Shown piece after piece: positions 1-64,000 of a DNA stretch of 64,000 nt. Location of the stretch: the sequence record PV053165; one strand, given 5' to 3'. How positions within the stretch are numbered: position 1 is the stretch's first letter; the number at the start of each line of letters is the position of its first letter. The stretch is from Escherichia phage PBM-3. Under the pieces are notes generated by a model. It did no database searches. It was not told the DNA's origin and worked only from the letters and a program-made list of their open reading frames with translations. The translations under genes were made by a program, and so were the position numbers.

Positions 1-615
1 AACACAGCTTCTCGCAGGATAGTTTACAACGGAAATGAACATCTGTTTCAGGGTGCTGATGTTAAGCCTTATAACGATAACGTCATTGCGCTTGGTGGAC
101 CAAGAAACCGTTTCACCACTGCATACCTCGGAAGTAACCCTATTGTTACTTCTAACGGGGAGAAGAAAACAGAGCCGGTAGTTTTTGATGATGCTTTCCT
201 GGATGCCTGGGGTGACGTTCACTACATCATGTACCAGTGGTTAGATGCTGTTCAACTGAAAGGTAATGATGCTCGTATTCACTTCGGGGTTATTGCTCAA
301 CAAATTCGTGATGTATTCATTGCACATGGTCTGATGGATGAAAACAGTACGAATTGTCGTTATGCTGTTCTGTGCTATGACAAGTATCCACGGATGACCG
401 ATACGGTATTTTCACACAATGAAATCGTTGAACATACTGACGAGGAGGGTAATGTCACTACTACGGAAGAACCTGTATACACCGAGGTGGTTATTCATGA
501 AGAGGGTGAGGAGTGGGGTGTTCGGCCTGACGGAATTTTCTTTGCTGAAGCCGCTTATCAGAGAAGAAAACTGGAAAGAATCGAAGCCAGACTTTCTGCT
601 CTTGAACAGAAGTAA
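1..615 (+). CDS. Tail fibre/tailspike protein, C-terminal fragment (5' end outside window)
   Basis: Frame 1 is open from nt 1 to stop at 613-615. The C-terminal ~130 aa (DAWGDV...HFGVIAQQIRD...AEAAYQRRKLERIEARL) are clearly homologous to the C-terminus of the next ORF; this resembles an intramolecular-chaperone (peptidase S74-like) fibre domain. Confidence 0.5.
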   Translation, partial: NTASRRIVYNGNEHLFQGADVKPYNDNVIALGGPRNRFTTAYLGSNPIVTSNGEKKTEPVVFDDAFLDAWGDVHYIMYQWLDAVQLKGNDARIHFGVIAQQIRDVFIAHGLMDENSTNCRYAVLCYDKYPRMTDTVFSHNEIVEHTDEEGNVTTTEEPVYTEVVIHEEGEEWGVRPDGIFFAEAAYQRRKLERIEARLSALEQK

Positions 616-799
616 TAAACAAAACCATTTTGCCATTAAGTTGGTGGAGGGGTGGATACGGTATTAGTTATGAGAAATCTCCCGTACTTAAGTGTGCATT
701 TCTTCGTCGGCAATTGGAAAAATTTAAATAATCTTCCAATGTGTACATAAGGATATATTCGGCAAGGACGCCATTAACCAGAAAAACAAAGAGGTTCTT

Positions 800-3478
800 A
801 TGAACGAAATGTTCTCACAAGGTGGTAAAGGCTCCACTGGTATTCTTACCAACAAACAAGCCATTGCCCGTAAGTTTGGTGTTAAGCAGAATGAGGTTGT
901 TTACTTCTCAGTTGGTGCATTACTCGATGGCTACAAAGTTATTTATGACAAGGTAACTCAGCGAGCATATTCCTTACCAGCTAACCTTGGTTCTGAGGTT
1001 ACTGCTGTAAGTCTTAGTACTGCTGGGGTATTGGTCCACTCTGCTGGTAATGTGGACTTAGGTGCATTGGCTGTTACTCGTGAAGAGTATGTGACCTTGC
1101 CTGGTTCATTTGATACCGGTGTAACAGTTAATACTAAGAATGAATTAGTTGTCTTTACCGATGGTAAGTATCGCTGGGATGGCGAGCTGCCTAAAGTAGT
1201 GCCCGCTGGTTCAACTCCAGACAGCACGGGTGAGGTTAAATTAGGAGCGTGGGTTAGTGTTGGTGATGCGTCATTGCGCGCCGATATTGCAAAACCAACC
1301 GGAACAAATTTAATTGGCGCAAAAAACGGGGAAACACTGTCTACAGTCCTGGGTAGTCGTTGGGCTAATTCGGGCGCAGATAAAAAAGAAATTCGTTTTG
1401 ACCTGCCATTACTATTCCCAGATTACGATGCGATTCTGGCGGCACACCCTGACTGGACGTTTATTTATCCAGGGTCATTCTGTATCGGGGATGATGGCAA
1501 AATCTATATTGCATACGGCCCAAGTAATAACGCAGCGACGGAACGTTTCGTTGTAGTTTACTCAGGGGAAGGTGAATACTTAGGGTATCTCCAGACTAAT
1601 AATGGAGGCACTGGGGTAAATGGTTCTGCGGTATCCGAAGGGATTATCGTAACCAATTACTATGGTTCACTTAAGTTATTCCTGGGGTCTTACGATGGTA
1701 ACTTAGCTGAGTTTGATATCTCAGCGGTGACCTACGGCACCACGATTAGCTATACAGCCTTGCATCAGGTAGGTCTGTATAACCAGTTCTCCTTCCACAA
1801 TGGAATGTGGGCAGTTGAACAGGCCATCCCAGCGTTGGGCATTAACCGCCAACGTAATGCTATTGCGTACTTCAACTCCGCATTTGCATTAACTGGCTTC
1901 ACGGAATTTTCTCCGTATGACGCTGGATACATCACGGCAACTACTACTGATTATGGGTCACTTCAAACTAAGCGACAAGCAATCTGTTTAGCTCCTGGTG
2001 TTTTGATTATGGCATTCGGTGGTGTGTACATTACAGGAACAACTGTAGAAGCGCCTACTAATTATCAGGGGGTAAAAGCGTTCAGCACCGATGGGCACAA
2101 AATGGTAGAGGCAGTAATTCCTCCTACTGGTTTTATTAGTGTCCTGGATGCTAAAGGCTTAACGACTTCTCGTATAGAGAATGAGGGCATCTGCTATTCA
2201 AATGGTGAAGTGTTCACCTTATGGATCTATAACGACCGAACCACCTCGAATGCGTATACGCATGGAATCCTAATTACCAAAGAGTATTCCAATTTCCCGG
2301 ACTTGGATTTTTCTGCGGTGACAACGGTATCCCCAGGTTACGATACCATTCGGATGGCTTCTGGGGTTTATCCACGAATACTCGCAGGCGACGTACTCTA
2401 TAACCCTCTGACCGGTATTGCCATGACTTCATTGTCAGCAGTATTGGACTTTATGCGGTTGTCCGGGCAGAAGGCAGTTACTATCTATACATCAAGCACC
2501 GGTCTTACAGACCTGGCTGGAGTTGCCTACCCAATCGGGATAGAGCTTCATATTAGCAACCTGAATAACCAGAGCTTCTCTATAGATCAGACCGGGCCAA
2601 CTACCCGTAAAACTGTTCGTGTTACTTATGACACCTCCGGTTACACAGTAGTTACTGCGGCTACTGGTTTGGAGACTTACCGTTTAACTTTAAACAATAC
2701 TGACTCTGGGTCTTTAACTCAGGGGCGTATCGCTGCCAGAGCTTTCGGTAACACAACTTTAACCGAAGCAGAACAGATTCTTGTCCTCGATCAACAAAGT
2801 TCCGCATCTGCACATTCTCTTATTTTAGGTGGCGGCTCTTCATTATTTAAGAGTGCTACGACTATTAGTTTTGCTACTAATCCGTCGCCCGCAACCCTAG
2901 GTGGCACTATTCGATGGCGTTTAGATGATACATCTCTACGTCCATACACAGATAATGCTTACAATTTAGGTAATCCATCATTACGTGTGGCTCAAGTATT
3001 CGCGGCAATTGGTACTATTAATACGTCTGATTCCCGTGAAAAAACTGATCCTTCTGAAATATCGGATGATATCCTTGATGCCTGGGGCGATGTACAGGTG
3101 ATCACTTATAAGTGGTTAGCTTCTATCGCATCTAAAGGGGAGGACTCTGCTCGTTGGCATTTTGGGGTAATTGCCCAACAGGTTCGTGACACGTTCATCA
3201 AGCATGGATTGGATGGTACTGCCTTTGGCCTGCTTTGTTACGACGAGTGGGAAGATGAATATGAACCTGAGTTCGTTGATGAGATTGTTACTGTTAATAT
3301 TGATGGTGTCGATACCGAAGTTACCCGTCAAGTGGAAACCGGTAATACCCTACTTACTAGAGCTGCCGGTAATCGCTGGGGCATTCGTCCCGATCAGTGT
3401 TTCTGGTTGGAGGCCGCTTATCAGCGACGCCGCTGTGATCGTATTGAAGAGCGATTAAAAAAACTGGAGGCTAAGTAA
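800..3478 (+). CDS. Tail fibre/tailspike protein (892 aa) with C-terminal chaperone-like domain
   Basis: RBS AAAGAGG upstream of ATG at 800. Large Gly/Thr/Ser-rich body; C-terminus has an SDSREKTD...DAWGDV...HFGVIAQQVRD...EAAYQRRRCDRIEERL module shared with the upstream ORF. Position in the late operon. Confidence 0.6.
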   Translation: MNEMFSQGGKGSTGILTNKQAIARKFGVKQNEVVYFSVGALLDGYKVIYDKVTQRAYSLPANLGSEVTAVSLSTAGVLVHSAGNVDLGALAVTREEYVTLPGSFDTGVTVNTKNELVVFTDGKYRWDGELPKVVPAGSTPDSTGEVKLGAWVSVGDASLRADIAKPTGTNLIGAKNGETLSTVLGSRWANSGADKKEIRFDLPLLFPDYDAILAAHPDWTFIYPGSFCIGDDGKIYIAYGPSNNAATERFVVVYSGEGEYLGYLQTNNGGTGVNGSAVSEGIIVTNYYGSLKLFLGSYDGNLAEFDISAVTYGTTISYTALHQVGLYNQFSFHNGMWAVEQAIPALGINRQRNAIAYFNSAFALTGFTEFSPYDAGYITATTTDYGSLQTKRQAICLAPGVLIMAFGGVYITGTTVEAPTNYQGVKAFSTDGHKMVEAVIPPTGFISVLDAKGLTTSRIENEGICYSNGEVFTLWIYNDRTTSNAYTHGILITKEYSNFPDLDFSAVTTVSPGYDTIRMASGVYPRILAGDVLYNPLTGIAMTSLSAVLDFMRLSGQKAVTIYTSSTGLTDLAGVAYPIGIELHISNLNNQSFSIDQTGPTTRKTVRVTYDTSGYTVVTAATGLETYRLTLNNTDSGSLTQGRIAARAFGNTTLTEAEQILVLDQQSSASAHSLILGGGSSLFKSATTISFATNPSPATLGGTIRWRLDDTSLRPYTDNAYNLGNPSLRVAQVFAAIGTINTSDSREKTDPSEISDDILDAWGDVQVITYKWLASIASKGEDSARWHFGVIAQQVRDTFIKHGLDGTAFGLLCYDEWEDEYEPEFVDEIVTVNIDGVDTEVTRQVETGNTLLTRAAGNRWGIRPDQCFWLEAAYQRRRCDRIEERLKKLEAK

Positions 3479-3706
3479 TGCATGATTTTCCCCATTATTA
3501 CATGCGGGGGCCGCTGTCATTATCCAAAGCGGAATTGGCATTGTGTTAGGTATGTGGGGTGCAGGAGGCGCGCCAATATACCTTGGTGGGGTGGATTCGA
3601 CTGGCGAGCATGGGACTTACCTAGTCTATTGGATTAGTTAGTACCAGTGTTAGCATATACTGTAGTTTGGGTTATTACGGCTTATATTTCCTAACAATAA
3701 TCACTA

Positions 3707-3734
3707 AACCCCGCTTCGGCGGGGTTAGTTTTAT
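3707..3734 (+). terminator. Rho-independent terminator-like hairpin after the tail fibre gene
   Basis: AACCCCGC-TTCG-GCGGGGTT stem-loop followed by AGTTTTAT. Confidence 0.55.
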
Positions 3735-3915
3735 CATCAAAACGGAATATCGTCATCGAAGTCCATCGGAGGCTCATTACCTCCTTGTGGGTTTTGAGGA
3801 TTTGGTAGGACTACATTCTATACCTGGATGCCTTTAATTATATTAAGTATTATCTAATGGTCATCTTATGATATGACCCTATTGGGGTTCCTAACTACAT
3901 AACTACGGTAATCTT

Positions 3916-4245
3916 ATGAATGAATCGGGTGAACTGCTTCTAGTCAGACTGGAGGAACGATTGAAGACTCTGTTTGAGAACCAGACAAGGGACAGACAGG
4001 ACCGTGAGAAACTGGAGGAAACTCTGGGAGAACTACGGGATTCAATCAATGACATAGGTAATAGACTGAAAAATGTGGAGGATAGCTTAGCTAAGAATGA
4101 ACCTACTATTGAAGAGTTCATCACCATTAAGCATAAAGTCGTTGGTGCTGGAATTTTTGGTAAGTGGGTGTGGGCTGGGGCAGGTGCAATTATTGGTGTA
4201 TTGGCTGCTGCAAGACGGGAGATATTCGCATGGTTCGCAGGCTAA
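3916..4245 (+). CDS. Coiled-coil protein with C-terminal transmembrane segment (lysis-associated candidate)
   Basis: N-terminal charged coiled-coil region, then hydrophobic Gly/Ala-rich C-terminus (VVGAGIFGKWVWAGAGAIIGVLAAA). Lies just upstream of the holin/endolysin genes. Confidence 0.3.
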   Translation: MNESGELLLVRLEERLKTLFENQTRDRQDREKLEETLGELRDSINDIGNRLKNVEDSLAKNEPTIEEFITIKHKVVGAGIFGKWVWAGAGAIIGVLAAARREIFAWFAG

Positions 4246-4490
4246 AAAGAAAAGTAGAGTTAGTACCTAACTGGAAAAGATGTTGGAAGTGGGCATCCAT
4301 TCAGATTAGTACACTTGGTTTAGTTTTATTTTCCGCTATAGATGTTATCCAACCAATGATGACAGGGTTACCTCGTCACATCCTGGAAGATATTCCACAT
4401 GGTTCCAATATTGCAATCGTACTGTTTGCCTTAAATATCATAGGCAGGTTAGTACGATTCCGTCCAAAGGAAAATTCTCATGAAAGCTAA
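4230..4490 (+). CDS. Putative holin (two predicted TM helices)
   Basis: ATG at 4230 preceded by GGGAGA. Basic N-terminus, two hydrophobic helices (ISTLGLVLFSAIDVI; IAIVLFALNIIGRLV). Overlaps the start of the endolysin gene. Confidence 0.4.
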   Translation: MVRRLKRKVELVPNWKRCWKWASIQISTLGLVLFSAIDVIQPMMTGLPRHILEDIPHGSNIAIVLFALNIIGRLVRFRPKENSHES

Positions 4491-5115
4491 ACAGAAACTT
4501 GCTGCGAAAGGTGGTGCAGTGGGAGGGGTTGTCGCTGCTATTCTGGGGGCAGTGTTCTATATGGAAGGGGGTTACGTAAACAATCCTCGTGACCCAGGTG
4601 GGGAAACTAATCATGGTATTACCCAATCAGTAGCTAAGACTCATAAAGAAGTTCTGGCTACTGAGTATGGTTGGGATGGTTCTATGAAGGGTTTATCTAA
4701 AGAGATGGCTGCTGAGATATACATTGATGACTATGTACTTAAACCTAACTTCGTAGCCTTCGCTGATATATCTCCTGCTGTAACGCATAAGCTAGTAGAT
4801 GCTGGTGTTAATACTGGTGTAACCCGTCCTGCTAAGTGGTTGCAGATGTCTCTTAATGAAATGTCACGTAATGGCAAAGACTACCCTAAAATACAGGTTG
4901 ATGGTAAAGTCGGTACAAGTACTGTTAATGCATATAAAGCATTACAGAAAAAACGGGGCAAAGTTGCAGCATGTCAGGTAATGATTAAGCTGCTTGATGC
5001 TAAACAACTGAACCACTATACCTCATTAAACATGCCAGACTTTACGTATGGTTGGGTAGCTAACCGAATAGGCAATGTGCCACTGGAGGCATGTAATGAA
5101 GATGCTAATCTCTAA
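4480..5115 (+). CDS. Endolysin, GH108-type muramidase with C-terminal peptidoglycan-binding domain; possible SAR-type N-terminus
   Basis: EGGYVNNPRDPGGETNHGIT matches the GH108 signature. N-terminus has a weakly hydrophobic Gly/Ala-rich segment (AAKGGAVGGVVAAILGAVF). RBS AAGGAAA before ATG. Confidence 0.75.
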   Translation: MKAKQKLAAKGGAVGGVVAAILGAVFYMEGGYVNNPRDPGGETNHGITQSVAKTHKEVLATEYGWDGSMKGLSKEMAAEIYIDDYVLKPNFVAFADISPAVTHKLVDAGVNTGVTRPAKWLQMSLNEMSRNGKDYPKIQVDGKVGTSTVNAYKALQKKRGKVAACQVMIKLLDAKQLNHYTSLNMPDFTYGWVANRIGNVPLEACNEDANL

Positions 5116-5602
5116 AGGTTGGCCTTATCTTCTGGTGGTGGTCCTTGGGGCCACCATTTACTTTTGGGGCAATTCCAATGGGCAGTCTACTGTTCAAAAG
5201 AAATGGGATGCCCAAAAGGTCGAAGACCAAAAGGCAACGCAAAAATTACAGGACAAATACAATGCTCTCCAAAGAAACCATAGTTATGAAGTCGGGTTAC
5301 TCACTTCCCGGTTGCAGACGGCTGAGAGTAATTACGCAAGCGAGCTTGCTCGCGTTAGCAGTGATTACGACAGCCGGATGCAACAGTCTGAAAGACGAGC
5401 ATCGGTATATAAACGTCAAGCCGAAGCCGGAACCCTTGAGTGCAGAAGTCTTGCAAGCCATGCAGCCAGACTCGACAATAGTCTTGAAGAAGGCAGACGT
5501 TTGGTTGAAGAACTCCGGGCAACTGTTAGACTCCGTGACAGCCAACTAATTGAGTTGGGTAAACAGATTCAGGCTGACCGTAAACTTTTTGAACAGGAAT
5601 AA
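5096..5602 (+). CDS. i-spanin (Rz-like)
   Basis: GGAGG 7 nt upstream of ATG at 5096. N-terminal TM ([16 protein letters not shown]) followed by a long charged coiled-coil; immediately after the endolysin. Confidence 0.6.
5262..5549 (+). CDS. o-spanin (Rz1-like), embedded in the +1 frame of the i-spanin gene
   Basis: Lipoprotein-type signal ending in lipobox-like TTAGC ([12 protein letters not shown]) and a Pro-containing mature part; lies entirely inside the Rz-like ORF in another frame. Confidence 0.55.
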   Translation: MLSKETIVMKSGYSLPGCRRLRVITQASLLALAVITTAGCNSLKDEHRYINVKPKPEPLSAEVLQAMQPDSTIVLKKADVWLKNSGQLLDSVTAN

Positions 5603-5604
5603 CT

Positions 5605-5874
5605 ATGGAACACCAAGACACTTTTAAGCCTTTACCAGACCCGGCTCAATCAGAGAAGTTAACGGACTGGAAGAAGGAACCAAGTATCCAATTACTGAAG
5701 GGTGATTTGGAATCTGCTAAACCTGCTCACGATGCAATCATGGCACAGATTCGTGAGTGGAATGATTTAATGGAAGTAAAGGGTAAGGCTAAACCCCCAA
5801 AGGTTAAGGGACGCTCGCAAGTCCAGCCTAGACTGGTTCGGTCAGGCAGAGTGGCGTTATGCTCCATTGTCTGA
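5605..5874 (+). CDS. Short ORF, probably the N-terminal part of the portal gene separated by a frameshift
   Basis: ATG at 5605 with AGGAA RBS directly after the spanin stop. Its 3' end overlaps the frame-2 portal ORF, which is open from 5780 but has no ATG/GTG start of its own before the TTG at 5867. Confidence 0.35.
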
Positions 5875-7873
5875 ACCATTCCTCTCGTCTAACAAACTAT
5901 TTAAGGTAACTCCGGTTACTTTTGAAGATGAGTTAGCTGCACGCCAGAATGAGCTAGTTCTTAACTACCAATTCCGTACTCAGCTTAATAAAGTAAAACT
6001 GGTAGATGATTACGTGCATAGTGTCGTAGATGACGGTACTGGTATTGCTCGTATCGGTTGGGAACGTAAGACTATTAAGATTAAAACAGAAACTCCAGTC
6101 TTCCAGTTGTATCCAATTGAGAACCAGGAACAAGCAGATGTTCTCCAACAGGCTTTGCAGCTTCAGGCAGAGAATCCCCGTGAGTATGACGAAACAATGC
6201 CAGAAGATATCAAAGAAGCTGTTAACTACTTCAATGAAACTGGAGAAGCTACTTATGCAATTCAGACAGGGGTCACTGAAGTAGAAGTAGAAAAAGCACT
6301 GGTTAACAGACCTACCGTTGAAATGCTTAATCCTAATAACGTAGTTATTGACCCGAGCTGCAATGGTGATTTGGATAAGGCTCTGTATGCAGTCATTTCC
6401 TTTGAGACTTGCAAAGCAGACCTTATGAAAAACAAAGACCGTTATCACAACCTAGATAAAATTGACTGGGAGAGTTCCAGCCCCATTACTGACCCAGACC
6501 ATGAAAGTAAAACCCCTAGCGATTTCCAGTTTAAGGATGCACTTCGTAAGAAGGTAGTTGCTTATGAGTACTGGGGATTCTACGACATCAATGATGATGG
6601 TTCACTGGAACCAATTGTTGCTACCTGGATTGGTTCTACTCTTATTCGTATGGAGAAGAACCCATTCCCAGATGGTAAGTTACCATTGGTAGTTGTTCCT
6701 TATATGCCTCGTAAACGTGAACTCTATGGTGAAGCTGATGCTGAATTGCTAGGAGATAACCAAGCAATTCTTGGTGCAACCATGCGTGGGATGATTGACC
6801 TGTTGGGCCGAAGTGCAAATGGTCAACGTGGTTATCCTAAAGGGATGTTAGATACCTTGAACCGTCGTCGATACGATGATGGACAAGACTACGAATATAA
6901 CCCAATGCAGGGCAATCCTAGTCAGGCCATTATGGAACACAAGTTCCCTGAGTTACCCCAGTCGGCAATAGTAATGACTCAGATGCAAAACCAGGAAGCA
7001 GAAGCACTAACGGGTGTTAAAGCATTCTCGGGTGGTGTAACTGGTGAAGCTTACGGAGATGTAGCTGCTGGTATTCGTGGTGTACTAGATGCAGCATCCA
7101 AACGTGAGATGGCAATCCTTCGTCGATTAGCTAAGGGTATGGCAGACATTGGTACTAAGATTTGTGCAATGAATGCTGTGTTCTTATCTGAGAAAGAAGT
7201 AGTACGTATTACTAACGAGCAGTACGTAGAGATTAACCGTGAAGACCTTAAAGGTAATTTCGACATTGAAGTTGATATTAATACTGCTGAGATTGATAAC
7301 CAGAAATCCCAGGACTTGAGCTTCATGGTTCAAACGTTAGGTAATACGGTTGACCAGACTATTACGTTATCTCTTGTAGCTAAGATTGCAGAACTTAAAC
7401 GTATGCCAGACCTTGCTCATGAGTTACGTACATGGCAACCACAACCAGACCCTATGGAAGAACAGCTTAAGCAATTGGCAATTCAGAAAGCACAGCTTGA
7501 GAACGAAGAGCTGCAAAGTAAGATTGCACTCAATATGGCTAAGGCTAAAGAGGCTGCTTCTAGTGGTGACCTTAAAGATCTGGATTATCTGGAACAGGAA
7601 TCTGGTACTAAACATGCTCGTGACATGGAAAAACAAAAAGCACAATCTCAAGGAAACCAGAATCTTCAGATAACTAAGGCGTTGACAACACCTACTAAAG
7701 AAGGTGAAACTACCCCCAACATATCTGCTGCTGTTGGATATAACGCTTTGACTAATGGGAACTCTATACCAGAACGTGACTTAGCTGCACAACAAGACCC
7801 AGCTTATTCACTTAGTTCCCAATTCTATGACCCTAGCCAAGACCCAGCATCGGCTCTTGGCATGAACTTGTAA
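5867..7873 (+). CDS. Portal protein (main body)
   Basis: 668-aa ORF between the lysis module and the scaffold/capsid genes, with an acidic C-terminus. Assigned as portal from size and position in an N4-like late operon. Confidence 0.55.
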
Positions 7874-7886
7874 GGCAGACCTTCAC

Positions 7887-8231
7887 ATGAGTAAAGAATC
7901 AACAATCGCAGGACTGGAACATCGACTGGAAGCTGCTAAAGGTGCAGTTGCACACGCAGAAGATGTACGTAAACTTTTGGAGTATCCACTGTTCCGTAAA
8001 GTAATTCTTCGTCAGTTCTGTGTGGAAGATTGTGCACGTTACGTGCAGGAGTCTGGTGACCCACTGCTTGAACCTAATAACCGTGCAGATGCATTGAACA
8101 TGGCTCAAGCTGCTGGTCACTTACGTCGTTGGCTCGACCTCGCCATTCGTATGGGCGAAAACGAAGCTGACGTTATTCTTCAGGTAGAAGAAGAACTCGA
8201 TGCAGTTCGTGCTGAACCTGAAGATGAATAA
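7887..8231 (+). CDS. Hypothetical head-assembly protein
   Basis: 114-aa ORF between portal and putative scaffold; no recognisable motif. Confidence 0.4.
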   Translation: MSKESTIAGLEHRLEAAKGAVAHAEDVRKLLEYPLFRKVILRQFCVEDCARYVQESGDPLLEPNNRADALNMAQAAGHLRRWLDLAIRMGENEADVILQVEEELDAVRAEPEDE

Positions 8232-8250
8232 TTAACCGGAGATATTTCCT

Positions 8251-9471
8251 ATGACTACGGAAGCTGCAACCACAGCTTCCGACATTCTCGCAATGTCGGA
8301 TGATGAGATTCTGAATATGGAAGCCCCAGCAGTTATCGCTGAGGAAGATACTTCCACTCAGAACAACCCAGAAACCAACGGCGTACAGACTCCTGATGAA
8401 GAAGTTGACACCTCTGCTGTTGAAGACCTACCAACCGAAGAAACCTCCCCTGAAACCGAACCAGTTGAAGAAGATGCAGCAAATTCTTTAACTTCTGATA
8501 AAGTTGATGATAAAGTTGTTGACACAGAAGTTGATAGTAACGGTAAGCCGATTACTAAAGCTGAACCTTCTACTGCTGAACCCGGCCAGGAACAGAAAGA
8601 AGAAGGCAAACAGTCTGAAGGTCTGCCTGCTGACTTCAACTATAAGGAAGGTTACGAGAAGTTGATGGCTCCTTTTAAAGCTAACGGCAAAATGATTACT
8701 CCCCGTTCACCGGAGGAGGCCATTAGCCTGATGCAGATGGGTGCTAACTATACTCGCAAAATGCAAGAACTACAGCCATACCGTAAGGTAATGCTGATGT
8801 TACAGAACAACGGTTTAATGGATGAGGACAAACTCTCTTTCCTGATTGACCTGGATAAGAAGAATCCTGAGGCCATTAAGAAGTTGCTCAAAGACTCTGG
8901 TACAGACCCTCTGGACTTTAACCCAGATGAGGAAATTAACTACCAGGGTGGCAATCACCGTGTTACCGACACCGAAGCAGATTTTGCAACCGAAATTGAC
9001 GACTTAAAGTCTACTCAAGAAGGACAAGCTACATTAGGTGTTATTGGCTCGACATGGGATGCTGCCAGTAAAGATGCTCTTTATCAGAATCGTGGCTTAC
9101 TCCATACGATTCACGAACAGCGTGAGAATGGTATTTATGACACCATTGCTAACGAAGTGAATCGTCTTCAGATGTTAGGTCAGATTCCGGTAGGTACTCC
9201 GTTCATTCAGGCTTATAACTACGTTGGCAACCTCCTTGCACAACAGGGAGCATTTAACCAAGTAGCTAAGCCTGAGCCGGTACAAGCAGTTAAACCAGCA
9301 GTTCAGCCGGTAGTGCGTGTAGCACAACCTAAGCAGACTCTGGCTAACAGTGAGCAAGCTAAAGCAGCTTCCCTTAATCGGGCTGCTACACGCAAAGCAA
9401 CACCTATTGTAAACCCACTCGCTATGAGTGATGAAGATTTCGCTAAACTCCCAGTACCGGGTAGTCTTTAA
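8251..9471 (+). CDS. Putative scaffolding protein (acidic, low complexity)
   Basis: Strongly acidic Glu/Asp/Thr-rich N-terminal half; lies immediately upstream of the major capsid gene. RBS GGAGA. Confidence 0.35.
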   Translation: MTTEAATTASDILAMSDDEILNMEAPAVIAEEDTSTQNNPETNGVQTPDEEVDTSAVEDLPTEETSPETEPVEEDAANSLTSDKVDDKVVDTEVDSNGKPITKAEPSTAEPGQEQKEEGKQSEGLPADFNYKEGYEKLMAPFKANGKMITPRSPEEAISLMQMGANYTRKMQELQPYRKVMLMLQNNGLMDEDKLSFLIDLDKKNPEAIKKLLKDSGTDPLDFNPDEEINYQGGNHRVTDTEADFATEIDDLKSTQEGQATLGVIGSTWDAASKDALYQNRGLLHTIHEQRENGIYDTIANEVNRLQMLGQIPVGTPFIQAYNYVGNLLAQQGAFNQVAKPEPVQAVKPAVQPVVRVAQPKQTLANSEQAKAASLNRAATRKATPIVNPLAMSDEDFAKLPVPGSL

Positions 9472-9487
9472 ACAGGAATAATACGAT

Positions 9488-10690
9488 ATGTTAAACTATA
9501 ACGCTCCAATTGACGGTCAGAAATCTAGCATTGATGGTGCTGGTTCCGATCAGATGAATACCTTTTACTGGCTGAAGAAAGCTATTATTCAGTCTCGTAA
9601 AGACCAGTACTTCATGCCACTGGCTAACACCATTAACATGCCTAAGAACTATGGTAAGACTGTTAAGGTGTATGAGTACGTTCCACTGCTCGACGATAAG
9701 AACATTAACGACCAGGGCATTGATGCTAATGGTGCTACCATTGTTAATGGGAACCTGTATGGTTCTTCTAAAGACGTAGGTAACATCACTTCCAAACTGC
9801 CTCTGCTGACAGAGAATGGTGGTCGTGTTAACCGTGTAGGCTTTACCCGTCTGTCTCGTGAAGGCTCCATCCATAAGTTCGGTTTCTTCTATGAATTTAC
9901 TCAAGAGTCTCTGGACTTTGATTCTGATGACCAGCTGAAAGAACACCTGTCTCGTGAACTGATGAACGGTGCTGTACAGTTGACTGAAGCTGTTCTCCAG
10001 AAAGACCTGCTTGCTGCTGCTGGTACTGTATTGTATGCAGGTGCTGCTACTTCTGATGCTACCATCACCGGTGATGGTTCTACTCCGTCTGTAGTTTCTT
10101 ATAAGAACCTGATGCGTCTTGACCAGATTCTTACTGAGAACCGTACCCCGACTCAGACTACTATTATCACTGGTTCTAAACTGACTGATACCAAAGTACT
10201 TGGTGGTACTCGTGTAATGTACGTTGGTTCTGAATTGGTTCCAGAACTGAAAGCGATGAAAGATCTGTTCGGTAACAAAGCATTCATCGAAATTCAGCAC
10301 TATGCTGATGCCGGTACTCTGATGAATGGTGAAGTTGGTTGTATCGACAAGTTCCGTATTATCCAGGTTCCTGAGATGCTGCATTGGGCAGGTGCTGGTG
10401 CTCAGGCTACTTCTAACCCAGGCTATCGTTCTACTATGGTTGGTGGTCAGGAACACTACGACGTATTCCCGATGCTGGTAGTTGGTGATGACTCCTTCTC
10501 TACCATTGGCTTCCAGACTGATGGTAAGTCTGTTAAGTTCTCCATCATGACTAAGATGCCTGGTAAAGAAACTGCTGACCGTAATGACCCGTATGGTGAA
10601 ACTGGCTTCAGTTCTATCAAGTGGTACTACGGTATCCTGGTTAAACGCCCAGAACGTCTGGCTATGATTAAGACTGTTGCTCCTCTGTAA
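9488..10690 (+). CDS. Major capsid protein
   Basis: 400-aa ORF with codon usage typical of a highly expressed gene, followed by a GC-rich hairpin. Size and position fit an N4-like major capsid protein. Confidence 0.65.
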
Positions 10691-10707
10691 TAGTCCGAAA
10701 TAAAACA

Positions 10708-10727
10708 AGGGGGACTAATGTCCCCCT
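10708..10727 (+). terminator. Hairpin after the capsid gene (terminator/attenuator-like)
   Basis: AGGGGGAC-TAAT-GTCCCCCT perfect 8-bp stem-loop; the downstream U-tract is weak. Confidence 0.45.
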
Positions 10728-10757
10728 CTTAATAAAACTGAATGAACCACAGGAAAT

Positions 10758-11399
10758 ATGAACATGAGCATTAACGATAAACCGACCACTGACGTAGAAG
10801 TGAACGTACAGGGCAACGAAGATACCGTTAACGATATTGCAATGCCTAGCGAACTTGAAGTTCTTAAGCAACGTGCAACGTTGATGAATATCAAGTTCTC
10901 TAACAACATTTCCGTTGAAAAGCTTCGTGAGAAGATTGAAGCTGCACAAGTAAAAGATGAACCAGTAGTAGAAGAAGCTGCCGTTAATCCGCTGGGTGAA
11001 AAACAGGAAGCTGGTGTTAAGAAGATGACTCTTGGTCAAAAGATTCGTGCAGAACAGACTCGACTGATTCGTGTACGTATCCAGAACCTTGACCCTAAGA
11101 AGAAAGACCTGCCAGGTGAGATTATCACCGTAGCTAACGAATATATGGGTACTGTGCGTAAGTTTGTTCCATTCGGTGAAGTAACCGACAATGGTTATCA
11201 CATTCCGTATTGTATCTACGAGTTCCTTAAAGAGCGTAAGTTCATCAACATTACGACCCGTAAAGGTAAGAATGGCTTACCGGATATTCGTGCAACTGAA
11301 GCACGAGAGTTCTCCATTGAGGTACTGCCTCCGTTGACTGAAGCTGAATTAGCTCAACTAGCTCAGGCACAGATTGCTGCTGGTAGCCTGAACGATTAA
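10758..11399 (+). CDS. Hypothetical virion protein
   Basis: 213-aa ORF in the structural operon; ATG at 10758. Confidence 0.4.
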   Translation: MNMSINDKPTTDVEVNVQGNEDTVNDIAMPSELEVLKQRATLMNIKFSNNISVEKLREKIEAAQVKDEPVVEEAAVNPLGEKQEAGVKKMTLGQKIRAEQTRLIRVRIQNLDPKKKDLPGEIITVANEYMGTVRKFVPFGEVTDNGYHIPYCIYEFLKERKFINITTRKGKNGLPDIRATEAREFSIEVLPPLTEAELAQLAQAQIAAGSLND

Positions 11400-11469
11400 C
11401 GTATAAGCTACAGTTCAACACGGCTCACTGGGGTAACTCCGTGGGCCGTTTCTTTTTGAACCAAGAGGA

Positions 11470-12312
11470 ATGATTATGTCTTGTTCTGCTGAGGTAGAAG
11501 CTAACCGACTCCTAGAAGAGTTAACTAAGGGTGATGACTTTACCCTTCCTGATGTTGATATGACTGGCCCCGAATGGGATATCCCTGGTGGGGATGCTTC
11601 CCCAATCTTTGGTGCTATTGATAAAATATCCAATGAATCACTCACTACCCGTGAAGTTGGTGGTAGTGGTACGTTTGATGCATTAATGGAATCTGCACAC
11701 AATCATCTGAAAGCTGAGTTTAAAGCTAACCGTATTACCGGTGGTGAATATACCAAAGCATACATTGCTATGATGGAATCTTGCATGAGCAATGCTGTTC
11801 AGTTCTTACTTGGTCGTGACCAGGCATACTGGGCTGCTGCTATGGCACAGATTCAGGCAGTTACTGCTCGTGTTCAACTGGCAACGTCTAAAGCACAGTT
11901 TGTGCTGGCTAAGATTCAGGCACTGTCTGCTAAGAGTGAGTATGCTCTTACTAAGATGAAGATTGCTACTGAGTCTGAAACATACTGTGCTGCATTGTTT
12001 AATGTTAGTCAGATGTTACCTCAACAGCTTAAATTGCTTACTGAGCAGACTGAAGCACAACGTGCACAGACACTTGATACCCGTAGTGATGGAGCTACTG
12101 TTACTGGTTCTGTAGGTAAACAGAAAGAGTTGTACTCACAACAGATTACTTCTTATCAACGTGATGCAGAGGTTAAAGCATCTAAGCTGTTTACTGATGC
12201 ATGGATTACTCAGAAGACTATTGATGAAGGCTTGAATCCACCAAATGGTTTCACTAACGCAAGTATTGACACCATTCTGACCAAGCTGAAGTCTAACAAC
12301 GGGCTGAACTAA
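11470..12312 (+). CDS. Hypothetical virion structural protein
   Basis: 280-aa ORF with AGAGGA RBS, in the structural operon. Confidence 0.4.
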
Positions 12313-12313
12313 T

Positions 12314-14968
12314 ATGGGCTTATTCAGTGGGAAGACCAAAGTATACGTAGCATCCTCTGTCTATAACATGGCAGGGGATATACATAAACGCCCTAACTAT
12401 ATGAAGACTGTAGTTATAGGTAATATTGTTTCCAATACAGGATTCACTATGGCAGATACTATCTCTGATAGTTATCTGAATGGGCCAGGTATTCGTATGC
12501 GACTGTTCTCCAGCTGGAGTAAGAACCACTATGATTCAGTAGTTGGTATGGCTGGTTCTTCATTGGGTGTATTGGCTAAGATTGACCCTACCGTTATAGA
12601 GGGTCAAATTACACCCCCTGCTGGTGAATCAGTCTATGTTCAGGCAGCAGAGATTGGCTTTGCTGACTTTGAGCAATGGTGTGACCAGTATCTTTATGAG
12701 AATGCTCCAAGTCGAATCATGGAACGATTCGACATAGATATTGATGAAGATACTAATGAAATCACTATGACCTCCTTAGATGGGGGCTCTACTATTACAT
12801 TCACACCTACTAACTTTGAACCAGGTGCTTTATATCTCTATGCTGATTACTCATTCTATAAGTCCCCTTCTACTAATCCTCCGGTAGTAGGACCGACTAC
12901 TGTCTATGATGATGAGGATGACTTACCTTCCACTTTGTTATGGACTACCGTCTCAAGTGATACGACGGCTAACACAACCAATCTTACTAAGACTATACAT
13001 ACTCATTCTGTTTACTCTGATGGCAGACCGGATGAAGACAGTACTGTCACAGAACCAAGTGTGGATAACTGGAACTCTTACGTTAAAGTTTATCGTAGAG
13101 GATTCACTGAGAAACCTGATGATGTGACTGTAGTTGTATCTGACAGGGTAATGACTCATACAAAATTTGGTGAGATTCAATCCAGTACTTCTGTAACTAC
13201 TAATGTGGTTGATATAGGTGGAGGTGTTACTCGTACAGATACAATCACTACAACCACAGAGACACTGGTTCGTAAGTACTCATCCCAGACTACCCGTACT
13301 GATACCGAGATGACTGCTGTTAGTACACCTAAAATGCTTATTTATAAGCAGAACTCCGGTAACGTTGCACTGGATTCTTTGTTCGAGACTGAAGCTACTG
13401 ATAACCGATTCTACCCATTCATTCCAATCAGAAATGATAAGCAATGGGTAGAGAATGACCCAATCTACCCACACTGTAAGAAAGCCCTTTATAAAGCTAC
13501 TGGTGGAAAAATTGATAAAGTAGTCACAGAGCTTAAGAAGAATGATGACATAGGTGATATTCAGTACATCTATGGTTCATTTGGTGTATCCCTTAATACC
13601 CCCGAGGATAGTGCTAAGGAATACATCTATCGTTTCTTTCAGATGGCTACTGAAGCATTCCCACCTGACCCAACCTACCCAACACTGGAAGCAGTGATTG
13701 CAGGCTATCAGGCAGCAAATGATGCAGTTGACGCATATGTGGAATGGTGGAACAGGACTGAAGGGCATATTATTGGAACACCTCCACCACTGCCAGAATA
13801 CCCAGTTATACCTAAGCGAGAGTTTAGGGTGCATAGTAATAAGCAGTACAAGTACGACATGACTATTGGCTGGAACTATGTATCTGAAACTACCCATTCA
13901 GGTCAAGCATGGTCTGGTGCTAAGCAGGGGCAACTTCGAGCCAGGTATGCAGGAGATATAACCCTTACTCGTAAGAACATAAGGACAGCTTCCAACTCCG
14001 GTTCTGCTAAGAAACTTGAGGTAACATACACATTCTATTCAATGCAGGAATACGAGTTGCTTTGGCAGGATGGTAATAATACCTATCGTAAACTTAGGGT
14101 ACTGGGTCTAAATCACAACAACAGGGTATATAAAAATAAGTCAGTGCACATTGATGTTGCCGAAGCAATGGGTGATGCAGAGGAGAGTGGATTCATTATT
14201 CCACTGCACACCAATATCTACCGTTCAATGTCACTGGTTCGTAGCACTCAGTTATCCACTGCCTGCTCCTACTTAGTGATGAACTCATATAAGAAGGTTA
14301 AGCAGAAGTGGTATCAGACTGGGGCATTTAAAATTGTTGTTGTAGTGGTAGCTGTAGTTGTCTCTGTATTTACAGCAGGTGCTGGTGGTGCAGGTATACT
14401 TGGGGCATACGGTGCAGTCGGTGCATCACTTGGTTTTGTTGGATTAGCTGCTGTAATAGTTGGTGCTGTAGCAAACGCCATAGCTGCAATGATTCTGGTA
14501 TCCATTATTACTAAAGTATCTACTTCACTGTTCGGTGATAAGCTAGGTTTTATCATTGCTGCTATTGCCTCAATGGTAGCCATGAACGTTGGTACTGCTT
14601 TGTCTACTGGTACATCCTTATCCTCTTTAGCTGGTGAAATGATGAATGCTCAAAACATCATGCAACTTACCAGTTCAGTGGGTAATGGCATTAGTCAGTA
14701 TATTAATGCATCCACGGCTGCTACTATTCAGAAAGCAGAGAGTGTAATGCAGCAGTACAATACTGATATGATGGCAATCAATAAGCAGTATGAAGAGATG
14801 TTCGGTACTGCTGGACAGGGTGTGATTGACCCCATGCAATTCGTGTCAATGGAGTCGTTGGATTCATTCTTGTCACGTACTCTCATGACTGGTTCAGATA
14901 TAGCTGACTTGTCTTTAGACATGGTTGGCAACTACTCTGATATGACTCTTAATACTGACCTTGTTTAA
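12314..14968 (+). CDS. Large virion protein (884 aa) with C-terminal Gly/Ala-rich hydrophobic region
   Basis: Long ORF overlapping the upstream stop (ATGA-type junction). C-terminal segment FKIVVVVVAVVVSVFTAGAGGAGILGAYGAVGASLGFVGLAAVIVGAVANAIAAMILV is predicted membrane-inserting. Confidence 0.45.
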   Translation: MGLFSGKTKVYVASSVYNMAGDIHKRPNYMKTVVIGNIVSNTGFTMADTISDSYLNGPGIRMRLFSSWSKNHYDSVVGMAGSSLGVLAKIDPTVIEGQITPPAGESVYVQAAEIGFADFEQWCDQYLYENAPSRIMERFDIDIDEDTNEITMTSLDGGSTITFTPTNFEPGALYLYADYSFYKSPSTNPPVVGPTTVYDDEDDLPSTLLWTTVSSDTTANTTNLTKTIHTHSVYSDGRPDEDSTVTEPSVDNWNSYVKVYRRGFTEKPDDVTVVVSDRVMTHTKFGEIQSSTSVTTNVVDIGGGVTRTDTITTTTETLVRKYSSQTTRTDTEMTAVSTPKMLIYKQNSGNVALDSLFETEATDNRFYPFIPIRNDKQWVENDPIYPHCKKALYKATGGKIDKVVTELKKNDDIGDIQYIYGSFGVSLNTPEDSAKEYIYRFFQMATEAFPPDPTYPTLEAVIAGYQAANDAVDAYVEWWNRTEGHIIGTPPPLPEYPVIPKREFRVHSNKQYKYDMTIGWNYVSETTHSGQAWSGAKQGQLRARYAGDITLTRKNIRTASNSGSAKKLEVTYTFYSMQEYELLWQDGNNTYRKLRVLGLNHNNRVYKNKSVHIDVAEAMGDAEESGFIIPLHTNIYRSMSLVRSTQLSTACSYLVMNSYKKVKQKWYQTGAFKIVVVVVAVVVSVFTAGAGGAGILGAYGAVGASLGFVGLAAVIVGAVANAIAAMILVSIITKVSTSLFGDKLGFIIAAIASMVAMNVGTALSTGTSLSSLAGEMMNAQNIMQLTSSVGNGISQYINASTAATIQKAESVMQQYNTDMMAINKQYEEMFGTAGQGVIDPMQFVSMESLDSFLSRTLMTGSDIADLSLDMVGNYSDMTLNTDLV

Positions 14969-14981
14969 CAGGAGAATCCCC

Positions 14982-15425
14982 ATGGATTTGTCATTCTTAA
15001 CAGGCAACCCAACTCCACAGCCAGCTGCTATGTCTTGGATGTCTAATAACAATCAGAACTTTAATACCCCGGCTATGAACTATAACCCAGGTGCAACTAT
15101 TGGTATGGGGGCAAATACAGGAGTAGCCTCCCCTACTTCTTTCCTGTCTGGTTCAGCTGATCAGTTGGGATTGAATGTACCTACCTTCCAATTAGGACTG
15201 GGTGCACTTGGTTCATTAGCTAATATCTACAGTGGTTTCCAGGCTAATAAGTTAGCCAAAGACCAGTTGAACTTTACTAAGAGTGTTACTAACACTAACC
15301 TGAATAACCAGATTAAGTCTTATAACACTGCACTGGAAGATCGTGCTCGTAGTCGTGCTACAGCAGAGAACCGTGACCAGTCTACTGCTGATGCTTATAT
15401 TGCAGCTAATAAATTAACCCGTTAA
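14982..15425 (+). CDS. Hypothetical virion protein
   Basis: ATG at 14982 preceded by GGAGA (the ORF track extends to 14961). Asn/Gln/Ser-rich. Confidence 0.35.
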   Translation: MDLSFLTGNPTPQPAAMSWMSNNNQNFNTPAMNYNPGATIGMGANTGVASPTSFLSGSADQLGLNVPTFQLGLGALGSLANIYSGFQANKLAKDQLNFTKSVTNTNLNNQIKSYNTALEDRARSRATAENRDQSTADAYIAANKLTR

Positions 15426-15437
15426 TAGGAAACCATC

Positions 15438-17402
15438 ATGGCTCAAATTACATGGCGTAATGTTGATGCACCTAACTTCTCTGGAGTAGGTGACAGCATT
15501 CGCACATTTGGCAACATGATTGGTAACGCCACCTCTGGCTTAAGTGATGCACTGGGTAATTTCCAGAACGCTGCCAAGCAGGAGGCTGGCAATGCCGTCA
15601 TGATGAATGCTATGCAGTATCAAGATCCTACTGAGTACCGTAATGCTTTGGCATCAGGTGCACTGTTTCAGGGGGTTGACCCTTCATTGGTAAACCAGCG
15701 TACTCTCCAGAATCTGGATGAGCGAGCAGGTACACTGCTGACTCAACAAGGACAGCAGGGAACCAATGACTACATTGCATATCGCTTTGGTCGCTTAAAG
15801 GATATTAACTCAGCACTAGATAATGCTTCTCCGGCTATTCGTTTATTGTCTGAGGCTTATCAGTCTGGTGACCAGAATCGTATTAATACTGCATTGGGTC
15901 AGACTCGTGAGGCATTATCTACGCTCCCAGCTGACCAACAGTTAGAATTGTTAGGTAGTTTACAAGGACAGGGTAGTGCTGCTATTAATCAGGCGAGCAA
16001 TCGTTTTGATTTGGGTGTTGCTCAACGTAATGATGCCGATAGTCAGGCAGCTATGGGTGTAATGGCACAGATTACCCGTGGTGCTGAGAACCCTAATGAT
16101 GCCCGTCTGTTGGCAGAAGCATACAGTAAGAACCTGTCTCCAGTTGCACAGGCACGCTTGCAGGGATTACTGGCTAATGCTTACCCGGGTGTTTACGGTA
16201 ATGGTGTAGGTGCTACGTCTGCTCCTGGTACTGCTGGTACTCGTCAGGGTTCACCTTACGATGTTACTTATCAGTTTGCTGGTACATCTACTCCTATTAC
16301 TCAAATGAGTATTGGTGATGTAATTAAACACCAGGATGGTATGAAATCGAACCAGGGTGCTTCCCCTGTTGGTGCATTTCAGATTAACCAAGCTACCTTG
16401 AAAGACTTTGCCCCCAAAGTTCTTGGTTCAGATTGGCAGAACCAACCTCTTTCCCCTGAGAACCAGGAGAAGATTGGTAAGGCTATTTTTGAGGCTCGTA
16501 AGAATGGTAACCTTAAAGATACCTGGGCTGCTTTACCTAACTCTACCCCAGGTGCTTATAAGGATATGACTTGGGAACAGATTAAACCTGTTATTGCCCA
16601 AGCTGAAGTAGGGGCTGACCCATTCTCTCTGCTTCAGAATAATCAGGGAAATCAGGCAGTATCTACCTTGGCTCAGGGTATGATTGGTACTCGCTCTATG
16701 CAGGATAATACCGGTAGCCTTAATACCGATTTCCTGGGTACTGTCACCGATAATACTCCAGTAGGTGAGATTGCTAATCGTCTACTGGATGGTGACTTTA
16801 AGGGTGCTGACCGTAACTGGGTACTTAACCGATTAACTGATATTTCTCAACGTGGGAATATGTCTCCAGCTATGGCTGCTGCTGTTATGCAACGTGCACA
16901 GACTGGTGTACCTGAAGGTTACATTAGCCGTGCTATTGATGCGGTTAACCCATTCATTACCAATGAAGCTGGTAATGGTATGCGTCTTAATGACCGTCTG
17001 GTAGATCAGTTAATTGAGGGTGTACAACGTGGTGAACCACTGGAAGGCAGTGTGCGTAACCTTGGTCGTGCTCAAGCCATGCAGAATATTCAGGCAGCAC
17101 AGACTGCTTATGATGCTGCTGTAGCTGCACTGACAAATACCCAGAACAAGATTAACACCGGACAAACAGGACTTACTGCATTGTTGCCTGCTCGTCAGGA
17201 AGCTGTTACTAAAGCTGCTGCAATGCTACAAGCTGCTCAAGCACAAGTTCAAGCAGACCCATCTAACCTGGCTCCAAGAGGTTTCCGGTCACAGGCTAGT
17301 ATGGACAGAGCACGAGCCAAGGAAGATGAAGAACGTGCTGCACGGTATTTACGTCAGGCACAGGGTTTGCCTGAGTATATGCAACCAAGACAAAATCGGT
17401 AA
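15438..17402 (+). CDS. Virion protein (654 aa), function unknown
   Basis: Long Gln/Ala/Asn-rich ORF immediately upstream of the virion RNA polymerase gene. Confidence 0.4.
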   Translation: MAQITWRNVDAPNFSGVGDSIRTFGNMIGNATSGLSDALGNFQNAAKQEAGNAVMMNAMQYQDPTEYRNALASGALFQGVDPSLVNQRTLQNLDERAGTLLTQQGQQGTNDYIAYRFGRLKDINSALDNASPAIRLLSEAYQSGDQNRINTALGQTREALSTLPADQQLELLGSLQGQGSAAINQASNRFDLGVAQRNDADSQAAMGVMAQITRGAENPNDARLLAEAYSKNLSPVAQARLQGLLANAYPGVYGNGVGATSAPGTAGTRQGSPYDVTYQFAGTSTPITQMSIGDVIKHQDGMKSNQGASPVGAFQINQATLKDFAPKVLGSDWQNQPLSPENQEKIGKAIFEARKNGNLKDTWAALPNSTPGAYKDMTWEQIKPVIAQAEVGADPFSLLQNNQGNQAVSTLAQGMIGTRSMQDNTGSLNTDFLGTVTDNTPVGEIANRLLDGDFKGADRNWVLNRLTDISQRGNMSPAMAAAVMQRAQTGVPEGYISRAIDAVNPFITNEAGNGMRLNDRLVDQLIEGVQRGEPLEGSVRNLGRAQAMQNIQAAQTAYDAAVAALTNTQNKINTGQTGLTALLPARQEAVTKAAAMLQAAQAQVQADPSNLAPRGFRSQASMDRARAKEDEERAARYLRQAQGLPEYMQPRQNR

Positions 17403-17410
17403 TACTAACA

Positions 17411-17434
17411 AAAGCCCTTCGGGGCTTTTTTCTT
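17411..17434 (+). terminator. Rho-independent terminator
   Basis: AAAGCCC-TTCG-GGGCTTT followed by TTTTCTT. Confidence 0.65.
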
Positions 17435-17478
17435 ACACTGGCTTACTGTAGAGTAAGCTTTCTATATACGATATAAGT

Positions 17479-20400
17479 TTGAACAGGAAACATGCTATGT
17501 CAACATTTGACCGTCTGGCAGGTTTCGCAGACAGCATCACTAATGCTAAGCAAGTCGATGTCTCTACTGCAACCTCTCAGAAGCAAGCTGCACAAGGGCA
17601 AAGCCCTTTCCAATTAACCCCAGAGAATGCTTACAATCTCCAAACTGGTCGTGTAGGTAATCTTGGAATCGGTGCATTCGAACCAGGTTCACTTCAGGCA
17701 GATTTCACTCAAGCCTCCCCATTAGAAATTCTTAATAAATACGGTAATGAGCAAGGTCTACAGATTCTTAATAGCCGAGCTAATGCTGCTGATGTTGTAC
17801 GTCAGGACTTATCTAAGCAACGTACTAACGCAGAAGCATTTGGTGATACTCTTTCTGGTGTTGGTCTTGGTGTTGCTAATACCCTTGGGGGCATTGCTGC
17901 TCTTGGTACGGGTTTGGTCAATGATAATGCCGGGGCATCCATTGCTTCCGGGATGGATTGGCTGAATGAAGGGGTACACAATCTACAGTCTGACGCACTG
18001 AATGCTACCCGTAAGGTTGTTCAGAATCAGAACCAGATTTCTGCACAAAAGAACCAGAAACTCTACGAAGAAGACATTAAAAATGGAGAGAGCAGTTTGG
18101 TTGCCTCTCTGTCTCGTATTGGTCGTGATGCTTTTGATTCTGTTGCTAATACGCTTGATAATGGTATGGCTGCTACTGATGGGCTGAGTGAAGGTGTTGG
18201 TTCTCTCTTTACCGGTGGTCCATTAATTCGTGGTGTATCTGCACTCGGTAAAGTAATGGTAGGTGGTGATAAAGCTGTTAAGGGTATTACCTTAGCTGCT
18301 GAGTTAGGTTCACGTCCTGCACAGGTTGCATTGTCTGCTGGTCGTGTTGCTGCACCTGCTATTGCAATTGGTGGTATGGAAGCTGGTGGTGCATACCAAC
18401 AGACTGCTTCCGAAATCATGAAGATGTCCCATCAAGAATTGGCAAGTAAGTCTCCTGTTTATCAACAGCATATCGCTGATGGTTTATCTCCTGATGAAGC
18501 ACGTCGCCAAACTGCATCTGAAACGGGTATCATTGCTGCTGGCTTAACTGCTCCGGTTGCTGCTGCTACTGGTCCTCTGGTATCCAAATTTGAACTTAAC
18601 CCACTTAAGGTAGGTTCGCTGGCTGGTGCTGGTTCTAACATGCTACGTGAAACAGTAGAAGAAGGTATTCAGTCTGGTACAAGTCAGTTTGCACAGAACA
18701 AGGCAATTCAGGGTAATGTAGATGCTAAGCGTGATTTGCTTAAAGGTGTCGGTGAGCAAGCAGGTCTTGGTGCACTCTACGGCTTCGGTAGTGCTGGTGT
18801 TGCTCAGGCTCCAGGTACAACTGTTAAAGCTGTTGGTGCTTCTGCTGGGCCTGCTTTACGTACTACTCTGGCTGGTGCTTCTCTGGTTGGTAGTGCATTA
18901 GCAAAAGCTGCCTCTCCTATTACTAACATCCTGGTTCAGCGTGGCGAAGAAGTTGCTAAGCGTAATGAGCAAGCATCCCCTGTATCAGATGCTACGGTTA
19001 ATGCTGCTGCACAAGAAGCTACTGCTCAAGCAGAACAAGCACAAGCAACTGTACAGGAAGCAGTAGATGCAATGGACATTTCTCCTGAAGAGAAAGCTGC
19101 TGCTACTCAGTATGCTGCTGACTTAACTCAGGCAATGAAGTTTGACCCAGTAGAACTGGAGCAAGCTAGTCCTACAATCCGTGAAGCTGTTTCTGGTTCC
19201 ACTAACCGTGTGGAAGCTATTCAGAAGATGGCAGACCTGGTTAATACTACTGAAGACCCTAACGTTCAAATGGAAGCTGCAATCCAGATGTATGACAACA
19301 TCATGTCTATGGATAGCTTCATTAACCGTGATCCTGGTGCTTTAGCTAATCTGGAACAGGGTTCTCCTGCTGCTAATATTGTTGACCAGTTCTCCGGCCT
19401 GATGGCTAACGTTCAGAATACACCAAAGGTACTTCGTGCATTCCGTGCCATCCATTCTATGATTCAGGAACAGGCTGAAGCAGGTAAACTGAAAGCTACC
19501 GAAGAAGCTAACCAAGCCCAAGCAAACAACATTGCTATGGCTGCTGATATGTCTCCAGAAGTACTGGATGCAGACTCAGTGAACATGGTTCTGAAACATG
19601 CAAGTGAAGGTAAGATTACACTGGGGAATCGTCAGCGTGCTGCCCTGCAATCTGCTGCTGCTCTATTGCAAGGAGCACGAGAATTTGACGCTAAAGCAGA
19701 AGAACTAGGCTTACGTCCTCAAGACATTGTTAGTAAACAGATTAAAACCGACGAGTCTCGTTCTAATGAAGGTCAGTACTCTGCGTTGCAACATGCTAAA
19801 CGCATTCGTTCTGCGTACAACTCTGGTAACTTCGATTTGGCTTCCGCTTACCTCGACGACTTTATGAAGTTCGCCCAGCACATGCAGAATAAGGTCGGAG
19901 CGTTGAATGAGCATCTGATTTCTGGGAATGCGGATAAGAATAAGTCTGTCCATTATCAGGCTCTTACTCCCTCCCGTGAATGGGTACGTAGTCGTACTGG
20001 TCTTGGTGTCAATCCGTATGATACCAAGTCGGTTAAGTTTGCCCAGCAAGTAGGACTGGAGGCCAAAACCGTAGCTGATATTGCTAACGCACTTGCTACG
20101 GCTTACCCGGAGCTTAATGTTTCTCATGTGAAGGTTACTCCATTAGATTCACGTCTGGACAAGCCTGCTGCCCAGGTAGTTAAAGAGTTCCGTCAAGGTG
20201 GTCTTGATGCCACTCAGTCTCAACAGACCAATGAACCAGTGAATCAGGTTGATGAAACTCCTGCACCAGCGCAAGAGACTACTACTACTACTGTACAGCC
20301 TAAAGCTAAACCAGTGGTAGAAAATAAGACTGTTCCTGTTAAAGAGGCTAGTTCAAAAGCAGAAGAAGTCTCTACTACTAAGTCTGAAACAGTAGATGCT

Positions 20401-23400
20401 ACCCTCACCAATGAGGATACCACTCAAAAAGTAGCTGAAACTAAAACGGAAATGGAAACAGTTTTCCCTGTCTATAACAATGACAAGACACCGAACCAGT
20501 TCCTGAAATCATTTACCCTGCCGGAAGAACCTAAGTCTCGCACCATTGGTTCTGAATCCCCTTTGACTGATATTAAGCAAGCACTGTCTTCTACTGCACG
20601 CTTTGAAGCATTCACTCAAAAAGAAAATAACGCTCTCACAAGTGATGTGATTAAGCGTTATCAGGACTTAATGGGCTTTGGTGAAACTCTGAAGACTACT
20701 CTGTCTGATCGTCTGGCTAAGTTTCTTGCTAATAAGAACGTTGGTAAACGCTTTGCAGAAGGCACAGAGGCTAACCGTTGGGTAGGTGGTAAGTTACTTA
20801 ATATCGTAGAGAAAGACGGAGACACCTTTAAGTTCAATGACCAGTTGTTAGAGACTGCTGTACTTGCTGGTCTGCAATGGCGACTGACTGCTACACAGAA
20901 TGCTGCTGTTAAAGACATGAAAGATGTAGCTGCTATTACTGGAGTAGAAGCATCCTTGTTACCTGAAGGTATCCTGGCTGAATTTGAGAATGCTCAGACT
21001 CTGGTTGAAGCTACTAACTCACTGGCTCAAAAGATTGAATCTTACTGGGGATTGAATCGTAATCCTAATGCACCACTGGGTTATACCAAAGGTATTCCAA
21101 TGGCAATGGCTACAGAGATTCTGTCTTCTCTCATTGAGATGGGTGAAGTTAAAGAGTCTATGCTTGATGTGTCTGAGATTGACCCAGACTCTAATAAGAC
21201 CGTCGGTCTGTATACCATTGAGAAGCTGGATGATAACGATGCCATTAACAAGTTCCCTACTGCTATCGAGGAAGCTGTTCTCGTAGAACCAGAAGAGAAA
21301 ATGTACTTTGGTGATGATATTCCTTCCGTGGCTCAAACTCAGTTACGTAACCCTGCTGTTAAGAATACCCCAGAGCAGAAAGCTGCTCTTAAAGCAGAAC
21401 AGGCTACCGAGTTCCGTGTACACATGCCGATGGTTAACTTCTATGAAGCATTAGGTCGTGACAACATTCTGGAACTGATGGGTGCTGGTACTCTTAATCC
21501 TGAACTGCTGAACGTGAACACTGCTAAGTCACTGGAGGGTAAAAACCTGTCAGTGTCTATGGCATATGATTCCCTGTTCGGTGTAATCAACCAGTTACAG
21601 GAACAGGAGAATGGTCTGGATACGCCTATTCACTATGGTTACAACATGACCCGTGTAGGTCGTATGCAGATGTTAGGTAAGAACAACCCACAATCCAGTA
21701 AACTGGTTCGTGAAGCAATTCTGCCAACCTTCTCTACTATTGACTTGAGTAATGAAAACAGCCAAACATTCTCTGACTTCCAGCTAGGACTGGCTCAGGC
21801 ATTGGGTATCAAGGTACATAATATGTCCCGTGAAGCTATGTCTGAAAAGCTGACCAAAGCTCTGGAAGGTAATCTGAAACCTGCTGTTGATATGATGGTT
21901 GAGTTTGATAAGTCTGGCCACTTACCAGCTGATGCAGTAGATATTCTGAAGACTTCTTTGGGTGGCGATAAATCATTCGTAGCTCTCATGGCTCTTATGG
22001 AATATGCCCGTTACCTGAACAGTGATGACCGTGCCAACTTTAATACCCCACTGTACGTTGAAGCCGATGGTGTAACCAACGGACCAATCAACGCAATGAT
22101 ATTAATGACAGGTGGTAAGTTCACTTCAGACTGGATTAAGAATACTGCTAAAGGTGGTCTGTTCTTCGGTAAAGCTGGTAAGACTATGAATGAGCATCGT
22201 TCACAGGATGACAGTGTTGACCTGTATGAAGCATCTACCAATGGTCTGCAACAAGCACTTAATGAGTTACGTACTACTTACCGTAACAACGTTCCGGTTA
22301 TGAACCAAATGAATCATCTTCAGAAGTTAATGGACCTGTTTATTAAAGACTTTAACCTGAATGAAGACGGTACTCTGGACCTAAAACGTGGTATCGCTAA
22401 AAACCCACTGACCATTACCATCTATGGTTCAGGTGCTCGTGGTATTGCTGGCAAGATGGTTAGTGCAATTACTGATACCATCTATGAACGCTTCAGTGAT
22501 GTTCTGCAAGCTCGTGCTGCTGACCCTAGTATTTCCCCAGCTATGGCAATGTTTGGTAAGGAGGCTGCGTCTGAGGCTGATGCTCAGGCTATGCTGGATA
22601 CTTTCCTTACTTCTATGGAAGCACTGACTGGTAATGTTCCAGTTATGCGTAAAGGTGAATTGTCTATTCAACAGGTAGAAGGTGCTCTGACTGGTAAGTT
22701 AGACCCTCAGAAGTTTACCGTATCGGGTAATGCCCTGAAGAACTTACAAGAGAACATGCTTCACCTGTTCGTTGAACCAATGCGTACTGGTATCCGGAAT
22801 ACTGTTGGGGAAGGTCTGATGCATTCTACTGAGAACTTGCAGAAGGCTACCCAGATTCAGTCTTTGGTTCTACAAGACATGTTCCAACAAGCAGTACAGG
22901 CTAAGCTGGCAGAAAAAGAAAAAGACCCAACCTGGAAGAAGGGTGATTTCTTAACACAGAAAGAACTGAATGAAATTCAGGAATCATTGTCTCCACTGGC
23001 TCCAATGATTGAGACTGGTTCACAGACTTTCTATATTGCTGGTAGTGAGAATACTGATGTTGCTAACCAGGTACTGGCTACCAACTTAGATGACCGTATG
23101 CGTGTGCCAATGAGCATCTATGCTCCTTCTCAGGCAGGCGTTGCAGGTATTCCATTTATGACCATTGGCACTGGTGATGGCATGATGATGCAGACCCTTT
23201 CTACTATGAAAGGTGCTCCGAAGAATACCCTGAAAATCTTTGATGGTATGAACATTGGTATCGACAACATCACTGATGCAAGTCGTAAAGCTAACGAGGC
23301 TGTATACACTTCCTGGCAGGGTAACCCTATCAAGAATGTTTATGAGTCTTTTACTAAGTTCATGAAGAACGTAGACTTCAGCAAACTATCTGATGAAACC

Positions 23401-26400
23401 AAACAGGCTATCGCTAAATCTGCTCTGGAATATGACCAGCGTGAAGGTGCTACCGATGACCTGTTACGTGTTGGTGCTGAACAGATTGAACGTAACCTGC
23501 GTAATATTGCTCTGGGTGTAGATATTCGTCACAAAGTAATGAACCAGGTACAGACTACTGTTGACCAGATGGCTGCTGTTGGTGCTCCTTATGTGAACAA
23601 CGGTAAAATCTCTCTGGAAGGTCTGACCGTAGACCAACAAGTAGCTAAGCTAAATGAACTGTTCGATGCTGAATTAAACAAACGTCGTGATGCAGTACGT
23701 GCTGCTAAAGTAGAACCAGTGAAAGAAGTGCCAGCAATGGAACAGGTTGGTCGTGTACTGAAGTCTGGTGTACGCCTACTGTCTAATACTGCTATCTCTA
23801 AGCTGGCTAAAGAGATGTCTCCGGAACAGCAAGCAGTACTGAAAGAAGTACAGAAATCCCTTGCTGCTAAAGATTATAAGGTTGTTTACGGTACACCTTC
23901 CCAACTGGATGCTTATGCTATTGAGAAGAATATTACTCGCCCAGCACCAGAAGATATTGAAGCTGCTGAAGCTGGTAATGCGTATGGTTGGACTAACTTT
24001 GAAGATAAGACCATCTACTTAGTTACCCCTTCCTTAGAGACTCTGGTTCATGAATTGGTGCATGCTTCTACTTTTGAATCTGTACTGGCTCACTATGAGG
24101 GTACTCCTAATGAAGCGGTCCAGAACATTGAAGACCTGATGAACCAGTTCCGTGCTCTGGATGTTAAGGATGAATCCCCGGCAGTTCGGGAAGCATATGC
24201 AGATGCTCTTAATACTATTAACGGTCATCTATCTAATGGCTTCATTGAGCCAGCAATGGCTAAAGCTGCTGCACTGAATGAGTACATGGCATGGGGTTTA
24301 ACTAACCGTGAACTGATTAGTAAGCAGAAGAAAACCACTGCACTGAAGACTATGGTTCAGGCTGTATATGAAGCAATCAAGCGTCTGGTATTTGGGCGTA
24401 AGAAAGCACCAGCTAATGCAGATGATATGTTCTCTGGCTTACTGTTTAACTCGTCCGTAGTTATGCGTGGGCAAGCTCCTACTGCTGCTGTAGCCAAAGA
24501 TACTACTCTGTTCCATAACAAAACGTATGGTGACAATACTCGTCTGGAAGAGCTAGGGAAAACCTTCGATAAACTGATTACTGACTACATTGGTTCTGAA
24601 CCAGTACAGCAAGTAATTCGTAAAGGTAAGTTCTCTGATGCAGTGGTTAATGCGACTAAAGTAACTCGTGATGTTCAGGCTCATGGCTTCACTATGAATA
24701 TGCAGGAACAACGTCTCTTTACTAACATTGTTGCTGCACTGGCTACTGAAGCTGCTATTAATCCTGCTGCTCTGGCTCGTGCACAGGAATACTACACACA
24801 TGTTACTAAGAACCTGACCGTTGAGTCATTCATGGCTGACCCAGATAGTACTAACCCTGCTGACCGTTACTATGCACAGCAGAAGTTCGATACCATCATG
24901 GGTGCTAACAACATTGAGTTTGATGCACAAGGCCGTTCTTCCTTACTGCCTACCTTTGTTGGTCTGGCAATGGTAAGTGAAGAAGTGCGTAAAGTACTGG
25001 CTGACATTCCTGTTATGAAAGTAGACAAGAAATCTGGCAATACCGCTGATGCAATGCTGACTAACATCGGTACTGCTGCAATGGCTAGTCTGAATGCTCG
25101 TGTAGCAGGAGATACTAAAGCTACCAACGTACAGGAAGGTATGGATGCACTGGCTCAGACAATCATGCAGACGAGTCTCAATGCGCAGTCCTTCTATGAT
25201 TCCATTGCTACTCCTAGTGGTAATGCTATCGACCGTGCTAACCAGTATCTGGTGGATTCTATTGATGTACTGTCTACCCGTGCTTTAGAGGGTGCTCGTG
25301 AAGTTGCAGCTAATACCAAGAACCCGTTGGTTAAAGGTGCTGCTCATGCTGCACAACTAATAGCTGCTATTGCTACAGAGAAAAATGGTGCAATCGTAGC
25401 TGAGGGTGTTATGGCTGCAATGAACCAGGGTAAGGTATGGCAACCTTTCCATGACCTGGTTAATGACTTAACTGGTCGTACTAAGAGCAATGCTTCTGTA
25501 TATGATTTGATTAAAGCAGTGCGTGCACAGGTACAGGCTGACCGTCAGCAGTTCCGTGAACATTTGCCTACCACTATTGCATCTAAGTTCAGCCGTAAGC
25601 TTACTAATGATGAGTGGAAAGCAATGCATACCGGTATGGGTAAAACCGACTTAGCTGTTCTGCGTGACACTATGTCTCTGGGTGAAATTCGTGACTTGCT
25701 GACTGACCAAAAGATTGTTGACCGTGAAGTGAATAAGCTGGAAGCAGATTTGCAGAAACAAGCAGGACGTAACTGGCCTTTGATTAGCCGTAAATCTAAG
25801 CAACTGGCTCAGTACATGATTAATGGCACAGTTGGTAATAACTTGCTGCGTAATGCTACTGCAATCTCTCGTATGCTGGGTGAACGACAGGCTGCACGTT
25901 CTACTGTAGATGTAGCTCAACTGGATAAACTGATTACTCTGTATGCACTGGAAGCAATGAGTAAGACTGACCGTGAGATGTTATCTTCACTGGCTCAGAC
26001 AGAGATTGAAGGCATGGACTTCGCTACTTCTTATCTGGTTGGTCAGCGTAAAGATGAAATGGCTAAAGCCAAATCTGATACTCGTGCAACTCTGAACCAG
26101 TACAAAGGGTATATTCCTGGTGAGACTAAACAGGGTGTTAACTTGATTGTTGCTGAAGATAGTCAGTTTGCTGATTTGATTGAGAAGTCCTATGTACGTC
26201 TGGGTACTTATCAGGGTAGCTCTGCTAATCGTGGTCCAGCACGTAGCTACTACTTTGCACCGGTACAGGCACAGGCTCCATTCTCGCAAGGTATCTTACA
26301 GAACGTTCGCAATACTGCTGGTGGTGTAGACCTTGGTACAGGCTTTACGATGGGTACAATGGTAGCTGGTCGTATCACTGACAAGCCTTCTGTAGACCGT

Positions 26401-27852
26401 ATCACTAAAGCACTGGCTCGCGGTGAACGTGGTAATGAACCACTGCTGCCTGTATATGATGATAAAGGCAATGTGGTTGCTTATGAGCAATCTATTGACC
26501 CTAACATGCTGAAGCACATTGAGGGTGAGAACCATCTCGCTCGTGCAATCGGTGTATGGCGTGGTCGTCAGGTAGAGGAAGCTAAGGCTCAGCGTTTTAA
26601 CGATATGCTGATTGAGAACCTGCATAGCATGTATGAAAACGACATTAAAATGTCTGCCTCTAACAAGTCACAGTACGTTAACCTTCTTGGTTCTAAACTG
26701 GACCCAGTAACTGCTGATGCCCTTAAGCTGATGAACAGTGAAACTCGTCAGAAAGCAGAAAGTCTGTTTGGTCCTGGTGAGTTGTGGGTACGTCGTGACA
26801 TGCTGAATGATGCACTGGGCTATCGTGCAGCTTCCGTAGGTGATGCCTGGTCTGGCAATTCTCGTTGGTCACCAGAAACACTGGATACCTTCAAGAAAGC
26901 TATGTTGGGTGTATTCGGCAACCGTGCTTATAAGTATGTAATGGGTGGTGAGAACCTGGTTCAAAACTTAGTTAAAGAAGCTAAGACTCTGATTGTAGTT
27001 AAATCAGTAGTTGTTCCTGCTGTTAACTTCCTGGCTAACCTTTACCAGATGGTTGGTCGTGGTGTACCTGTTAAGAACATTGCTAAGAGCATTCCACAGA
27101 AGACTGCTGAGATTAACCAGTACCTGAAATCTCGTCTGCGTCAGGTAGATGCAGAAGCAGAATTACGTGCAGCTACTAACCCGAACCAGATTCGTAAGCT
27201 TAAGGCTGAAATTCAGTCCATCACTGATAGTCATAAGCGTATGAGTATCTGGCCTCTGTTAGAAGCTGGTGAGTTTTCTTCAATTGCAGATGCTGGTATT
27301 GGACGAGATGACATCCTGATTACTGAAGGTAAACTTCACGAATACATGGATAAACTGGCTGATAAGTTACCTAAGTCTGTACGTAATGCTGGACGTTATG
27401 CCCTTATCACCAAGGATACTGCTTTATTCCAGGGTATCCAGAAGACGGTTGAGTACTCTGACTTTATTGCTAAAGCAATCATCTATGATGATTTGACTCA
27501 GCGTAAAGGTAAGACTCGTGAAGAAGCACTTGGACGTGTAACGGAAGAGTTCATTAACTATGACCGTCTGCCTGGTCGCTTCCGTGGGTATATGGAAAGT
27601 GTTGGTCTTATGTGGTTCTATAATTTTAAGATTCGTTCTGCAAAAATTGCAGTATCCATGATTCGTAACAACCCGGTACACGCAGCTATGGCTATGTTGG
27701 CTCCAACTCCTACCATGTTTGGTAATGTTGGTTTACCTATTCAGGACAACATCTTCAGTATTGCTGCACAAGGCAATCTCGGTTACTCCTGGGGCTTCGG
27801 TCAGGGACTTCGTGCCCATAACCTTAACCCTTGGCTCAATCTAGCTAACTAA
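17479..27852 (+). CDS. Virion-encapsidated RNA polymerase (giant, 3457 aa)
   Basis: Single ~10.4 kb ORF. Central region has single-subunit RNAP motifs: PLYVEADGVTNG (motif A-like), RGIAKNPLTITIYGSG (exact Rx3Kx7YG motif B), KIFDGMNIG (motif C-like). Size and position match N4-type vRNAP. Confidence 0.8.
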   Translation: MNRKHAMSTFDRLAGFADSITNAKQVDVSTATSQKQAAQGQSPFQLTPENAYNLQTGRVGNLGIGAFEPGSLQADFTQASPLEILNKYGNEQGLQILNSRANAADVVRQDLSKQRTNAEAFGDTLSGVGLGVANTLGGIAALGTGLVNDNAGASIASGMDWLNEGVHNLQSDALNATRKVVQNQNQISAQKNQKLYEEDIKNGESSLVASLSRIGRDAFDSVANTLDNGMAATDGLSEGVGSLFTGGPLIRGVSALGKVMVGGDKAVKGITLAAELGSRPAQVALSAGRVAAPAIAIGGMEAGGAYQQTASEIMKMSHQELASKSPVYQQHIADGLSPDEARRQTASETGIIAAGLTAPVAAATGPLVSKFELNPLKVGSLAGAGSNMLRETVEEGIQSGTSQFAQNKAIQGNVDAKRDLLKGVGEQAGLGALYGFGSAGVAQAPGTTVKAVGASAGPALRTTLAGASLVGSALAKAASPITNILVQRGEEVAKRNEQASPVSDATVNAAAQEATAQAEQAQATVQEAVDAMDISPEEKAAATQYAADLTQAMKFDPVELEQASPTIREAVSGSTNRVEAIQKMADLVNTTEDPNVQMEAAIQMYDNIMSMDSFINRDPGALANLEQGSPAANIVDQFSGLMANVQNTPKVLRAFRAIHSMIQEQAEAGKLKATEEANQAQANNIAMAADMSPEVLDADSVNMVLKHASEGKITLGNRQRAALQSAAALLQGAREFDAKAEELGLRPQDIVSKQIKTDESRSNEGQYSALQHAKRIRSAYNSGNFDLASAYLDDFMKFAQHMQNKVGALNEHLISGNADKNKSVHYQALTPSREWVRSRTGLGVNPYDTKSVKFAQQVGLEAKTVADIANALATAYPELNVSHVKVTPLDSRLDKPAAQVVKEFRQGGLDATQSQQTNEPVNQVDETPAPAQETTTTTVQPKAKPVVENKTVPVKEASSKAEEVSTTKSETVDATLTNEDTTQKVAETKTEMETVFPVYNNDKTPNQFLKSFTLPEEPKSRTIGSESPLTDIKQALSSTARFEAFTQKENNALTSDVIKRYQDLMGFGETLKTTLSDRLAKFLANKNVGKRFAEGTEANRWVGGKLLNIVEKDGDTFKFNDQLLETAVLAGLQWRLTATQNAAVKDMKDVAAITGVEASLLPEGILAEFENAQTLVEATNSLAQKIESYWGLNRNPNAPLGYTKGIPMAMATEILSSLIEMGEVKESMLDVSEIDPDSNKTVGLYTIEKLDDNDAINKFPTAIEEAVLVEPEEKMYFGDDIPSVAQTQLRNPAVKNTPEQKAALKAEQATEFRVHMPMVNFYEALGRDNILELMGAGTLNPELLNVNTAKSLEGKNLSVSMAYDSLFGVINQLQEQENGLDTPIHYGYNMTRVGRMQMLGKNNPQSSKLVREAILPTFSTIDLSNENSQTFSDFQLGLAQALGIKVHNMSREAMSEKLTKALEGNLKPAVDMMVEFDKSGHLPADAVDILKTSLGGDKSFVALMALMEYARYLNSDDRANFNTPLYVEADGVTNGPINAMILMTGGKFTSDWIKNTAKGGLFFGKAGKTMNEHRSQDDSVDLYEASTNGLQQALNELRTTYRNNVPVMNQMNHLQKLMDLFIKDFNLNEDGTLDLKRGIAKNPLTITIYGSGARGIAGKMVSAITDTIYERFSDVLQARAADPSISPAMAMFGKEAASEADAQAMLDTFLTSMEALTGNVPVMRKGELSIQQVEGALTGKLDPQKFTVSGNALKNLQENMLHLFVEPMRTGIRNTVGEGLMHSTENLQKATQIQSLVLQDMFQQAVQAKLAEKEKDPTWKKGDFLTQKELNEIQESLSPLAPMIETGSQTFYIAGSENTDVANQVLATNLDDRMRVPMSIYAPSQAGVAGIPFMTIGTGDGMMMQTLSTMKGAPKNTLKIFDGMNIGIDNITDASRKANEAVYTSWQGNPIKNVYESFTKFMKNVDFSKLSDETKQAIAKSALEYDQREGATDDLLRVGAEQIERNLRNIALGVDIRHKVMNQVQTTVDQMAAVGAPYVNNGKISLEGLTVDQQVAKLNELFDAELNKRRDAVRAAKVEPVKEVPAMEQVGRVLKSGVRLLSNTAISKLAKEMSPEQQAVLKEVQKSLAAKDYKVVYGTPSQLDAYAIEKNITRPAPEDIEAAEAGNAYGWTNFEDKTIYLVTPSLETLVHELVHASTFESVLAHYEGTPNEAVQNIEDLMNQFRALDVKDESPAVREAYADALNTINGHLSNGFIEPAMAKAAALNEYMAWGLTNRELISKQKKTTALKTMVQAVYEAIKRLVFGRKKAPANADDMFSGLLFNSSVVMRGQAPTAAVAKDTTLFHNKTYGDNTRLEELGKTFDKLITDYIGSEPVQQVIRKGKFSDAVVNATKVTRDVQAHGFTMNMQEQRLFTNIVAALATEAAINPAALARAQEYYTHVTKNLTVESFMADPDSTNPADRYYAQQKFDTIMGANNIEFDAQGRSSLLPTFVGLAMVSEEVRKVLADIPVMKVDKKSGNTADAMLTNIGTAAMASLNARVAGDTKATNVQEGMDALAQTIMQTSLNAQSFYDSIATPSGNAIDRANQYLVDSIDVLSTRALEGAREVAANTKNPLVKGAAHAAQLIAAIATEKNGAIVAEGVMAAMNQGKVWQPFHDLVNDLTGRTKSNASVYDLIKAVRAQVQADRQQFREHLPTTIASKFSRKLTNDEWKAMHTGMGKTDLAVLRDTMSLGEIRDLLTDQKIVDREVNKLEADLQKQAGRNWPLISRKSKQLAQYMINGTVGNNLLRNATAISRMLGERQAARSTVDVAQLDKLITLYALEAMSKTDREMLSSLAQTEIEGMDFATSYLVGQRKDEMAKAKSDTRATLNQYKGYIPGETKQGVNLIVAEDSQFADLIEKSYVRLGTYQGSSANRGPARSYYFAPVQAQAPFSQGILQNVRNTAGGVDLGTGFTMGTMVAGRITDKPSVDRITKALARGERGNEPLLPVYDDKGNVVAYEQSIDPNMLKHIEGENHLARAIGVWRGRQVEEAKAQRFNDMLIENLHSMYENDIKMSASNKSQYVNLLGSKLDPVTADALKLMNSETRQKAESLFGPGELWVRRDMLNDALGYRAASVGDAWSGNSRWSPETLDTFKKAMLGVFGNRAYKYVMGGENLVQNLVKEAKTLIVVKSVVVPAVNFLANLYQMVGRGVPVKNIAKSIPQKTAEINQYLKSRLRQVDAEAELRAATNPNQIRKLKAEIQSITDSHKRMSIWPLLEAGEFSSIADAGIGRDDILITEGKLHEYMDKLADKLPKSVRNAGRYALITKDTALFQGIQKTVEYSDFIAKAIIYDDLTQRKGKTREEALGRVTEEFINYDRLPGRFRGYMESVGLMWFYNFKIRSAKIAVSMIRNNPVHAAMAMLAPTPTMFGNVGLPIQDNIFSIAAQGNLGYSWGFGQGLRAHNLNPWLNLAN

Positions 27853-27857
27853 ATGAA

Positions 27858-27888
27858 AAAGCCCCTCATTAGAGGGGCTTTAATTTTT
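27858..27888. terminator. Bidirectional terminator between the convergent arms
   Basis: AAGCCCCTC-ATTA-GAGGGGCTT hairpin flanked by A-run on one side and T-run on the other; lies between the + vRNAP stop and a - strand gene stop. Confidence 0.6.
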
Positions 27889-27889
27889 A

Positions 27890-28390
27890 CTAAACTAACA
27901 CCCAGTCTTCAGCTAATATATCTGATTGGGATGGGACCCAAGGCATAAACTGGTCATCAACAGTTTTGATTCCTAACCATGGACGAGGTTTCAATTCATC
28001 AGCAAGTCCTGGACGCTCTAAGCTACTGCTATTCCATTCTTGAGCAGCAACGTACTCAATGTACATTCCTTTACCATTCCAGCCTTTACGGGCTAGTTTG
28101 AAGCCGGATTTGAGAAGCTCTACTGCATGACCAAAGGTGCAACCTTTTTCTACGTCATGGTACGCAGTTTCAAATGCAGATTTAGGTGACCAGCTAATAT
28201 AGCCACGGAACTGAGGATGGTTAGACTTAGAGTCTGGGTACTCTACTAAGTAACCTTCTTCTAATGGGTCTTCATTAGCAGGTACATCCCAGCCACGAAG
28301 TTTGCAGTATGTTTCTTTGTTCATTCGGAAACCATTTACACACTTGGTTCCGATATAATTGGTAAAATGGACTTTAATTTCTTCTGACAT
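27890..28390 (-). CDS. DUF2829-like protein (Tad2-like candidate) with N-terminal extension
   Basis: C-terminal half FGHAVELLKSGFKLARKGWNGKGMYIEY...PWVPSQSDILAEDWVLV matches the DUF2829 pattern as recalled. Start placed at MSEEIK (GAGGT RBS upstream). Confidence 0.4.
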   Translation of the reverse strand: MSEEIKVHFTNYIGTKCVNGFRMNKETYCKLRGWDVPANEDPLEEGYLVEYPDSKSNHPQFRGYISWSPKSAFETAYHDVEKGCTFGHAVELLKSGFKLARKGWNGKGMYIEYVAAQEWNSSSLERPGLADELKPRPWLGIKTVDDQFMPWVPSQSDILAEDWVLV

Positions 28391-28408
28391 AACTACCTCA
28401 AATGAGAA

Positions 28409-28431
28409 AGCCCTCACTAGGAGGGCTTGTT
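28409..28431 (-). terminator. Intergenic hairpin (terminator/attenuator-like)
   Basis: AAGCCCTC-ACTA-GGAGGGCTT with T-rich flanks, just upstream of the 27890..28390 gene. Confidence 0.35.
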
Positions 28432-28508
28432 TTGTTTTGGCTTCATGAGCCTTACCACATGTCGGGTAGTTCAGTACCTTTCGGTAAAAACTACCTTACA
28501 CTTTTGAA

Positions 28509-28901
28509 TCAGATTGTACAACCACCACCATCACAGGTGTTGTTTTCTGCAAAGGAAGCCAGAGCTTTAGCAGTCTCTTCTTTCTCATGCAGTGCCTGAC
28601 GTAGCAGGTAACCTTCTAATTCCCAAATCTTATTGAATGCATTTTCATATGCATACTGACGGCCTTTTTGCTCATCATAGATAGCTGGGTCAACACAGGC
28701 AGATACACCTTCAACTTTGAAGCCATTTTCCAAGATGATAATGCAATAGGTTATCAGACCCAGGTTAGCCAAATCATCTGCCGGGAGTGCAGATGGATCA
28801 ACAAATGCAGACTTCACTGCATCAGCTCCATTAAAATAGTAGACGCTCTTAATCTTAGCTTCGATTGCTTCTTTACTTACTGTTGCCATTATTAGCCTCA
28901 T
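28509..28901 (-). CDS. Hypothetical protein
   Basis: 130-aa ORF with C-terminal Cys/Gly cluster (NNTCDGGGCTI). Confidence 0.4.
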   Translation of the reverse strand: MRLIMATVSKEAIEAKIKSVYYFNGADAVKSAFVDPSALPADDLANLGLITYCIIILENGFKVEGVSACVDPAIYDEQKGRQYAYENAFNKIWELEGYLLRQALHEKEETAKALASFAENNTCDGGGCTI

Positions 28902-29058
28902 AGAGTGGTTTGAGTTTGTACTTAAACATGACTGCGTTGTTATAGGCTACGCTACCTGCAAACACCAAAGACTTGCGTCCTCGATTATCCGTTACCTCAT
29001 AGGCATACGGGGTTGAGATTAGGTCAATCATATTGATTATCCAATTATTAATACTCAA
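28873..29058 (-). CDS. Hypothetical small protein
   Basis: 61-aa ORF overlapping the downstream gene start. Confidence 0.3.
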   Translation of the reverse strand: MSINNWIINMIDLISTPYAYEVTDNRGRKSLVFAGSVAYNNAVMFKYKLKPLYEANNGNSK

Positions 29059-29069
29059 ATAAAAAAGTC

Positions 29070-29098
29070 CCCCAGAGTGACGGCTCCAGGGGACTTAG
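29070..29098 (-). terminator. Terminator-like hairpin downstream of the tRNA cluster
   Basis: On the - strand: AAGTCCCC...GGGGGACTT stem followed by TTTTTTATTT. Confidence 0.45.
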
Positions 29099-29340
29099 TA
29101 CTATTTACCCATAGCTGGGAGGCTTTTGGTTCTTACCACGAAGACAGTCCACGCTGACCAGGCTTGGGATTGATAGTCCCGTTCCTGTGGTAATTACTCA
29201 GGCTAGGATTTAAGGAGTTCCTATTCTCCAGCGAAATTCCCGTCGAAGGGAATAACAATACAATAGCAGCCACTGGACTGTCTTACCAGTGTTGTCTTTA
29301 GAGTGCGATGCAATCAGGACTATGTTACTGCTAAATGGGT

Positions 29341-29413
29341 GTCCACTACTGGATTTGAACCAGTGACTTTCCGATTATTAGTCGGTTGCTTTCCCAGTCT
29401 AAGCTAAGCGGAC
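29341..29413 (-). tRNA. tRNA gene (isotype uncertain; apparent anticodon AAT)
   Basis: Reverse complement folds as a cloverleaf: 7-bp acceptor GTCCGCT/AGTGGAC, D-stem GCTT/AAGC, T-arm ACTGG-TTCAAAT-CCAGT, anticodon stem CCGA/TCGG with loop CTAATAA. Confidence 0.6.
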
Positions 29414-29419
29414 ATAATA

Positions 29420-29495
29420 TGGTTACCCGGACAGGATTCGAACCTGCGTCCTAGTTGGTTTACTAGTGGGGCTTTACCACTAAGCCTACCGGGTA
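29420..29495 (-). tRNA. tRNA gene with encoded CCA and non-canonical anticodon arm
   Basis: Reverse complement: acceptor TACCCGG/CCGGGTA, discriminator A plus CCA, D-stem GGCT/AGCC, T-arm GCAGG-TTCGAAT-CCTGT. The anticodon arm only pairs as CTAGT/ACTAG with a 6-nt (or 8-nt) loop. Confidence 0.6.
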
Positions 29496-29941
29496 TTAAT
29501 AGGTGAGTCATGCCAGACTCTAACTGGCTCCTTCTTCGCAATCCTTACATACCCCTACATAATTATTGCGTTAAGCTTTTTTGTTTAAGTTTAAGTGAAG
29601 GCGTTCTTGCTGACTCATAATTGGGTTGGGCGTTTGACGAATGACTAGTTCGTTACTACCCGTTTGCCATAAGTACCTGGCGACTTTGGTTTGAGGTGGG
29701 AGTCCGAGTCCTGTACAGCCTTACCGTTCACACATTGGCAGCGTATCTAGAATTGCACTTCCGGCAACTGGATTTAACTGTTACACCTCAAATATGGTAG
29801 GGGCGTCCAGAAGTCTCATCTGGTACTTACGCCGTCGTATGGTTACGACTTACCCCCATAATTCTTCCAATTTAGAGTAGCACTGTCACGGTGGGTGCTT
29901 TAAATGCCGGGAAACATTTAAATATACAATGCTACTTTGAA

Positions 29942-30017
29942 TTGGTTATCAGTGAAGGATTCGAACCTCCGGTTGGAGTCTATAGCTTACCGCAGCAGCC
30001 CTCCAATCTAGCGGTGT
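29942..30017 (-). tRNA. tRNA-like element (T-arm and acceptor 3' strand present; 5' half not foldable by hand)
   Basis: Reverse complement ends GGAGG-TTCGAAT-CCTTC-ACTGATA-A-CCA, but no matching 5' acceptor strand at canonical distance. The 5' boundary is uncertain. Confidence 0.3.
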
Positions 30018-30068
30018 CACACTTAGTCCAAACTTGAACATGTCAAGCCATCTCGTGCAACTGATAAT

Positions 30069-30134
30069 TGGTTCCGGCGTCTGGACTCGAACCAGAACAC
30101 TCATGCCGTGCACGACACTAGTACCTACACCGGA
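30069..30134 (-). tRNA. Short tRNA-like element (~66 nt; D-arm apparently missing)
   Basis: Reverse complement: acceptor TCCGGTG/CGCCGGA (one G-U), T-arm TCTGG-TTCGAGT-CCAGA, discriminator A, CCA encoded. Too short for a canonical cloverleaf. Confidence 0.3.
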
Positions 30135-30197
30135 ATTAATTGCCAGGGATTCCACCTGGCTCCATCTGTTTTTATAGTCACTCAGATATCGTCTGGA

Positions 30198-30280
30198 CTG
30201 TAGGCATGGGTGGGAATCGAACCCACAAACCATTCAGCACTGTAGCCTCACGCTCTACCTATTTGAGCTATCACATACCA
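30198..30280 (-). tRNA. tRNA-like element (T-arm GTGGG-TTCGATT-CCCAC; imperfect acceptor)
   Basis: T-arm and a GCTC/GAGC D-like hairpin are present on the - strand, but acceptor pairing is imperfect (6 of 7) and the spacing is non-canonical. Confidence 0.3.
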
Positions 30281-30540
30281 TTGATTAACTCCCCGTTTCT
30301 AATACATGGACGGGGACACTCCACGGTCGTTTGATAATCAGGACGACTCACTCCTGACTGACGCTTGGCTTATTAGGCTGCCATCAGAACAACATCATCG
30401 TTTGCATTTATGTTATTGGTTCGTTTCTAAAAAACCGCATAATCGCTTACGAAAACTATCAAAGAGTACACTAGCTCTGGGCCACGCTTGTGGACATCGG
30501 CCTACCTTCCACAGCTAATCAACTAATGCACTCACTGATA

Positions 30541-30876
30541 GCCCATAATAGGGGGGAGGGGACGAATCCTCCCTTTATACCCTATATTGCATGTAAGATC
30601 TAACAGTTCGATGTTGTAGGTAGCTAGGCTATCCGACATTTAACCCAGCCCATATAGGGGCTTATGTGATTAGAATGCTCAACATTGAGCGGTTAGTTTG
30701 ATAAGGGATCTGAAGCCTTATCCTAAAGATACTAACCTTTGGGATATAGCCTAAGATTCAGAAATGGCCCCTATAGGGAGAGGCCATTGATTAACCCGAA
30801 TGTTGCTTTACATTTGCTGTGATAACCAATTCTTAAAATAGTCTGTCTGACGGATGGGGGTCCACCCCTAGCGTCA
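30541..30876. repeat. Array of spaced GC-rich palindromes in an AT-rich non-coding region
   Basis: Related palindromic motifs GCCCATAATAGGGGGG (30541), AGCCCATATAGGGGCT (30647) and GGCCCCTATAGGGAGAGGCC (30766), ~107-118 bp apart, plus GGGGTCCACCCC (~30865). No ORF of 60 aa or more. Confidence 0.35.
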
Positions 30877-30959
30877 GTGCCATACGGCAAAGATTAAGTT
30901 AAGAAAGGTTATGATAGGAGTTCCTATCTCAAAGGATTCTAACAGAACCCTTCACGATA

Positions 30960-31130
30960 TTAACTACTCTTTTTTAATGCCTTTACTTCACCATCTTTAT
31001 ACCAAGCATATGGTATTAAGATTTTGCAACCTTCTGAATCAATGTGGAATGCTTTGTTCCCTTCAACAGGTTCTCCACCCACGAAAGAACTAACCTTTCC
31101 ATTGAGCCAGTGAATAGTAAATTTGTTCAT
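30960..31130 (-). CDS. Small hypothetical protein (56 aa, below the ORF-track cutoff)
   Basis: ATG at 31130 preceded by GAGG RBS; encodes MNKFTIHWLNGKVSSFVGGEPVEGNKAFHIDSEGCKILIPYAWYKDGEVKALKKSS. Confidence 0.35.
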   Translation of the reverse strand: MNKFTIHWLNGKVSSFVGGEPVEGNKAFHIDSEGCKILIPYAWYKDGEVKALKKSS

Positions 31131-31361
31131 GTTAACCTCGTTTGAACCAATCCCCTTCGGAGAGTATTAAAGGGGACTGGTTCGGTTGTTGTTACTCTGG
31201 CGGCTTGTCACCACCGTGTTTACCACTGCATTTCCACAGGATAATGACAGTGATGATAAAAGCTATGTATGGAGCCGACACGTCTATAATCCTGACCAGT
31301 AGTAGCATCAGGACTATAAACACTACCACACCTAGCAGCAGCTTCTGAGCCACCTACCAGA

Positions 31362-31805
31362 TTAACTACGTTTAAGGCCAGCGAACAGTGAAGGCTTAGT
31401 AGCAGGTTTCTCTGCTGGTTCTTCAGCCTTAACCTCTTCCTGCACAACTTCTTCTTGTGCTTCTGGTTCAGCTACTGCTTCTTCTTCAGGTTCCGGCGTA
31501 GAACTCTCGTTCTGTCCACCAGTAGAGGTCTGGGTTTCTTCTTCCTTTACCTCTTCAACCACTTCTTCCGGTTCCGGTTCTACCGGACGGTGTTTAGCTT
31601 CCTGAGGGTTCTTACGAGAACGACGCGTCTTCTTCTCTACCAAGGGTGGAGTATCATCGTTATGACTTACCTCTTCGTTGATACCAACGGAGGCTGTACC
31701 ATCTGCATTGATGACAATATTAATGTCACCAGCAAGATTGATTTGATCATCGACATAAGCTTGTACAGCAGCTTCTACTTCGGACTGGTTCAAAATGATT
31801 TGCAT
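31362..31805 (-). CDS. Hypothetical protein with acidic Glu/Pro-rich C-terminal tail
   Basis: 147-aa ORF; the C-terminal half is low-complexity EEVVEEVKEEE/PEPEEE. Confidence 0.4.
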   Translation of the reverse strand: MQIILNQSEVEAAVQAYVDDQINLAGDINIVINADGTASVGINEEVSHNDDTPPLVEKKTRRSRKNPQEAKHRPVEPEPEEVVEEVKEEETQTSTGGQNESSTPEPEEEAVAEPEAQEEVVQEEVKAEEPAEKPATKPSLFAGLKRS

Positions 31806-31806
31806 A

Positions 31807-32361
31807 TTATGCCTTTATTAATTTAATGAGGTTCTGGAAAGCTGGTAGATTTACTCCAGCGTGGATTGCACCGATTGCATCTGCTAAGTGCTCATTCTTA
31901 TTCAGAAGTTTGCCTTTCTTATCTGTGAGCCAGTTGGCTTCGGGATAGATGGCATGAGCAGCACGAATCATCGTGTCTTTAGATGCAGTTTTATCGCCGA
32001 CCAGTGCAAGTTTGTTTTCAATTGGGGATACTTCAAAGATTGGACAACCCAATGCACGAAATGCACCAATTAATCCTACGCATACGCCATAGGATTTCAT
32101 ACCGTTAGCAGACTGAGAGCCTACTGGTACTTCTACGAATACTGCTTTAGCAGACCGTAACCATTCTTCACAACCAAGAAACAAATCGTGAGCGGCTTGT
32201 ATATCTTTGGAGTTGGTTCGAACTTGTTTGTTGTGGTCAACTTCAGTTTGAACCAGTTTAAGTTCGACCTGCTCGAAGACGCCGGACTCAATGTCCAGCA
32301 TCCCACGAGCTAAACCCCAATTGCGGAGACTAATGTCTGCACCAACAATTGGGATTTTCAT
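31807..32361 (-). CDS. Putative RuvC-like Holliday junction resolvase
   Basis: N-terminal MKIPIVGADISLRNWG and C-terminal NEHLADAIGAIHAGV resemble RuvC-fold catalytic segments. Adjacent to replication/recombination genes. Confidence 0.35.
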   Translation of the reverse strand: MKIPIVGADISLRNWGLARGMLDIESGVFEQVELKLVQTEVDHNKQVRTNSKDIQAAHDLFLGCEEWLRSAKAVFVEVPVGSQSANGMKSYGVCVGLIGAFRALGCPIFEVSPIENKLALVGDKTASKDTMIRAAHAIYPEANWLTDKKGKLLNKNEHLADAIGAIHAGVNLPAFQNLIKLIKA

Positions 32362-33158
32362 TAACGTTTACCGAACAGTGATTTACCACCAGCAGGAGCA
32401 GTACCCGTGCCAGCACTTGGTTTAGGAGGCAAGCCACCTTTGCCATTACCACCAGCAGAACCCTTGGTCTTATCACGGGTTTTACCCTTGTTCTTTTCTA
32501 ACCATGCTGCATAAAATACAGCCAGTTCTGGGGTCAGTTCTTTCTCAGCCTTCTCTGCTTCCTGAGCCTCGACGACTGTGACCAGCAGTTCCGGGTGAAA
32601 CACTTTCTGAATCTCGTTTACTTCACGGGTTTCACCGGAATCAACGTAACCGTTGTCACCCTTAACCTGCTTGGATTCCAGAACTTTTTCCAGAGCAAAG
32701 GTAACAGTCTGACCAACCAGGTCAACTGGAACCATGACAGATTTATTAACTTCTGCTTTAGCATCGAAGTCATAGACTTTAACAATCTTCTCTTCGAAGT
32801 CAGCTTCAGGCAGTTCTGTACCGGTAGCCATCAGCATCATGTCATTGATGACGGTATAACCTGGCAGGAAGTATTCTTTACCATTCTTCTCGTAAGTAGG
32901 CTTATTGCCTTTAGAATTACCAGAAGTGAAGTACACCTGTGAACGGAACTCGCCAGCATCATTACCATCAGAACCTTTCAGGTTTTCAATGATTAACTGC
33001 ATCCAGTCTGCACCAGAGTCAGCTTTACCTACGTAAGCTACTTTTACAGTACCGGTGTAGATATCTGACTCCTTTGCACCGAAGCCACCACCACCAAGGG
33101 AGTCTTTTACAGCTTCAACGTTTTTGGTTTTTTCTTTCAAGTTACTGAACAGTGACAT
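32361..33158 (-). CDS. Single-stranded DNA-binding protein (N4 SSB-like)
   Basis: 265-aa ORF with Gly-rich low-complexity C-terminal tail, in the replication module next to a RecA-like ATPase. Length and position match N4 SSB as recalled. Confidence 0.45.
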   Translation of the reverse strand: MSLFSNLKEKTKNVEAVKDSLGGGGFGAKESDIYTGTVKVAYVGKADSGADWMQLIIENLKGSDGNDAGEFRSQVYFTSGNSKGNKPTYEKNGKEYFLPGYTVINDMMLMATGTELPEADFEEKIVKVYDFDAKAEVNKSVMVPVDLVGQTVTFALEKVLESKQVKGDNGYVDSGETREVNEIQKVFHPELLVTVVEAQEAEKAEKELTPELAVFYAAWLEKNKGKTRDKTKGSAGGNGKGGLPPKPSAGTGTAPAGGKSLFGKR

Positions 33159-33198
33159 AATATTTTTCCTAATAAGTGATTAACAACCAGGCAAACGC

Positions 33199-33951
33199 TT
33201 AAGCGTAGTATTCAGCCAGATGGTCTAAGAGTTTCTGGGCATCATTATCAATGTAAGTCTCAGACTTATCGAACATACCCATTGGGGAACGTAGACGTTT
33301 ACCAACAGACTTCTTGGTTGGGCGAGTCTGGAATACGTGCTTATAACCTAAGTCACGTTCTTCTTCGGTAATTTCAAGCATCTTGTTGCCATACTTCTCC
33401 AGCTCTTTAATGTCTACACGCTCTGCGTAAACCACTGTAGAGAAGTAAGCCTCAAGACCATTGTTCTTCAGAGAACCTTTCACTGGGATGAATGTTTTAA
33501 TCACACCAGCAGCTTCGTCGAGTTCATCTTTGGCATGGGCAGTAATAATTACTGGCTTACCAAATTTAACAACTTTCTGTTGCAGCAGTATTTTAAAGAA
33601 CTGTGCAAAATCTCCCCATGCCTTCTGAGTATTAGCAGATGGCAGTACATACTGAGATTCCAGCATATCCATCATGAAGGTAGCAGAGTCGATAATGATT
33701 CCATCAACATCGTCTGCCATTTCACCACCTGGGGATGCAACATCAAATGCTTCCCAAATCTGATATGGGTCTTCAATGTTGTAGGTATTAAACTTGTTAC
33801 GGAAAGGTAGACGTTTACCTGCTTCAGTATTCAGATAGAGCCAGCGTTCCTGGTTCCTGATGTTACGCAGTGATGCTGATTTACCACTCGCTGAGAATCC
33901 TGCAATCAGGATTAGCTGAGTGTTCATATCATTGGAGATTTCTTCGGACAT
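33199..33951 (-). CDS. RecA-like/AAA ATPase (Sak4-like recombination or replication ATPase)
   Basis: Walker A GFSASGKS and Walker B-like IIIDSATF; ~250 aa, typical of phage AAA_24-type ATPases. Confidence 0.5.
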   Translation of the reverse strand: MSEEISNDMNTQLILIAGFSASGKSASLRNIRNQERWLYLNTEAGKRLPFRNKFNTYNIEDPYQIWEAFDVASPGGEMADDVDGIIIDSATFMMDMLESQYVLPSANTQKAWGDFAQFFKILLQQKVVKFGKPVIITAHAKDELDEAAGVIKTFIPVKGSLKNNGLEAYFSTVVYAERVDIKELEKYGNKMLEITEEERDLGYKHVFQTRPTKKSVGKRLRSPMGMFDKSETYIDNDAQKLLDHLAEYYA

Positions 33952-34007
33952 TATTTTTCCTCGTTTAATTTAGGAGTCCTTCAAACCAAAGAAAGACTCC
34001 TGTTTAC

Positions 34008-36161
34008 TTATTTGCCAGCGTAGCGTTTAGCCACGGTGACCATTACGGTTGCATTCAATTCATCATCTGGTAATGGATTAGCCAGTTTCTTATTGAATGT
34101 GTGGACGGCTTGCTGTACTTGAGCAAAGTCCCAACCACTGTCAACCAATGCCAGTGCGTACTTAATCATTTGATTATTACGATTACCGGAGGCAATACGA
34201 CTAGCGAACCAACGCTCCAGATTATCCAACGACTGTACTTCCTTCATCTGGTTCTGGAACTGCTCGTTCTTACTAGTACGAGGAATAAAGTCACGCACAT
34301 CTAACAGATTCGCATCAAGATTGTAATGATAGGAACCAGTCTCACAGGACATCCACTTCTTGGCTCGTTGGTTAGCAGACTCATCTGTTTCAAATGGTAG
34401 CCAAGCCATAACGTTATTCATGAACTCTTTGTATTCCTCAGTGTCGAGGTGTAACTCATAGTTCATTGGAATAATCAGACGGAAGCGGTTCTCTTCATCA
34501 GTATGACGCTTGGTGGTATAGGTCATGAACTTATATTCCTTCATTAGTTCATGGCACGTATGCAGGGGTACTCCACCATCACAGTCAATAACAATCATGT
34601 TAAATCCTGGGATAACATTTTCTTCAGAACGATGCCCATTCTTCATGTGATGGTTTACCCAGTGCATACCGGGAGCTTGGGTTAATACATGCAACTGGTC
34701 GAACGGTACACGTTCACCAATGTAGTCATAAGCAAAGCTATCACTATACGCCACAATCATCTCATTGATGTCTGTCTCTTTAAGAGTTTCACCACGGAAG
34801 AACTCAATACCTTCATTGAAGGTCTTCTTAATGATGATGTGCTGCTTGTAACCCCATGCTGTAGCAAGAGTCATCATCTCATTACGAGCTGCATTACCAC
34901 TCTTATAGAATGGTAAAGACTCCACCAAATCAGCATGGGTTACTTCTTTACCTACAGAAGCAATGTACTTAGCCAGCTTCACATAAGCCTTCTCACGATT
35001 GAGGATTGTCTGAAATGCTGCTCCAGATTCTTCTACAAGCAGAATTGCTTGTTTAAGGTGGGTCATCTCAATGAATGAACTTTGGTCAACAAACGCCAGT
35101 GCACCTGCCAGCTTAAGTGCTTTGAAATAACGGTGAGAAATTTCAGCTTTACGAATATCTTCATGGTCAGCCATAGCTTCTGCTTGCTTCTCACAATCAA
35201 TTTTGTAAGCAATCAGAGCAATACCCACGGCATCTTCTACAACCATCTTAAAACCAAACAGGTTTGGGTCAGCCAGACTATGGAAATGGTTAGCCCACTT
35301 ACCAAGAGTCTGTACGTTATCTTGTTTAATCAGGTTACGGTAGATTTCTTCCGGGGTTAGTGTTGCATGTGCTCTCTTGTCTAAGTGACCAGTAGCAAAC
35401 AGACAGCGACGTGCATACCCTATATCGAGAAAGCCATAGAACTGGTCTTCAGTCTGACCACCATCCAGCAGCTTACTCGGAGTACCGAACAGCAGCAGGT
35501 TAGTTGGAGTTTTTCCATCCAATTCTTCACCACGAACGCTTTCAGCAGTATTCTTGGTTAGCTTCTGTTTTACTTTTCCCTGGTCATATAACTCCAGGAA
35601 TAGGGTTAGTACATCCATGTTAGCCAACAGGTTCGAACCAATTTCATCAATCTGAAGATTGATTGAACCACACCCAGCCATTAACAGCTTATGCCGTAGC
35701 TGTTTAACTGCTGGTGGAGTACCAGAGTCAAACGTAAACGGATATGCCCCGGCACGTTTATACTCTGCTTCAACTTTATCAAACTCTTCCTGCTGGTCAG
35801 TACCCTGACGAGCAGAACGTTCGTTAGCAATCTTCCATAGACGATCATTTGCAATGACGGGCATGGTGTCTTCCATAAAGCGTTTACGGAAGCCAGACAT
35901 GAACCCGTCTTCAATGATATTTACTGAGTGACCTTTACCGAAACCAGATGTAGCCAACGCTATAGCGTAGATGTTTACCGGCAGGTCACCACGGTCTTTA
36001 GTTACAATGGTTGCACCCATGCAGGATGCCATTTTAGCCAAGAAGTAGGCTACTTCGACACGGAAGAATCCCCGGTCATTATTCTGGGTTTTATTGCAGA
36101 GCACATCTACGATTTCTTCAATCGCTGGATGGTGACTGATGCCAGTAAGGTCGATACTCAT
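34008..36161 (-). CDS. Putative DNA primase (primase-polymerase-like)
   Basis: 717-aa ORF in the replication module. C-terminal region has an AEP-like acidic motif NMIVIDCDGG followed by a conserved His and a primase C-terminal-like tail. Confidence 0.4.
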   Translation of the reverse strand: MSIDLTGISHHPAIEEIVDVLCNKTQNNDRGFFRVEVAYFLAKMASCMGATIVTKDRGDLPVNIYAIALATSGFGKGHSVNIIEDGFMSGFRKRFMEDTMPVIANDRLWKIANERSARQGTDQQEEFDKVEAEYKRAGAYPFTFDSGTPPAVKQLRHKLLMAGCGSINLQIDEIGSNLLANMDVLTLFLELYDQGKVKQKLTKNTAESVRGEELDGKTPTNLLLFGTPSKLLDGGQTEDQFYGFLDIGYARRCLFATGHLDKRAHATLTPEEIYRNLIKQDNVQTLGKWANHFHSLADPNLFGFKMVVEDAVGIALIAYKIDCEKQAEAMADHEDIRKAEISHRYFKALKLAGALAFVDQSSFIEMTHLKQAILLVEESGAAFQTILNREKAYVKLAKYIASVGKEVTHADLVESLPFYKSGNAARNEMMTLATAWGYKQHIIIKKTFNEGIEFFRGETLKETDINEMIVAYSDSFAYDYIGERVPFDQLHVLTQAPGMHWVNHHMKNGHRSEENVIPGFNMIVIDCDGGVPLHTCHELMKEYKFMTYTTKRHTDEENRFRLIIPMNYELHLDTEEYKEFMNNVMAWLPFETDESANQRAKKWMSCETGSYHYNLDANLLDVRDFIPRTSKNEQFQNQMKEVQSLDNLERWFASRIASGNRNNQMIKYALALVDSGWDFAQVQQAVHTFNKKLANPLPDDELNATVMVTVAKRYAGK

Positions 36162-36673
36162 TTGATTAATCCTATGCTCTTATTAGTGACGGCATATTCT
36201 CCGAAGTATTTTACGGCAGCTAAGTCGTATACTTTGGCAGCTTCAATTGCTTCCAGGAATACACCTAAATGAATTGATTTACGGTTTACTTTGATTTTGG
36301 CTAAGTAGTTACCCCTGAACTTAGTAACACCCATAAAACCACTGGTGTTGTTTTTATTCAGTCCACGGTTAGCACCATTGGTGCTTTTATCCGCTTCCCT
36401 TAGATTGTCTATCCAGTTGTGGTGACGTATGGTGTCTTTATGGTCTATTAAACCAGTAGGCCACATACCGTACACGTACAACCAAGCTAACCTATGGGCA
36501 GCTTCCCGTTTGGCATCAACTGTTATGTAGAGATAACCGTCACTGTTATTGAGCGACCCAGCAACACTACCGACAGGTGTTCGGTTACTGAGGGAGATGC
36601 GGCGAGTAAATATCCCAGTAAGTGGGTCATAATGCAGCAACTCTTTTAGCCGTTGCTGAGTCAGCTTAATCAT
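36158..36673 (-). CDS. HNH homing endonuclease with AP2-type DNA-binding domain
   Basis: HNH core GYLYITVDAKREAAHRLAWLYVYG...DHKDTIRHHNWIDNLREADKSTNGANRG followed by AP2-like SGFMGVTKFRGNYLAKIKVNRKSIHLGVFLEAIEAAKVYDLAAVKYFG. 4-nt overlaps with both neighbours. Confidence 0.75.
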   Translation of the reverse strand: MIKLTQQRLKELLHYDPLTGIFTRRISLSNRTPVGSVAGSLNNSDGYLYITVDAKREAAHRLAWLYVYGMWPTGLIDHKDTIRHHNWIDNLREADKSTNGANRGLNKNNTSGFMGVTKFRGNYLAKIKVNRKSIHLGVFLEAIEAAKVYDLAAVKYFGEYAVTNKSIGLIK

Positions 36674-37650
36674 GATGGAAAATATCTCTCTCTTTGTTTG
36701 CAAATGGTTGCGACAGGGCAGTATAAGCAACGCTTAACCTGCCCCTCCACGACCTTGATAGCACCCTTGCCACCTTTTTCAGCCATGAAGATACGGGCAG
36801 ATGCCATATCGTCAAAGTTTTTGGTACTTCTGGCTCCAGGCATATCTACCTTAGAAGCATCAGAGAAGTATTTGAACTGTGGCTCTGTTCGCCACAACTC
36901 CTCGTCAGTACATTCAGGAATTTCCTCTTCAGGAGCATCCCAGTACTTTTCGATGAGATGTATCTTCTCTTCTACCCAACGTTCAGTCTTATCGACAGAT
37001 AACAACGGAATATCCTTATGCATAATACGATTAGCAGGATAGTTCGGATTGCTATTAGCCATGTGTTTCATGAAGTCAGTGAAGATGTAGTTAATACGGA
37101 TTACATCCTCGGTAATGATGTCGTTGTGAATCCAACGGTACAAGCTACCTTGCATCTTGTGTTCATCATCACGGGAACCAGCAACCCAGGAATAGGTTGA
37201 GGTAGACTTAAAGTCTTGCAATAGACCTTCTGTTACGATGTCGAACTTACCTCCGATAGTCCAACCCTTAACTACCCTGGTTCCACGTTGTTCAATGTAG
37301 ATTGGGATAAGGTCAGGGTTAGCATCAAAGTCTGCTTTGGTTGGGTTAATGACTACTGCATCAATTACTCGCTGAGGATAACCCAACTTTTTCAATGCAG
37401 TCTTATGGCCTAACTTCCAGGCTTTCTCAATAGAATCGTGTAAGCCAGTACCCATTGATGTGGAGACAAAATCCATAACATCAATTGACTGGTCACTGAG
37501 GTCTACACGATGCTTCATGACGATTTGCTTAAGTGGCTTAAGCAGTGTGGTTACAGACAGATACTTAGGATTGTCTACATAATCATACTCGTCATGTAAT
37601 AGCCATACAGCCAGGGCCAGCGAGACATCATGGTTGTTGGTTATCTTCAT
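36670..37650 (-). CDS. PD-(D/E)xK exonuclease (RecB/Cas4-like) with C-terminal Cys cluster
   Basis: GGKFDIVTE ... EHKMQGSLY fits the D...E.K nuclease core; C-terminal RCLYCPVATICK Cys motif. Confidence 0.5.
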   Translation of the reverse strand: MKITNNHDVSLALAVWLLHDEYDYVDNPKYLSVTTLLKPLKQIVMKHRVDLSDQSIDVMDFVSTSMGTGLHDSIEKAWKLGHKTALKKLGYPQRVIDAVVINPTKADFDANPDLIPIYIEQRGTRVVKGWTIGGKFDIVTEGLLQDFKSTSTYSWVAGSRDDEHKMQGSLYRWIHNDIITEDVIRINYIFTDFMKHMANSNPNYPANRIMHKDIPLLSVDKTERWVEEKIHLIEKYWDAPEEEIPECTDEELWRTEPQFKYFSDASKVDMPGARSTKNFDDMASARIFMAEKGGKGAIKVVEGQVKRCLYCPVATICKQRERYFPS

Positions 37651-38117
37651 CAGTAAGTAATCCTGTATCTATGCACCTGGTTCCAACGAATACTCTCTAC
37701 CTCATCGAAGCTATAGCTGACTATGTTATCTAGTTCACCTTTGTACGCTACCTCAATGAACTGAAAGTTCACTGTTAGATAAGGATTTCCATTCCCCGGG
37801 TAATGCCAGCATCTCCCAGTAGCAGTGATATCTGTGGCAGGTAATTCATCTACTAACTTCTCTTTAGTAAGAATACGATTAGCGTAATGAACCAATTTCT
37901 CACAGTCATAAACTGAAGTGTTTCCAGGTTTACCATTACCCATACGGGCAGCAGCATTTCGCCATAGAGCTTTAAAGGCACAACCTTCATCGAAGGTCAT
38001 GCCTAGTGCTTGGATAATATCCTCACACTCTGCTTGGTATGGCTCTTGCTCTTTCCGTTGGGGATTCTTAATTGTAACTACATAGTAGTTATTAAGACCA
38101 CCGGAGAGCTTAGTCAT
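37650..38117 (-). CDS. DUF3310-like protein
   Basis: Segment CAFKALWRNAAARMGNGKPGNTSVYDCEKLVHYANRI matches the DUF3310 pattern as recalled. Confidence 0.4.
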   Translation of the reverse strand: MTKLSGGLNNYYVVTIKNPQRKEQEPYQAECEDIIQALGMTFDEGCAFKALWRNAAARMGNGKPGNTSVYDCEKLVHYANRILTKEKLVDELPATDITATGRCWHYPGNGNPYLTVNFQFIEVAYKGELDNIVSYSFDEVESIRWNQVHRYRITY

Positions 38118-38422
38118 TATTCCCCCTTGGGAATCATGTTTGCCTGGAACTCTGGTTCAGACATCAGGCCCAGGTTGTTAATAGATAGATAAACGATGTC
38201 TTTCAAGTCAACCGAGGTATCAAAACGCTGGTCCAGACTAATCTTCAGTGAGTGATTGGCACGAGCCAAATCTTTATAGGTCACATGAGGTTCGTCAGTG
38301 AGCAGCATTGTGTTCATGGTAAGCAGGGAGCCATCATCAGCTTTAGGAAGCTGGAAGATTACCTGTGCTGCCACCATCCAATGATACTTTTTGACTACAG
38401 TTTCTTTAGTACTTTTGGTCAT
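38117..38422 (-). CDS. Hypothetical protein
   Basis: 101-aa ORF translationally coupled between the DNA polymerase and the DUF3310-like gene. Confidence 0.35.
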   Translation of the reverse strand: MTKSTKETVVKKYHWMVAAQVIFQLPKADDGSLLTMNTMLLTDEPHVTYKDLARANHSLKISLDQRFDTSVDLKDIVYLSINNLGLMSEPEFQANMIPKGE

Positions 38423-40998
38423 GCGAATGCCTTTTGAATTATTTGATGAACTTCTTCTGGGGTAGCGTGATTTGGAATTTCAATCTCGTTAGCCCACGTT
38501 GGGTAAAACAAGGATAGTTCCCCACCCAAACCAACTTCTGGATGAGCAATATCAGGATGATCCTGCCAGTTAACGGCTTCAACCAAGTGCTTGTTCGTAT
38601 ACTGCAAGGTGTCCATGTTATCGCGAATCATGAAGTATTGGGCATCATGAATGTGAATACAAGGGCGTATATCTAACCTGAACTCACTGGTTCTGACTTT
38701 ACGCATAAACTCTGAGCCAGCACGGTTATTCAGTAGACACCAGCTTTGACCTAATGCGTTACCAGCAGTTCTGCCTTCTGCTTCTGCTTCATATGGAGTC
38801 TTACATGTCCCACGTAATACCTGAGCCAGTAAAGGAGTACGCACTCTCAAACCAAATGCAGCAGTTACATAACCAGTCTTAGCAGCTTCATCTAGCTTAG
38901 CCTGAACCCACATATCACTAACTACATAGAGATCGTGATAACGTTTCTCTGTAGTCTTAGCCTTCTCTTCGGAGAAGCCACAGTTTTTCATTAAGCCCAT
39001 ATAAGTACCACCATAGGTAAGTAAGAAGGTTGGAGCCTTCGAGTCACTACGCAATGATTTGTACTTATGCTGAATGGAGTTAATGGATTCTACTGTGTCT
39101 TCAATGTCTGGCATCTGCTCACCAAAATAAGCATATGCGCGAAGACTATGACCGTCATAACCATCGGTATATACCTTAAGCTTCTGTGGGTCTTTAGTCG
39201 TCAGTGCAGAGATTCTGTCTTCCAGCGAGGCGAAATCCAAGCCGCAAAATATCCAGCCTGGAGGAGCTTCGAAGCATTTCTTAATCTTCTTGGCATATTT
39301 AGAGCCGGATGGAATTGTTTGTAGATTTGGCTCTGAAGCCGATAACCTACCGGAGACTGTGCCTCCCAGATTGAGGTTACCGAACAGGTAGTGCCAGCCA
39401 TCTGGTCCCGGTTGGGCATTCCTGAAAGCTGGTATAAAGCTAGTGATAATCTTATCCACGAGCTTATAGTCGATAAGTGCATTGAGCAGTTCCTTAACAT
39501 CTTCACTCTGCGTATGTGTACGCAGTGCTTTAATAGTGTCACCGTCAGTAGCAGGTTGCTTGCTCTTAGTAAGACCAAGAACCGGTAAGCCGATATAATC
39601 AAATAACAACTTCTGTAGTTGTGGACCAGAGTTAGGATTAAACTCGATGTCACAATCAGCCAGTGTTACCTGTTTCTTTTTCAACTTAGCATTCTTATCG
39701 TCTACCCATTCCTGACGAAGCATCAGGGTAAAGTTCTTCATGAGGTTAGACTCACGAATAGTTTTCAGTGCCTGGTTCCTGTCAGTTTCCATTTCTTCAG
39801 CTACCTGGTTAACGGTTTCCATATTCATGGGCATACCGGTTAACTGCATCTGAATGATGTCTTCGCAAGCTGGCTTAAAGATGTTGTTGTAAACATCTAA
39901 TTGGTCATCAGCAATGAGAGTATCCCAGTGCTTCTCATAGGTGTACCAAGTACACAAGCCATCTATGAGGTTGTAGCGTAACAGCTGCTCATTAGGAATA
40001 AGGCGAATGTCTTTAATATCATCCTGAGCATAGTTACCAGCATACTCCTGAGCCTGCTCTTTTAGGCTAAGATGATTGCCAGCACAACTGTTAGTAGCCA
40101 GGTAAGTAATTAATTTAGTACAGTCCCAGTTACGCAGCATGATGTCCATGCCATGCAGTAGTCCTTCTGTATCAATCAGGTTACCCATGAACAGCTGATA
40201 GATAAGCACATACACGTCATAGCTAATGTTGTGATACATCTGCCGTTGGGTGTACTTAATGAAGAACTCGCGCAGAAGATTTCGAACAATATCATTTCTG
40301 TTGATACGTCCATAAGGTGCTTCAGTAGCCCCCTCAATTGGCTCGTAGTCCACATTAAAGGCTATGCCCTGTGTCTTACTCCAACAGAATGTAATTGTTC
40401 CTATACCGGCGTTATAGTGCTTTAAACCGAATGCTTCGATGTCTATAGCCAAAGGCTTATTCATCTCAAGCAACTGGTCTAACCAGGCTTTAATCTTCTC
40501 AGGAGTATCTGGATAGGCTTCAAACTCAATGATTCCCTGACCTGGTTCAGCATACTGCCCACGTATATGGTTGAGTAATGCATCCATACCCTGAGCAATC
40601 TTGGATTTCACTACAGGTGGGTCATAAAATACCTGTCTGTAACTAGGCGTATAGATAACCTTCTGCTTACCCCATACTGAATCACAAACATAGCCGAGGT
40701 TAGCCTCTGCTTTAGCTTCCTTAGTCAGTATTTTAAAGTAGTCAGAATCGGTACAGATAATGTATTGAGTTTCCGCATCATCCAGTACTTGTTGCAGTTC
40801 CTGCTGTATGAACTCCTTAATCTCCCTTGCAGGAGTCTTCTTCTTGCCTGGAGCAGAATGAAGTTCAATGAAGATGAAGTCTTCCATGCTTAGGTCATAA
40901 GGCAGCAGGTAGGTTTTAATCATCTCCTCCCTTCGGATTTGATGACCGAGGATAGCAATAGGATACTTACCAGTATCTTGAGAGGTGATGTAACGCAT
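38419..40998 (-). CDS. DNA polymerase, family A, with 3'-5' exonuclease domain
   Basis: Exo I-like AIDIEAFGL; motif A GLDFASLEDRI; motif B RSDSKAPTFLLTYGG; motif C IHIHDAQ. Confidence 0.9.
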   Translation of the reverse strand: MRYITSQDTGKYPIAILGHQIRREEMIKTYLLPYDLSMEDFIFIELHSAPGKKKTPAREIKEFIQQELQQVLDDAETQYIICTDSDYFKILTKEAKAEANLGYVCDSVWGKQKVIYTPSYRQVFYDPPVVKSKIAQGMDALLNHIRGQYAEPGQGIIEFEAYPDTPEKIKAWLDQLLEMNKPLAIDIEAFGLKHYNAGIGTITFCWSKTQGIAFNVDYEPIEGATEAPYGRINRNDIVRNLLREFFIKYTQRQMYHNISYDVYVLIYQLFMGNLIDTEGLLHGMDIMLRNWDCTKLITYLATNSCAGNHLSLKEQAQEYAGNYAQDDIKDIRLIPNEQLLRYNLIDGLCTWYTYEKHWDTLIADDQLDVYNNIFKPACEDIIQMQLTGMPMNMETVNQVAEEMETDRNQALKTIRESNLMKNFTLMLRQEWVDDKNAKLKKKQVTLADCDIEFNPNSGPQLQKLLFDYIGLPVLGLTKSKQPATDGDTIKALRTHTQSEDVKELLNALIDYKLVDKIITSFIPAFRNAQPGPDGWHYLFGNLNLGGTVSGRLSASEPNLQTIPSGSKYAKKIKKCFEAPPGWIFCGLDFASLEDRISALTTKDPQKLKVYTDGYDGHSLRAYAYFGEQMPDIEDTVESINSIQHKYKSLRSDSKAPTFLLTYGGTYMGLMKNCGFSEEKAKTTEKRYHDLYVVSDMWVQAKLDEAAKTGYVTAAFGLRVRTPLLAQVLRGTCKTPYEAEAEGRTAGNALGQSWCLLNNRAGSEFMRKVRTSEFRLDIRPCIHIHDAQYFMIRDNMDTLQYTNKHLVEAVNWQDHPDIAHPEVGLGGELSLFYPTWANEIEIPNHATPEEVHQIIQKAFA

Positions 40999-41007
40999 AG
41001 CTTTACC

Positions 41008-41538
41008 TTAGAAAATCAGATGGGAAGCTGCATAATACTCAATAGAGGGCAGAATCTTCTCATACTGCTTGATTGCCATAGCATCACCAGCAAGTGTCCA
41101 GGCTGCTTCACGATTACGAGGCAGACCTTTGTACTGACCCGTCTGGTCTTGTGCTACCAGACACTCAGGCAGAGCATCACGTACATCCTGATAGGACATA
41201 CAACCGCGAACCAGACGATATACAGTCTGGTTCACAAGGTGTACTTCCATAATCAAACGACTGGAGGCTTTCAGATACTTGTCCATTGAAGGCCATAGTT
41301 CTGGATTAAGCGTTAATCGCTCACCGTAGGTGGGAGGTCTGGTAGCATTAGAACGCTGATAGAACTCTCCCTGGTGAAGGAATCCAGCCGATACATCTAC
41401 ACCGTTAATACGGTCATTCTTATCAATAATACTGTTTAACACACCATCAAGACGAACCAGTTCTGCTAAGAACAGATGCTTGACCATCTCGCTACTATTG
41501 GCAACCTGACCAATAGTCGCTGAACCAATCTGAGGCAT
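41008..41538 (-). CDS. Hypothetical protein
   Basis: 176-aa ORF between helicase and polymerase. Confidence 0.4.
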   Translation of the reverse strand: MPQIGSATIGQVANSSEMVKHLFLAELVRLDGVLNSIIDKNDRINGVDVSAGFLHQGEFYQRSNATRPPTYGERLTLNPELWPSMDKYLKASSRLIMEVHLVNQTVYRLVRGCMSYQDVRDALPECLVAQDQTGQYKGLPRNREAAWTLAGDAMAIKQYEKILPSIEYYAASHLIF

Positions 41539-41548
41539 ATATCCTCCC

Positions 41549-42859
41549 TTAGAAAGTTAGACCACCGTACTTACTGGCAAGATTGCCATAGAACACTACT
41601 CGCTTACGGGCACGAGACACAGCGACGTAAAGCAGACGGGCAACCATATCTGGTTGGCGACAGCTTGAGAGGTCATTTGCATCAATGAAGATTGTGTCGT
41701 AAGTAGAGCCTTGTGATTTATGGACAGTACATGCATGAGTAGCACGCAGGTCTGGAATGGTTTCTTTAAGACGGAAGTAAGGTTCCCAGTTCTTCTCCTT
41801 ACCTAACCACTTAACCAAACGGTTGAAGTAGTCTGGGTCAGTAGGTACTGGAACTTCACTTACAATGCCACCATAGCCTAGGTCAAGAGTACTATCACGA
41901 ACTTCCAGTTCCAGGTCACCTGTAACCTTAATCATGCGAGTACTACTATCCTGGTCAATGAGTTTTACGTCCTGTTCAATAGATAAACGATTATCCACAC
42001 CCAAGCGAACAGCAGAGTTAGAAACTAACTGTTCACCGATGGAGTATTCACCCACATAACCGTTAGCTTCACGAATGTAGTTATTGTAATTAATAACCTG
42101 GTCATTTGTGTAAGCAACAATACGGCTGTTGGTAGGTTGAGTGAAGTGACTGAGAACCAATTTCTCCATCTCTTCCTCCTGTACCCAGTCAATGATACCT
42201 GGGATACATTTAATTGGCAGGAAGCCTGTCTTACCTTCCACCGTATCACGCAATTGCTGGTGCAATGCTTTAAGTTCCGGTGCATCAGTACGCATCTGTT
42301 CAGTCAGATAGTGTGTTGGGATATTACCTGCGTATACCGGAGACTTATTCTCTTTAACAGGCAAAAGCTGAGAAGCATCACCTACAAATACCAGTTTGCA
42401 CTGGTGAGTACCTTCACGAGCATACTTAAGTAACTGACGGTCAATCATGGATGCTTCGTCTACGAAGATGATTTTGTTCTTCTTAATATTGAATGATTTA
42501 GATGGTACGACATTAGCCTCGCCAGTCTTAAAATCATTCTTAACAATCAGACCCTGGAAGGAGTGATAGGTAGATGTTGGACGTCCTGTAGCTTGAGCCA
42601 GAACTTCAGCAGCTTTGTTCGTGGTCGCAGTCATGACGACTTCGTTATACAGGGGCTTGGTTCCCATGAGAGAACAAGTTTCCATGTATGCAGGCATAGT
42701 GTCATCAATGAGGTGCGACATCAGGAATGTCTTACCAGTTCCCCCTGGGCCACTAATATTGAATTCGGTAGCATTAGGGTCGAGCAGGAAGTCGAAGAAC
42801 TCCTTCGCAACCGCTTCTTGCCCCTGGTTCAGTGGGGCTTTGGTAGGTTTGGAAAACAT
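41549..42859 (-). CDS. SF1 helicase, Dda/RecD-like
   Basis: Walker A GPGGTGKT, Walker B IIFVDEASMI, and C-terminal ATHACTVHKSQGSTYD and LLYVAVSRARK motifs. Confidence 0.85.
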   Translation of the reverse strand: MFSKPTKAPLNQGQEAVAKEFFDFLLDPNATEFNISGPGGTGKTFLMSHLIDDTMPAYMETCSLMGTKPLYNEVVMTATTNKAAEVLAQATGRPTSTYHSFQGLIVKNDFKTGEANVVPSKSFNIKKNKIIFVDEASMIDRQLLKYAREGTHQCKLVFVGDASQLLPVKENKSPVYAGNIPTHYLTEQMRTDAPELKALHQQLRDTVEGKTGFLPIKCIPGIIDWVQEEEMEKLVLSHFTQPTNSRIVAYTNDQVINYNNYIREANGYVGEYSIGEQLVSNSAVRLGVDNRLSIEQDVKLIDQDSSTRMIKVTGDLELEVRDSTLDLGYGGIVSEVPVPTDPDYFNRLVKWLGKEKNWEPYFRLKETIPDLRATHACTVHKSQGSTYDTIFIDANDLSSCRQPDMVARLLYVAVSRARKRVVFYGNLASKYGGLTF

Positions 42860-42892
42860 TTAAATCTCCAGTAAAAAACCCTCTGTAGAGGG

Positions 42893-43360
42893 TTAGATGT
42901 ATGGGGTTAAATCCGGGGGAGTGTAGTCTTTCCCTTTCATAACTTTCTTATTCTCATTGAAGACAGGTTCCCCATCTTCAAACTTAGAATAGTTAGAGCG
43001 ATTGACTTCATTCAATGCTCCAGGGACATTCATCCCAAGGAAAGTACCGACGCCGGTTGCTGTAACAATCTGGTCAGCAAGACTATCAAGGATAGCTAAA
43101 CGATGGCTGTTCGGTGCATATACCTCTTTGTCATCTTTTTTCATTAAATCAGACAATTCGGTTAATGCTGCAATGGCATTGTGAAGAATATCGTAAGCAT
43201 CTTCTGAGTTAGCGTATAACTCGTCTAGCATCTCTACTACTTCTTCCAGATGACAACCAATCTGGGTACTAATATTCTTACTCGTCGGATTTGGTACTGC
43301 TTTCCGGAACCAGGCTTCCGTATTTGCCAGCGTACAAACGGATGAACTTGTCATGCTCAC
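42893..43360 (-). CDS. Putative MazG-like nucleotide pyrophosphohydrolase
   Basis: All-alpha ~150-aa protein with an EEVVEMLDEL acidic motif. The 5' end overlaps the upstream HTH ORF, so the start is uncertain. Confidence 0.3.
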   Translation of the reverse strand: MSMTSSSVCTLANTEAWFRKAVPNPTSKNISTQIGCHLEEVVEMLDELYANSEDAYDILHNAIAALTELSDLMKKDDKEVYAPNSHRLAILDSLADQIVTATGVGTFLGMNVPGALNEVNRSNYSKFEDGEPVFNENKKVMKGKDYTPPDLTPYI

Positions 43361-43703
43361 TCTCTTGGTTAAGGTGGCGATTATTATATGCCTCCAGAAT
43401 CAAGTCCCTTACATATGAACGAATTTCATAAGCAGGACCAACTTGTTCTGATAGCCAATCAGCCACATGGGTTGGTAAAGGACGTAATACGTTTTCCATG
43501 AACGTCCGACGTGTGTCGGCTGGTTCAATGTTTAAAGAACGCAATCGCAAAGTAACCGTAGTGGGGTGAACCCCCAACGTCTTAGCGATAGTTGCGAGGG
43601 ATAGCCCAACAGCATTCATACGAATGATGTCTTCATCAGTTGCTTTGCGATTACTTCTGAATACTTTACTCATAGTACAATTCCTCTTCAAATTTACCCT
43701 CAC
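43278..43703 (-). CDS. Helix-turn-helix DNA-binding protein (putative transcriptional regulator)
   Basis: HTH-like segment DEDIIRMNAVGLSLATIAKTLGVHPTTVTLRL. Confidence 0.45.
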   Translation of the reverse strand: MRVNLKRNCTMSKVFRSNRKATDEDIIRMNAVGLSLATIAKTLGVHPTTVTLRLRSLNIEPADTRRTFMENVLRPLPTHVADWLSEQVGPAYEIRSYVRDLILEAYNNRHLNQESEHDKFIRLYAGKYGSLVPESSTKSDE

Positions 43704-43735
43704 TTTATTACAAGTGAGGGCATTTGAACAGGCTA

Positions 43736-45796
43736 TTACTTAACTGCTTTAACCAGCTTGGTAGCTAATTTAGCTTCTTCTTCAGTCAGACCCATTGCAG
43801 TGAATGACTTCTTAGCATGACGTTTATAGTCTTGCAGAGCATGGCCTTTCTGATAGTCAGAATATGACGTATCGTTCAGGATGCTACGCAGATTATCAAC
43901 GTGTTTACCAGAAGGAGCTACTTTAGAAGCAGCAGCAGAACGTGTAGGTTTAACTGTCTTATCCTGCTTAACAGCTTTAGGTTTACCAATAGGCTTAATT
44001 GTATAGGTAGCACGTACATCAGCAATCTTAGCTACCACGTCACTACCTACATCAAATGCAGCCCAAGGCTTACGAGCTTTGGAACGCAGTTCTACCAGAA
44101 GGTCAGCAGCAGCTAACTTATCTTCTGGTGTTGTTGCATTAAGGAACTCTTTAACCAGTTCCTGGATTTGTTCTTTCACAGTAGGAGCCTTCTTAATAAC
44201 GGGTTTAAGGTCAGTAGCCTTCACTGGTTCAGCAGCTACAGCTTCATTCAGTGACTCTTCCATGTCCAGTGCTTCTTTGCTAGCAACTGTACGGAATTGT
44301 TCTACAGAACCAGATGTGAGATTGGTGTATTTGAGGTTAGTACCACGATGTCCACCAACCATAATAAGTGTGGTAGGTGAACTATGGTTCCCAACGATGG
44401 CATCATTAAGTAGTTTCTTACCTACTTCAGTTTTAGACAAATAGATACCACTGTTAACGTTATTACGTTCCTCTTCCGGCAGTTCAGCAATAATGTGATA
44501 CGCAGATACACGCATCTTATTAGTGCTGTACTGAGGAACAGCAAATACATCTTCTGGTGCTACTTTACCAAGGATAGTTACGTTACCACCGAAGCTACGA
44601 ATATAGCTCATGGATGCTACATGCAGACCGTTAGAACAGTCCTGACGACGGTCAGGATCTACCAGGTCTTCCCGTACCTGCACTTTACAGCCTACCCACT
44701 GTTTGATGTTACCTGAGTGACAGTCAACGAATACACGTTTACCATCTTCTTTCCCTTTATACTGAAGGCGTTTAAGGAACAGGATTGAACCATCATCAGC
44801 GATAGGCAATTCAGCAGTTTCCATGAACTTCATCAGGTCTTCTACTGAGTGCAGACGGTCTTTAATAACCGGAGCCAGACGCTCAAGGAACTTAGTGAAG
44901 CCCTTGTAGTCTTTCAACTTGGCAGACTGACGTAAGTGACGTTGCAGGTTCTCAACTCCAGGGATAACCCCATCGTTGGTAACAGCAACAACCACTTCAT
45001 CTTCCTTCACATCAGTGTGAAAGTTAGCGTTATCAGTACTAATAGCACCTAATGCAGCTAATTTCTCGGATGCAGCAGCCAGCTTATCCTGGTTCGTAGT
45101 TTTAGCTACTTCAATGTAAGGTGGTGGGGTATGTTTACGGCTGGTAAATACAATATGTACACCTTTGATGTGCTTGGCTTGTTTAGCAAACTCACCCATT
45201 TCATCATCGGATACTGCACGAACTGCAACAGGCCATTCCTGTCTGAGCATGGTGTTGGTTTGTTCATACCCCCAACCCATTACGTCGTTAATAAAACGAA
45301 CCAGTGCAGGATAGTTATAGTCCTTATCCCAGCCAGTAATCCACATCAGATTGTCACGTCTGTCGTAGCAACCATCTGATACTGTTACTTCTGGTTCATT
45401 AGCTTGTACAGCCAGGAATGTATCCATAGCTTTAGATACTAATGTCTTGGTGGGATTGCCTAGCTTAATATCAGAAACGGCTTGGGTAGGTTGAACATCT
45501 GTACCATCCTGGAAGAACTCTTTGAGTTTAGCTTTAGCTACCTTGAAGAAACGGACGAATCCATTAGTGTTCTTCTCTGCTTCCAGATACTCATTACGCA
45601 GTGATACTTCTGGTGCAATGTTTACTTCTATCAGGTCTTTGGTAATTCCCAAGCCTTTGGTTTGTGCTTCAGATACGATACGAGCAACCCGTGGGTCGCT
45701 CTGTGGATATACAATTGTGGAGCCATCAGGCTTCCACAATGTTAAGTTTCGACTGTCAACTGCCAGTGCGATGATAGAAATCAGTTCGATTTTCAT
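43736..45796 (-). CDS. rIIB: rIIB-like protein
   Basis: 686-aa ORF immediately downstream of, and translationally coupled to, the rIIA-like gene. Assignment is by synteny only. Confidence 0.4.
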   Translation of the reverse strand: MKIELISIIALAVDSRNLTLWKPDGSTIVYPQSDPRVARIVSEAQTKGLGITKDLIEVNIAPEVSLRNEYLEAEKNTNGFVRFFKVAKAKLKEFFQDGTDVQPTQAVSDIKLGNPTKTLVSKAMDTFLAVQANEPEVTVSDGCYDRRDNLMWITGWDKDYNYPALVRFINDVMGWGYEQTNTMLRQEWPVAVRAVSDDEMGEFAKQAKHIKGVHIVFTSRKHTPPPYIEVAKTTNQDKLAAASEKLAALGAISTDNANFHTDVKEDEVVVAVTNDGVIPGVENLQRHLRQSAKLKDYKGFTKFLERLAPVIKDRLHSVEDLMKFMETAELPIADDGSILFLKRLQYKGKEDGKRVFVDCHSGNIKQWVGCKVQVREDLVDPDRRQDCSNGLHVASMSYIRSFGGNVTILGKVAPEDVFAVPQYSTNKMRVSAYHIIAELPEEERNNVNSGIYLSKTEVGKKLLNDAIVGNHSSPTTLIMVGGHRGTNLKYTNLTSGSVEQFRTVASKEALDMEESLNEAVAAEPVKATDLKPVIKKAPTVKEQIQELVKEFLNATTPEDKLAAADLLVELRSKARKPWAAFDVGSDVVAKIADVRATYTIKPIGKPKAVKQDKTVKPTRSAAASKVAPSGKHVDNLRSILNDTSYSDYQKGHALQDYKRHAKKSFTAMGLTEEEAKLATKLVKAVK

Positions 45797-45800
45797 CAGA

Positions 45801-48368
45801 TTAGTTACCTTTCAGTTTATTTAGACGATTACGGTAGAGGGACTTAAACCCAGGAATATCCTCTGGATTTTTCTTGAGGTGTTTAACTAAACTCCCCAAG
45901 TCCAGACTCTGTAGTATGTCACCAGCACTCAAGCTATAGCTGAATAACCCCTTGTACTGATTAAGTATTTCAAAGTACTTATGATTACGCGGATTAACCA
46001 TCATTGTATATGGCTCTAAGTCATCAACTGACTTAATACAACCCATTTCAACAAGTTTTTCTTTGTTGTTATGTGGTCGATTCCGTAGAAAGTCATATGC
46101 CCATTCATACTCTGGTTTAAAAATCAGATTCTGTAATGGTTTGAATGTTAGACCAAGAATATCGAGGATTTCCCAGTATTCCCTGTCATCTAATCCTACA
46201 TATTCCAGAATACCAATACGGTGTTCAGTAACATATTTCTTGAAGCCTTTGCTGGTAATAACTGGCATCAGCTCCATAAAACGAACGTCATCAATGTGAA
46301 TAGCACCACGTCGTTTAGCTTTGTTAGCTTCAATTTGATTGCGACAGACAACAGTCTCTGCTTTCATCTCGTCAGATAACTCATACCATTTCCACATGGT
46401 TCCAATCCGAGCAGTTACAGGACTACCAGAACTAACCTGATTGGCTAGTACGTAGTACTTAGGCTGTTCCACTTCAACGAAACCGTACTTCTCATGGAAG
46501 CTTGGGTCAGTAAAATCCTTGTCAATGTACGGCTTAGAATCCCAATCCCCACTTTTATTTCGTACAGAAGTAGTACCGAGAACTGCATTCAACGAAATCA
46601 GAGCATTAGTTTTACCCCCTGCTTTGGTTTTATTGGCAGCTATCGTCTTAGCTCGTTTCTCAGCAGCTATCTTAGCTTGTTCTCTGCGGTAGTTAGTTGG
46701 TTTGTCCCACTCATTATATTGAGTGAGGTCAATTACCCGATAACCCATAGCAGTGAACTTAGCTACAGCTTCTTCTGCTGCACCCTTTTTAGGACTAACG
46801 ACGTGAACAAAAGCTGTACGTTCCAGGTCACCACGATTGTACTCTGGGAAATATGAGAAAGAGTCTGCACAATCAGATAAACGTCGGGTAATTACAACAT
46901 TTTTAGTAGTGAATATGCCAATACTCTGATGGGAGTTATAGAATATCCTAAAGTAGTCAGTAAGTTTACCTTTCACCAGGTCAACATGGTTACCCTGGTT
47001 CATTATGTAACCAGACCACTTAATACCAGAGGTTTTTAAAGCAGCGAGTTGTGGTAAGTGCAGATGGCGATATACTAATTCCTGAAATGGAGAGTATGCA
47101 CCTTCTTCACGAGTATCTTTAAGAGCACGCATAGCCTTACCATACAACTTCTTAAGACCAGCATATTCTGGCCGGGCTAATAATGCCTTATTAGATAAGT
47201 TACGCCAGTGCTTGATGTGATGTTTACGTTGCTTAGCCCACAAACTAGAGGACATATAGCGTTGAACAATAGGGTCTGTGACAGCAATCAAGAAAGATGG
47301 ATAGGTCCAGAAGCGGGTAGATGCTTTAGCGGCATATTCTTCAATCTGCTTAATAGCTTCAGGAATTTTAGCCCTAATCTCTTTCTCCATACGGTCTACT
47401 AAATCTACACACAGAGTAGTAATACCATCGTCAGTTAACTTCTGGTTAGACAGTGTTTCTCGACTAGGAGAAATAGCTAGAGTATCAGGTGCAGCCTGAA
47501 CCACCAGATTAGAAGCACCAATGATATTCATAAAGTTGAGGATAAGACCTACAGCCTCTTCACTAGCTGGGCTGGATACAATTGGGTACATTACGTTACC
47601 GTAACGAACGAATATGTTACTGTTACCCATATAGCCTTGATACCATCTATCAGACATATCGTATGAACCAGGTTCAAATGACATTCCTAGTGTATTCAGT
47701 AGAGTGTAGTCACCTTGCTGAATACTATTACCTTCTTCTGTTTTAACGAGTTTAGGGATACTAAGTTCAGCTTTAATCTCACCGTTAAATACTATTGATG
47801 TGATGTAATGTACAAAGGTATTTAAATCATGCTTGCCTAACTGGAATTTAACTTCCAGCCCAGATTCCTCAGTAGGAATATTAGTAACAATAGGAACAAT
47901 GCCTGGTTTACCGTCATTCTCAATCGCAGCTTTAGCTACGTTATATACCGACATCTTTCCCTGGTTCCATGAAGTAACCTGGAAGCTATCTGTATAAGCG
48001 AACGGGGATTTACATCCCAGACCAAAACCACCAGTAACACTACTGTTGGCTTTCTTAGTAGATGCACCATAGACACCATAAATGGAACCAATGAGTTCAT
48101 CGGGGATGCCATTACCAAAGTCACGGAAGGTAATAAAGTTGTCTGTATCAATAGTGATACGAATAGGGGTATCAGTCTTACCTGCTTCAATATGAGCATC
48201 CCAACTGTTACAGATAGTCTCACGGACTACTGCCAGAGTGGGGTTGTTGTACAGGGAAGTACTTAATACGTGAAAGAATGTCGGGTCATCAGAGATGCCA
48301 AAGGCAATCGTTTCTTTGCCACCCAGTGTCGCTGAGGTAGCTACTTCATTGGTATCTGCAACTAACAT
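45801..48368 (-). CDS. rIIA: rIIA-like protein with N-terminal GHKL-type ATPase domain
   Basis: GHKL motifs ETICNSWDAHIEAG (N box), FRDFGNGIP (G1) and TGGFGLGCKS (G2); ~855 aa as in rIIA proteins. Confidence 0.7.
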   Translation of the reverse strand: MLVADTNEVATSATLGGKETIAFGISDDPTFFHVLSTSLYNNPTLAVVRETICNSWDAHIEAGKTDTPIRITIDTDNFITFRDFGNGIPDELIGSIYGVYGASTKKANSSVTGGFGLGCKSPFAYTDSFQVTSWNQGKMSVYNVAKAAIENDGKPGIVPIVTNIPTEESGLEVKFQLGKHDLNTFVHYITSIVFNGEIKAELSIPKLVKTEEGNSIQQGDYTLLNTLGMSFEPGSYDMSDRWYQGYMGNSNIFVRYGNVMYPIVSSPASEEAVGLILNFMNIIGASNLVVQAAPDTLAISPSRETLSNQKLTDDGITTLCVDLVDRMEKEIRAKIPEAIKQIEEYAAKASTRFWTYPSFLIAVTDPIVQRYMSSSLWAKQRKHHIKHWRNLSNKALLARPEYAGLKKLYGKAMRALKDTREEGAYSPFQELVYRHLHLPQLAALKTSGIKWSGYIMNQGNHVDLVKGKLTDYFRIFYNSHQSIGIFTTKNVVITRRLSDCADSFSYFPEYNRGDLERTAFVHVVSPKKGAAEEAVAKFTAMGYRVIDLTQYNEWDKPTNYRREQAKIAAEKRAKTIAANKTKAGGKTNALISLNAVLGTTSVRNKSGDWDSKPYIDKDFTDPSFHEKYGFVEVEQPKYYVLANQVSSGSPVTARIGTMWKWYELSDEMKAETVVCRNQIEANKAKRRGAIHIDDVRFMELMPVITSKGFKKYVTEHRIGILEYVGLDDREYWEILDILGLTFKPLQNLIFKPEYEWAYDFLRNRPHNNKEKLVEMGCIKSVDDLEPYTMMVNPRNHKYFEILNQYKGLFSYSLSAGDILQSLDLGSLVKHLKKNPEDIPGFKSLYRNRLNKLKGN

Positions 48369-48395
48369 TTATTTACTCTCCAGTTTAAATGTTGC

Positions 48396-48587
48396 TTATA
48401 GTAGGACTTGTTTGCACTTATCAAAAATAGCTTTACGAAGTTCAGCTTCTTCCTGTGGTTCATCATTAGGATGGTGACCCACGGGACTATTTTGAAAAGC
48501 ATTCATTAGGAATAAGACCTGATACTCGGTTAATCCATTTATCTGAATGCTATACGTTTTCTCTGAGGCGATATTTACATTAGCCAT
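48396..48587 (-). CDS. Hypothetical small protein
   Basis: Internal ATG start chosen to give an 8-nt overlap with the upstream gene. Confidence 0.3.
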   Translation of the reverse strand: MANVNIASEKTYSIQINGLTEYQVLFLMNAFQNSPVGHHPNDEPQEEAELRKAIFDKCKQVLL

Positions 48588-48894
48588 TGCGTTTACCTGC
48601 CATTGCTTGAAGGATGAATACGACAGCATCTGATATTTGGTCATCAGTTGGTTCAACTAGTTGCCCATCCTCGTCATACATTTCTTTCAGAAGTGCATTC
48701 AGTTCAGACATGCCAGCCAGTACCATTTCCTTGCTTGGTTCCAACCATAACTTACGTTCCTCTGCCAGTGCAGCAATGCACATACATATAGAAGCGATGT
48801 TAGCTGGGCAAGCAGCAATATCACCAGTTACCGCAATTTCACTAAGAGGAACAGTTTTACCAGTTTTGCTATGAATTACTTCAGGGTTAATCAT
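48580..48894 (-). CDS. Hypothetical small protein
   Basis: ORF in a string of translationally coupled small genes. Confidence 0.3.
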   Translation of the reverse strand: MINPEVIHSKTGKTVPLSEIAVTGDIAACPANIASICMCIAALAEERKLWLEPSKEMVLAGMSELNALLKEMYDEDGQLVEPTDDQISDAVVFILQAMAGKRNG

Positions 48895-49099
48895 GGATTT
48901 GCTCCAGGTTATGGGCAGGAATAGGGAAGCATGGATAGTCACCGGTAGGGTCCAGTGTCACTGATACATGCAGTGTATTTGTCATCTGAGTTAGCATCAG
49001 AGCAGCATTGAAATCATCCTGGATACAGGCATATACAATGTCACCTTTCTCACCCTCACACATTACGGGTGTATCTTTGATACGGTATTTAGCAGGCAT
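48887..49099 (-). CDS. Hypothetical small protein
   Basis: 70-aa ORF with several Cys residues. Confidence 0.3.
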   Translation of the reverse strand: MPAKYRIKDTPVMCEGEKGDIVYACIQDDFNAALMLTQMTNTLHVSVTLDPTGDYPCFPIPAHNLEQIHD

Positions 49100-49126
49100 A
49101 TGCCCTCCTAAAAGAGTTAATTGAAA

Positions 49127-49160
49127 CCAAAAAAAGACCTCCCGGAGGAGGTCTTAGGTT
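49127..49160 (-). terminator. Rho-independent terminator
   Basis: On the - strand: AAGACCTCC-TCCG-GGAGGTCTT followed by TTTTTTTGG. Confidence 0.55.
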
Positions 49161-49396
49161 TACTTACGATTTCCTCCAAAGAAGCGTATCACACGCTCCT
49201 TTGCTTCATCCTGCTCTTTAATGGCTACATAATCTCGTGCATAGTAATATGCACACCATAGGCCAATAATACATGCAGAGAAACGGGCCACTACGAAGAA
49301 CATCTCTTCTAGGCTCTGAACATTGTGTAATGAAAATACAAATTCCAGAACCAGGATGATATTTATAATCATTGCCTGGATAGCTAGTTTTTTCAT
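49160..49396 (-). CDS. Small membrane protein
   Basis: Two hydrophobic helices (IINIILVLEFVFSL; ACIIGLWCAYYYA). Confidence 0.35.
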   Translation of the reverse strand: MKKLAIQAMIINIILVLEFVFSLHNVQSLEEMFFVVARFSACIIGLWCAYYYARDYVAIKEQDEAKERVIRFFGGNRK

Positions 49397-50337
49397 TCAG
49401 TAATTGTCTCACCTGGGATTAACTTACGGAATTGGATAAAGTGAAGCAGGTTACCTGAGTACAGGTTCCCTTCTTTATCCATGGATGTAACACCTTGTTC
49501 CCATGTAACTGGGTTCATGTTATTCACGTACTTCTCACCAAGATTCATAGGTGTAGCTTGATGCTCTGTTGGGGAAGCATGAATAGGTTGGTTTTCCACT
49601 AACTTAGCAAATAAGCTAAGGTCTTCCTCAATAGTAGAAGGACGTCCTTCAAAGTTGTTATAAGAAGCACGGGCACAGCGTGCAGCACTTACTTTGAGAA
49701 GTAGCCCATGCACTTCTGCATCACTTGGTTCATCGCGTGTAATTCGATTACGTTTGCAGAAATTATAAGCCCCAACACGGTCAATATGAGCAATATAAGG
49801 CAGATGCCATTGCCCATACGGTAGTGCTCTTGGTGTACTTTCTTCATGTGCCTTACGCATTGCTTGAGCCAGTTCACGAATCTCTGGTTGTGCATCTTTG
49901 TGGTCACGCAGTCCATAGAAATTAGCCCAGCTAGTTGAAGTTACCACTACACGAATATGCGTGAATGGTTCCAGGATACGGTTAACAATCTGCTTATGTA
50001 CTTGTCCACGTCGTAGCTGTTCAGCATACACAGCAGCAGCAGATGCAGCGTTATCCCAGATAAACTTAGCATCTTCAATCTCAGCAGGAGTGAGTTCTTC
50101 ATCTGCTTGCATACCTTTCTGGTTCTTGCCCCAGTGACTTGGCATCACTGGTTCATTACGAACCTGTTCAATTAACTTAGATGTAGGAATAGCACGACTG
50201 CTTGAAGCATTACGGTTAAATACACGGTGGGTCATAAACTCACTGTGAATGAATCGGGGATAAACCAATTCAAAGGTAGTAATACGAGTTCCTGTTTCTG
50301 GGTGAACGGAATCTGCAATGACAGTTGCCTTAATCAT
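49393..50337 (-). CDS. thyX: Flavin-dependent thymidylate synthase (ThyX)
   Basis: ThyX-type signature HR-x7-S-x-R in EFMTHRVFNRNASSSRAIP; ~310 aa. Confidence 0.7.
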   Translation of the reverse strand: MIKATVIADSVHPETGTRITTFELVYPRFIHSEFMTHRVFNRNASSSRAIPTSKLIEQVRNEPVMPSHWGKNQKGMQADEELTPAEIEDAKFIWDNAASAAAVYAEQLRRGQVHKQIVNRILEPFTHIRVVVTSTSWANFYGLRDHKDAQPEIRELAQAMRKAHEESTPRALPYGQWHLPYIAHIDRVGAYNFCKRNRITRDEPSDAEVHGLLLKVSAARCARASYNNFEGRPSTIEEDLSLFAKLVENQPIHASPTEHQATPMNLGEKYVNNMNPVTWEQGVTSMDKEGNLYSGNLLHFIQFRKLIPGETITE

Positions 50338-50780
50338 TAGAATGACCTTAGATAGTTGGTGATACCACTACGGTTTTCTGTAATTTTCTTAACCTGAACA
50401 TATACCAGCTTAAACTCACTACGGGGTAGCTCTTGCAATACTGCTATACCTTCAGTAAGGGCCACAGAACACGCTACAGCGGTTTCTTTTTTAAAGGAGT
50501 ATAAGTCTTCATACATGAGGGCTTCATACTCTTTACGGAGCATACAGAGAGCATCTCTTGCCTTATCACTTACTTCTTGTGAACCAGCAGACATAGCTAA
50601 GCTGTATATGATAAAGACTTGTTCAAAAACAAAGTCCAGTAATCTATCAGGATTGTTAGTCCCCATAAATAATTTTGTTGTGTAGGAACGAGCTTTACGG
50701 TTGAGTTCATACTCATCCTCTATGCCTTTATTGTAAAGAACAGGATTTCGTTCCCTTTTCCGTAGGAATGGGATACGCAT
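50337..50780 (-). CDS. Hypothetical protein
   Basis: 147-aa ORF, translationally coupled to neighbours. Confidence 0.4.
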   Translation of the reverse strand: MRIPFLRKRERNPVLYNKGIEDEYELNRKARSYTTKLFMGTNNPDRLLDFVFEQVFIIYSLAMSAGSQEVSDKARDALCMLRKEYEALMYEDLYSFKKETAVACSVALTEGIAVLQELPRSEFKLVYVQVKKITENRSGITNYLRSF

Positions 50781-51166
50781 TAGTATTTACTACCTCTTCT
50801 ATACCAGGGATAATGATGAGTAGTACTTTTACCTTTGAATACATCCTTAGTACGGGGATTCTTTTGTATTTGAGCCAAGTAAAGATGCATTTCGTCATAA
50901 CACGGACTAAGCCAGAACTTGTCTATGATTCGGTCTACCTTAGATTTCAGATGGGGTTCCGGTGGAGTGTATGAAGTGGCATAAAATGGTCTGCTAGTAG
51001 TCCATCCTTTCTGAACAATAGCCTGCATTGCTGTGTAAAGATCTAATTCAATTTCATTATCTACTTGATCATGTACAGCTTTACCTAAAGCAAGCATTGC
51101 AGTTTGTTCCAGCTTACCGAAGTCCAGTCCTTGCAGGATAGACTTACCATTTCGTCTGTTTGACAT
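50780..51166 (-). CDS. Hypothetical protein
   Basis: 128-aa ORF. Confidence 0.4.
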   Translation of the reverse strand: MSNRRNGKSILQGLDFGKLEQTAMLALGKAVHDQVDNEIELDLYTAMQAIVQKGWTTSRPFYATSYTPPEPHLKSKVDRIIDKFWLSPCYDEMHLYLAQIQKNPRTKDVFKGKSTTHHYPWYRRGSKY

Positions 51167-51283
51167 AAGAGTACCTGTAAATAAAAAAGCCCACTGGTTA
51201 GGTGGGCTTGGGTTAGGAGATGGATAAGCAATGAGCTGGAAGTAACTTCCACAAGCACCACTATGTAATGATGCTTAGGTTAG

Positions 51284-51562
51284 TTACTCTGCTTTACTAC
51301 CGCCATTGGTTTGAACAACAGTTACGTTTGTAACTTGGCTTTGCCCTTTGTTGGACAGTGCCCAAATCAGTGCTACTACCCAGAATACCAGTGACCAGCC
51401 TAATACAATATTGAGTACACCAATACCCCACTTGGAGGCATGGCCTCGTGCAAAAGCAATGATAGTAGGGATGAGGTATACAGCTAGTATGAATAAGAAA
51501 ACAAGGATTGCTGCTAAAGATTCCATGATGGTTCCTATGTGGGGTTGAGTTAGTTTCTTCAC
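51284..51562 (-). CDS. Superinfection-immunity-like membrane protein (Imm-type)
   Basis: Two TM helices with LIPTIIAFARGH and VLGWSLVFWVVALIWAL, resembling the phage Imm superinfection immunity family. Confidence 0.5.
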   Translation of the reverse strand: MKKLTQPHIGTIMESLAAILVFLFILAVYLIPTIIAFARGHASKWGIGVLNIVLGWSLVFWVVALIWALSNKGQSQVTNVTVVQTNGGSKAE

Positions 51563-51599
51563 AAATAGCCCAACTATGCTGGGCTATTTAGGCAGCTAC

Positions 51600-51800
51600 T
51601 TACTCTGCGTCAGAGACAGCAGTTAAAGCTTTACGAACGTAACCACGCACAGAACGGTAACTTTCTTTTACAGATACTGTTCGCCCATCAATCAGATGAA
51701 TTACAGCACCGACTGATGTCTCATCTACATCTACTACGTTAGTTGCAACAATAGTTTTACGCACGGTACTGCCAACAGGAGTTACTTGAAATACTGACAT
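51600..51800 (-). CDS. Hypothetical small protein
   Basis: 66-aa ORF. Confidence 0.35.
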   Translation of the reverse strand: MSVFQVTPVGSTVRKTIVATNVVDVDETSVGAVIHLIDGRTVSVKESYRSVRGYVRKALTAVSDAE

Positions 51801-51830
51801 GTTGTTTCCTTAATTAAGCTGGATAGCCTT

Positions 51831-52337
51831 TTATTTTGAAGGTCTAGCAGCTACTGGTTGGTTTTCCTGGTTCTGATACTTGCCATTGTAATTAGCAGGT
51901 TCCTGAACCAGATGAAATAATACTTGAGCTATCCCAGCACCAGCCGGGATATGTAGTTTCTTACGACCATGATAGACCAGTTCAAGGGTAAGATACCCTT
52001 TCCAACCTGGCTCAATCACGGTATTGAACACTGATAATGCACGTCTTGCCCACGTAGACTTATCGTGAACGATAGCTACACAGGATGGAGACATGTTGAA
52101 CTTCTCAATTGCTGAAGCCAAGGTGAACTTACCGAGATGGCGTGATACTTGATTTCCATCAACGACTTTCACCATTGGAATCAACCCAAATAAGCGATAG
52201 AAGGTAATGTCTTGTTTGATACGAATATCATAACCAGCTTCACCTAATCCATAGCTTACACCATGCTCTGATATCTTACGGTCTGGGACATCCAGCAACT
52301 GAGATGAACGGTATAGAGAATTACCATTAACAACCAT
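51831..52337 (-). CDS. dCTP deaminase / dUTPase-fold enzyme
   Basis: GYDIR, VIEPGWKGYLTLEL and IPAGAGIAQVLF motifs typical of dCTP deaminase. Confidence 0.65.
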   Translation of the reverse strand: MVVNGNSLYRSSQLLDVPDRKISEHGVSYGLGEAGYDIRIKQDITFYRLFGLIPMVKVVDGNQVSRHLGKFTLASAIEKFNMSPSCVAIVHDKSTWARRALSVFNTVIEPGWKGYLTLELVYHGRKKLHIPAGAGIAQVLFHLVQEPANYNGKYQNQENQPVAARPSK

Positions 52338-53512
52338 TATTTCATTCCTTTAGGGATATGAACTACCTCCCCAAAAGGTACGGTAGCATTGGGATTATTC
52401 AGAACACACCAGATGATAGGAATATCAAATGGTAATTCTTCCATTGGATGAACATACATATCGGAGAATATGATTGCAGCAGTTGGCTTATTCTTAATAA
52501 TCCAATCTCGTACTGGCACAAGGCTTGTACCACCACGACCAGTAATCTTAATCTCTTCAAAAGTATCTTCTTCAGTGATGTCTATCTCTTCTTGGATAAT
52601 ATCGTCGAAGGTAATTAAGGACATCTTCTTAGGATTGAACTGGCTCTTGACATAGGCAACTTCTGAGTTAAATCGCAGAGAGTCAGCACTACTAATGGAA
52701 CCAGATACATCCTCAAAGTAGGCTAAGTGTCGTAGACGTCCTTCATCATCTTCCATGGAAGGTAGATAGATGTCAGTGTAACGACGGTTAGGTCTGGCCC
52801 ACGTATAATGAGTATCGTCAATGTCGGTAAAGAAGTTCATCAGAACTTCCTGCCATGGAACCACTGGTTTGAGGAATTGGGTAATAACCTCTTCCATACG
52901 ACCAGCACCCTTACCAGGCATTGTTCCACCAGCCATTTTCTGGCTCTGCATTGCACGTACTACGTTGTTGACAACAGCACCCTGGGACTGCCCCGAAGAG
53001 GGGGATTTCATGTCGCCAGCAAGACCTGCTCCAGCACCCCCTGACGGCTTCTGCCTTTTCTGAGGGTTCTTCATCAGGTCATCGTAGATGTCTTCTTCAA
53101 CCCATCCTTTATATTGAGGGTCTTTGCAAATACCTTCATCAATACCAGTGAACTTGTAACCATCTTCTTCTAACTGGAGGTTAATGAAGTGGTCACATGC
53201 CTGGTTCCAGATTTCTGGGTCACGGCTTCCACGACGGATGTCATGCAGATATGCTACATGCCAGAGTTCGTGCATTAACACTGTTTCTCTTGCGTCTGGA
53301 CACATCCAGATAAAGAAATCCGGGTTGAAGTGTAGTTCTATCCCATCAGTACATGCGGTGGGACAATCCTCACGTTTCCATGAGAACTTAAGGCTACATA
53401 GTAATGAACCAAAGAACGCAGCAGACTTGCCTAGGAAAGTCTGAGCCTGAATACGATCATATTCACGCATGAGTTGTTCATCACTAAGGGAGTGCTGAGG
53501 AAATTGGTTCAT
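52337..53512 (-). CDS. VWA-domain protein with N-terminal HExxH metallopeptidase-like domain (DUF2201-like)
   Basis: HELWH motif near the N-terminus, Gly-rich linker, C-terminal VWA-like region. Translationally coupled to the upstream MoxR-type ATPase. Confidence 0.55.
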   Translation of the reverse strand: MNQFPQHSLSDEQLMREYDRIQAQTFLGKSAAFFGSLLCSLKFSWKREDCPTACTDGIELHFNPDFFIWMCPDARETVLMHELWHVAYLHDIRRGSRDPEIWNQACDHFINLQLEEDGYKFTGIDEGICKDPQYKGWVEEDIYDDLMKNPQKRQKPSGGAGAGLAGDMKSPSSGQSQGAVVNNVVRAMQSQKMAGGTMPGKGAGRMEEVITQFLKPVVPWQEVLMNFFTDIDDTHYTWARPNRRYTDIYLPSMEDDEGRLRHLAYFEDVSGSISSADSLRFNSEVAYVKSQFNPKKMSLITFDDIIQEEIDITEEDTFEEIKITGRGGTSLVPVRDWIIKNKPTAAIIFSDMYVHPMEELPFDIPIIWCVLNNPNATVPFGEVVHIPKGMK

Positions 53513-53516
53513 TATT

Positions 53517-54569
53517 TTATCCGTGAAGGTAACGAGAGATATTAGCAGCAGCCTTACGCCATTCAGGGGTAGCCTGAAGTTCTGGTAATGCTCTGCCTAC
53601 TGTACGGAAGTACAGAATCTTATGGGTGAACGTTTTAAAGCGTTCGATGTACTGAAGAACATCAGCGAAGTTTTCCTCAGTGGTTTTGTTAGCCAGATGG
53701 TTAACGGTAGCCCAGCACAGGTTGTTATCTTCTGGTAGTGCACAGCCCAAAGGGTCTTTTACTACCTTCTCAATCGTAATCATACGATTGTATACCTGAG
53801 TAAACTGAACAAATTCTGTAGCCTTACCAGCAGTAACGTGTCCTGCATAGTAGATAGAATCTTCGTCAGGCAGAGCACCTTCAGGACGGTTCTTGAGGTC
53901 TTTATTAACAAAGTCCCAGGTACGAGGACAACAGAACGTTTTGTTCTTATGGGCTGGGTCAAAGTCATGCAGATAACCTGGATTAGCATGTAGGAATGCA
54001 ACCAGGCGTTCATCCCATTGTTGTGGAATCATTACGTCTTCAACAAAGATGTCGAAGTTAAGTTCCATTTCGAAGTGGACAACACGAGACTGCATTGCAG
54101 TACCCAGTGGGTTAACAATGGCACGGTCAGTAGCCTTGTTACCAGCGCAGATAATCATCACATTAGGATGGAGTTTTTTCTGACCAGTCATACGGTCTAG
54201 AATCAGTTTATATGCAGCAGCTATTACTTCTTTGCGAGCAGATGGGAACTCATCAAGGAACAAGAGCCAACCATTATATCCTTCTGGTATTTCATCCCCC
54301 TCAATAGGGAATAAATCAGCGAATGGGATAAACTCTGCACGGTCACCATTACGGAATGGTAAACCAGATAAGTCTTCCGGGGCAGAAGTAGACAGACGAT
54401 GGTCTATCAGCTTCATACCAAATTCTTCTGCAACAGAACGAATAATTGCAGATTTACCCATGCCTGGTGATGAAGTCAGGAATGGTACGTTACCTGCTTG
54501 CAGGGCACGAATAATAAAGTTACGGGCCTGACGTGTATTACATACGGTCAGTGAGTCAATGCTCGCCAT
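53517..54569 (-). CDS. MoxR-like AAA+ ATPase
   Basis: Walker A SSPGMGKS, Walker B LLFLDEF; ~350 aa; paired with a VWA protein. Confidence 0.65.
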   Translation of the reverse strand: MASIDSLTVCNTRQARNFIIRALQAGNVPFLTSSPGMGKSAIIRSVAEEFGMKLIDHRLSTSAPEDLSGLPFRNGDRAEFIPFADLFPIEGDEIPEGYNGWLLFLDEFPSARKEVIAAAYKLILDRMTGQKKLHPNVMIICAGNKATDRAIVNPLGTAMQSRVVHFEMELNFDIFVEDVMIPQQWDERLVAFLHANPGYLHDFDPAHKNKTFCCPRTWDFVNKDLKNRPEGALPDEDSIYYAGHVTAGKATEFVQFTQVYNRMITIEKVVKDPLGCALPEDNNLCWATVNHLANKTTEENFADVLQYIERFKTFTHKILYFRTVGRALPELQATPEWRKAAANISRYLHG

Positions 54570-54603
54570 TTACTTACTCTCCTAAAGTTAATGGAATTAC
54601 TAA

Positions 54604-54930
54604 TTAAGATTTAATACATGGGTAGGCTGTATCAATTGCCATTAGAACCATGTCTGATGGCACTTTTACTGCATTAACCTTTCGGTCGTACAGGATAATA
54701 GTGGCTACTTTGTCAAAGACATTTCCTAACTTCAAACTATCTGGTACGCAGTTCTTTCCCGCTTCTACACCCATAGTAACCATGCCCATGAAGTAACCCT
54801 GGTTCACAAAGTTTGCATTATTGGCTTTGTAATCAGCAGCAGCTTCCAACAAGGTTTCACGGCTGGATGCTTGAGCATTGAATGACAGAGCTGATAAAGC
54901 TACTACAGCAACAGCAATTAAAGTTTTCAT
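54604..54930 (-). CDS. Secreted/periplasmic small protein
   Basis: Sec-type signal peptide MKTLIAVAVVALSALSFNAQA. Confidence 0.45.
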   Translation of the reverse strand: MKTLIAVAVVALSALSFNAQASSRETLLEAAADYKANNANFVNQGYFMGMVTMGVEAGKNCVPDSLKLGNVFDKVATIILYDRKVNAVKVPSDMVLMAIDTAYPCIKS

Positions 54931-55116
54931 TTAGTTACCTTTTAATTCGTTGAGTTGAAGTACTCCGGTAGGGGTTAATGACCACCCAAGACCAGCATTA
55001 AACTGCACTAAGCCCAGCTTCTTAAGAGACTGTGCGGTTTTGTTATTACGGTTACTGGTGGCAGAACCACCTTGAACCATACGAAGGAAGATTGCTTGGG
55101 ACTGAGTAAGTTTCAT
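54931..55116 (-). CDS. Hypothetical small protein
   Basis: 61-aa ORF, coupled to neighbours. Confidence 0.3.
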   Translation of the reverse strand: MKLTQSQAIFLRMVQGGSATSNRNNKTAQSLKKLGLVQFNAGLGWSLTPTGVLQLNELKGN

Positions 55117-55301
55117 TTCTTCTCCGGTACAAACTTCATTACACAGTTTTGATTGCGAGGGATATTCAATTCACATTCATGCTTGAGGGTTTGTGTTACA
55201 GAATTTGGAGTAGAACCAAAGTAGGTATTAGAAATAGCTACAAATCCTGCACCTATTAAACCACCCAGTAAGAACGAGAAGAATGCAATCTCTTTATACA
55301 T
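55113..55301 (-). CDS. Small membrane protein
   Basis: Single TM helix FFSFLLGGLIGAGFVAI. Confidence 0.35.
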   Translation of the reverse strand: MYKEIAFFSFLLGGLIGAGFVAISNTYFGSTPNSVTQTLKHECELNIPRNQNCVMKFVPEKK

Positions 55302-55326
55302 TTCCTGGCTCCAGAATGTTTAAGTC

Positions 55327-55358
55327 AAAAAAAGACCTCCCTTCAATAGGGAGGTCAA
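55327..55358 (-). terminator. Rho-independent terminator
   Basis: On the - strand: GACCTCCC-TATTGAA-GGGAGGTC followed by TTTTTTTGAC. Confidence 0.55.
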
Positions 55359-55406
55359 ACTTGAGGGTTTCATTTCAGGGTTTATGACCCCAAACAAAGA
55401 ATACCC

Positions 55407-56240
55407 TTATTCTGCAACAGTAATAGCGATGGTTACATCGACCGTACCGTTGGTAACTACTACAGAAGTAGCTTCACCAGCAGCTACAGGTTTAACTGTC
55501 AGTACGTTACCAGAAATGGTAGCTGTAGCACGGGCAGAATCCGGGGCAGTCTTAATAGACAAAGTACCAGCAGATGAACCAACAGGCATAGCAGCAATGG
55601 TTACAGTCTTACCGGCAGCAGTATCATCAGCAACAGACAGAGCCAGTGAATCAGGAGTAGCTACCAGTGAGCTTGCTTCATAGTAGCCTACTGCCAGCAA
55701 CGTCGTATCTTCTACAGTGGTTCCATTGGCATCAGTAACAATCACTTTATAAGTACCAGCAGAAGCAGCGGTTACGTTATTAAGAGTCAACGTTGCAGTA
55801 GCAGCAGATGCGTTATCACCAGAATCAATATCAGTGAATACTGCACCAGCGGTATCGGCTTTAAATTGCCATTTATAAGTAAACGGTGCTTTACCACCTG
55901 CTACATCAACATGCCAGTTAATATCTTCGCCTTCGATAGCAGAGATTACACGAGGCAGTTTGGTAGCAACAGTCAGTCGTGGAGTAGCTTTCATGTCAAT
56001 AGAGATGGCTTGCATATCCACGATGTTGTTAGGCCAGAAGCCTGCTTTACTAGGGTCTTTAGCAGAACGTTTATACAGCAGATCACGAACACCATGAAAA
56101 ATAACTAAACTATCTGGGTAAGTGGCATCCGGGTGTACAAAAGTACCTACTTCTACTGAACCACCCGGGATAGAACCACTCGCATCCAGTACAGTTGCGA
56201 CATTGGTGGTTTTGTTAAAACCTACTTTTAAAGTTGGCAT
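55407..56240 (-). CDS. Ig-like (BIG2-type) domain protein
   Basis: Start at MPTLKV (GAGGAAA RBS). C-terminal Thr/Ala/Val-rich beta-strand repeats (TATLTLNNVTAASAGTYKVIVTDANGTT; TVTIAAMPVGSSAGTLSIKT) typical of bacterial Ig-like domains. Confidence 0.45.
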   Translation of the reverse strand: MPTLKVGFNKTTNVATVLDASGSIPGGSVEVGTFVHPDATYPDSLVIFHGVRDLLYKRSAKDPSKAGFWPNNIVDMQAISIDMKATPRLTVATKLPRVISAIEGEDINWHVDVAGGKAPFTYKWQFKADTAGAVFTDIDSGDNASAATATLTLNNVTAASAGTYKVIVTDANGTTVEDTTLLAVGYYEASSLVATPDSLALSVADDTAAGKTVTIAAMPVGSSAGTLSIKTAPDSARATATISGNVLTVKPVAAGEATSVVVTNGTVDVTIAITVAE

Positions 56241-56289
56241 ATGAATTTCCTCATAAGTAAATAGCAGGATTAGTATACATGACATGTAA

Positions 56290-56325
56290 AAAAATAAACC
56301 CTCCGTTAAGAGGGTTAGTTGTTTA
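56290..56325 (-). terminator. Rho-independent terminator
   Basis: On the - strand: AACCCTC-TTAACG-GAGGGTT followed by TATTTTTTT. Confidence 0.5.
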
Positions 56326-56530
56326 CACAGTAGATAGCAAAAGCTATCCATCCTGCCATTACAAAGCAGCCAAGTGAGTATGCTCCATAGTAGTAATATG
56401 CAAACTTAGACTTATGAGCACTAACTATCGTAGACAGAACCAGTACAGATAAAACTATCAGTATTAACTGAAAGATTACTTCAAAGGGGATTAGCATAGT
56501 TGTTACCTCCAAGCAAAAAATAGGCCTCAC
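56315..56530 (-). CDS. Small membrane protein
   Basis: Two TM helices (LIPFEVIFQLILIVLSVLVL; YSLGCFVMAGWIAFAIY). Confidence 0.35.
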   Translation of the reverse strand: MRPIFCLEVTTMLIPFEVIFQLILIVLSVLVLSTIVSAHKSKFAYYYYGAYSLGCFVMAGWIAFAIYCVNN

Positions 56531-56554
56531 TCCCGAAGGAATGAGGCTAGTTTA

Positions 56555-57772
56555 TTAACTTAATGCATAATCCGTTTCAAGAATGTCCTGCCAGAGGCTG
56601 TCATCCAGCTTACCAGCAGAGAACTCTTGCCCCAGTACTTGAGACAGAATGAAGCCCAGTAAGTCACTCTTAGCAATGTCAGACAGAATCTGATTGTACT
56701 GACGACGCAGGTCATTACCATAGTTAGGGTGGCAACGGAAGCAATCATGTACAGTCATTACAGGGAATGGTTTCTTAGGCATAGTGTCGATCATATCTGC
56801 TACTACTTGACGGTCTACCAATGCAATAGTATTCGGGTCAAGGAAGTCTAGGATAGACAGCGACAGGAATCCTGACCTTTCATAATGATTCCAGATTTCC
56901 ATAGTCTTCTCTTGGTTCCCCTCAATAACGGGGTATTCACTTGGCCCGATATCGCACAGTTCCCGTACATAGGCAACCAGTTTAGGGTCGAAGTTACAAC
57001 GACGCAGCATCTCACGTACTACCATCCCATCAATAGAGTGAGTGATGTTAGCAGAGAGCATACGGGTCTTCTCTTCAGTACCCTGAACCATACGAGTGAT
57101 GTCAAATGGTTTACCCAAGAAGTTAACAGTCTGTACTTCAAGAACCATGACTTTAATGACAGCATGGAAGTTGTCAGGGAGTACCCATATGTAACGGTTA
57201 GCATCCGGGTTACCACATTGCAGTAAGAACTTGTTAAGTGCCCAAGGACCACTTGCAACTGTTTCCATTACATTTTCAAAAGTCTTGAGACGGATACCTT
57301 CCCCGAATACTTCTTTAGGTTTGGCTTCTGAACCGTAGAATGCAGTCATAACTGCCTGCTTGGTATCACTGCGTTTAATACGGGATGCTTCACCAAGGAT
57401 GTCCAGCATCTTGTGATATATAACTGTATAAGCATCACGTCGTAATGGCTTACCATTCTCTCCCATGTAATTAACTACGTTACACAGTTCAGCAGCAGAG
57501 CGGTCACCAGTCAGGCAGGCCAGTAACTGCAAGCCTGATGATGTAGCATCCAGGGCTACGGCATATCCGATAGGCTTACCAGCTTTCATATCTTTCCATG
57601 CGTTTACACCAGCATAGAACAGTGCAGATTCCTCAGCTTCATCTACCAGATTAAGCAAGTTAGCTTCATTCTCATCGAACCAAGCAATACGCTCATCCCA
57701 GGTCTTTTTATCCAGACCATAGTTATTGGCAATATCTACTTTCAGGTATTCACGAGCGGTTAACAGTTGCAT
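56555..57772 (-). CDS. Phage RNA polymerase II, catalytic (C-terminal-half) subunit, T7-like
   Basis: T7-RNAP-family palm motifs: ALDATSSGLQ (motif A), RSDTKQAVMTAFYGS (motif B, K-x7-YG), VMTVHDCF (motif C). 405 aa, matching the larger subunit of a split RNAP II. Confidence 0.8.
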   Translation of the reverse strand: MQLLTAREYLKVDIANNYGLDKKTWDERIAWFDENEANLLNLVDEAEESALFYAGVNAWKDMKAGKPIGYAVALDATSSGLQLLACLTGDRSAAELCNVVNYMGENGKPLRRDAYTVIYHKMLDILGEASRIKRSDTKQAVMTAFYGSEAKPKEVFGEGIRLKTFENVMETVASGPWALNKFLLQCGNPDANRYIWVLPDNFHAVIKVMVLEVQTVNFLGKPFDITRMVQGTEEKTRMLSANITHSIDGMVVREMLRRCNFDPKLVAYVRELCDIGPSEYPVIEGNQEKTMEIWNHYERSGFLSLSILDFLDPNTIALVDRQVVADMIDTMPKKPFPVMTVHDCFRCHPNYGNDLRRQYNQILSDIAKSDLLGFILSQVLGQEFSAGKLDDSLWQDILETDYALS

Positions 57773-57829
57773 TTTATGTTCCTTTTGCTTCTTGGCTCCT
57801 CACTATGAAGAGCCTGCTTATTGGATGGA

Positions 57830-58069
57830 TTAGCCAGCATTAAATGATGACAATACTATTCCTGGTTCCACACCTTCTGTGGCAATACCCAGGTACTCGA
57901 CGTGCACTTTATCTGGGGAAGAACACCAAGCGGAAGATAGATTCCATTCTCCGTCTGGATTAATAAGGCGAGCTTCTTCCTTAGTTGTAGTAGCTACCAC
58001 TGCGGAATCGTATGTATCCCATCCTGTATTCTCTTCCTGGCTAATGAGCCATAGTTTTAACCTACTCAT
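57830..58069 (-). CDS. Hypothetical small protein between the two RNAP II subunit genes
   Basis: 79-aa ORF. Confidence 0.3.
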   Translation of the reverse strand: MSRLKLWLISQEENTGWDTYDSAVVATTTKEEARLINPDGEWNLSSAWCSSPDKVHVEYLGIATEGVEPGIVLSSFNAG

Positions 58070-58880
58070 CGTTTACTAACTCCTTATCAGCGAACTCCAG
58101 TACAGCTTTGTTGTAGCTGGTTCCCTGATAGTTGATGTGATAGCCCTGAGCGTAAGTACGCCCACGTTTGTCATATTTGTGACCCAGTGAGAAGTTATTA
58201 CCTTCTTTGGTCACTAACTCCATTACTTCCTTAGCGGTACGGCTGTACTTCTCAAAGGCTTTAACACGTTTCTCGTATTCCTGACGGGTTTCACCCTCTT
58301 TGGGCTTATCCATATTAGGACGAGAGTCTTTTACATAGTTAGCAACGTCCCAGTTGATACTTAGACGCTGATTATTCATACGGTTGATGTGATCAAGACA
58401 GACATCCATCTCATGATGGTTCTTCTTGAGGATGATACTTCCCCTGCTCTCGTAGTAACCTGTATCACGGTTACACAGAACAGGCTTAGGAGCACTTACG
58501 ATAGGTAATGGATACTGGAATGCTTCCAGTTCCATCTGAACATCTTCACTAATCTCGTAGATAACACCGAACTTGTCGATGGTAGGGTCATAGTTGAAGC
58601 AGTCATTCTCTGCCATCTTATACAGACAGTCAGCGATGTACTGAGCATCATCTGAATGGCTCATAAGAGAGCCAATCATAGTCTGAAGGTCAGCACGTTT
58701 ATGTAGGGCAATCTGCACCATTGCATCAATGAGCAGCTTATAATCAATTTCCAAATAGGCAGCGAATGCCTTAAAGTCAATTTCTTCGGAGTCCTCAAAT
58801 TCCTTCCTCATGCGAGGGAGTAATTGATTTTTGTTGAAAAGAATTTCGAGTTGCTTCTGATGTTCAATGGATGAGTACAT
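58062..58880 (-). CDS. Phage RNA polymerase II, N-terminal-half subunit, T7-like
   Basis: 272 aa; contains YDKRGRTY resembling a T7-RNAP N-terminal motif; lies upstream of the catalytic subunit gene. Confidence 0.6.
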   Translation of the reverse strand: MYSSIEHQKQLEILFNKNQLLPRMRKEFEDSEEIDFKAFAAYLEIDYKLLIDAMVQIALHKRADLQTMIGSLMSHSDDAQYIADCLYKMAENDCFNYDPTIDKFGVIYEISEDVQMELEAFQYPLPIVSAPKPVLCNRDTGYYESRGSIILKKNHHEMDVCLDHINRMNNQRLSINWDVANYVKDSRPNMDKPKEGETRQEYEKRVKAFEKYSRTAKEVMELVTKEGNNFSLGHKYDKRGRTYAQGYHINYQGTSYNKAVLEFADKELVNDE

Positions 58881-58913
58881 CGCTTATTCTCCTAAATGTG
58901 ATTAATAACCAAA

Positions 58914-58928
58914 AGCTGCGGAGCAGCT
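58914..58928 (-). promoter_or_regulatory. Candidate virion-RNAP promoter hairpin (GC-GGA-GC core, 3-nt loop)
   Basis: + strand AGCTGC-GGA-GCAGCT, preceded by CCAAAA; sits ~35 nt upstream of the RNAP II subunit gene start. Confidence 0.5.
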
Positions 58929-58933
58929 ATTAC

Positions 58934-59194
58934 CTAACGTTTAGTCCAAAAGGTAATACGAATACTGTTCTCTTGACCAAGGTAGTCAATACGTACATAT
59001 AAACCATTACCACTAAACTCGTTATTTTTCTTCTGGTAAGGCCATACCAGACTACGCATAGGTATTTTAATTAAACCAGATATGTGACCTAGTTTAGTAC
59101 GATCCTTTAGTTCGTTTTGTAATGCACAATAGATATCATGCCGTGTAAGTGCTCTGGCTCTGACTTGAGCAGTCCACAGTTCTTCATAAGTCAT
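58934..59194 (-). CDS. Hypothetical protein
   Basis: 86-aa ORF. Confidence 0.35.
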   Translation of the reverse strand: MTYEELWTAQVRARALTRHDIYCALQNELKDRTKLGHISGLIKIPMRSLVWPYQKKNNEFSGNGLYVRIDYLGQENSIRITFWTKR

Positions 59195-59196
59195 TA

Positions 59197-59547
59197 TTAA
59201 CTCCAGTAGTTGTAAGCATCGCCTAAGTGTTTACGCCATGCTTCGGGTAACAGTACATTTCCGGTTACATTAATGAACTGGTATGGGTCCAGGTAGTCAT
59301 TACTCATGACTTTGAAATCCCATTGTGGATTGGCAGATGCATAAGCAATAAAGCCCTCAATGAAGCCATAGATAGCACCCTCTTTGATACGGTTACCATT
59401 GCCATCTCTTACTGGAATAGCAAAGCTATTACCATAATGACCATAGGCCATACCCCAACGAGCACCATGCTTCTTATAAGCTAACTTGGCAGAAGCATTG
59501 GTATGTTGTCCTAGTGTATTGGTAGTGAATACGAATATTTCTTTCAT
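59197..59547 (-). CDS. Hypothetical protein
   Basis: 116-aa ORF with Gly/His-rich segment GQHTNASAKLAYKKHGARWGMAYGHYGNSFAIP. Confidence 0.35.
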   Translation of the reverse strand: MKEIFVFTTNTLGQHTNASAKLAYKKHGARWGMAYGHYGNSFAIPVRDGNGNRIKEGAIYGFIEGFIAYASANPQWDFKVMSNDYLDPYQFINVTGNVLLPEAWRKHLGDAYNYWS

Positions 59548-59550
59548 TAG

Positions 59551-59931
59551 TTACCCCTTTGGATTCTCCACAAAGTAGTTATACATAGCTTTTACTAGCT
59601 TCTCTTTAATAACCTCACCATGACATGGTTTCGGATAACAGAAGCACTGTAAGGCCAACCCTTTCTCATCAATGGCTTTATTACCAAGACGATTAAGTTC
59701 ATCCAATACAGCTTGATTCTTCCTCATGATTTGTTCATTAAGCCATACTCGATATTTGGCTATAACCTGTTCTCTTGAACCGTCTTTACCAATAACGAAT
59801 GGATTTCCTAATGGTGAACCACGTCCGATATACTCACCGGATTTACCGTGATGTTTATTAACAATGATAATTGGACGTGCAGCTACACCCAGCAAAGCAT
59901 TGGTGTCGTCCCCTAATGTAATAGTCTTCAT
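59551..59931 (-). CDS. DUF4326-like protein
   Basis: YIGRGSPLGNPF ... VIAKYRVWL ... CFCYPKPCHGEV matches the DUF4326 pattern as recalled. Confidence 0.5.
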   Translation of the reverse strand: MKTITLGDDTNALLGVAARPIIIVNKHHGKSGEYIGRGSPLGNPFVIGKDGSREQVIAKYRVWLNEQIMRKNQAVLDELNRLGNKAIDEKGLALQCFCYPKPCHGEVIKEKLVKAMYNYFVENPKG

Positions 59932-60170
59932 GGTTTTAATGCCTCAATAGATGTACTTACTTTACATACAGTAGTTCCTTCTAATGCGTCTATTTTGTAA
60001 GCTAACCCTCTTGTTAACATTACCCCGTTCATTACTTTATTAACCTCTTCTAGGTTAGGTACAGAAAATGCTTCATTTAATACGGGAGTTGTATGCCAAT
60101 CTATATAATCATCCGGCATAGCTATAAAATCATCCCCCTTTTTGAATACATAATATTCTTCATAAATCAT
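59928..60170 (-). CDS. Hypothetical protein
   Basis: 80-aa ORF, coupled. Confidence 0.3.
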   Translation of the reverse strand: MIYEEYYVFKKGDDFIAMPDDYIDWHTTPVLNEAFSVPNLEEVNKVMNGVMLTRGLAYKIDALEGTTVCKVSTSIEALKP

Positions 60171-60481
60171 GGCTTAAGTACCTGGAATGCGAACACAGGA
60201 CGTTTACTACGCCACTGGTTCATAGCTAGTTCACTAGTTTCAGAACCATCATGTAAGTCATAAATGAATGAGATTACATAGTCTGGTTCTTCCGGGAAGT
60301 TCTCTGTAGAGAATGGTAGACCTGATTCTTTAAGGATAGGAACCAGTGGAGATTCAGCATTGCAGTAGAGGGTAAATTCTTCATTGAATGCCTGGCTTGT
60401 TTGAGATACATAATCAATATTACGCATCATTTTATCTACATCTGTAAATGTAGAATCATGAACTACTAGAATAGTTTTCAT
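60167..60481 (-). CDS. Hypothetical protein
   Basis: 104-aa ORF, coupled. Confidence 0.3.
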   Translation of the reverse strand: MKTILVVHDSTFTDVDKMMRNIDYVSQTSQAFNEEFTLYCNAESPLVPILKESGLPFSTENFPEEPDYVISFIYDLHDGSETSELAMNQWRSKRPVFAFQVLKP

Positions 60482-60732
60482 ACCTTTCTCAATGTCCCAT
60501 AGATGTTATTATCGACAATACTCAAATCACAAAAACCAATTTCTTCTTGTCTCCCAGAGGATACCCAGATATTGTTTTCTGTTAGCTTAGGCTTCTTAGA
60601 GAATCCTATTAATGAGGTATTAGCACTTTTATATTGACGTGGTAATAAAGCTATATACTTAACCCAGTGAGGTACTTGAATGGTGTGCTTCATATATTCC
60701 ACAGTCTTGCCTGTAGGATATGTAATAATCAT
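60478..60732 (-). CDS. Hypothetical protein
   Basis: 84-aa ORF, coupled. Confidence 0.3.
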   Translation of the reverse strand: MIITYPTGKTVEYMKHTIQVPHWVKYIALLPRQYKSANTSLIGFSKKPKLTENNIWVSSGRQEEIGFCDLSIVDNNIYGTLRKV

Positions 60733-61089
60733 TTAGTACCTCACAACGTATACGGGTTTATTAAGCCTATACATGATATCAATCATGTGCTTGGTTCCTT
60801 TGGAATTACCATCCCAGAAACATACAGCAGCATCTGCAAATTCACCCATTTCCAGGTTACGTTTATAACCAGCACATTTACCATGTTTATCCCAGTTTGC
60901 TGGGAAATTATGAATAGGCATTTTGTTATTAGCCCATAGACTATATGCAAGCATATCTGCTCCACGAGCCATACCACATACTAATTCCGGACATTCAGGT
61001 ATATTCCCTGAATTTACTAACTTCTGTAATTCCTCAATCATAAGATTGGTATTTACGAAGTCTCTTCCACCAGCTACGATTAGTCTCAT
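60733..61089 (-). CDS. SLOG-family protein (DUF2493/YspA-like)
   Basis: LIVAGGRDF ... CGMARGADMLAYSLW ... FPANWDKHGKCAGYKRNLEM ... FWDGNSKGTKHMIDI matches the DUF2493 SLOG pattern as recalled. Confidence 0.45.
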   Translation of the reverse strand: MRLIVAGGRDFVNTNLMIEELQKLVNSGNIPECPELVCGMARGADMLAYSLWANNKMPIHNFPANWDKHGKCAGYKRNLEMGEFADAAVCFWDGNSKGTKHMIDIMYRLNKPVYVVRY

Positions 61090-61307
61090 TTCTGATACCC
61101 CTGTATATAGTTAATACGGCGAATACGTTGAGTAGATGCCTTAACAGCCATCTGTTGATTTTCTTCTTTACGCTGGTTTTCCAACAGCTTATCCCATTCT
61201 TTCTGGTTCCGTTGTTTCTGTAATATACGACTACAACGCTTATGATTAGCAACTCCTTTACGTTTGTTACATACAGGGCAAACACCATAATCAGTTGAGT
61301 ACATCAT
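61086..61307 (-). CDS. Small zinc-ribbon-like protein
   Basis: CPVC...HKRC Cys/His cluster in a basic 73-aa protein. Confidence 0.35.
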   Translation of the reverse strand: MMYSTDYGVCPVCNKRKGVANHKRCSRILQKQRNQKEWDKLLENQRKEENQQMAVKASTQRIRRINYIQGYQK

Positions 61308-61308
61308 T

Positions 61309-61554
61309 TTAGTTGAATCCGTAATAGTTAAAGTAAGGAGCCTTTCTGTCTTCAGTTGATTTGATAATCACTGATTCATCTAGAAAGTACATCTCATTAT
61401 TAATACGTACTTCTCTGTAAGATAACTTACCAAAGTTACGTATATATACCTTTCTAACATATACCTTACGGGTATGCTTTAGCATGAACCAGGCATACCC
61501 TTTGGGATTTACTAATATTGTTTTATCTACGATGACATCACTAAGATTGTTCAC
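61309..61554 (-). CDS. Hypothetical protein
   Basis: 81-aa ORF. Confidence 0.3.
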   Translation of the reverse strand: MNNLSDVIVDKTILVNPKGYAWFMLKHTRKVYVRKVYIRNFGKLSYREVRINNEMYFLDESVIIKSTEDRKAPYFNYYGFN

Positions 61555-61855
61555 CGAGTGCCTCCATCAGTATTTTACGAATAACGTTAACATCAGATTC
61601 AGTACCAATTAAACCAACAGGTTTACCTGTACTATCAGTTACAAAGCCAGCAATCCTTTCCATCTCTGCTGTAATTAACTTGTCACCATTAATAAGACGA
61701 TTACGAAGGTAAGCTTCATAAGCTACCTCTATATCTTCTACTGTGGTTCTTTCATTACGAGCAAATGGATTACTTAATGGGAATGGTAAATGTACCCGTA
61801 TATTCCTGTCAGCTACTTTAGCTTGGTGAGGAAGTATACATACTATTTCATTCAA
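61541..61855 (-). CDS. Divergent DUF4326-like paralogue lacking the Cys/His motif
   Basis: HLPFPLSNPF ... TVEDIEVAYEAYL ... GKPVGLIG parallels the GNPF and Y..WL blocks of the 59551..59931 protein but lacks the C-x-C-x-P-x2-C-H block. Confidence 0.3.
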   Translation of the reverse strand: MNEIVCILPHQAKVADRNIRVHLPFPLSNPFARNERTTVEDIEVAYEAYLRNRLINGDKLITAEMERIAGFVTDSTGKPVGLIGTESDVNVIRKILMEALGEQS

Positions 61856-61892
61856 GATTATTTCTCCTATTTAAATACATATCTAACTATTC

Positions 61893-61930
61893 AAAAATAA
61901 AAAATAGGAGCCTCCTATTGGAGGACTCCT
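61893..61930 (-). terminator. Strong rho-independent terminator
   Basis: On the - strand: AGGAGTCCTCC-AATA-GGAGGCTCCT followed by ATTTTTTATTTTT. Confidence 0.6.
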
Positions 61931-61932
61931 TA

Positions 61933-62061
61933 CTATTTGATACATGGATGATTGTAAGTAACAATCTTACGTACTGGTTCAGATGTCTGTTGCTTAGCAG
62001 CCAGACGTTCCTTCATCTTCTGTACGTCAGCTTTGGTTCCCATGATTAATGACTTACGCAT
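61933..62061 (-). CDS. Small hypothetical protein (42 aa, below the ORF-track cutoff)
   Basis: ATG at 62061 with GGAG ~10 nt upstream; ends just before the terminator at 61930. Confidence 0.25.
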   Translation of the reverse strand: MRKSLIMGTKADVQKMKERLAAKQQTSEPVRKIVTYNHPCIK

Positions 62062-62226
62062 GTTTGGTACTCCACATAAAGTTAAAAGGCTTGTTGTTGT
62101 TACGTACAATTCTTACAACCATTTGATAGCCATTGAGTTGTACAACACCATAGTGTCGTTTCTGTACACCAGTGTGATATCTACGAAAGATACATTCTTC
62201 AATGGCATCCTCAATGTTAGTGAATA

Positions 62227-62445
62227 TCACTGGTTCCTCTTTGCAAACTCTTCTGCTTCTTTAGCCCAGAGTTGCTTACGTACCTCTTTAGCTATGATGG
62301 AAGCAAACAGACACTTAACGAATACAACTGGTAACTTACAAATAAGTACCAGCTTAGTTCTTACCCACTTGGCTCCATTGAGAATGTAACCACGTAGGCG
62401 ATACAGCACATAACAGAGTATTACAAACGCAATGAAGTCCAACAT
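62227..62445 (-). CDS. Small membrane protein
   Basis: N-terminal TM helix MLDFIAFVILCYVLY. Confidence 0.35.
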   Translation of the reverse strand: MLDFIAFVILCYVLYRLRGYILNGAKWVRTKLVLICKLPVVFVKCLFASIIAKEVRKQLWAKEAEEFAKRNQ

Positions 62446-62449
62446 AGTC

Positions 62450-62635
62450 TTACACCTTATGAAGTTTACGGATTTGTTTACGAGTAGGTTTAGCTACAAA
62501 GAAGTGGTCATAATGCTGACCATTCTTATCTTCTACAGATACCTGCCAACGAGCATTAAGAGACATCTTACTACCCCAAGGTTGTAACATAACAATCAAC
62601 TTTTGTGAGTTATAACGGTTACATACTGTACGCAT
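62450..62635 (-). CDS. Hypothetical small protein
   Basis: 61-aa basic ORF. Confidence 0.3.
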   Translation of the reverse strand: MRTVCNRYNSQKLIVMLQPWGSKMSLNARWQVSVEDKNGQHYDHFFVAKPTRKQIRKLHKV

Positions 62636-62741
62636 AATGGTTACTCCTTCATCTAATATAAATCTATATCTATCTGGTTACTGTTTCAGTACCCTTCGTC
62701 TAAAGATACTCAAAAAGTAGAAATAGATTATCGTCTAGTTA

Positions 62742-62772
62742 AAAATAAAAGACTCCCCGAAGGGAGTCTAGT
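62742..62772 (-). terminator. Rho-independent terminator
   Basis: On the - strand: AGACTCCC-TTCG-GGGAGTCT followed by TTTATTTTT. Confidence 0.6.
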
Positions 62773-62778
62773 GGTTGA

Positions 62779-63162
62779 TTAGAAAGTCAGTTTACGAGCA
62801 TATTTATTCTCGTCTGCTGGGATGTCAGCAGCCTCTGCTTTCACACGACGAAGTTGAACTTGCAGGTTAATGATACCTTCTTCACCTGGTTCCAGGTTCT
62901 GAGCATATTCAATTAACTGTTCCAACAGGTCGTTCTGTGCACAACGCATAGCACGGAAGTCAGCATTGCTGCTATTAGTAGGCAGCGGCTCCTGAGTATC
63001 CAAAGGAATACCAGTAGGCAATGAGATGAATTTCTCATCATCAGAGCCTTCATTAGCTACATAACCAATGTTCAGCCAGAACTGAGCTTTAGGCTTATCA
63101 GCTTTAGCAGTAGAAGTAGCAGCAGTGTTAGATTGACCGAAAGTGAATTTTTGAATAGACAT
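62779..63162 (-). CDS. Early protein, function unknown
   Basis: ATG at 63162 with GGAGAG RBS (ORF track extends to 63261). Directly downstream of a candidate hairpin promoter and followed by a terminator. Confidence 0.45.
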
Positions 63163-63274
63163 TTTGTACTCTCCAGATAAATGATTGTTTGATTTATGGG
63201 TTTGTCCGTCGGTGACTAAACCCAAGAAAAGACTTAAGATTTCAATGATTAGTGGATGCATTTAAATCATCCAT

Positions 63275-63291
63275 AAGACGCGGAGCGTCTT
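63275..63291 (-). promoter_or_regulatory. Candidate virion-RNAP promoter hairpin (GC-GGA-GC core, 3-nt loop)
   Basis: + strand AAGACGC-GGA-GCGTCTT with CCATAA immediately 5'; upstream of the 62779..63162 gene. Confidence 0.5.
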
Positions 63292-63295
63292 GGTT

Positions 63296-63499
63296 TTAAC
63301 TGTTATTAGGTCGGTGCTGTTTGATAGCTTTAAGCAAGGCTATCATGTCATCAATTTCTTTCTCGTTAAGTTTCCACAAGATGGAATCCCCATCAGGATA
63401 ACCCTTAGCGGAACCATGATTCACGAGAACTACTCCGTCTACAATTGCTCCAAATAGTTTTCCTCTTTGGATAGCAATCTTCTCTATGTTAAATGCCAT
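63296..63499 (-). CDS. Hypothetical small early protein
   Basis: 67-aa ORF. Confidence 0.35.
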   Translation of the reverse strand: MAFNIEKIAIQRGKLFGAIVDGVVLVNHGSAKGYPDGDSILWKLNEKEIDDMIALLKAIKQHRPNNS

Positions 63500-63548
63500 A
63501 AATAGGATTCTCTTAAAGTAGAATAACTATCTACTTTTGACTATCTAT

Positions 63549-63857
63549 CTAATGTTCAAAACAGGAGACTCCGAAGAGCCTCCTAGGTGCGTTTTCTTTA
63601 TCCTTACAGAATTCTTCAATACTTTTCTTACGCAGAGTCTCAGTCATAGCTGTCTCCTCTGCCAGTTTATTAACAAAGGTATGCATTTCTAATTTAGTAC
63701 GGATGGCTTGTTTCTCTGCCATAGTACTTACATATGAATTAAGCATACCTACTGCTTTAGTTGCTGTACCAAATGTATCTGCAACAGTAGTAGCAGCTGA
63801 GTTAACAGTACCAAGTAAAGTTCCTGCGGTCATACGTACAGTAGCGGTAGTAGTCAT
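63549..63857 (-). CDS. Hypothetical early protein
   Basis: 102-aa Thr/Ala-rich ORF; first gene downstream of the hairpin at 63900. Confidence 0.4.
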   Translation of the reverse strand: MTTTATVRMTAGTLLGTVNSAATTVADTFGTATKAVGMLNSYVSTMAEKQAIRTKLEMHTFVNKLAEETAMTETLRKKSIEEFCKDKENAPRRLFGVSCFEH

Positions 63858-63899
63858 GATGATAGCTCCAATAGTTGATGATAGGACGACATGTCCATA

Positions 63900-63914
63900 A
63901 CATGCGGAGCATGT
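63900..63914 (-). promoter_or_regulatory. Candidate virion-RNAP promoter hairpin (GC-GGA-GC core, 3-nt loop)
   Basis: + strand ACATGC-GGA-GCATGT with CCATAA immediately 5'; ~45 nt upstream of the 63549..63857 gene start. Confidence 0.5.
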
Positions 63915-64000
63915 GTAACGTGTAAGGTGGGGTAGGGTAGTGGCTACACCGTCAACATACCGGGGGGGATGGTTGAGTGTAAGGGTGTAGCCCCAGCCAC

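Follow-up and report, generated by a model that had tools for sequence, protein, structure and literature searches.

In phage N4, the early promoters are hairpins whose extrusion is driven by supercoiling and needs gyrase and host SSB. According to a review, the determinants read by the N4 virion RNA polymerase (vRNAP) are A or G at -11, G at -10, G at -8, C at +1, a C:G closing pair and a sheared -10G:-12A pair; the cryo-EM initiation complex formed on a P2 oligonucleotide holds two GTPs. Among the Pseudomonas N4-like phages, transcript 5'-end mapping in LUZ7 has documented hairpin early promoters with a preference for starting at G; nine early starts were found there. Equivalent promoter predictions are routine in N4-like genome papers. 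Our search of the open-access literature returned no paper listing promoters of G7C or other Gamaleyavirus members, the original G7C description lying outside what the search returned, and it found no transcript or biochemical data for PBM-3 or any Gamaleyavirus.

How does Escherichia phage PBM-3 compare? The stretch of PBM-3 DNA analysed here, 64 kb in all and hereafter called the window, is a Gamaleyavirus, a G7C-like coliphage of the Schitoviridae, and shares 99.6-100% identity with the Escherichia phages UE-S5b and PBM-2. Its gene map is reversed relative to that of N4. The last 402 nt (63599-64000) are part of a direct terminal repeat: positions 1-402 of the UE-S5b record match them at 98.5%, and the other end of UE-S5b matches too. 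The near-identical GenBank records (the relatives UE-S5b and PBM-2) carry no annotation of vRNAP promoters, and an Rfam search of 57500-64000 gave zero matches.

The first-pass annotation of this DNA had picked out three short perfect hairpins on the + strand, and these read exactly as described: AGCTGC-GGA-GCAGCT (58914-58928, site 1), AAGACGC-GGA-GCGTCTT (63275-63291, site 2) and ACATGC-GGA-GCATGT (63900-63914, site 3). The hexamers said to precede them are likewise there, CCAAAA at the first and CCATAA at the other two. The final A of the hexamer is also the first stem base at each site, so that the three sites are in perfect register. The stems are perfect, of 6, 7 and 6 bp respectively, and each carries its GGA loop on the + strand. 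The 20-mer CCAWAANNNGCGGAGCNNNT is present in three copies without a mismatch (58909-58928, 63271-63290 and 63895-63914), all on the + strand and all in the final 5.1 kb; there is none in the remaining 59 kb, and the next-best matches in the window need three mismatches.

How rare is such an arrangement? Against dinucleotide shuffles of the window, the heptamer GCGGAGC by itself is not significant (3 observed, 2.4 expected). A GCGRAGC that is required to carry a stem of 5 bp or more occurs at a mean of 0.107 per shuffled window, three being reached in 1 of 3000 shuffles, and when CC at +1/+2 is added the mean falls to 0.005 per window, with a maximum of 1 in 3000 shuffles. A similar density of the motif elsewhere in the genome, which the earlier annotation had named as an outcome that would count against its reading, is not seen. 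Taken alone, site 3 has a weak z-score (-1.5) in DNA folding, and the nearest-neighbour model behind it may fail to credit the special stability of GNA loops. A fourth promoter was sought across the window, and no further match was found at fewer than three mismatches. Two other hairpins were considered and judged to be chance: GTCTA-GGA-TAGAC (56846-56858) is without -8G and -9C, and AATAGC-AAA-GCTATT (59416-59430), which does have -8G, -9C, -11A, -12A and +1C, has A at -10 and lies within an ORF.

A comparison with N4 itself had been proposed as a check. In N4 the template strand bears the same 20-nt motif in three syntenic positions, 89-108, 558-577 and 4547-4566, and window sites 3, 2 and 1 fall at the N4 P1, P2 and P3 positions; of the N4 sites, 558-577 agrees in sequence with the published P2 oligonucleotide of the cryo-EM complex, and the P1 and P3 coordinates were assigned from motif and position rather than from the papers that first mapped them. 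Site 1 (58909-58928) is identical in 20 of 20 positions to N4 4547-4566, upstream of gp15. The P2-like stem, GACGC/GCGTC, differs from that of N4 P2 (GAAGC/GCTTC) by one compensatory pair, and at the P1-like site the loop is GGA and the stem CATGC/GCATG, against GAA and GTTGC/GCAAC in N4 P1. In both phages a C:G pair closes a 3-nt loop that has a purine at its centre, the stem has -8G, and CC stands at +1/+2; they also share the number, order and orientation of the sites, the genes downstream (gp1, gp2 and gp15/16), and the placement at the first-injected genome end, with P1 some 90-110 nt from the terminus. The strand logic of the first-pass annotation holds as well: with the GGA loop on +, the + strand is the template of the - strand genes, and N4 has the equivalent arrangement, with genes on + and the motif on -.

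The predicted P3-like promoter (site 1, 58909-58928) reads CCAAA-AGCTGC-GGA-GCAGCT on the + strand, its CC being +2 and +1; the predicted P2-like promoter (site 2, 63271-63291) reads CCATA-AGACGC-GGA-GCGTCT-T, with the 7 bp stem, and the predicted P1-like promoter (site 3, 63895-63914) reads CCATA-ACATGC-GGA-GCATGT, + again being the template in both. Within the terminal repeat lie the P1-like site and the greater part of the gp1-like gene. The 90-nt terminal sequence just upstream of the P1-like site is strongly conserved. Every site is an inverted repeat with a stem in the 5-7 bp range and a 3-nt loop on the template strand, and the base determinants of N4 vRNAP (-8G, -9C, -10G, -11G, -12A and +1C) are present at all three. 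The loop-centre purine at -11 is G (58921, 63283, 63907), the GC-GGA-GC core supplies -10G and -12A of the sheared pair along with the C:G loop-closing pair (-9C/-13G), and the stem has -8G (58918, 63280, 63904). Template +1C lies 11 nt from the loop centre (58910, 63272, 63896) with a second C at +2 each time. The predicted starts are therefore 58910, 63272 and 63896, with transcription leftward and RNAs beginning GG. The GCGGAGC heptamer belongs to the same class as the extraordinarily stable GCGNAGC DNA mini-hairpins (PMC13037366), which is consistent with a stable template-strand hairpin; those mini-hairpins are however a physical-chemistry motif and not a biological system, and the window heptamer, unlike them, sits in a longer stem and is coupled to a start site.

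The three hairpins would be read by the 3457-aa vRNAP encoded on the + strand at 17479-27852. It is 67% identical to N4 gp50, which at 3500 aa is slightly longer, and 70% identical in the mini-vRNAP domain, and matches the N4 vRNAP PDB chains with E = 0. Catalytic D559 and D951 are conserved, as are all those promoter-contact residues that were checked (K114, R119, W129, D901 and R904).

Within the terminal 5.1 kb, the sites are co-oriented with, and stand upstream of, homologues of gp1, gp2 and gp15/16, and with the syntenic N4 sites this bears out the N4-like three-promoter layout suggested earlier. The first gene after the P1-like site is the gp1 homologue (63549-63857, - strand; 72% identity to N4 gp1), with a 39-nt leader. 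Downstream of the P2-like site is a homologue (62779-63261, - strand; 69% identity over its full length) of N4 gp2, the cofactor of RNAPII. Its start is ambiguous, ATG 63261 giving an 11-nt leader without a Shine-Dalgarno sequence and ATG 63162 having the Shine-Dalgarno GGAGAG, and annotations of related phages disagree. The P3-like site precedes, by a 30-nt leader with the Shine-Dalgarno AGGAGA, the homologue of gp15, the small subunit of the middle polymerase RNAPII (58062-58880, - strand; 67% identity to N4 gp15); the homologue of the large subunit, gp16 (56555-57772, - strand; 68% identity), is in the same transcription unit. The distance of 30-110 nt to an early gene claimed in the first-pass annotation stands for sites 1 and 3, whose hairpins are 34 nt from ATG 58880 and 43 nt from ATG 63857; for site 2 it stands only with the shorter gp2-like frame (113 nt from ATG 63162) and fails with ATG 63261 (14 nt). 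Terminator-like sites on the - strand are found at the 3' end of the gp1-like gene (63563-63584, read from the sequence as a hairpin with a TTCG loop and then GTTTTG), where SP5M has a terminator annotated at the equivalent place; after the gp2 homologue (62750-62769, AGACTCCC-TTCG-GGGAGTCT, then TTTATTTTT); and after the gp6 homologue (61906-61930, with a single bulge in its 10 bp stem, followed by ATTTTTTATTTTT).

The motif is preserved among relatives. In 16 related IMG/VR contigs (54-97% gp15 identity), 44 of the 46 GCGRAGC heptamers on the template strand are embedded in stems of 5 bp or longer, as against 1 of 10 on the opposite strand. Stem covariation amounts to 46 cells changed on both sides, a figure matched in none of 500 shuffles, in a set selected for the heptamer and three further pairs (stem of at least 5 bp) and hence with inner stem pairs partly ascertained; that filter removed only 2 of the 46 template-strand heptamer matches. 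In columns 10-20, as in 11-19, four pair types occur and no cell is unpaired, and the outer stem appears free in base identity while retaining complementarity. Neither +1 nor +2 was used for selection, and among distinct related sites C is found at +2 in 34 of 34 and at +1 in 33 of 34. At the more distant loci L019-L022 (31-43% gp15 identity) no hairpin built on the GCGRAGC heptamer was found. The putative P2 of Klebsiella phage KP8, AAGACGCTCCGCGTCTTATGGA (PMC6950046, Table 1), and window 63270-63291 are exact reverse complements of each other, and the other putative KP8 sites have the GCGGAGC core and CC start in common with the window. Four sites, P1-P4, are predicted in KP8 (PMC6950046), as against three in the window plus the terminal-repeat copy outside it; four sites are also seen in some of the IMG/VR relatives. 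The Pseudomonas phages LUZ7, LIT1 and PEV2 are alike in that their early genes are preceded by 3-nt-loop hairpins on the template strand, but stems as short as 4 bp are reported: the prediction paper of 2010 gives 4-5 nt, and the mapping in LUZ7 gives 4 bp or more. In these phages transcription starts 13-14 nt from the hairpin centre, as against 11 nt from the loop centre at the window sites.

What then are the hairpins? N4 synteny, the base determinants, the conserved polymerase contacts, the rarity of the full motif and the covariation of the stems support the vRNAP promoter reading of the first-pass annotation. We put at about 0.93 the probability that this G7C-like, N4-type phage uses the three hairpins as its early promoters, orthologous to N4 P1, P2 and P3 and read by the virion-packaged, injected vRNAP (17479-27852). 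Promoter function in PBM-3, including actual initiation, is something we infer, and hairpin extrusion and SSB dependence are carried over from N4. By that analogy the early-gene end of the genome would enter the cell first, and gyrase-driven negative supercoiling would push each inverted repeat out into a small cruciform. The hairpin on the template (+) strand would be unusually stable because of the C:G closing pair and the sheared -10G/-12A pair, and the opposite-strand hairpin would be melted by host SSB. The vRNAP would then bind the template hairpin through -11G, -10G/-9C and -8G, and initiate with two GTPs opposite CC, 11-12 nt from the loop centre. The P1-like site would serve the gp1 homologue, the P2-like site the gp2 homologue and small early genes, and the P3-like site the gp15/gp16 middle polymerase genes. 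Since the P1-like site is within the direct terminal repeat of about 400 bp, a second, identical copy should be present at the last-injected end. It is conceivable, if improbable, that this copy does more than the textbook role, firing across concatemer junctions or off the genome end and, with the 90-nt terminal sequence, aiding end recognition or transcription-driven DNA entry, and that the site 1 hairpin in addition weakly attenuates read-through into the RNAPII genes.

One might think instead that the hairpins act in RNA, where they would stop leftward early transcription as intrinsic terminators or dampen it as attenuators. A consensus scan does flag site 1 on the - strand (AGCUGCUCCGCAGCU then UUUGGUUAUU) and site 2 on the + strand, but site 3 is upstream of all early genes and so has nothing to terminate. 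On the - strand, sites 2 and 3 are followed by TTATGG and not by a T-run; after site 1 the run in relatives is TTGTGG, TTTCGG, TTTAGG or TTAAGG, with the CC kept. The stems moreover are short, 6-7 bp, whereas canonical terminators with long GC stems and T-runs are found elsewhere (62750-62769 and 61906-61930), and invariance of the loop bases is not expected of a terminator. We rejected this very unlikely reading on the unconserved T-run and the location of site 3.

Might the hairpins be conserved relics, or sites for another factor such as a protein of replication or packaging, or RNAPII together with gp2, and go unused by vRNAP here? In LUZ7 the middle promoters are likewise GC-rich hairpins, so that hairpin recognition is not exclusive to vRNAP within the family. 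Against this, the vRNAP contact bases and the checked contact residues are conserved together, the sites are at exactly the N4 P1, P2 and P3 positions, and N4 RNAPII reportedly uses different, non-hairpin motifs and starts at T. Two of the sites, furthermore, precede the genes for RNAPII and its cofactor, which cannot depend on RNAPII. We give this explanation just as little weight as the terminator one. Chance co-occurrence of three palindromes, to which the unenriched bare heptamer might point, is effectively refuted by the relatives' stems with their compensatory changes, by the rarity of the full motif in shuffles, and by the strand, register and genome end common to all three copies.

The hairpin promoters of PBM-3, as putative orthologues of P1, P2 and P3, are the textbook N4 arrangement, an element already known; the significance of the finding beyond annotation is small, and it opens no new question. 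It does allow three early transcription units to be drawn, with starts predicted to the nucleotide, for PBM-3 and for the near-identical UE-S5b and PBM-2, in which they are unannotated. It also shows that the N4 promoter code, of hairpin, -11G, -8G and CC at +1/+2, and the residues that read it have been conserved together across Enquatrovirus, Gamaleyavirus and the KP8-like phages.

The early end of the window was read in the first-pass annotation as carrying candidate promoters for an N4-type virion RNA polymerase (vRNAP), and this reading is correct, as judged by synteny of an N4 20-mer, the promoter determinants, the polymerase residues and covariation among relatives. Direct reading of 58700-64000, together with an exhaustive scan for perfect stems with 3-nt loops, bears out the three + strand hairpins at the coordinates claimed for them: AGCTGC-GGA-GCAGCT (58914-58928), AAGACGC-GGA-GCGTCTT (63275-63291) and ACATGC-GGA-GCATGT (63900-63914). 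Because the flanking hexamer (CCAAAA or CCATAA) runs one base into the stem, the three sites are in exact register, and a single 20-mer, CCAWAANNNGCGGAGCNNNT, fits all of them with 0 mismatches. All other matches in the window carry 3 mismatches, at a frequency not above chance. The three sites lie in the final 5.1 kb of the window, and the folding energies of the template hairpins as single-stranded DNA are -5.7, -6.9 and -4.7 kcal/mol.

The proposed alignment to the N4 early promoters P1-P3 holds. When the first 9 kb of NC_008720 was scanned for the 20-mer, it was found on the template strand at 89-108 (CCATAAGTTGCGAAGCAACG), 558-577 (CCAAAAGAAGCGGAGCTTCT) and 4547-4566 (CCAAAAGCTGCGGAGCAGCT), the last just upstream of gp15; the P1 and P3 coordinates are assigned by motif and position. 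N4 558-577 contains the core, ...AGCCAAAAGAAGCGGAGCTTC..., of the P2 oligonucleotide in the 2026 cryo-EM initiation complex, and N4 4547-4566 is identical to window 58909-58928 at 20/20 positions. The motif is on the template (+) strand, so that transcription would run leftward toward the early genes, as had been claimed. On the - strand, the P1-like site (63895-63914) is followed by a homologue of N4 gp1 (63549-63857, 72% identity), the P2-like site (63271-63291) by one of gp2 (62779-63261, 69%), and the P3-like site by those of gp15 (58062-58880, 67%) and gp16 (56555-57772, 68%). The three-promoter layout equals that of N4 P1-P3 in number, order, orientation and target genes. According to the literature, N4 P1-P3 lie within ~8 kb of the left end (~10% of the genome); the window is oriented in reverse of the conventional N4 map, and its end is apparently the 'left' one of an N4-type genome, since it coincides with the ends of the UE-S5b and PBM-2 records. 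The region shares 99.6-100% identity with Escherichia phages UE-S5b, UE-M3, UE-S5a and PBM-2, and ~87-95% with many further Gamaleyavirus (G7C-like) phages of the Schitoviridae.

What does the polymerase require of such a site? According to the review of Lenneman and Rothman-Denes (PMC4496689), vRNAP specifically recognizes -11A/G, -10G, -8G and +1C, -10G forms a sheared pair with -12A, and extrusion and stability depend on the C:G loop-closing pair and on the loop 5'G and 3'A. With the + strand taken as template and the loop centre as -11, all three window sites have -8G, -9C, -10G, -11G, -12A, -13G and -14C, and C at +1 and +2. This register predicts leftward RNAs starting at 58910, 63272 and 63896 with a 5' GG, which fits the pair of GTPs present in the N4 cryo-EM initiation complex. 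Another + strand hairpin, AATAGC-AAA-GCTATT (59416-59430), within an ORF at 59197-59547, has -8G, -9C, -11A, -12A and C at +1, with A for G at -10; it is probably a chance occurrence. The ORF at 17479-27852 (3457 aa) hits the PDB chains of the N4 virion RNA polymerase at E = 0; its identity to N4 gp50 is 67% over the whole protein and 70% in the polymerase domain, which spans about residues 973-2078 and aligns to N4 998-2103. Residues K114, R119, W129, D901 and R904 (mini-vRNAP numbering, offset 997) are conserved without exception, each in an identical local context, and the same holds for the catalytic D559 and D951. Use of the sites by some factor other than vRNAP is unlikely, as the bases that vRNAP contacts and the protein residues have been kept together, and RNAPII, the middle polymerase built of gp15 and gp16 subunits with gp2 as cofactor, could not transcribe its own genes first.

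Might the sites at 58909-58928 and 63271-63291 be terminators instead? A consensus terminator scan does flag both, but the proposal fails: the third site is upstream of all genes, a T-run is missing at two sites and unconserved among relatives at the third, and invariant loop bases and CC are not required of a terminator. Sequence reading and the terminator scan place terminator-like hairpins on the - strand at 63563-63584, 62750-62769 and 61906-61930, and the SP5M record annotates terminators at the three equivalent places; early promoters are without annotation in the SP5M and UE-S5b records. A 67-aa ORF (63296-63499, - strand) lies in the interval from the terminator-like hairpin following the gp1-like gene to the P2-like promoter. 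It lacks its own promoter and any homologue among N4 gp1-gp16, and only read-through from P1 would express it.

Under the promoter reading, the gp1-like gene has a predicted leader of 39 nt and the gp15-like gene one of 30 nt carrying the Shine-Dalgarno AGGAGA; for the gp2-like gene the length is 11 or 110 nt. The long gp2-like frame opens at ATG 63261, 11 nt from the predicted start at 63272 and without a Shine-Dalgarno, and a strong GGAGAG precedes the in-frame ATG 63162. N4 gp2 is arranged likewise (predicted start 576, ATG 586). The protein is annotated as 160 aa in UE-S5b versus 126 aa in SP5M, and its N-terminal 33 residues are moderately conserved. Translation may begin at ATG 63261, on a nearly leaderless mRNA, or at ATG 63162.

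By itself the GCGGAGC heptamer is unremarkable in the window (3 observed, 2.4 expected). Dinucleotide-preserving shuffling (3000 replicates) gave a mean of 0.107 GCGRAGC sites with stems of 5 bp or more per window, and 1 of the 3000 reached 3; once CC at +1/+2 was required as well, the mean was 0.005 and the maximum 1. Sixteen IMG/VR contigs (54-97% protein identity) were retrieved through the gp15 homologue and so are free of selection for the motif. Their template-strand GCGRAGC heptamers have flanking 5-8 bp stems in 44 of 46 cases; on the opposite strand a stem of 5 bp or more flanks 1 of 10. One hairpin lies 38-41 nt (or ~275-300 nt) upstream of the gp15-like gene, and the others are further upstream in the early region, toward the genome end. 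Loci at 31-43% identity have no hairpin built on the heptamer. Thirty-four distinct sites, including the three of the window and three of N4, align gap-free, with compensatory stem variants GCTGC, GGTGC, GCAGC, GACGC, GAAGC, CATGC, GTTGC, GGGGC, GTGGC and GGCGC, each matched by its complement on the other side. In this alignment 46 cells are changed on both sides, a number reached by 0 of 500 shuffles, and pairing falls from 88% to 20-49% when the 3' partner is slid, the inner stem pairs being partly ascertained because the set was pre-filtered for stems of at least 5 bp, a filter that excluded just two template-strand heptamer hits. C is found at +1 in 33/34 sites and at +2 in 34/34, and neither was used for selection. 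Shuffle rarity, the stems at relatives' template-strand heptamers and compensatory covariation exclude three palindromes arising by chance.

Window 63599-64000 (402 nt) matches UE-S5b 1-402 at 98.5%, and also the other end of UE-S5b; on these matches it is a direct terminal repeat, within which lie the P1-like promoter and the greater part of the gp1-like gene. The opposite genome end, beyond the window, is therefore predicted to carry a fourth promoter copy (loop centre at UE-S5b 309). From the P1-like site to the genome end (63915-64000, ~90 nt) the sequence closely resembles the N4 left end when the two are aligned; GTGTAA..AAGGTGGGGTAGG, seven consecutive G and GTGTAAGGGTGTAGCCCC are long blocks of identity. 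By comparison, the early proteins share just ~45-88% identity with their N4 counterparts. This terminal sequence could be involved in end recognition, packaging or injection.

Hairpin promoters of this kind are already known, being a defining and well-characterized feature of N4. Papers on N4-like genomes routinely predict them, as for Pectobacterium CB1, Klebsiella KP8 and Pseudomonas LUZ7, LIT1 and PEV2, and those of LUZ7 have been mapped by experiment. Reverse-complementing the P2 listed for KP8 (PMC6950046) gives window 63270-63291 exactly, and the site at 58909-58928 is identical to N4 P3. By homology with N4, the end carrying the promoters would be injected first, and supercoiling generated by gyrase would extrude the inverted repeats. 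Host SSB would then strip the non-template hairpin, leaving the stable template hairpin to be bound by vRNAP, with initiation at CC; the early products would include gp1, gp2 and both RNAPII subunits required for middle transcription. The early regions of some close relatives hold four heptamer hairpins rather than three, and in several an insertion of 230-260 nt separates the P3-like site from the gp15-like gene (IMG/VR loci L008, L009 and L012), so that the number and spacing of early promoters vary within the genus.

Follow-up and report, generated by a model that had tools for sequence, protein, structure and literature searches.

The association of DUF4326 domains with SLOG, Macro and NADAR domains, together with a proposed activity, has already been published (PMC9503650, PMC7824862). 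Fusions of DUF4326 to replication and R-M components have also been described (PMC7824862), as have fusions of SLOG domains to HNH, exonuclease and helicase domains (PMC9503650). Another described protein of this kind is ORF83 of phage DruSM1, a DprA/SLOG-like protein without which the phage plates less efficiently on a host carrying AVAST type III (bioRxiv 10.1101/2024.04.14.589459). Amoeba-virus relatives of ORF83 bear a C-terminal DUF4326, and the EVADES preprint proposed an AMP phosphoribohydrolase activity for ORF83 itself (bioRxiv 10.1101/2025.06.06.658234). In the literature searched, we found neither a demonstrated activity for any DUF4326, YAcAr or A1S_2505 member nor a functional study of N4 gp9, gp11, gp12 or gp14. 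An earlier note on the DNA analyzed here had called the functions of such genes essentially unknown, which holds experimentally but overlooks the published domain association and proposed activity.

Here, we analyzed a 64,000-nucleotide stretch of DNA (the window) from a Gamaleyavirus (N4-like) phage. Our favored interpretation, held tentatively and with somewhat less than even confidence, is that a cluster in it represents an N4-like left-end (early) block, whose separate small proteins form a nucleotide-sugar/ADP-ribose toolkit, most plausibly directed against NAD+/ADP-ribose-based host immunity.

Organization and conservation of the cluster

The three ORFs singled out in the earlier note, namely two DUF4326 genes and a SLOG gene, are present on the minus strand (Table 1), and the motifs quoted for them were confirmed. 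They are kept in 78-94 N4-like phage records and show dN/dS values of 0.07-0.25 between the window and phage 24-32N. Given this conservation and the low dN/dS, the ORFs of the cluster are real genes, and all of them are under purifying selection as judged by dN/dS. Their description as tightly coupled is borne out by 4-nt ATGA-type overlaps at 59928-59931, 60167-60170, 60478-60481 and 61086-61089 and by one 14-nt overlap at 61541-61554. The window is 100% identical to phage PBM-2 at the cluster, and its closest relative among five phages compared (UE-S5a, 24-32N, N4, KP8 and Fifi287) is UE-S5a, which has a near-identical genome.

Table 1. Genes and promoter motifs at the cluster (positions within the window).
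Position	Strand	Feature	Length	Basis or remark
58909-58924	-	N4-type hairpin early promoter motif, AGCTGC-TCC-GCAGCT TTTGG, 5' of RNAP1 gene		exact pattern match
58934..59194	-	ORF, last gene before RNAP1 promoter	86 aa	phrog_14487, 2.3e-58
59197..59547	-	predicted macro-fold protein, A1S_2505 family, N4 gp14 ortholog, trimmed variant	116 aa	NCBIfam and structural model
59551..59931	-	intact DUF4326 protein, N4 gp12 ortholog	126 aa	Pfam
59928..60170	-	ORF	80 aa	in UE-S5a only among the five phages compared (tblastn)
60167..60481	-	ORF, N4 gp11 ortholog	104 aa	phrog_7827
60478..60732	-	ORF	84 aa	phrog_1972, 4.7e-19
60733..61089	-	stand-alone YAcAr (DUF2493) SLOG protein	118 aa	Pfam PF10686
61086..61307	-	ORF with CxxC...HxxC motif	73 aa	phrog_6887, 6.2e-42
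61309..61554	-	ORF, GTG start, variable	81 aa	phrog_10124, 2.1e-36
61541..61855	-	DUF4326 paralog, predicted catalytically dead, TTG start, N4 gp9 ortholog	104 aa	phrog_464 and hhalign
63271-63286	-	N4-type hairpin early promoter motif, 5' of gp2-like gene		exact pattern match
63895-63910	same as cluster	N4-type hairpin promoter motif		exact pattern match

The same gene set occurs in three genera or subfamilies of the Schitoviridae, represented by N4, Klebsiella phage KP8 and Erwinia phage Fifi287, with a gene order that varies between genera and variable small ORFs interspersed. N4 gp9, gp11, gp12 and gp14 are direct orthologs of the window genes (73%, 82%, 86% and 45% identity, respectively) and have kept their order, with the RNAPII genes gp15/gp16 following downstream. 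N4 differs in having no SLOG gene, a tblastn search of its first 8 kb having returned no homolog. The four proteins, SLOG included, are thus not an obligate unit.

By its position, the cluster fits the early region, as the earlier note had it. The hairpin promoter motif that bounds it on the downstream side agrees with annotated early promoters of phage KP8, and the cluster is syntenic with the N4 left end. The part of this assignment that is less secure concerns transcription: the closest early promoter upstream is the motif at 63271-63286, but terminator-like hairpins at 62750-62769 and 61911-61924 intervene, and transcription of the cluster from this promoter motif would need read-through.

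Among the remaining ORFs, the gp11-type gene precedes the DUF4326 gene in each of the five phages, directly adjoining it in N4, KP8 and Fifi287 and separated from it by an ORF of 80 aa in the window and UE-S5a and of 74 aa in 24-32N, and its dN/dS against 24-32N is ~0. We considered it as a degenerate SLOG and rejected this on a collinear profile match that was non-significant (E 0.031, probability 1.6%). The label 'antirepressor' carried by gp11-like ORFs in related records was likewise set aside, phrog_7827 being a function-unknown PHROG and no domain match being found. The 80-aa ORF, which matches neither Pfam nor PHROG families, is variable cargo given its restricted occurrence (Table 1). 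The 81-aa ORF was also found in UE-S5a only among the loci compared, and the product of the last gene before the RNAP1 promoter had no Pfam match.

An intact DUF4326 protein and its degenerate paralog

The gp12-type product is a DUF4326 protein, as had been claimed, matching Pfam PF14216 with E 7.6e-23 and 81.4 bits (gathering cut-off 25) and phrog_464 at 8.1e-38. Near-identical sequences were all that a homolog search with this protein retrieved. All seven residues that are invariant in 52 diverse DUF4326 members (Y60, L94, C96, C98, P100, C103 and H104) are present, together with G36, R37, L41, G42, N43, P44 and R53, so that the G-R-G-S-P-L-G-N-P-F block is conserved. In the predicted arrangement, C96 ends a β-strand and is followed by an 8-residue Cys/His loop (C96-x-C98-x-P-x2-C103-H104) and then by a helix. 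The protein is predicted to be a Cys-dependent enzyme of the phosphatase superfamily (rhodanese/phosphatase), while the three Cys and the His could instead constitute a metal site. A Foldseek search of the PDB with the DUF4326 model gave no match, and sequence searches of the PDB with the DUF4326, SLOG and macro-like proteins and with the DUF4326 and macro-like family profiles returned nothing significant.

The gp9-type product falls under the Pfam DUF4326 gathering threshold (15.7 bits versus 25, E 0.024). It nevertheless matches phrog_464 at 4.3e-15 over the same part as the intact copy does, and hhalign aligned its family profile with that of diverse DUF4326 members at 98.1% probability (E 1.3e-13, 87 columns). 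The claim that it is a second DUF4326 paralog with a replaced Cys/His block is therefore correct, and from these profile matches we take the protein to be a true but very divergent homolog. The Cys/His loop is gone, with C96 replaced by G84, C98-Y-P-K deleted, C103 replaced by S87 and H104 by D88. Further losses affect G36-R37 (H22-L23) and R53 (V39), which are most likely the phosphate-holding residues of DUF4326. Among the conserved features of the family only the Y, the L and PLxNPF are retained. The gp9-type family, found in N4-like phages only, has in turn invariant residues of its own, including R17, N18, R20, H22 and VGLIG, at 29 positions altogether, and the dN/dS of the gene against 24-32N is 0.16. 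By its sequence, then, the gp9-type protein appears to be a conserved pseudo-enzyme. We found no description in the literature of a dead DUF4326 paralog beside the enzyme.

The earlier note read the pair as suggesting an enzyme plus a binding-only variant, which would here be a sponge for the same ligand. The homology across the whole domain, the kept PLxNPF block, the invariant positions, the purifying selection and the location of the gp9-type gene directly after the intact DUF4326 gene in Fifi287 would all suit such a role. However, the active-site loop is four residues shorter, and with the loss of C96, C98, C103, H104, G36, R37 and R53 the protein has probably also lost its pocket for a phosphorylated ligand. 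With no specific backing for it in the sequence, we consider the binding-only proposal decidedly unlikely. A related idea, in our view a long shot, is that the gp9-type protein, and perhaps also the trimmed macro-like protein, are pseudo-enzymes that N4-family phages have turned into a new class of immune-evasion proteins, acting alongside an active gp12 as decoys or inhibitors that bind an NAD+/ADP-ribose-dependent defense protein of the host or as sponges for its signal.

The SLOG protein

The assignment of the SLOG gene to DUF2493 agrees with a match of its product to Pfam YAcAr (PF10686, formerly DUF2493) with E 2.5e-10 and 40.4 bits (gathering cut-off 28.2). The protein has the conserved Gly-rich N-terminal strand-loop, the GxARGxD motif and the C-terminal G-T motifs, and G7, R9, G39, A41, G43, D45, G94 and G98 are invariant across it and its phage and fused homologs. 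Homologs were found in 1086 phage records. Over its full length, the protein is 35% (E 4e-20) and 33% (E 3e-17) identical to the SLOG halves of two SLOG-DUF4326 fusions.

Phosphoribohydrolases of the LOG type carry a PGGxGTxxE motif with a catalytic Glu. The window protein reads DGNSKGTKHM there, with a Met (M102, invariant in a small alignment) at the position of the Glu, and so lacks the catalytic residue of LOG enzymes. The same Met, shared with its relatives, speaks against host take-over by remodeling of the nucleotide pool, where a LOG-like SLOG would cleave nucleotides and DUF4326 would dephosphorylate sugar phosphates. Despite the activity proposed for the related ORF83 and the presence of phage nucleotide-metabolism genes such as those for dCTP deaminase and ThyX (UE-S5a), we regard this scenario as highly unlikely, as the Macro and NADAR partners described below also point to ADP-ribose and not to bulk nucleotides.

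Several labels in existing records were also examined. The DprA/Smf label of the SLOG gene in the PBM-2 and UE-S5a records has no Pfam DNA_processg_A match behind it at E <= 1. The labels 'GTP-binding domain' and 'NrdA-like ribonucleotide reductase' in related records each trace to a PHROG matching DUF4326/SLOG domains and lack a supporting domain match.

The anti-AVAST phenotype of ORF83, a possibly related protein, is the only lead to an anti-defense role, a weaker one and drawn by analogy. The first 50 kb of the Queuovirinae phage 9g, which is related to DruSM1, contained no homolog of the window SLOG. Providencia phage PSTCR7, also considered for the ORF83 link, was dismissed as it is not a Queuovirinae phage.

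The adjacent macro-like protein

Next to the intact DUF4326 gene lies a macro-like gene that is missing from the earlier note. Its product scores 83.6 bits (cut-off 45, E 1e-23) against the family HMM NF049995 of NCBIfam, named by NCBI 'A1S_2505 family phage non-structural protein'. A search against Pfam Macro (PF01661) returned nothing at E 1. The predicted model (pLDDT 95) adopts a macro fold, and its nearest structures are DarG, the best match, followed by viral macro domains, TARG1, Poa1p and the macro domain of ThsA. This adjoining gene is the strongest additional clue to ADP-ribose.

The second conserved loop of the family, TRIGCGLAG, is missing from the window protein owing to an 8-residue deletion, and its first loop reads FTTN..HTNASA versus FGSN..HGAGAA in the family, whereas N4 gp14 looks intact. 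These changes make the case for ADP-ribose weaker in this phage.

Domain fusions and functional coupling

Domain fusions were surveyed in the proteins longer than 200 aa (n = 23) among the best 150 of 5952 DUF4326 cluster representatives. Eleven of these 23 long relatives are fused, five to YAcAr, one to YpsA, one to cpYpsA, three to NADAR and one to Macro, and two more have weak DprA-like SLOG matches. The fusions occur in both domain orders and in unrelated metagenomic proteins, and such repetition would be difficult to account for if the domains were not functionally coupled. Both these fusions and published predictions (PMC9503650; PMC7824862 for jumbo phages) agree with the connection to nucleotide or ADP-ribose chemistry that the earlier note had raised.

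The recurrence of the same fusions also bears on the view that the genes are independent accessories with no shared pathway and no cooperation between the paralogs, brought together through block inheritance of the Schitoviridae early region. Their co-location could indeed reflect inherited synteny alone: the SLOG is missing from N4, the gene order differs across genera with variable small ORFs in between, and the dead paralog has lost all the residues that should contact a phosphate ligand. As these domains have nonetheless been joined repeatedly and in both orders, we find independence rather unlikely.

A second alternative, in our estimate rather unlikely, is that the proteins work on nucleic-acid ends or modifications (2'/3'-phosphates, or ADP-ribose on DNA or RNA) or serve phage DNA replication and repair. 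Several matches are in line with it: DarG strips ADP-ribose from DNA, the best match of the DUF4326 protein is RapZ, an RNA-binding adaptor, and the DUF4326 domain also matches PHROGs labeled 'DNA repair protein' and 'NrdA-like'. In work by Burroughs and Aravind from 2023, the grouping that includes DUF4326 is said to be named the RapZ-C-DUF488-DUF4326 clade, for part of which DNA-end processing was reportedly predicted. The published fusions to replication, R-M, HNH, exonuclease and helicase partners point the same way. On the other hand, the fusions closest to the window DUF4326 are to SLOG, NADAR and Macro and not to nucleases or polymerases, the SLOG has no Pfam match to DprA even at E 1, and the macro-like protein has lost a conserved loop.

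Discussion

Under the favored toolkit interpretation, the gp12-type DUF4326 protein would remove or transfer a ribose-attached phosphate on ADP-ribose derivatives or their breakdown products, and the YAcAr SLOG would act on the nucleotide moiety of ADP-ribose-type molecules by binding or possibly cleaving it. The gp14-type protein comes from a family that appears built to hold ADP-ribose, although without one glycine-rich loop in this lineage it has probably lost the standard role of an ADP-ribose hydrolase. The gp9-type protein would be an ancient, selectively maintained and catalytically dead DUF4326 duplicate, likelier to pair with or regulate another protein than to bind a phosphate ligand. 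The set may be made early in infection, and its targets may be immune signals, toxic metabolites or ADP-ribose marks. PADLOC returned no matches, and no ADP-ribosyltransferase ('writer') was found among the annotations of the near-identical UE-S5a genome.

If this prediction is true, the classic model phage N4 and many of its relatives used in therapy carry an early enzyme set against NAD+/ADP-ribose-based bacterial immunity. N4 gp12 would be a convenient small protein with which to establish an activity for the first time in the large DUF4326 family (5952 cluster representatives). The live/dead pair gp12/gp9 offers ready comparisons for genetics, as do the SLOG gene and the macro loop, which vary naturally.

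Comparison with known systems

For the most part, these results bear out existing annotations and comparative genomics already in print, and they do not amount to a new kind of system. The window SLOG shares the Pfam YAcAr domain with phage YAcAr/DUF2493 SLOGs, including the sensor domains of TIR-SLOG (Thoeris-type) proteins, and matches the SLOG halves of DUF4326 fusions in size and in the Gly-rich, GxARGxD and GT motifs. It may be related to DruSM1 ORF83. It is not a DprA. Compared with DarG, TARG1, Poa1p and viral macro domains, the macro-like protein has no Pfam Macro match, is 116 aa long and has altered loops. Finally, unlike in the published DUF4326 fusions, the partners in the window are separate genes, accompanied by a putatively dead paralog.

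A conserved, non-catalytic DUF4326 copy

The three ORFs singled out by the earlier note, with the motifs it quoted, were found in the window sequence. Pfam matches over the curated cut-offs support its assignment of the 126-aa ORF to DUF4326 (E 7.6e-23) and of the 118-aa ORF to DUF2493 (PF10686 YAcAr, E 2.5e-10), and we regard the domain identifications in the cluster as firm. The 104-aa ORF lies under the Pfam DUF4326 cut-off (E 0.024) and is weakly linked to the intact copy by BLASTP (2e-6). Nevertheless, one and the same segment of phrog_464 is matched by both (4.3e-15 for the 104-aa protein, 8.1e-38 for the intact copy), and a profile-profile alignment of the 104-aa family with 52 diverse DUF4326 proteins spanned 87 columns (98.1% probability, E 1.3e-13), bearing out its description as a DUF4326 paralogue.

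Across these 52 proteins, Y60, L94, C96, C98, P100, C103 and H104 are invariant and N25, G36, R37, L41, G42, N43, P44 and R53 nearly so; the intact window protein has every one of them. In its AlphaFold2 model (pLDDT 94), C96 ends a strand (92-96) that is followed by an 8-residue loop and a helix (105-122), the same layout as in cysteine phosphatases and rhodaneses. Weak Pfam DUF488-N3a matches on the same C-terminal region of DUF4326 fit its published placement in the rhodanese/phosphatase superfamily. Since a Foldseek search of the model against the PDB returned no significant match (best E 2.5), confidence in this fold is only moderate. The Cys/His cluster could alternatively be a metal site.

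In the profile alignment, the Cys/His loop of the degenerate copy has G84, S87 and D88 in place of C96, C103 and H104, while C98-Y-P-K is removed by a four-residue deletion; G36-R37 become H22-L23 and R53 becomes V39. Y46, L82 and the PLxNPF block are retained. The gene is not decaying: 29 positions are invariant in its family, a VGLIG motif of its own among them, and its dN/dS is 0.16 (versus phage 24-32N). An enzyme paired with a binding-only variant had been proposed, which is supported only in part: it is certain that the second copy has a function and does not catalyse, but the residues expected to bind phosphate are gone, so a new role, for instance as partner of another protein, is no less likely than binding only.

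The degenerate family is restricted to N4-like phages (38 clusters at at least 54% identity; 94 phage records). In Erwinia phage Fifi287 it directly follows the intact gene (gp82 after gp83), which points to an old tandem duplication, before the Enquatrovirinae/Erskinevirinae split. We found no description of N4 gp9 as a dead DUF4326 paralogue. Phage 24-32N (PV933157.1) carries a 93% identical copy at 4445-4750, without an annotated CDS in GenBank.

The SLOG and macro-like proteins

The window SLOG has homologues in 1086 phage records. Neither of its GenBank labels, 'DprA' or 'GTP-binding domain', is supported, there being no DprA Pfam match. LOG enzymes share a motif with a catalytic glutamate; because the window SLOG has methionine there, a sensor or binding role is at least as likely as hydrolysis. 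In the unrelated coliphage FS2B (Kuravirus), a gene with the annotation 'Appr-1-p processing enzyme family' (macro domain) is followed, about 1.2 kb further downstream, by a SLOG homologue (38% identity; 902-1252 in the FS2B sequence, L003), which makes a further SLOG-macro neighbourhood, outside Schitoviridae.

In each of the five phages compared, the gene for the gp11-like protein precedes the DUF4326 gene, directly so in N4, KP8 and Fifi287; its dN/dS is about 0 (versus 24-32N). Matched to the SLOG profile, the protein aligns over its whole length (92 columns, strands collinear) but non-significantly (hhalign E 0.031, probability 1.6%); it might be a degenerate SLOG, which would give a second live/dead pair.

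Adjoining the DUF4326 gene is a macro-like gene overlooked in the earlier note. No Pfam family matches its product, which is a member of NCBIfam NF049995 ('A1S_2505 family phage non-structural protein', E 1e-23); the AlphaFold2 model, from a 47-sequence alignment, has a pLDDT of 95. The family consensus contains two glycine-rich motifs, FGSNxAGxHGAGAA and TRIGCGLAG, presumably placed where macro-domain ligand loops would be expected. The first reads FTTNTLGQHTNASA in the window protein; the second is removed there and in the closest relatives by an 8-residue deletion. Both motifs are present in N4 gp14 and in its KP8 and Fifi287 counterparts. The trimmed protein is under strong purifying selection (dN/dS 0.07), and we found no description of such a loop-deleted protein in Gamaleyavirus phages.

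Genomic setting and transcription

Features of the early region and its surroundings
Feature	Position	Strand	Remark
Hairpin early-promoter motif	63895-63910	-	before gp1-like gene
Hairpin early-promoter motif	63271-63286	-	before gp2-like gene
Terminator-like GC hairpins with T tracts	62750-62769, 61911-61924	-	upstream of cluster, downstream of early promoter
Degenerate DUF4326 copy	61541-61855	-	104 aa, TTG start; N4 gp9 counterpart, 73% identity
Small ORF	61309-61554	-	
Cys/His-motif ORF	61086-61307	-	73 aa
SLOG (YAcAr)	60733-61089	-	118 aa
gp11-like	60167-60481	-	104 aa; N4 gp11 counterpart, 82% identity
Small ORF	59928-60170	-	
Intact DUF4326	59551-59931	-	126 aa; N4 gp12 counterpart, 86% identity
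Macro-like	59197-59547	-	116 aa; N4 gp14 counterpart, 45% identity
Hairpin early-promoter motif	58909-58924	-	before RNAP1
RNAP1, phage RNA polymerase II subunit gene	58062-58880		
ORF in RNAP1-RNAP2 slot	57830-58069	-	79 aa
RNAP2, phage RNA polymerase II subunit gene	56555-57772		

Across 58900-62000 the sequence matches Escherichia phages PBM-2 and UE-S5a at 100% identity; for many further G7C-like members of Gamaleyavirus (Schitoviridae), a genus of N4-like podoviruses, identity is 82-92%. The cluster genes, from 61855 down to 58934, lie on the minus strand throughout, with the RNA polymerase II subunit genes immediately downstream. Phage 24-32N also has a 240-nt ORF, the size of that in the RNAP1-RNAP2 slot, just past RNAP1; in the otherwise near-identical UE-S5a the slot holds a 507-nt HNH homing endonuclease gene (2657-3163 in its sequence, L001). 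It looks like a variable insertion site within an essential gene pair.

The annotated hairpin early promoters of Klebsiella phage KP8 share the motif GCTCCGC-N6-TGG. Its three exact matches in the window, all on the minus strand, consist of a stem, a TCC loop and T[AT]TGG; the sole further match in the 64 kb (26219-26234) has one mismatch and lies on the opposite strand. The cluster sits between the motifs preceding the gp2-like gene and RNAP1. Because terminator-like hairpins intervene, it would need read-through or an unrecognised promoter; read-through of the kind seen in the early region of N4 makes early expression plausible.

Gene correspondences were drawn from local tblastn and GenBank tables. 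KP8 and Fifi287 have counterparts of gp9, gp11, gp12 and gp14 as well as SLOG. No functional work on these four N4 proteins was found in the literature. The two small ORFs have counterparts in UE-S5a only, with none in N4, KP8, Fifi287 or 24-32N; the block therefore gains or loses small cargo genes amid conserved members. The 73-aa ORF, whose sole match is a weak one to Pfam Rep_1 (E 0.05), combines a CxxC...HxxC motif (CPVCNKRKGVANHKRC) with a very basic tail behind it and may encode a small zinc-binding nucleic-acid-binding protein.

Domain fusions and possible role

When all 1.84 billion representatives were scanned, 5952 DUF4326 proteins were obtained (E <= 0.001), and 23 of the best 150 are longer than 200 aa. 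Among these 23, the fused domains are YAcAr (5), NADAR (3), YpsA, cpYpsA, Macro and DUF7831 (1 each); two have weak DprA-like SLOG matches, and in nine no second domain was seen. Such fusions are evidence for a joint function of the domains. Over its full length, the window SLOG aligns with the SLOG portions of two fusions, one in the order SLOG-DUF4326 (35% identity, E 4e-20) and one in the order DUF4326-SLOG (33%, E 3e-17).

From the fusions, folds, conservation and published inference, we tentatively suggest as the likeliest function, at slightly under even confidence, that the cluster encodes early proteins binding and processing ADP-ribose- or nucleotide-derived molecules. The gp12-type DUF4326 would be the phosphate-processing enzyme of a set probably directed at blunting NAD+/ADP-ribose-based host defence. 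Against this reading stand the trimming of the macro-like protein in the window phage, the lack of SLOG in N4, where none was found in the first 8 kb, the alternative of a metal site for the Cys/His cluster, and a co-location that may reflect inherited synteny only.

The association of these domains has already been published, and relatives already carry the annotations DUF4326, DprA/DUF2493, ADP-ribosylglycohydrolase and 'macro domain Poa1p'. In phage DruSM1, deletion of ORF83, a DprA/SLOG-like gene that may be related to the window SLOG, reportedly made the phage plate less well on a host with AVAST type III (preprint 10.1101/2024.04.14.589459), and amoeba-virus relatives of ORF83 carry a C-terminal DUF4326 (preprint 10.1101/2025.06.06.658234).
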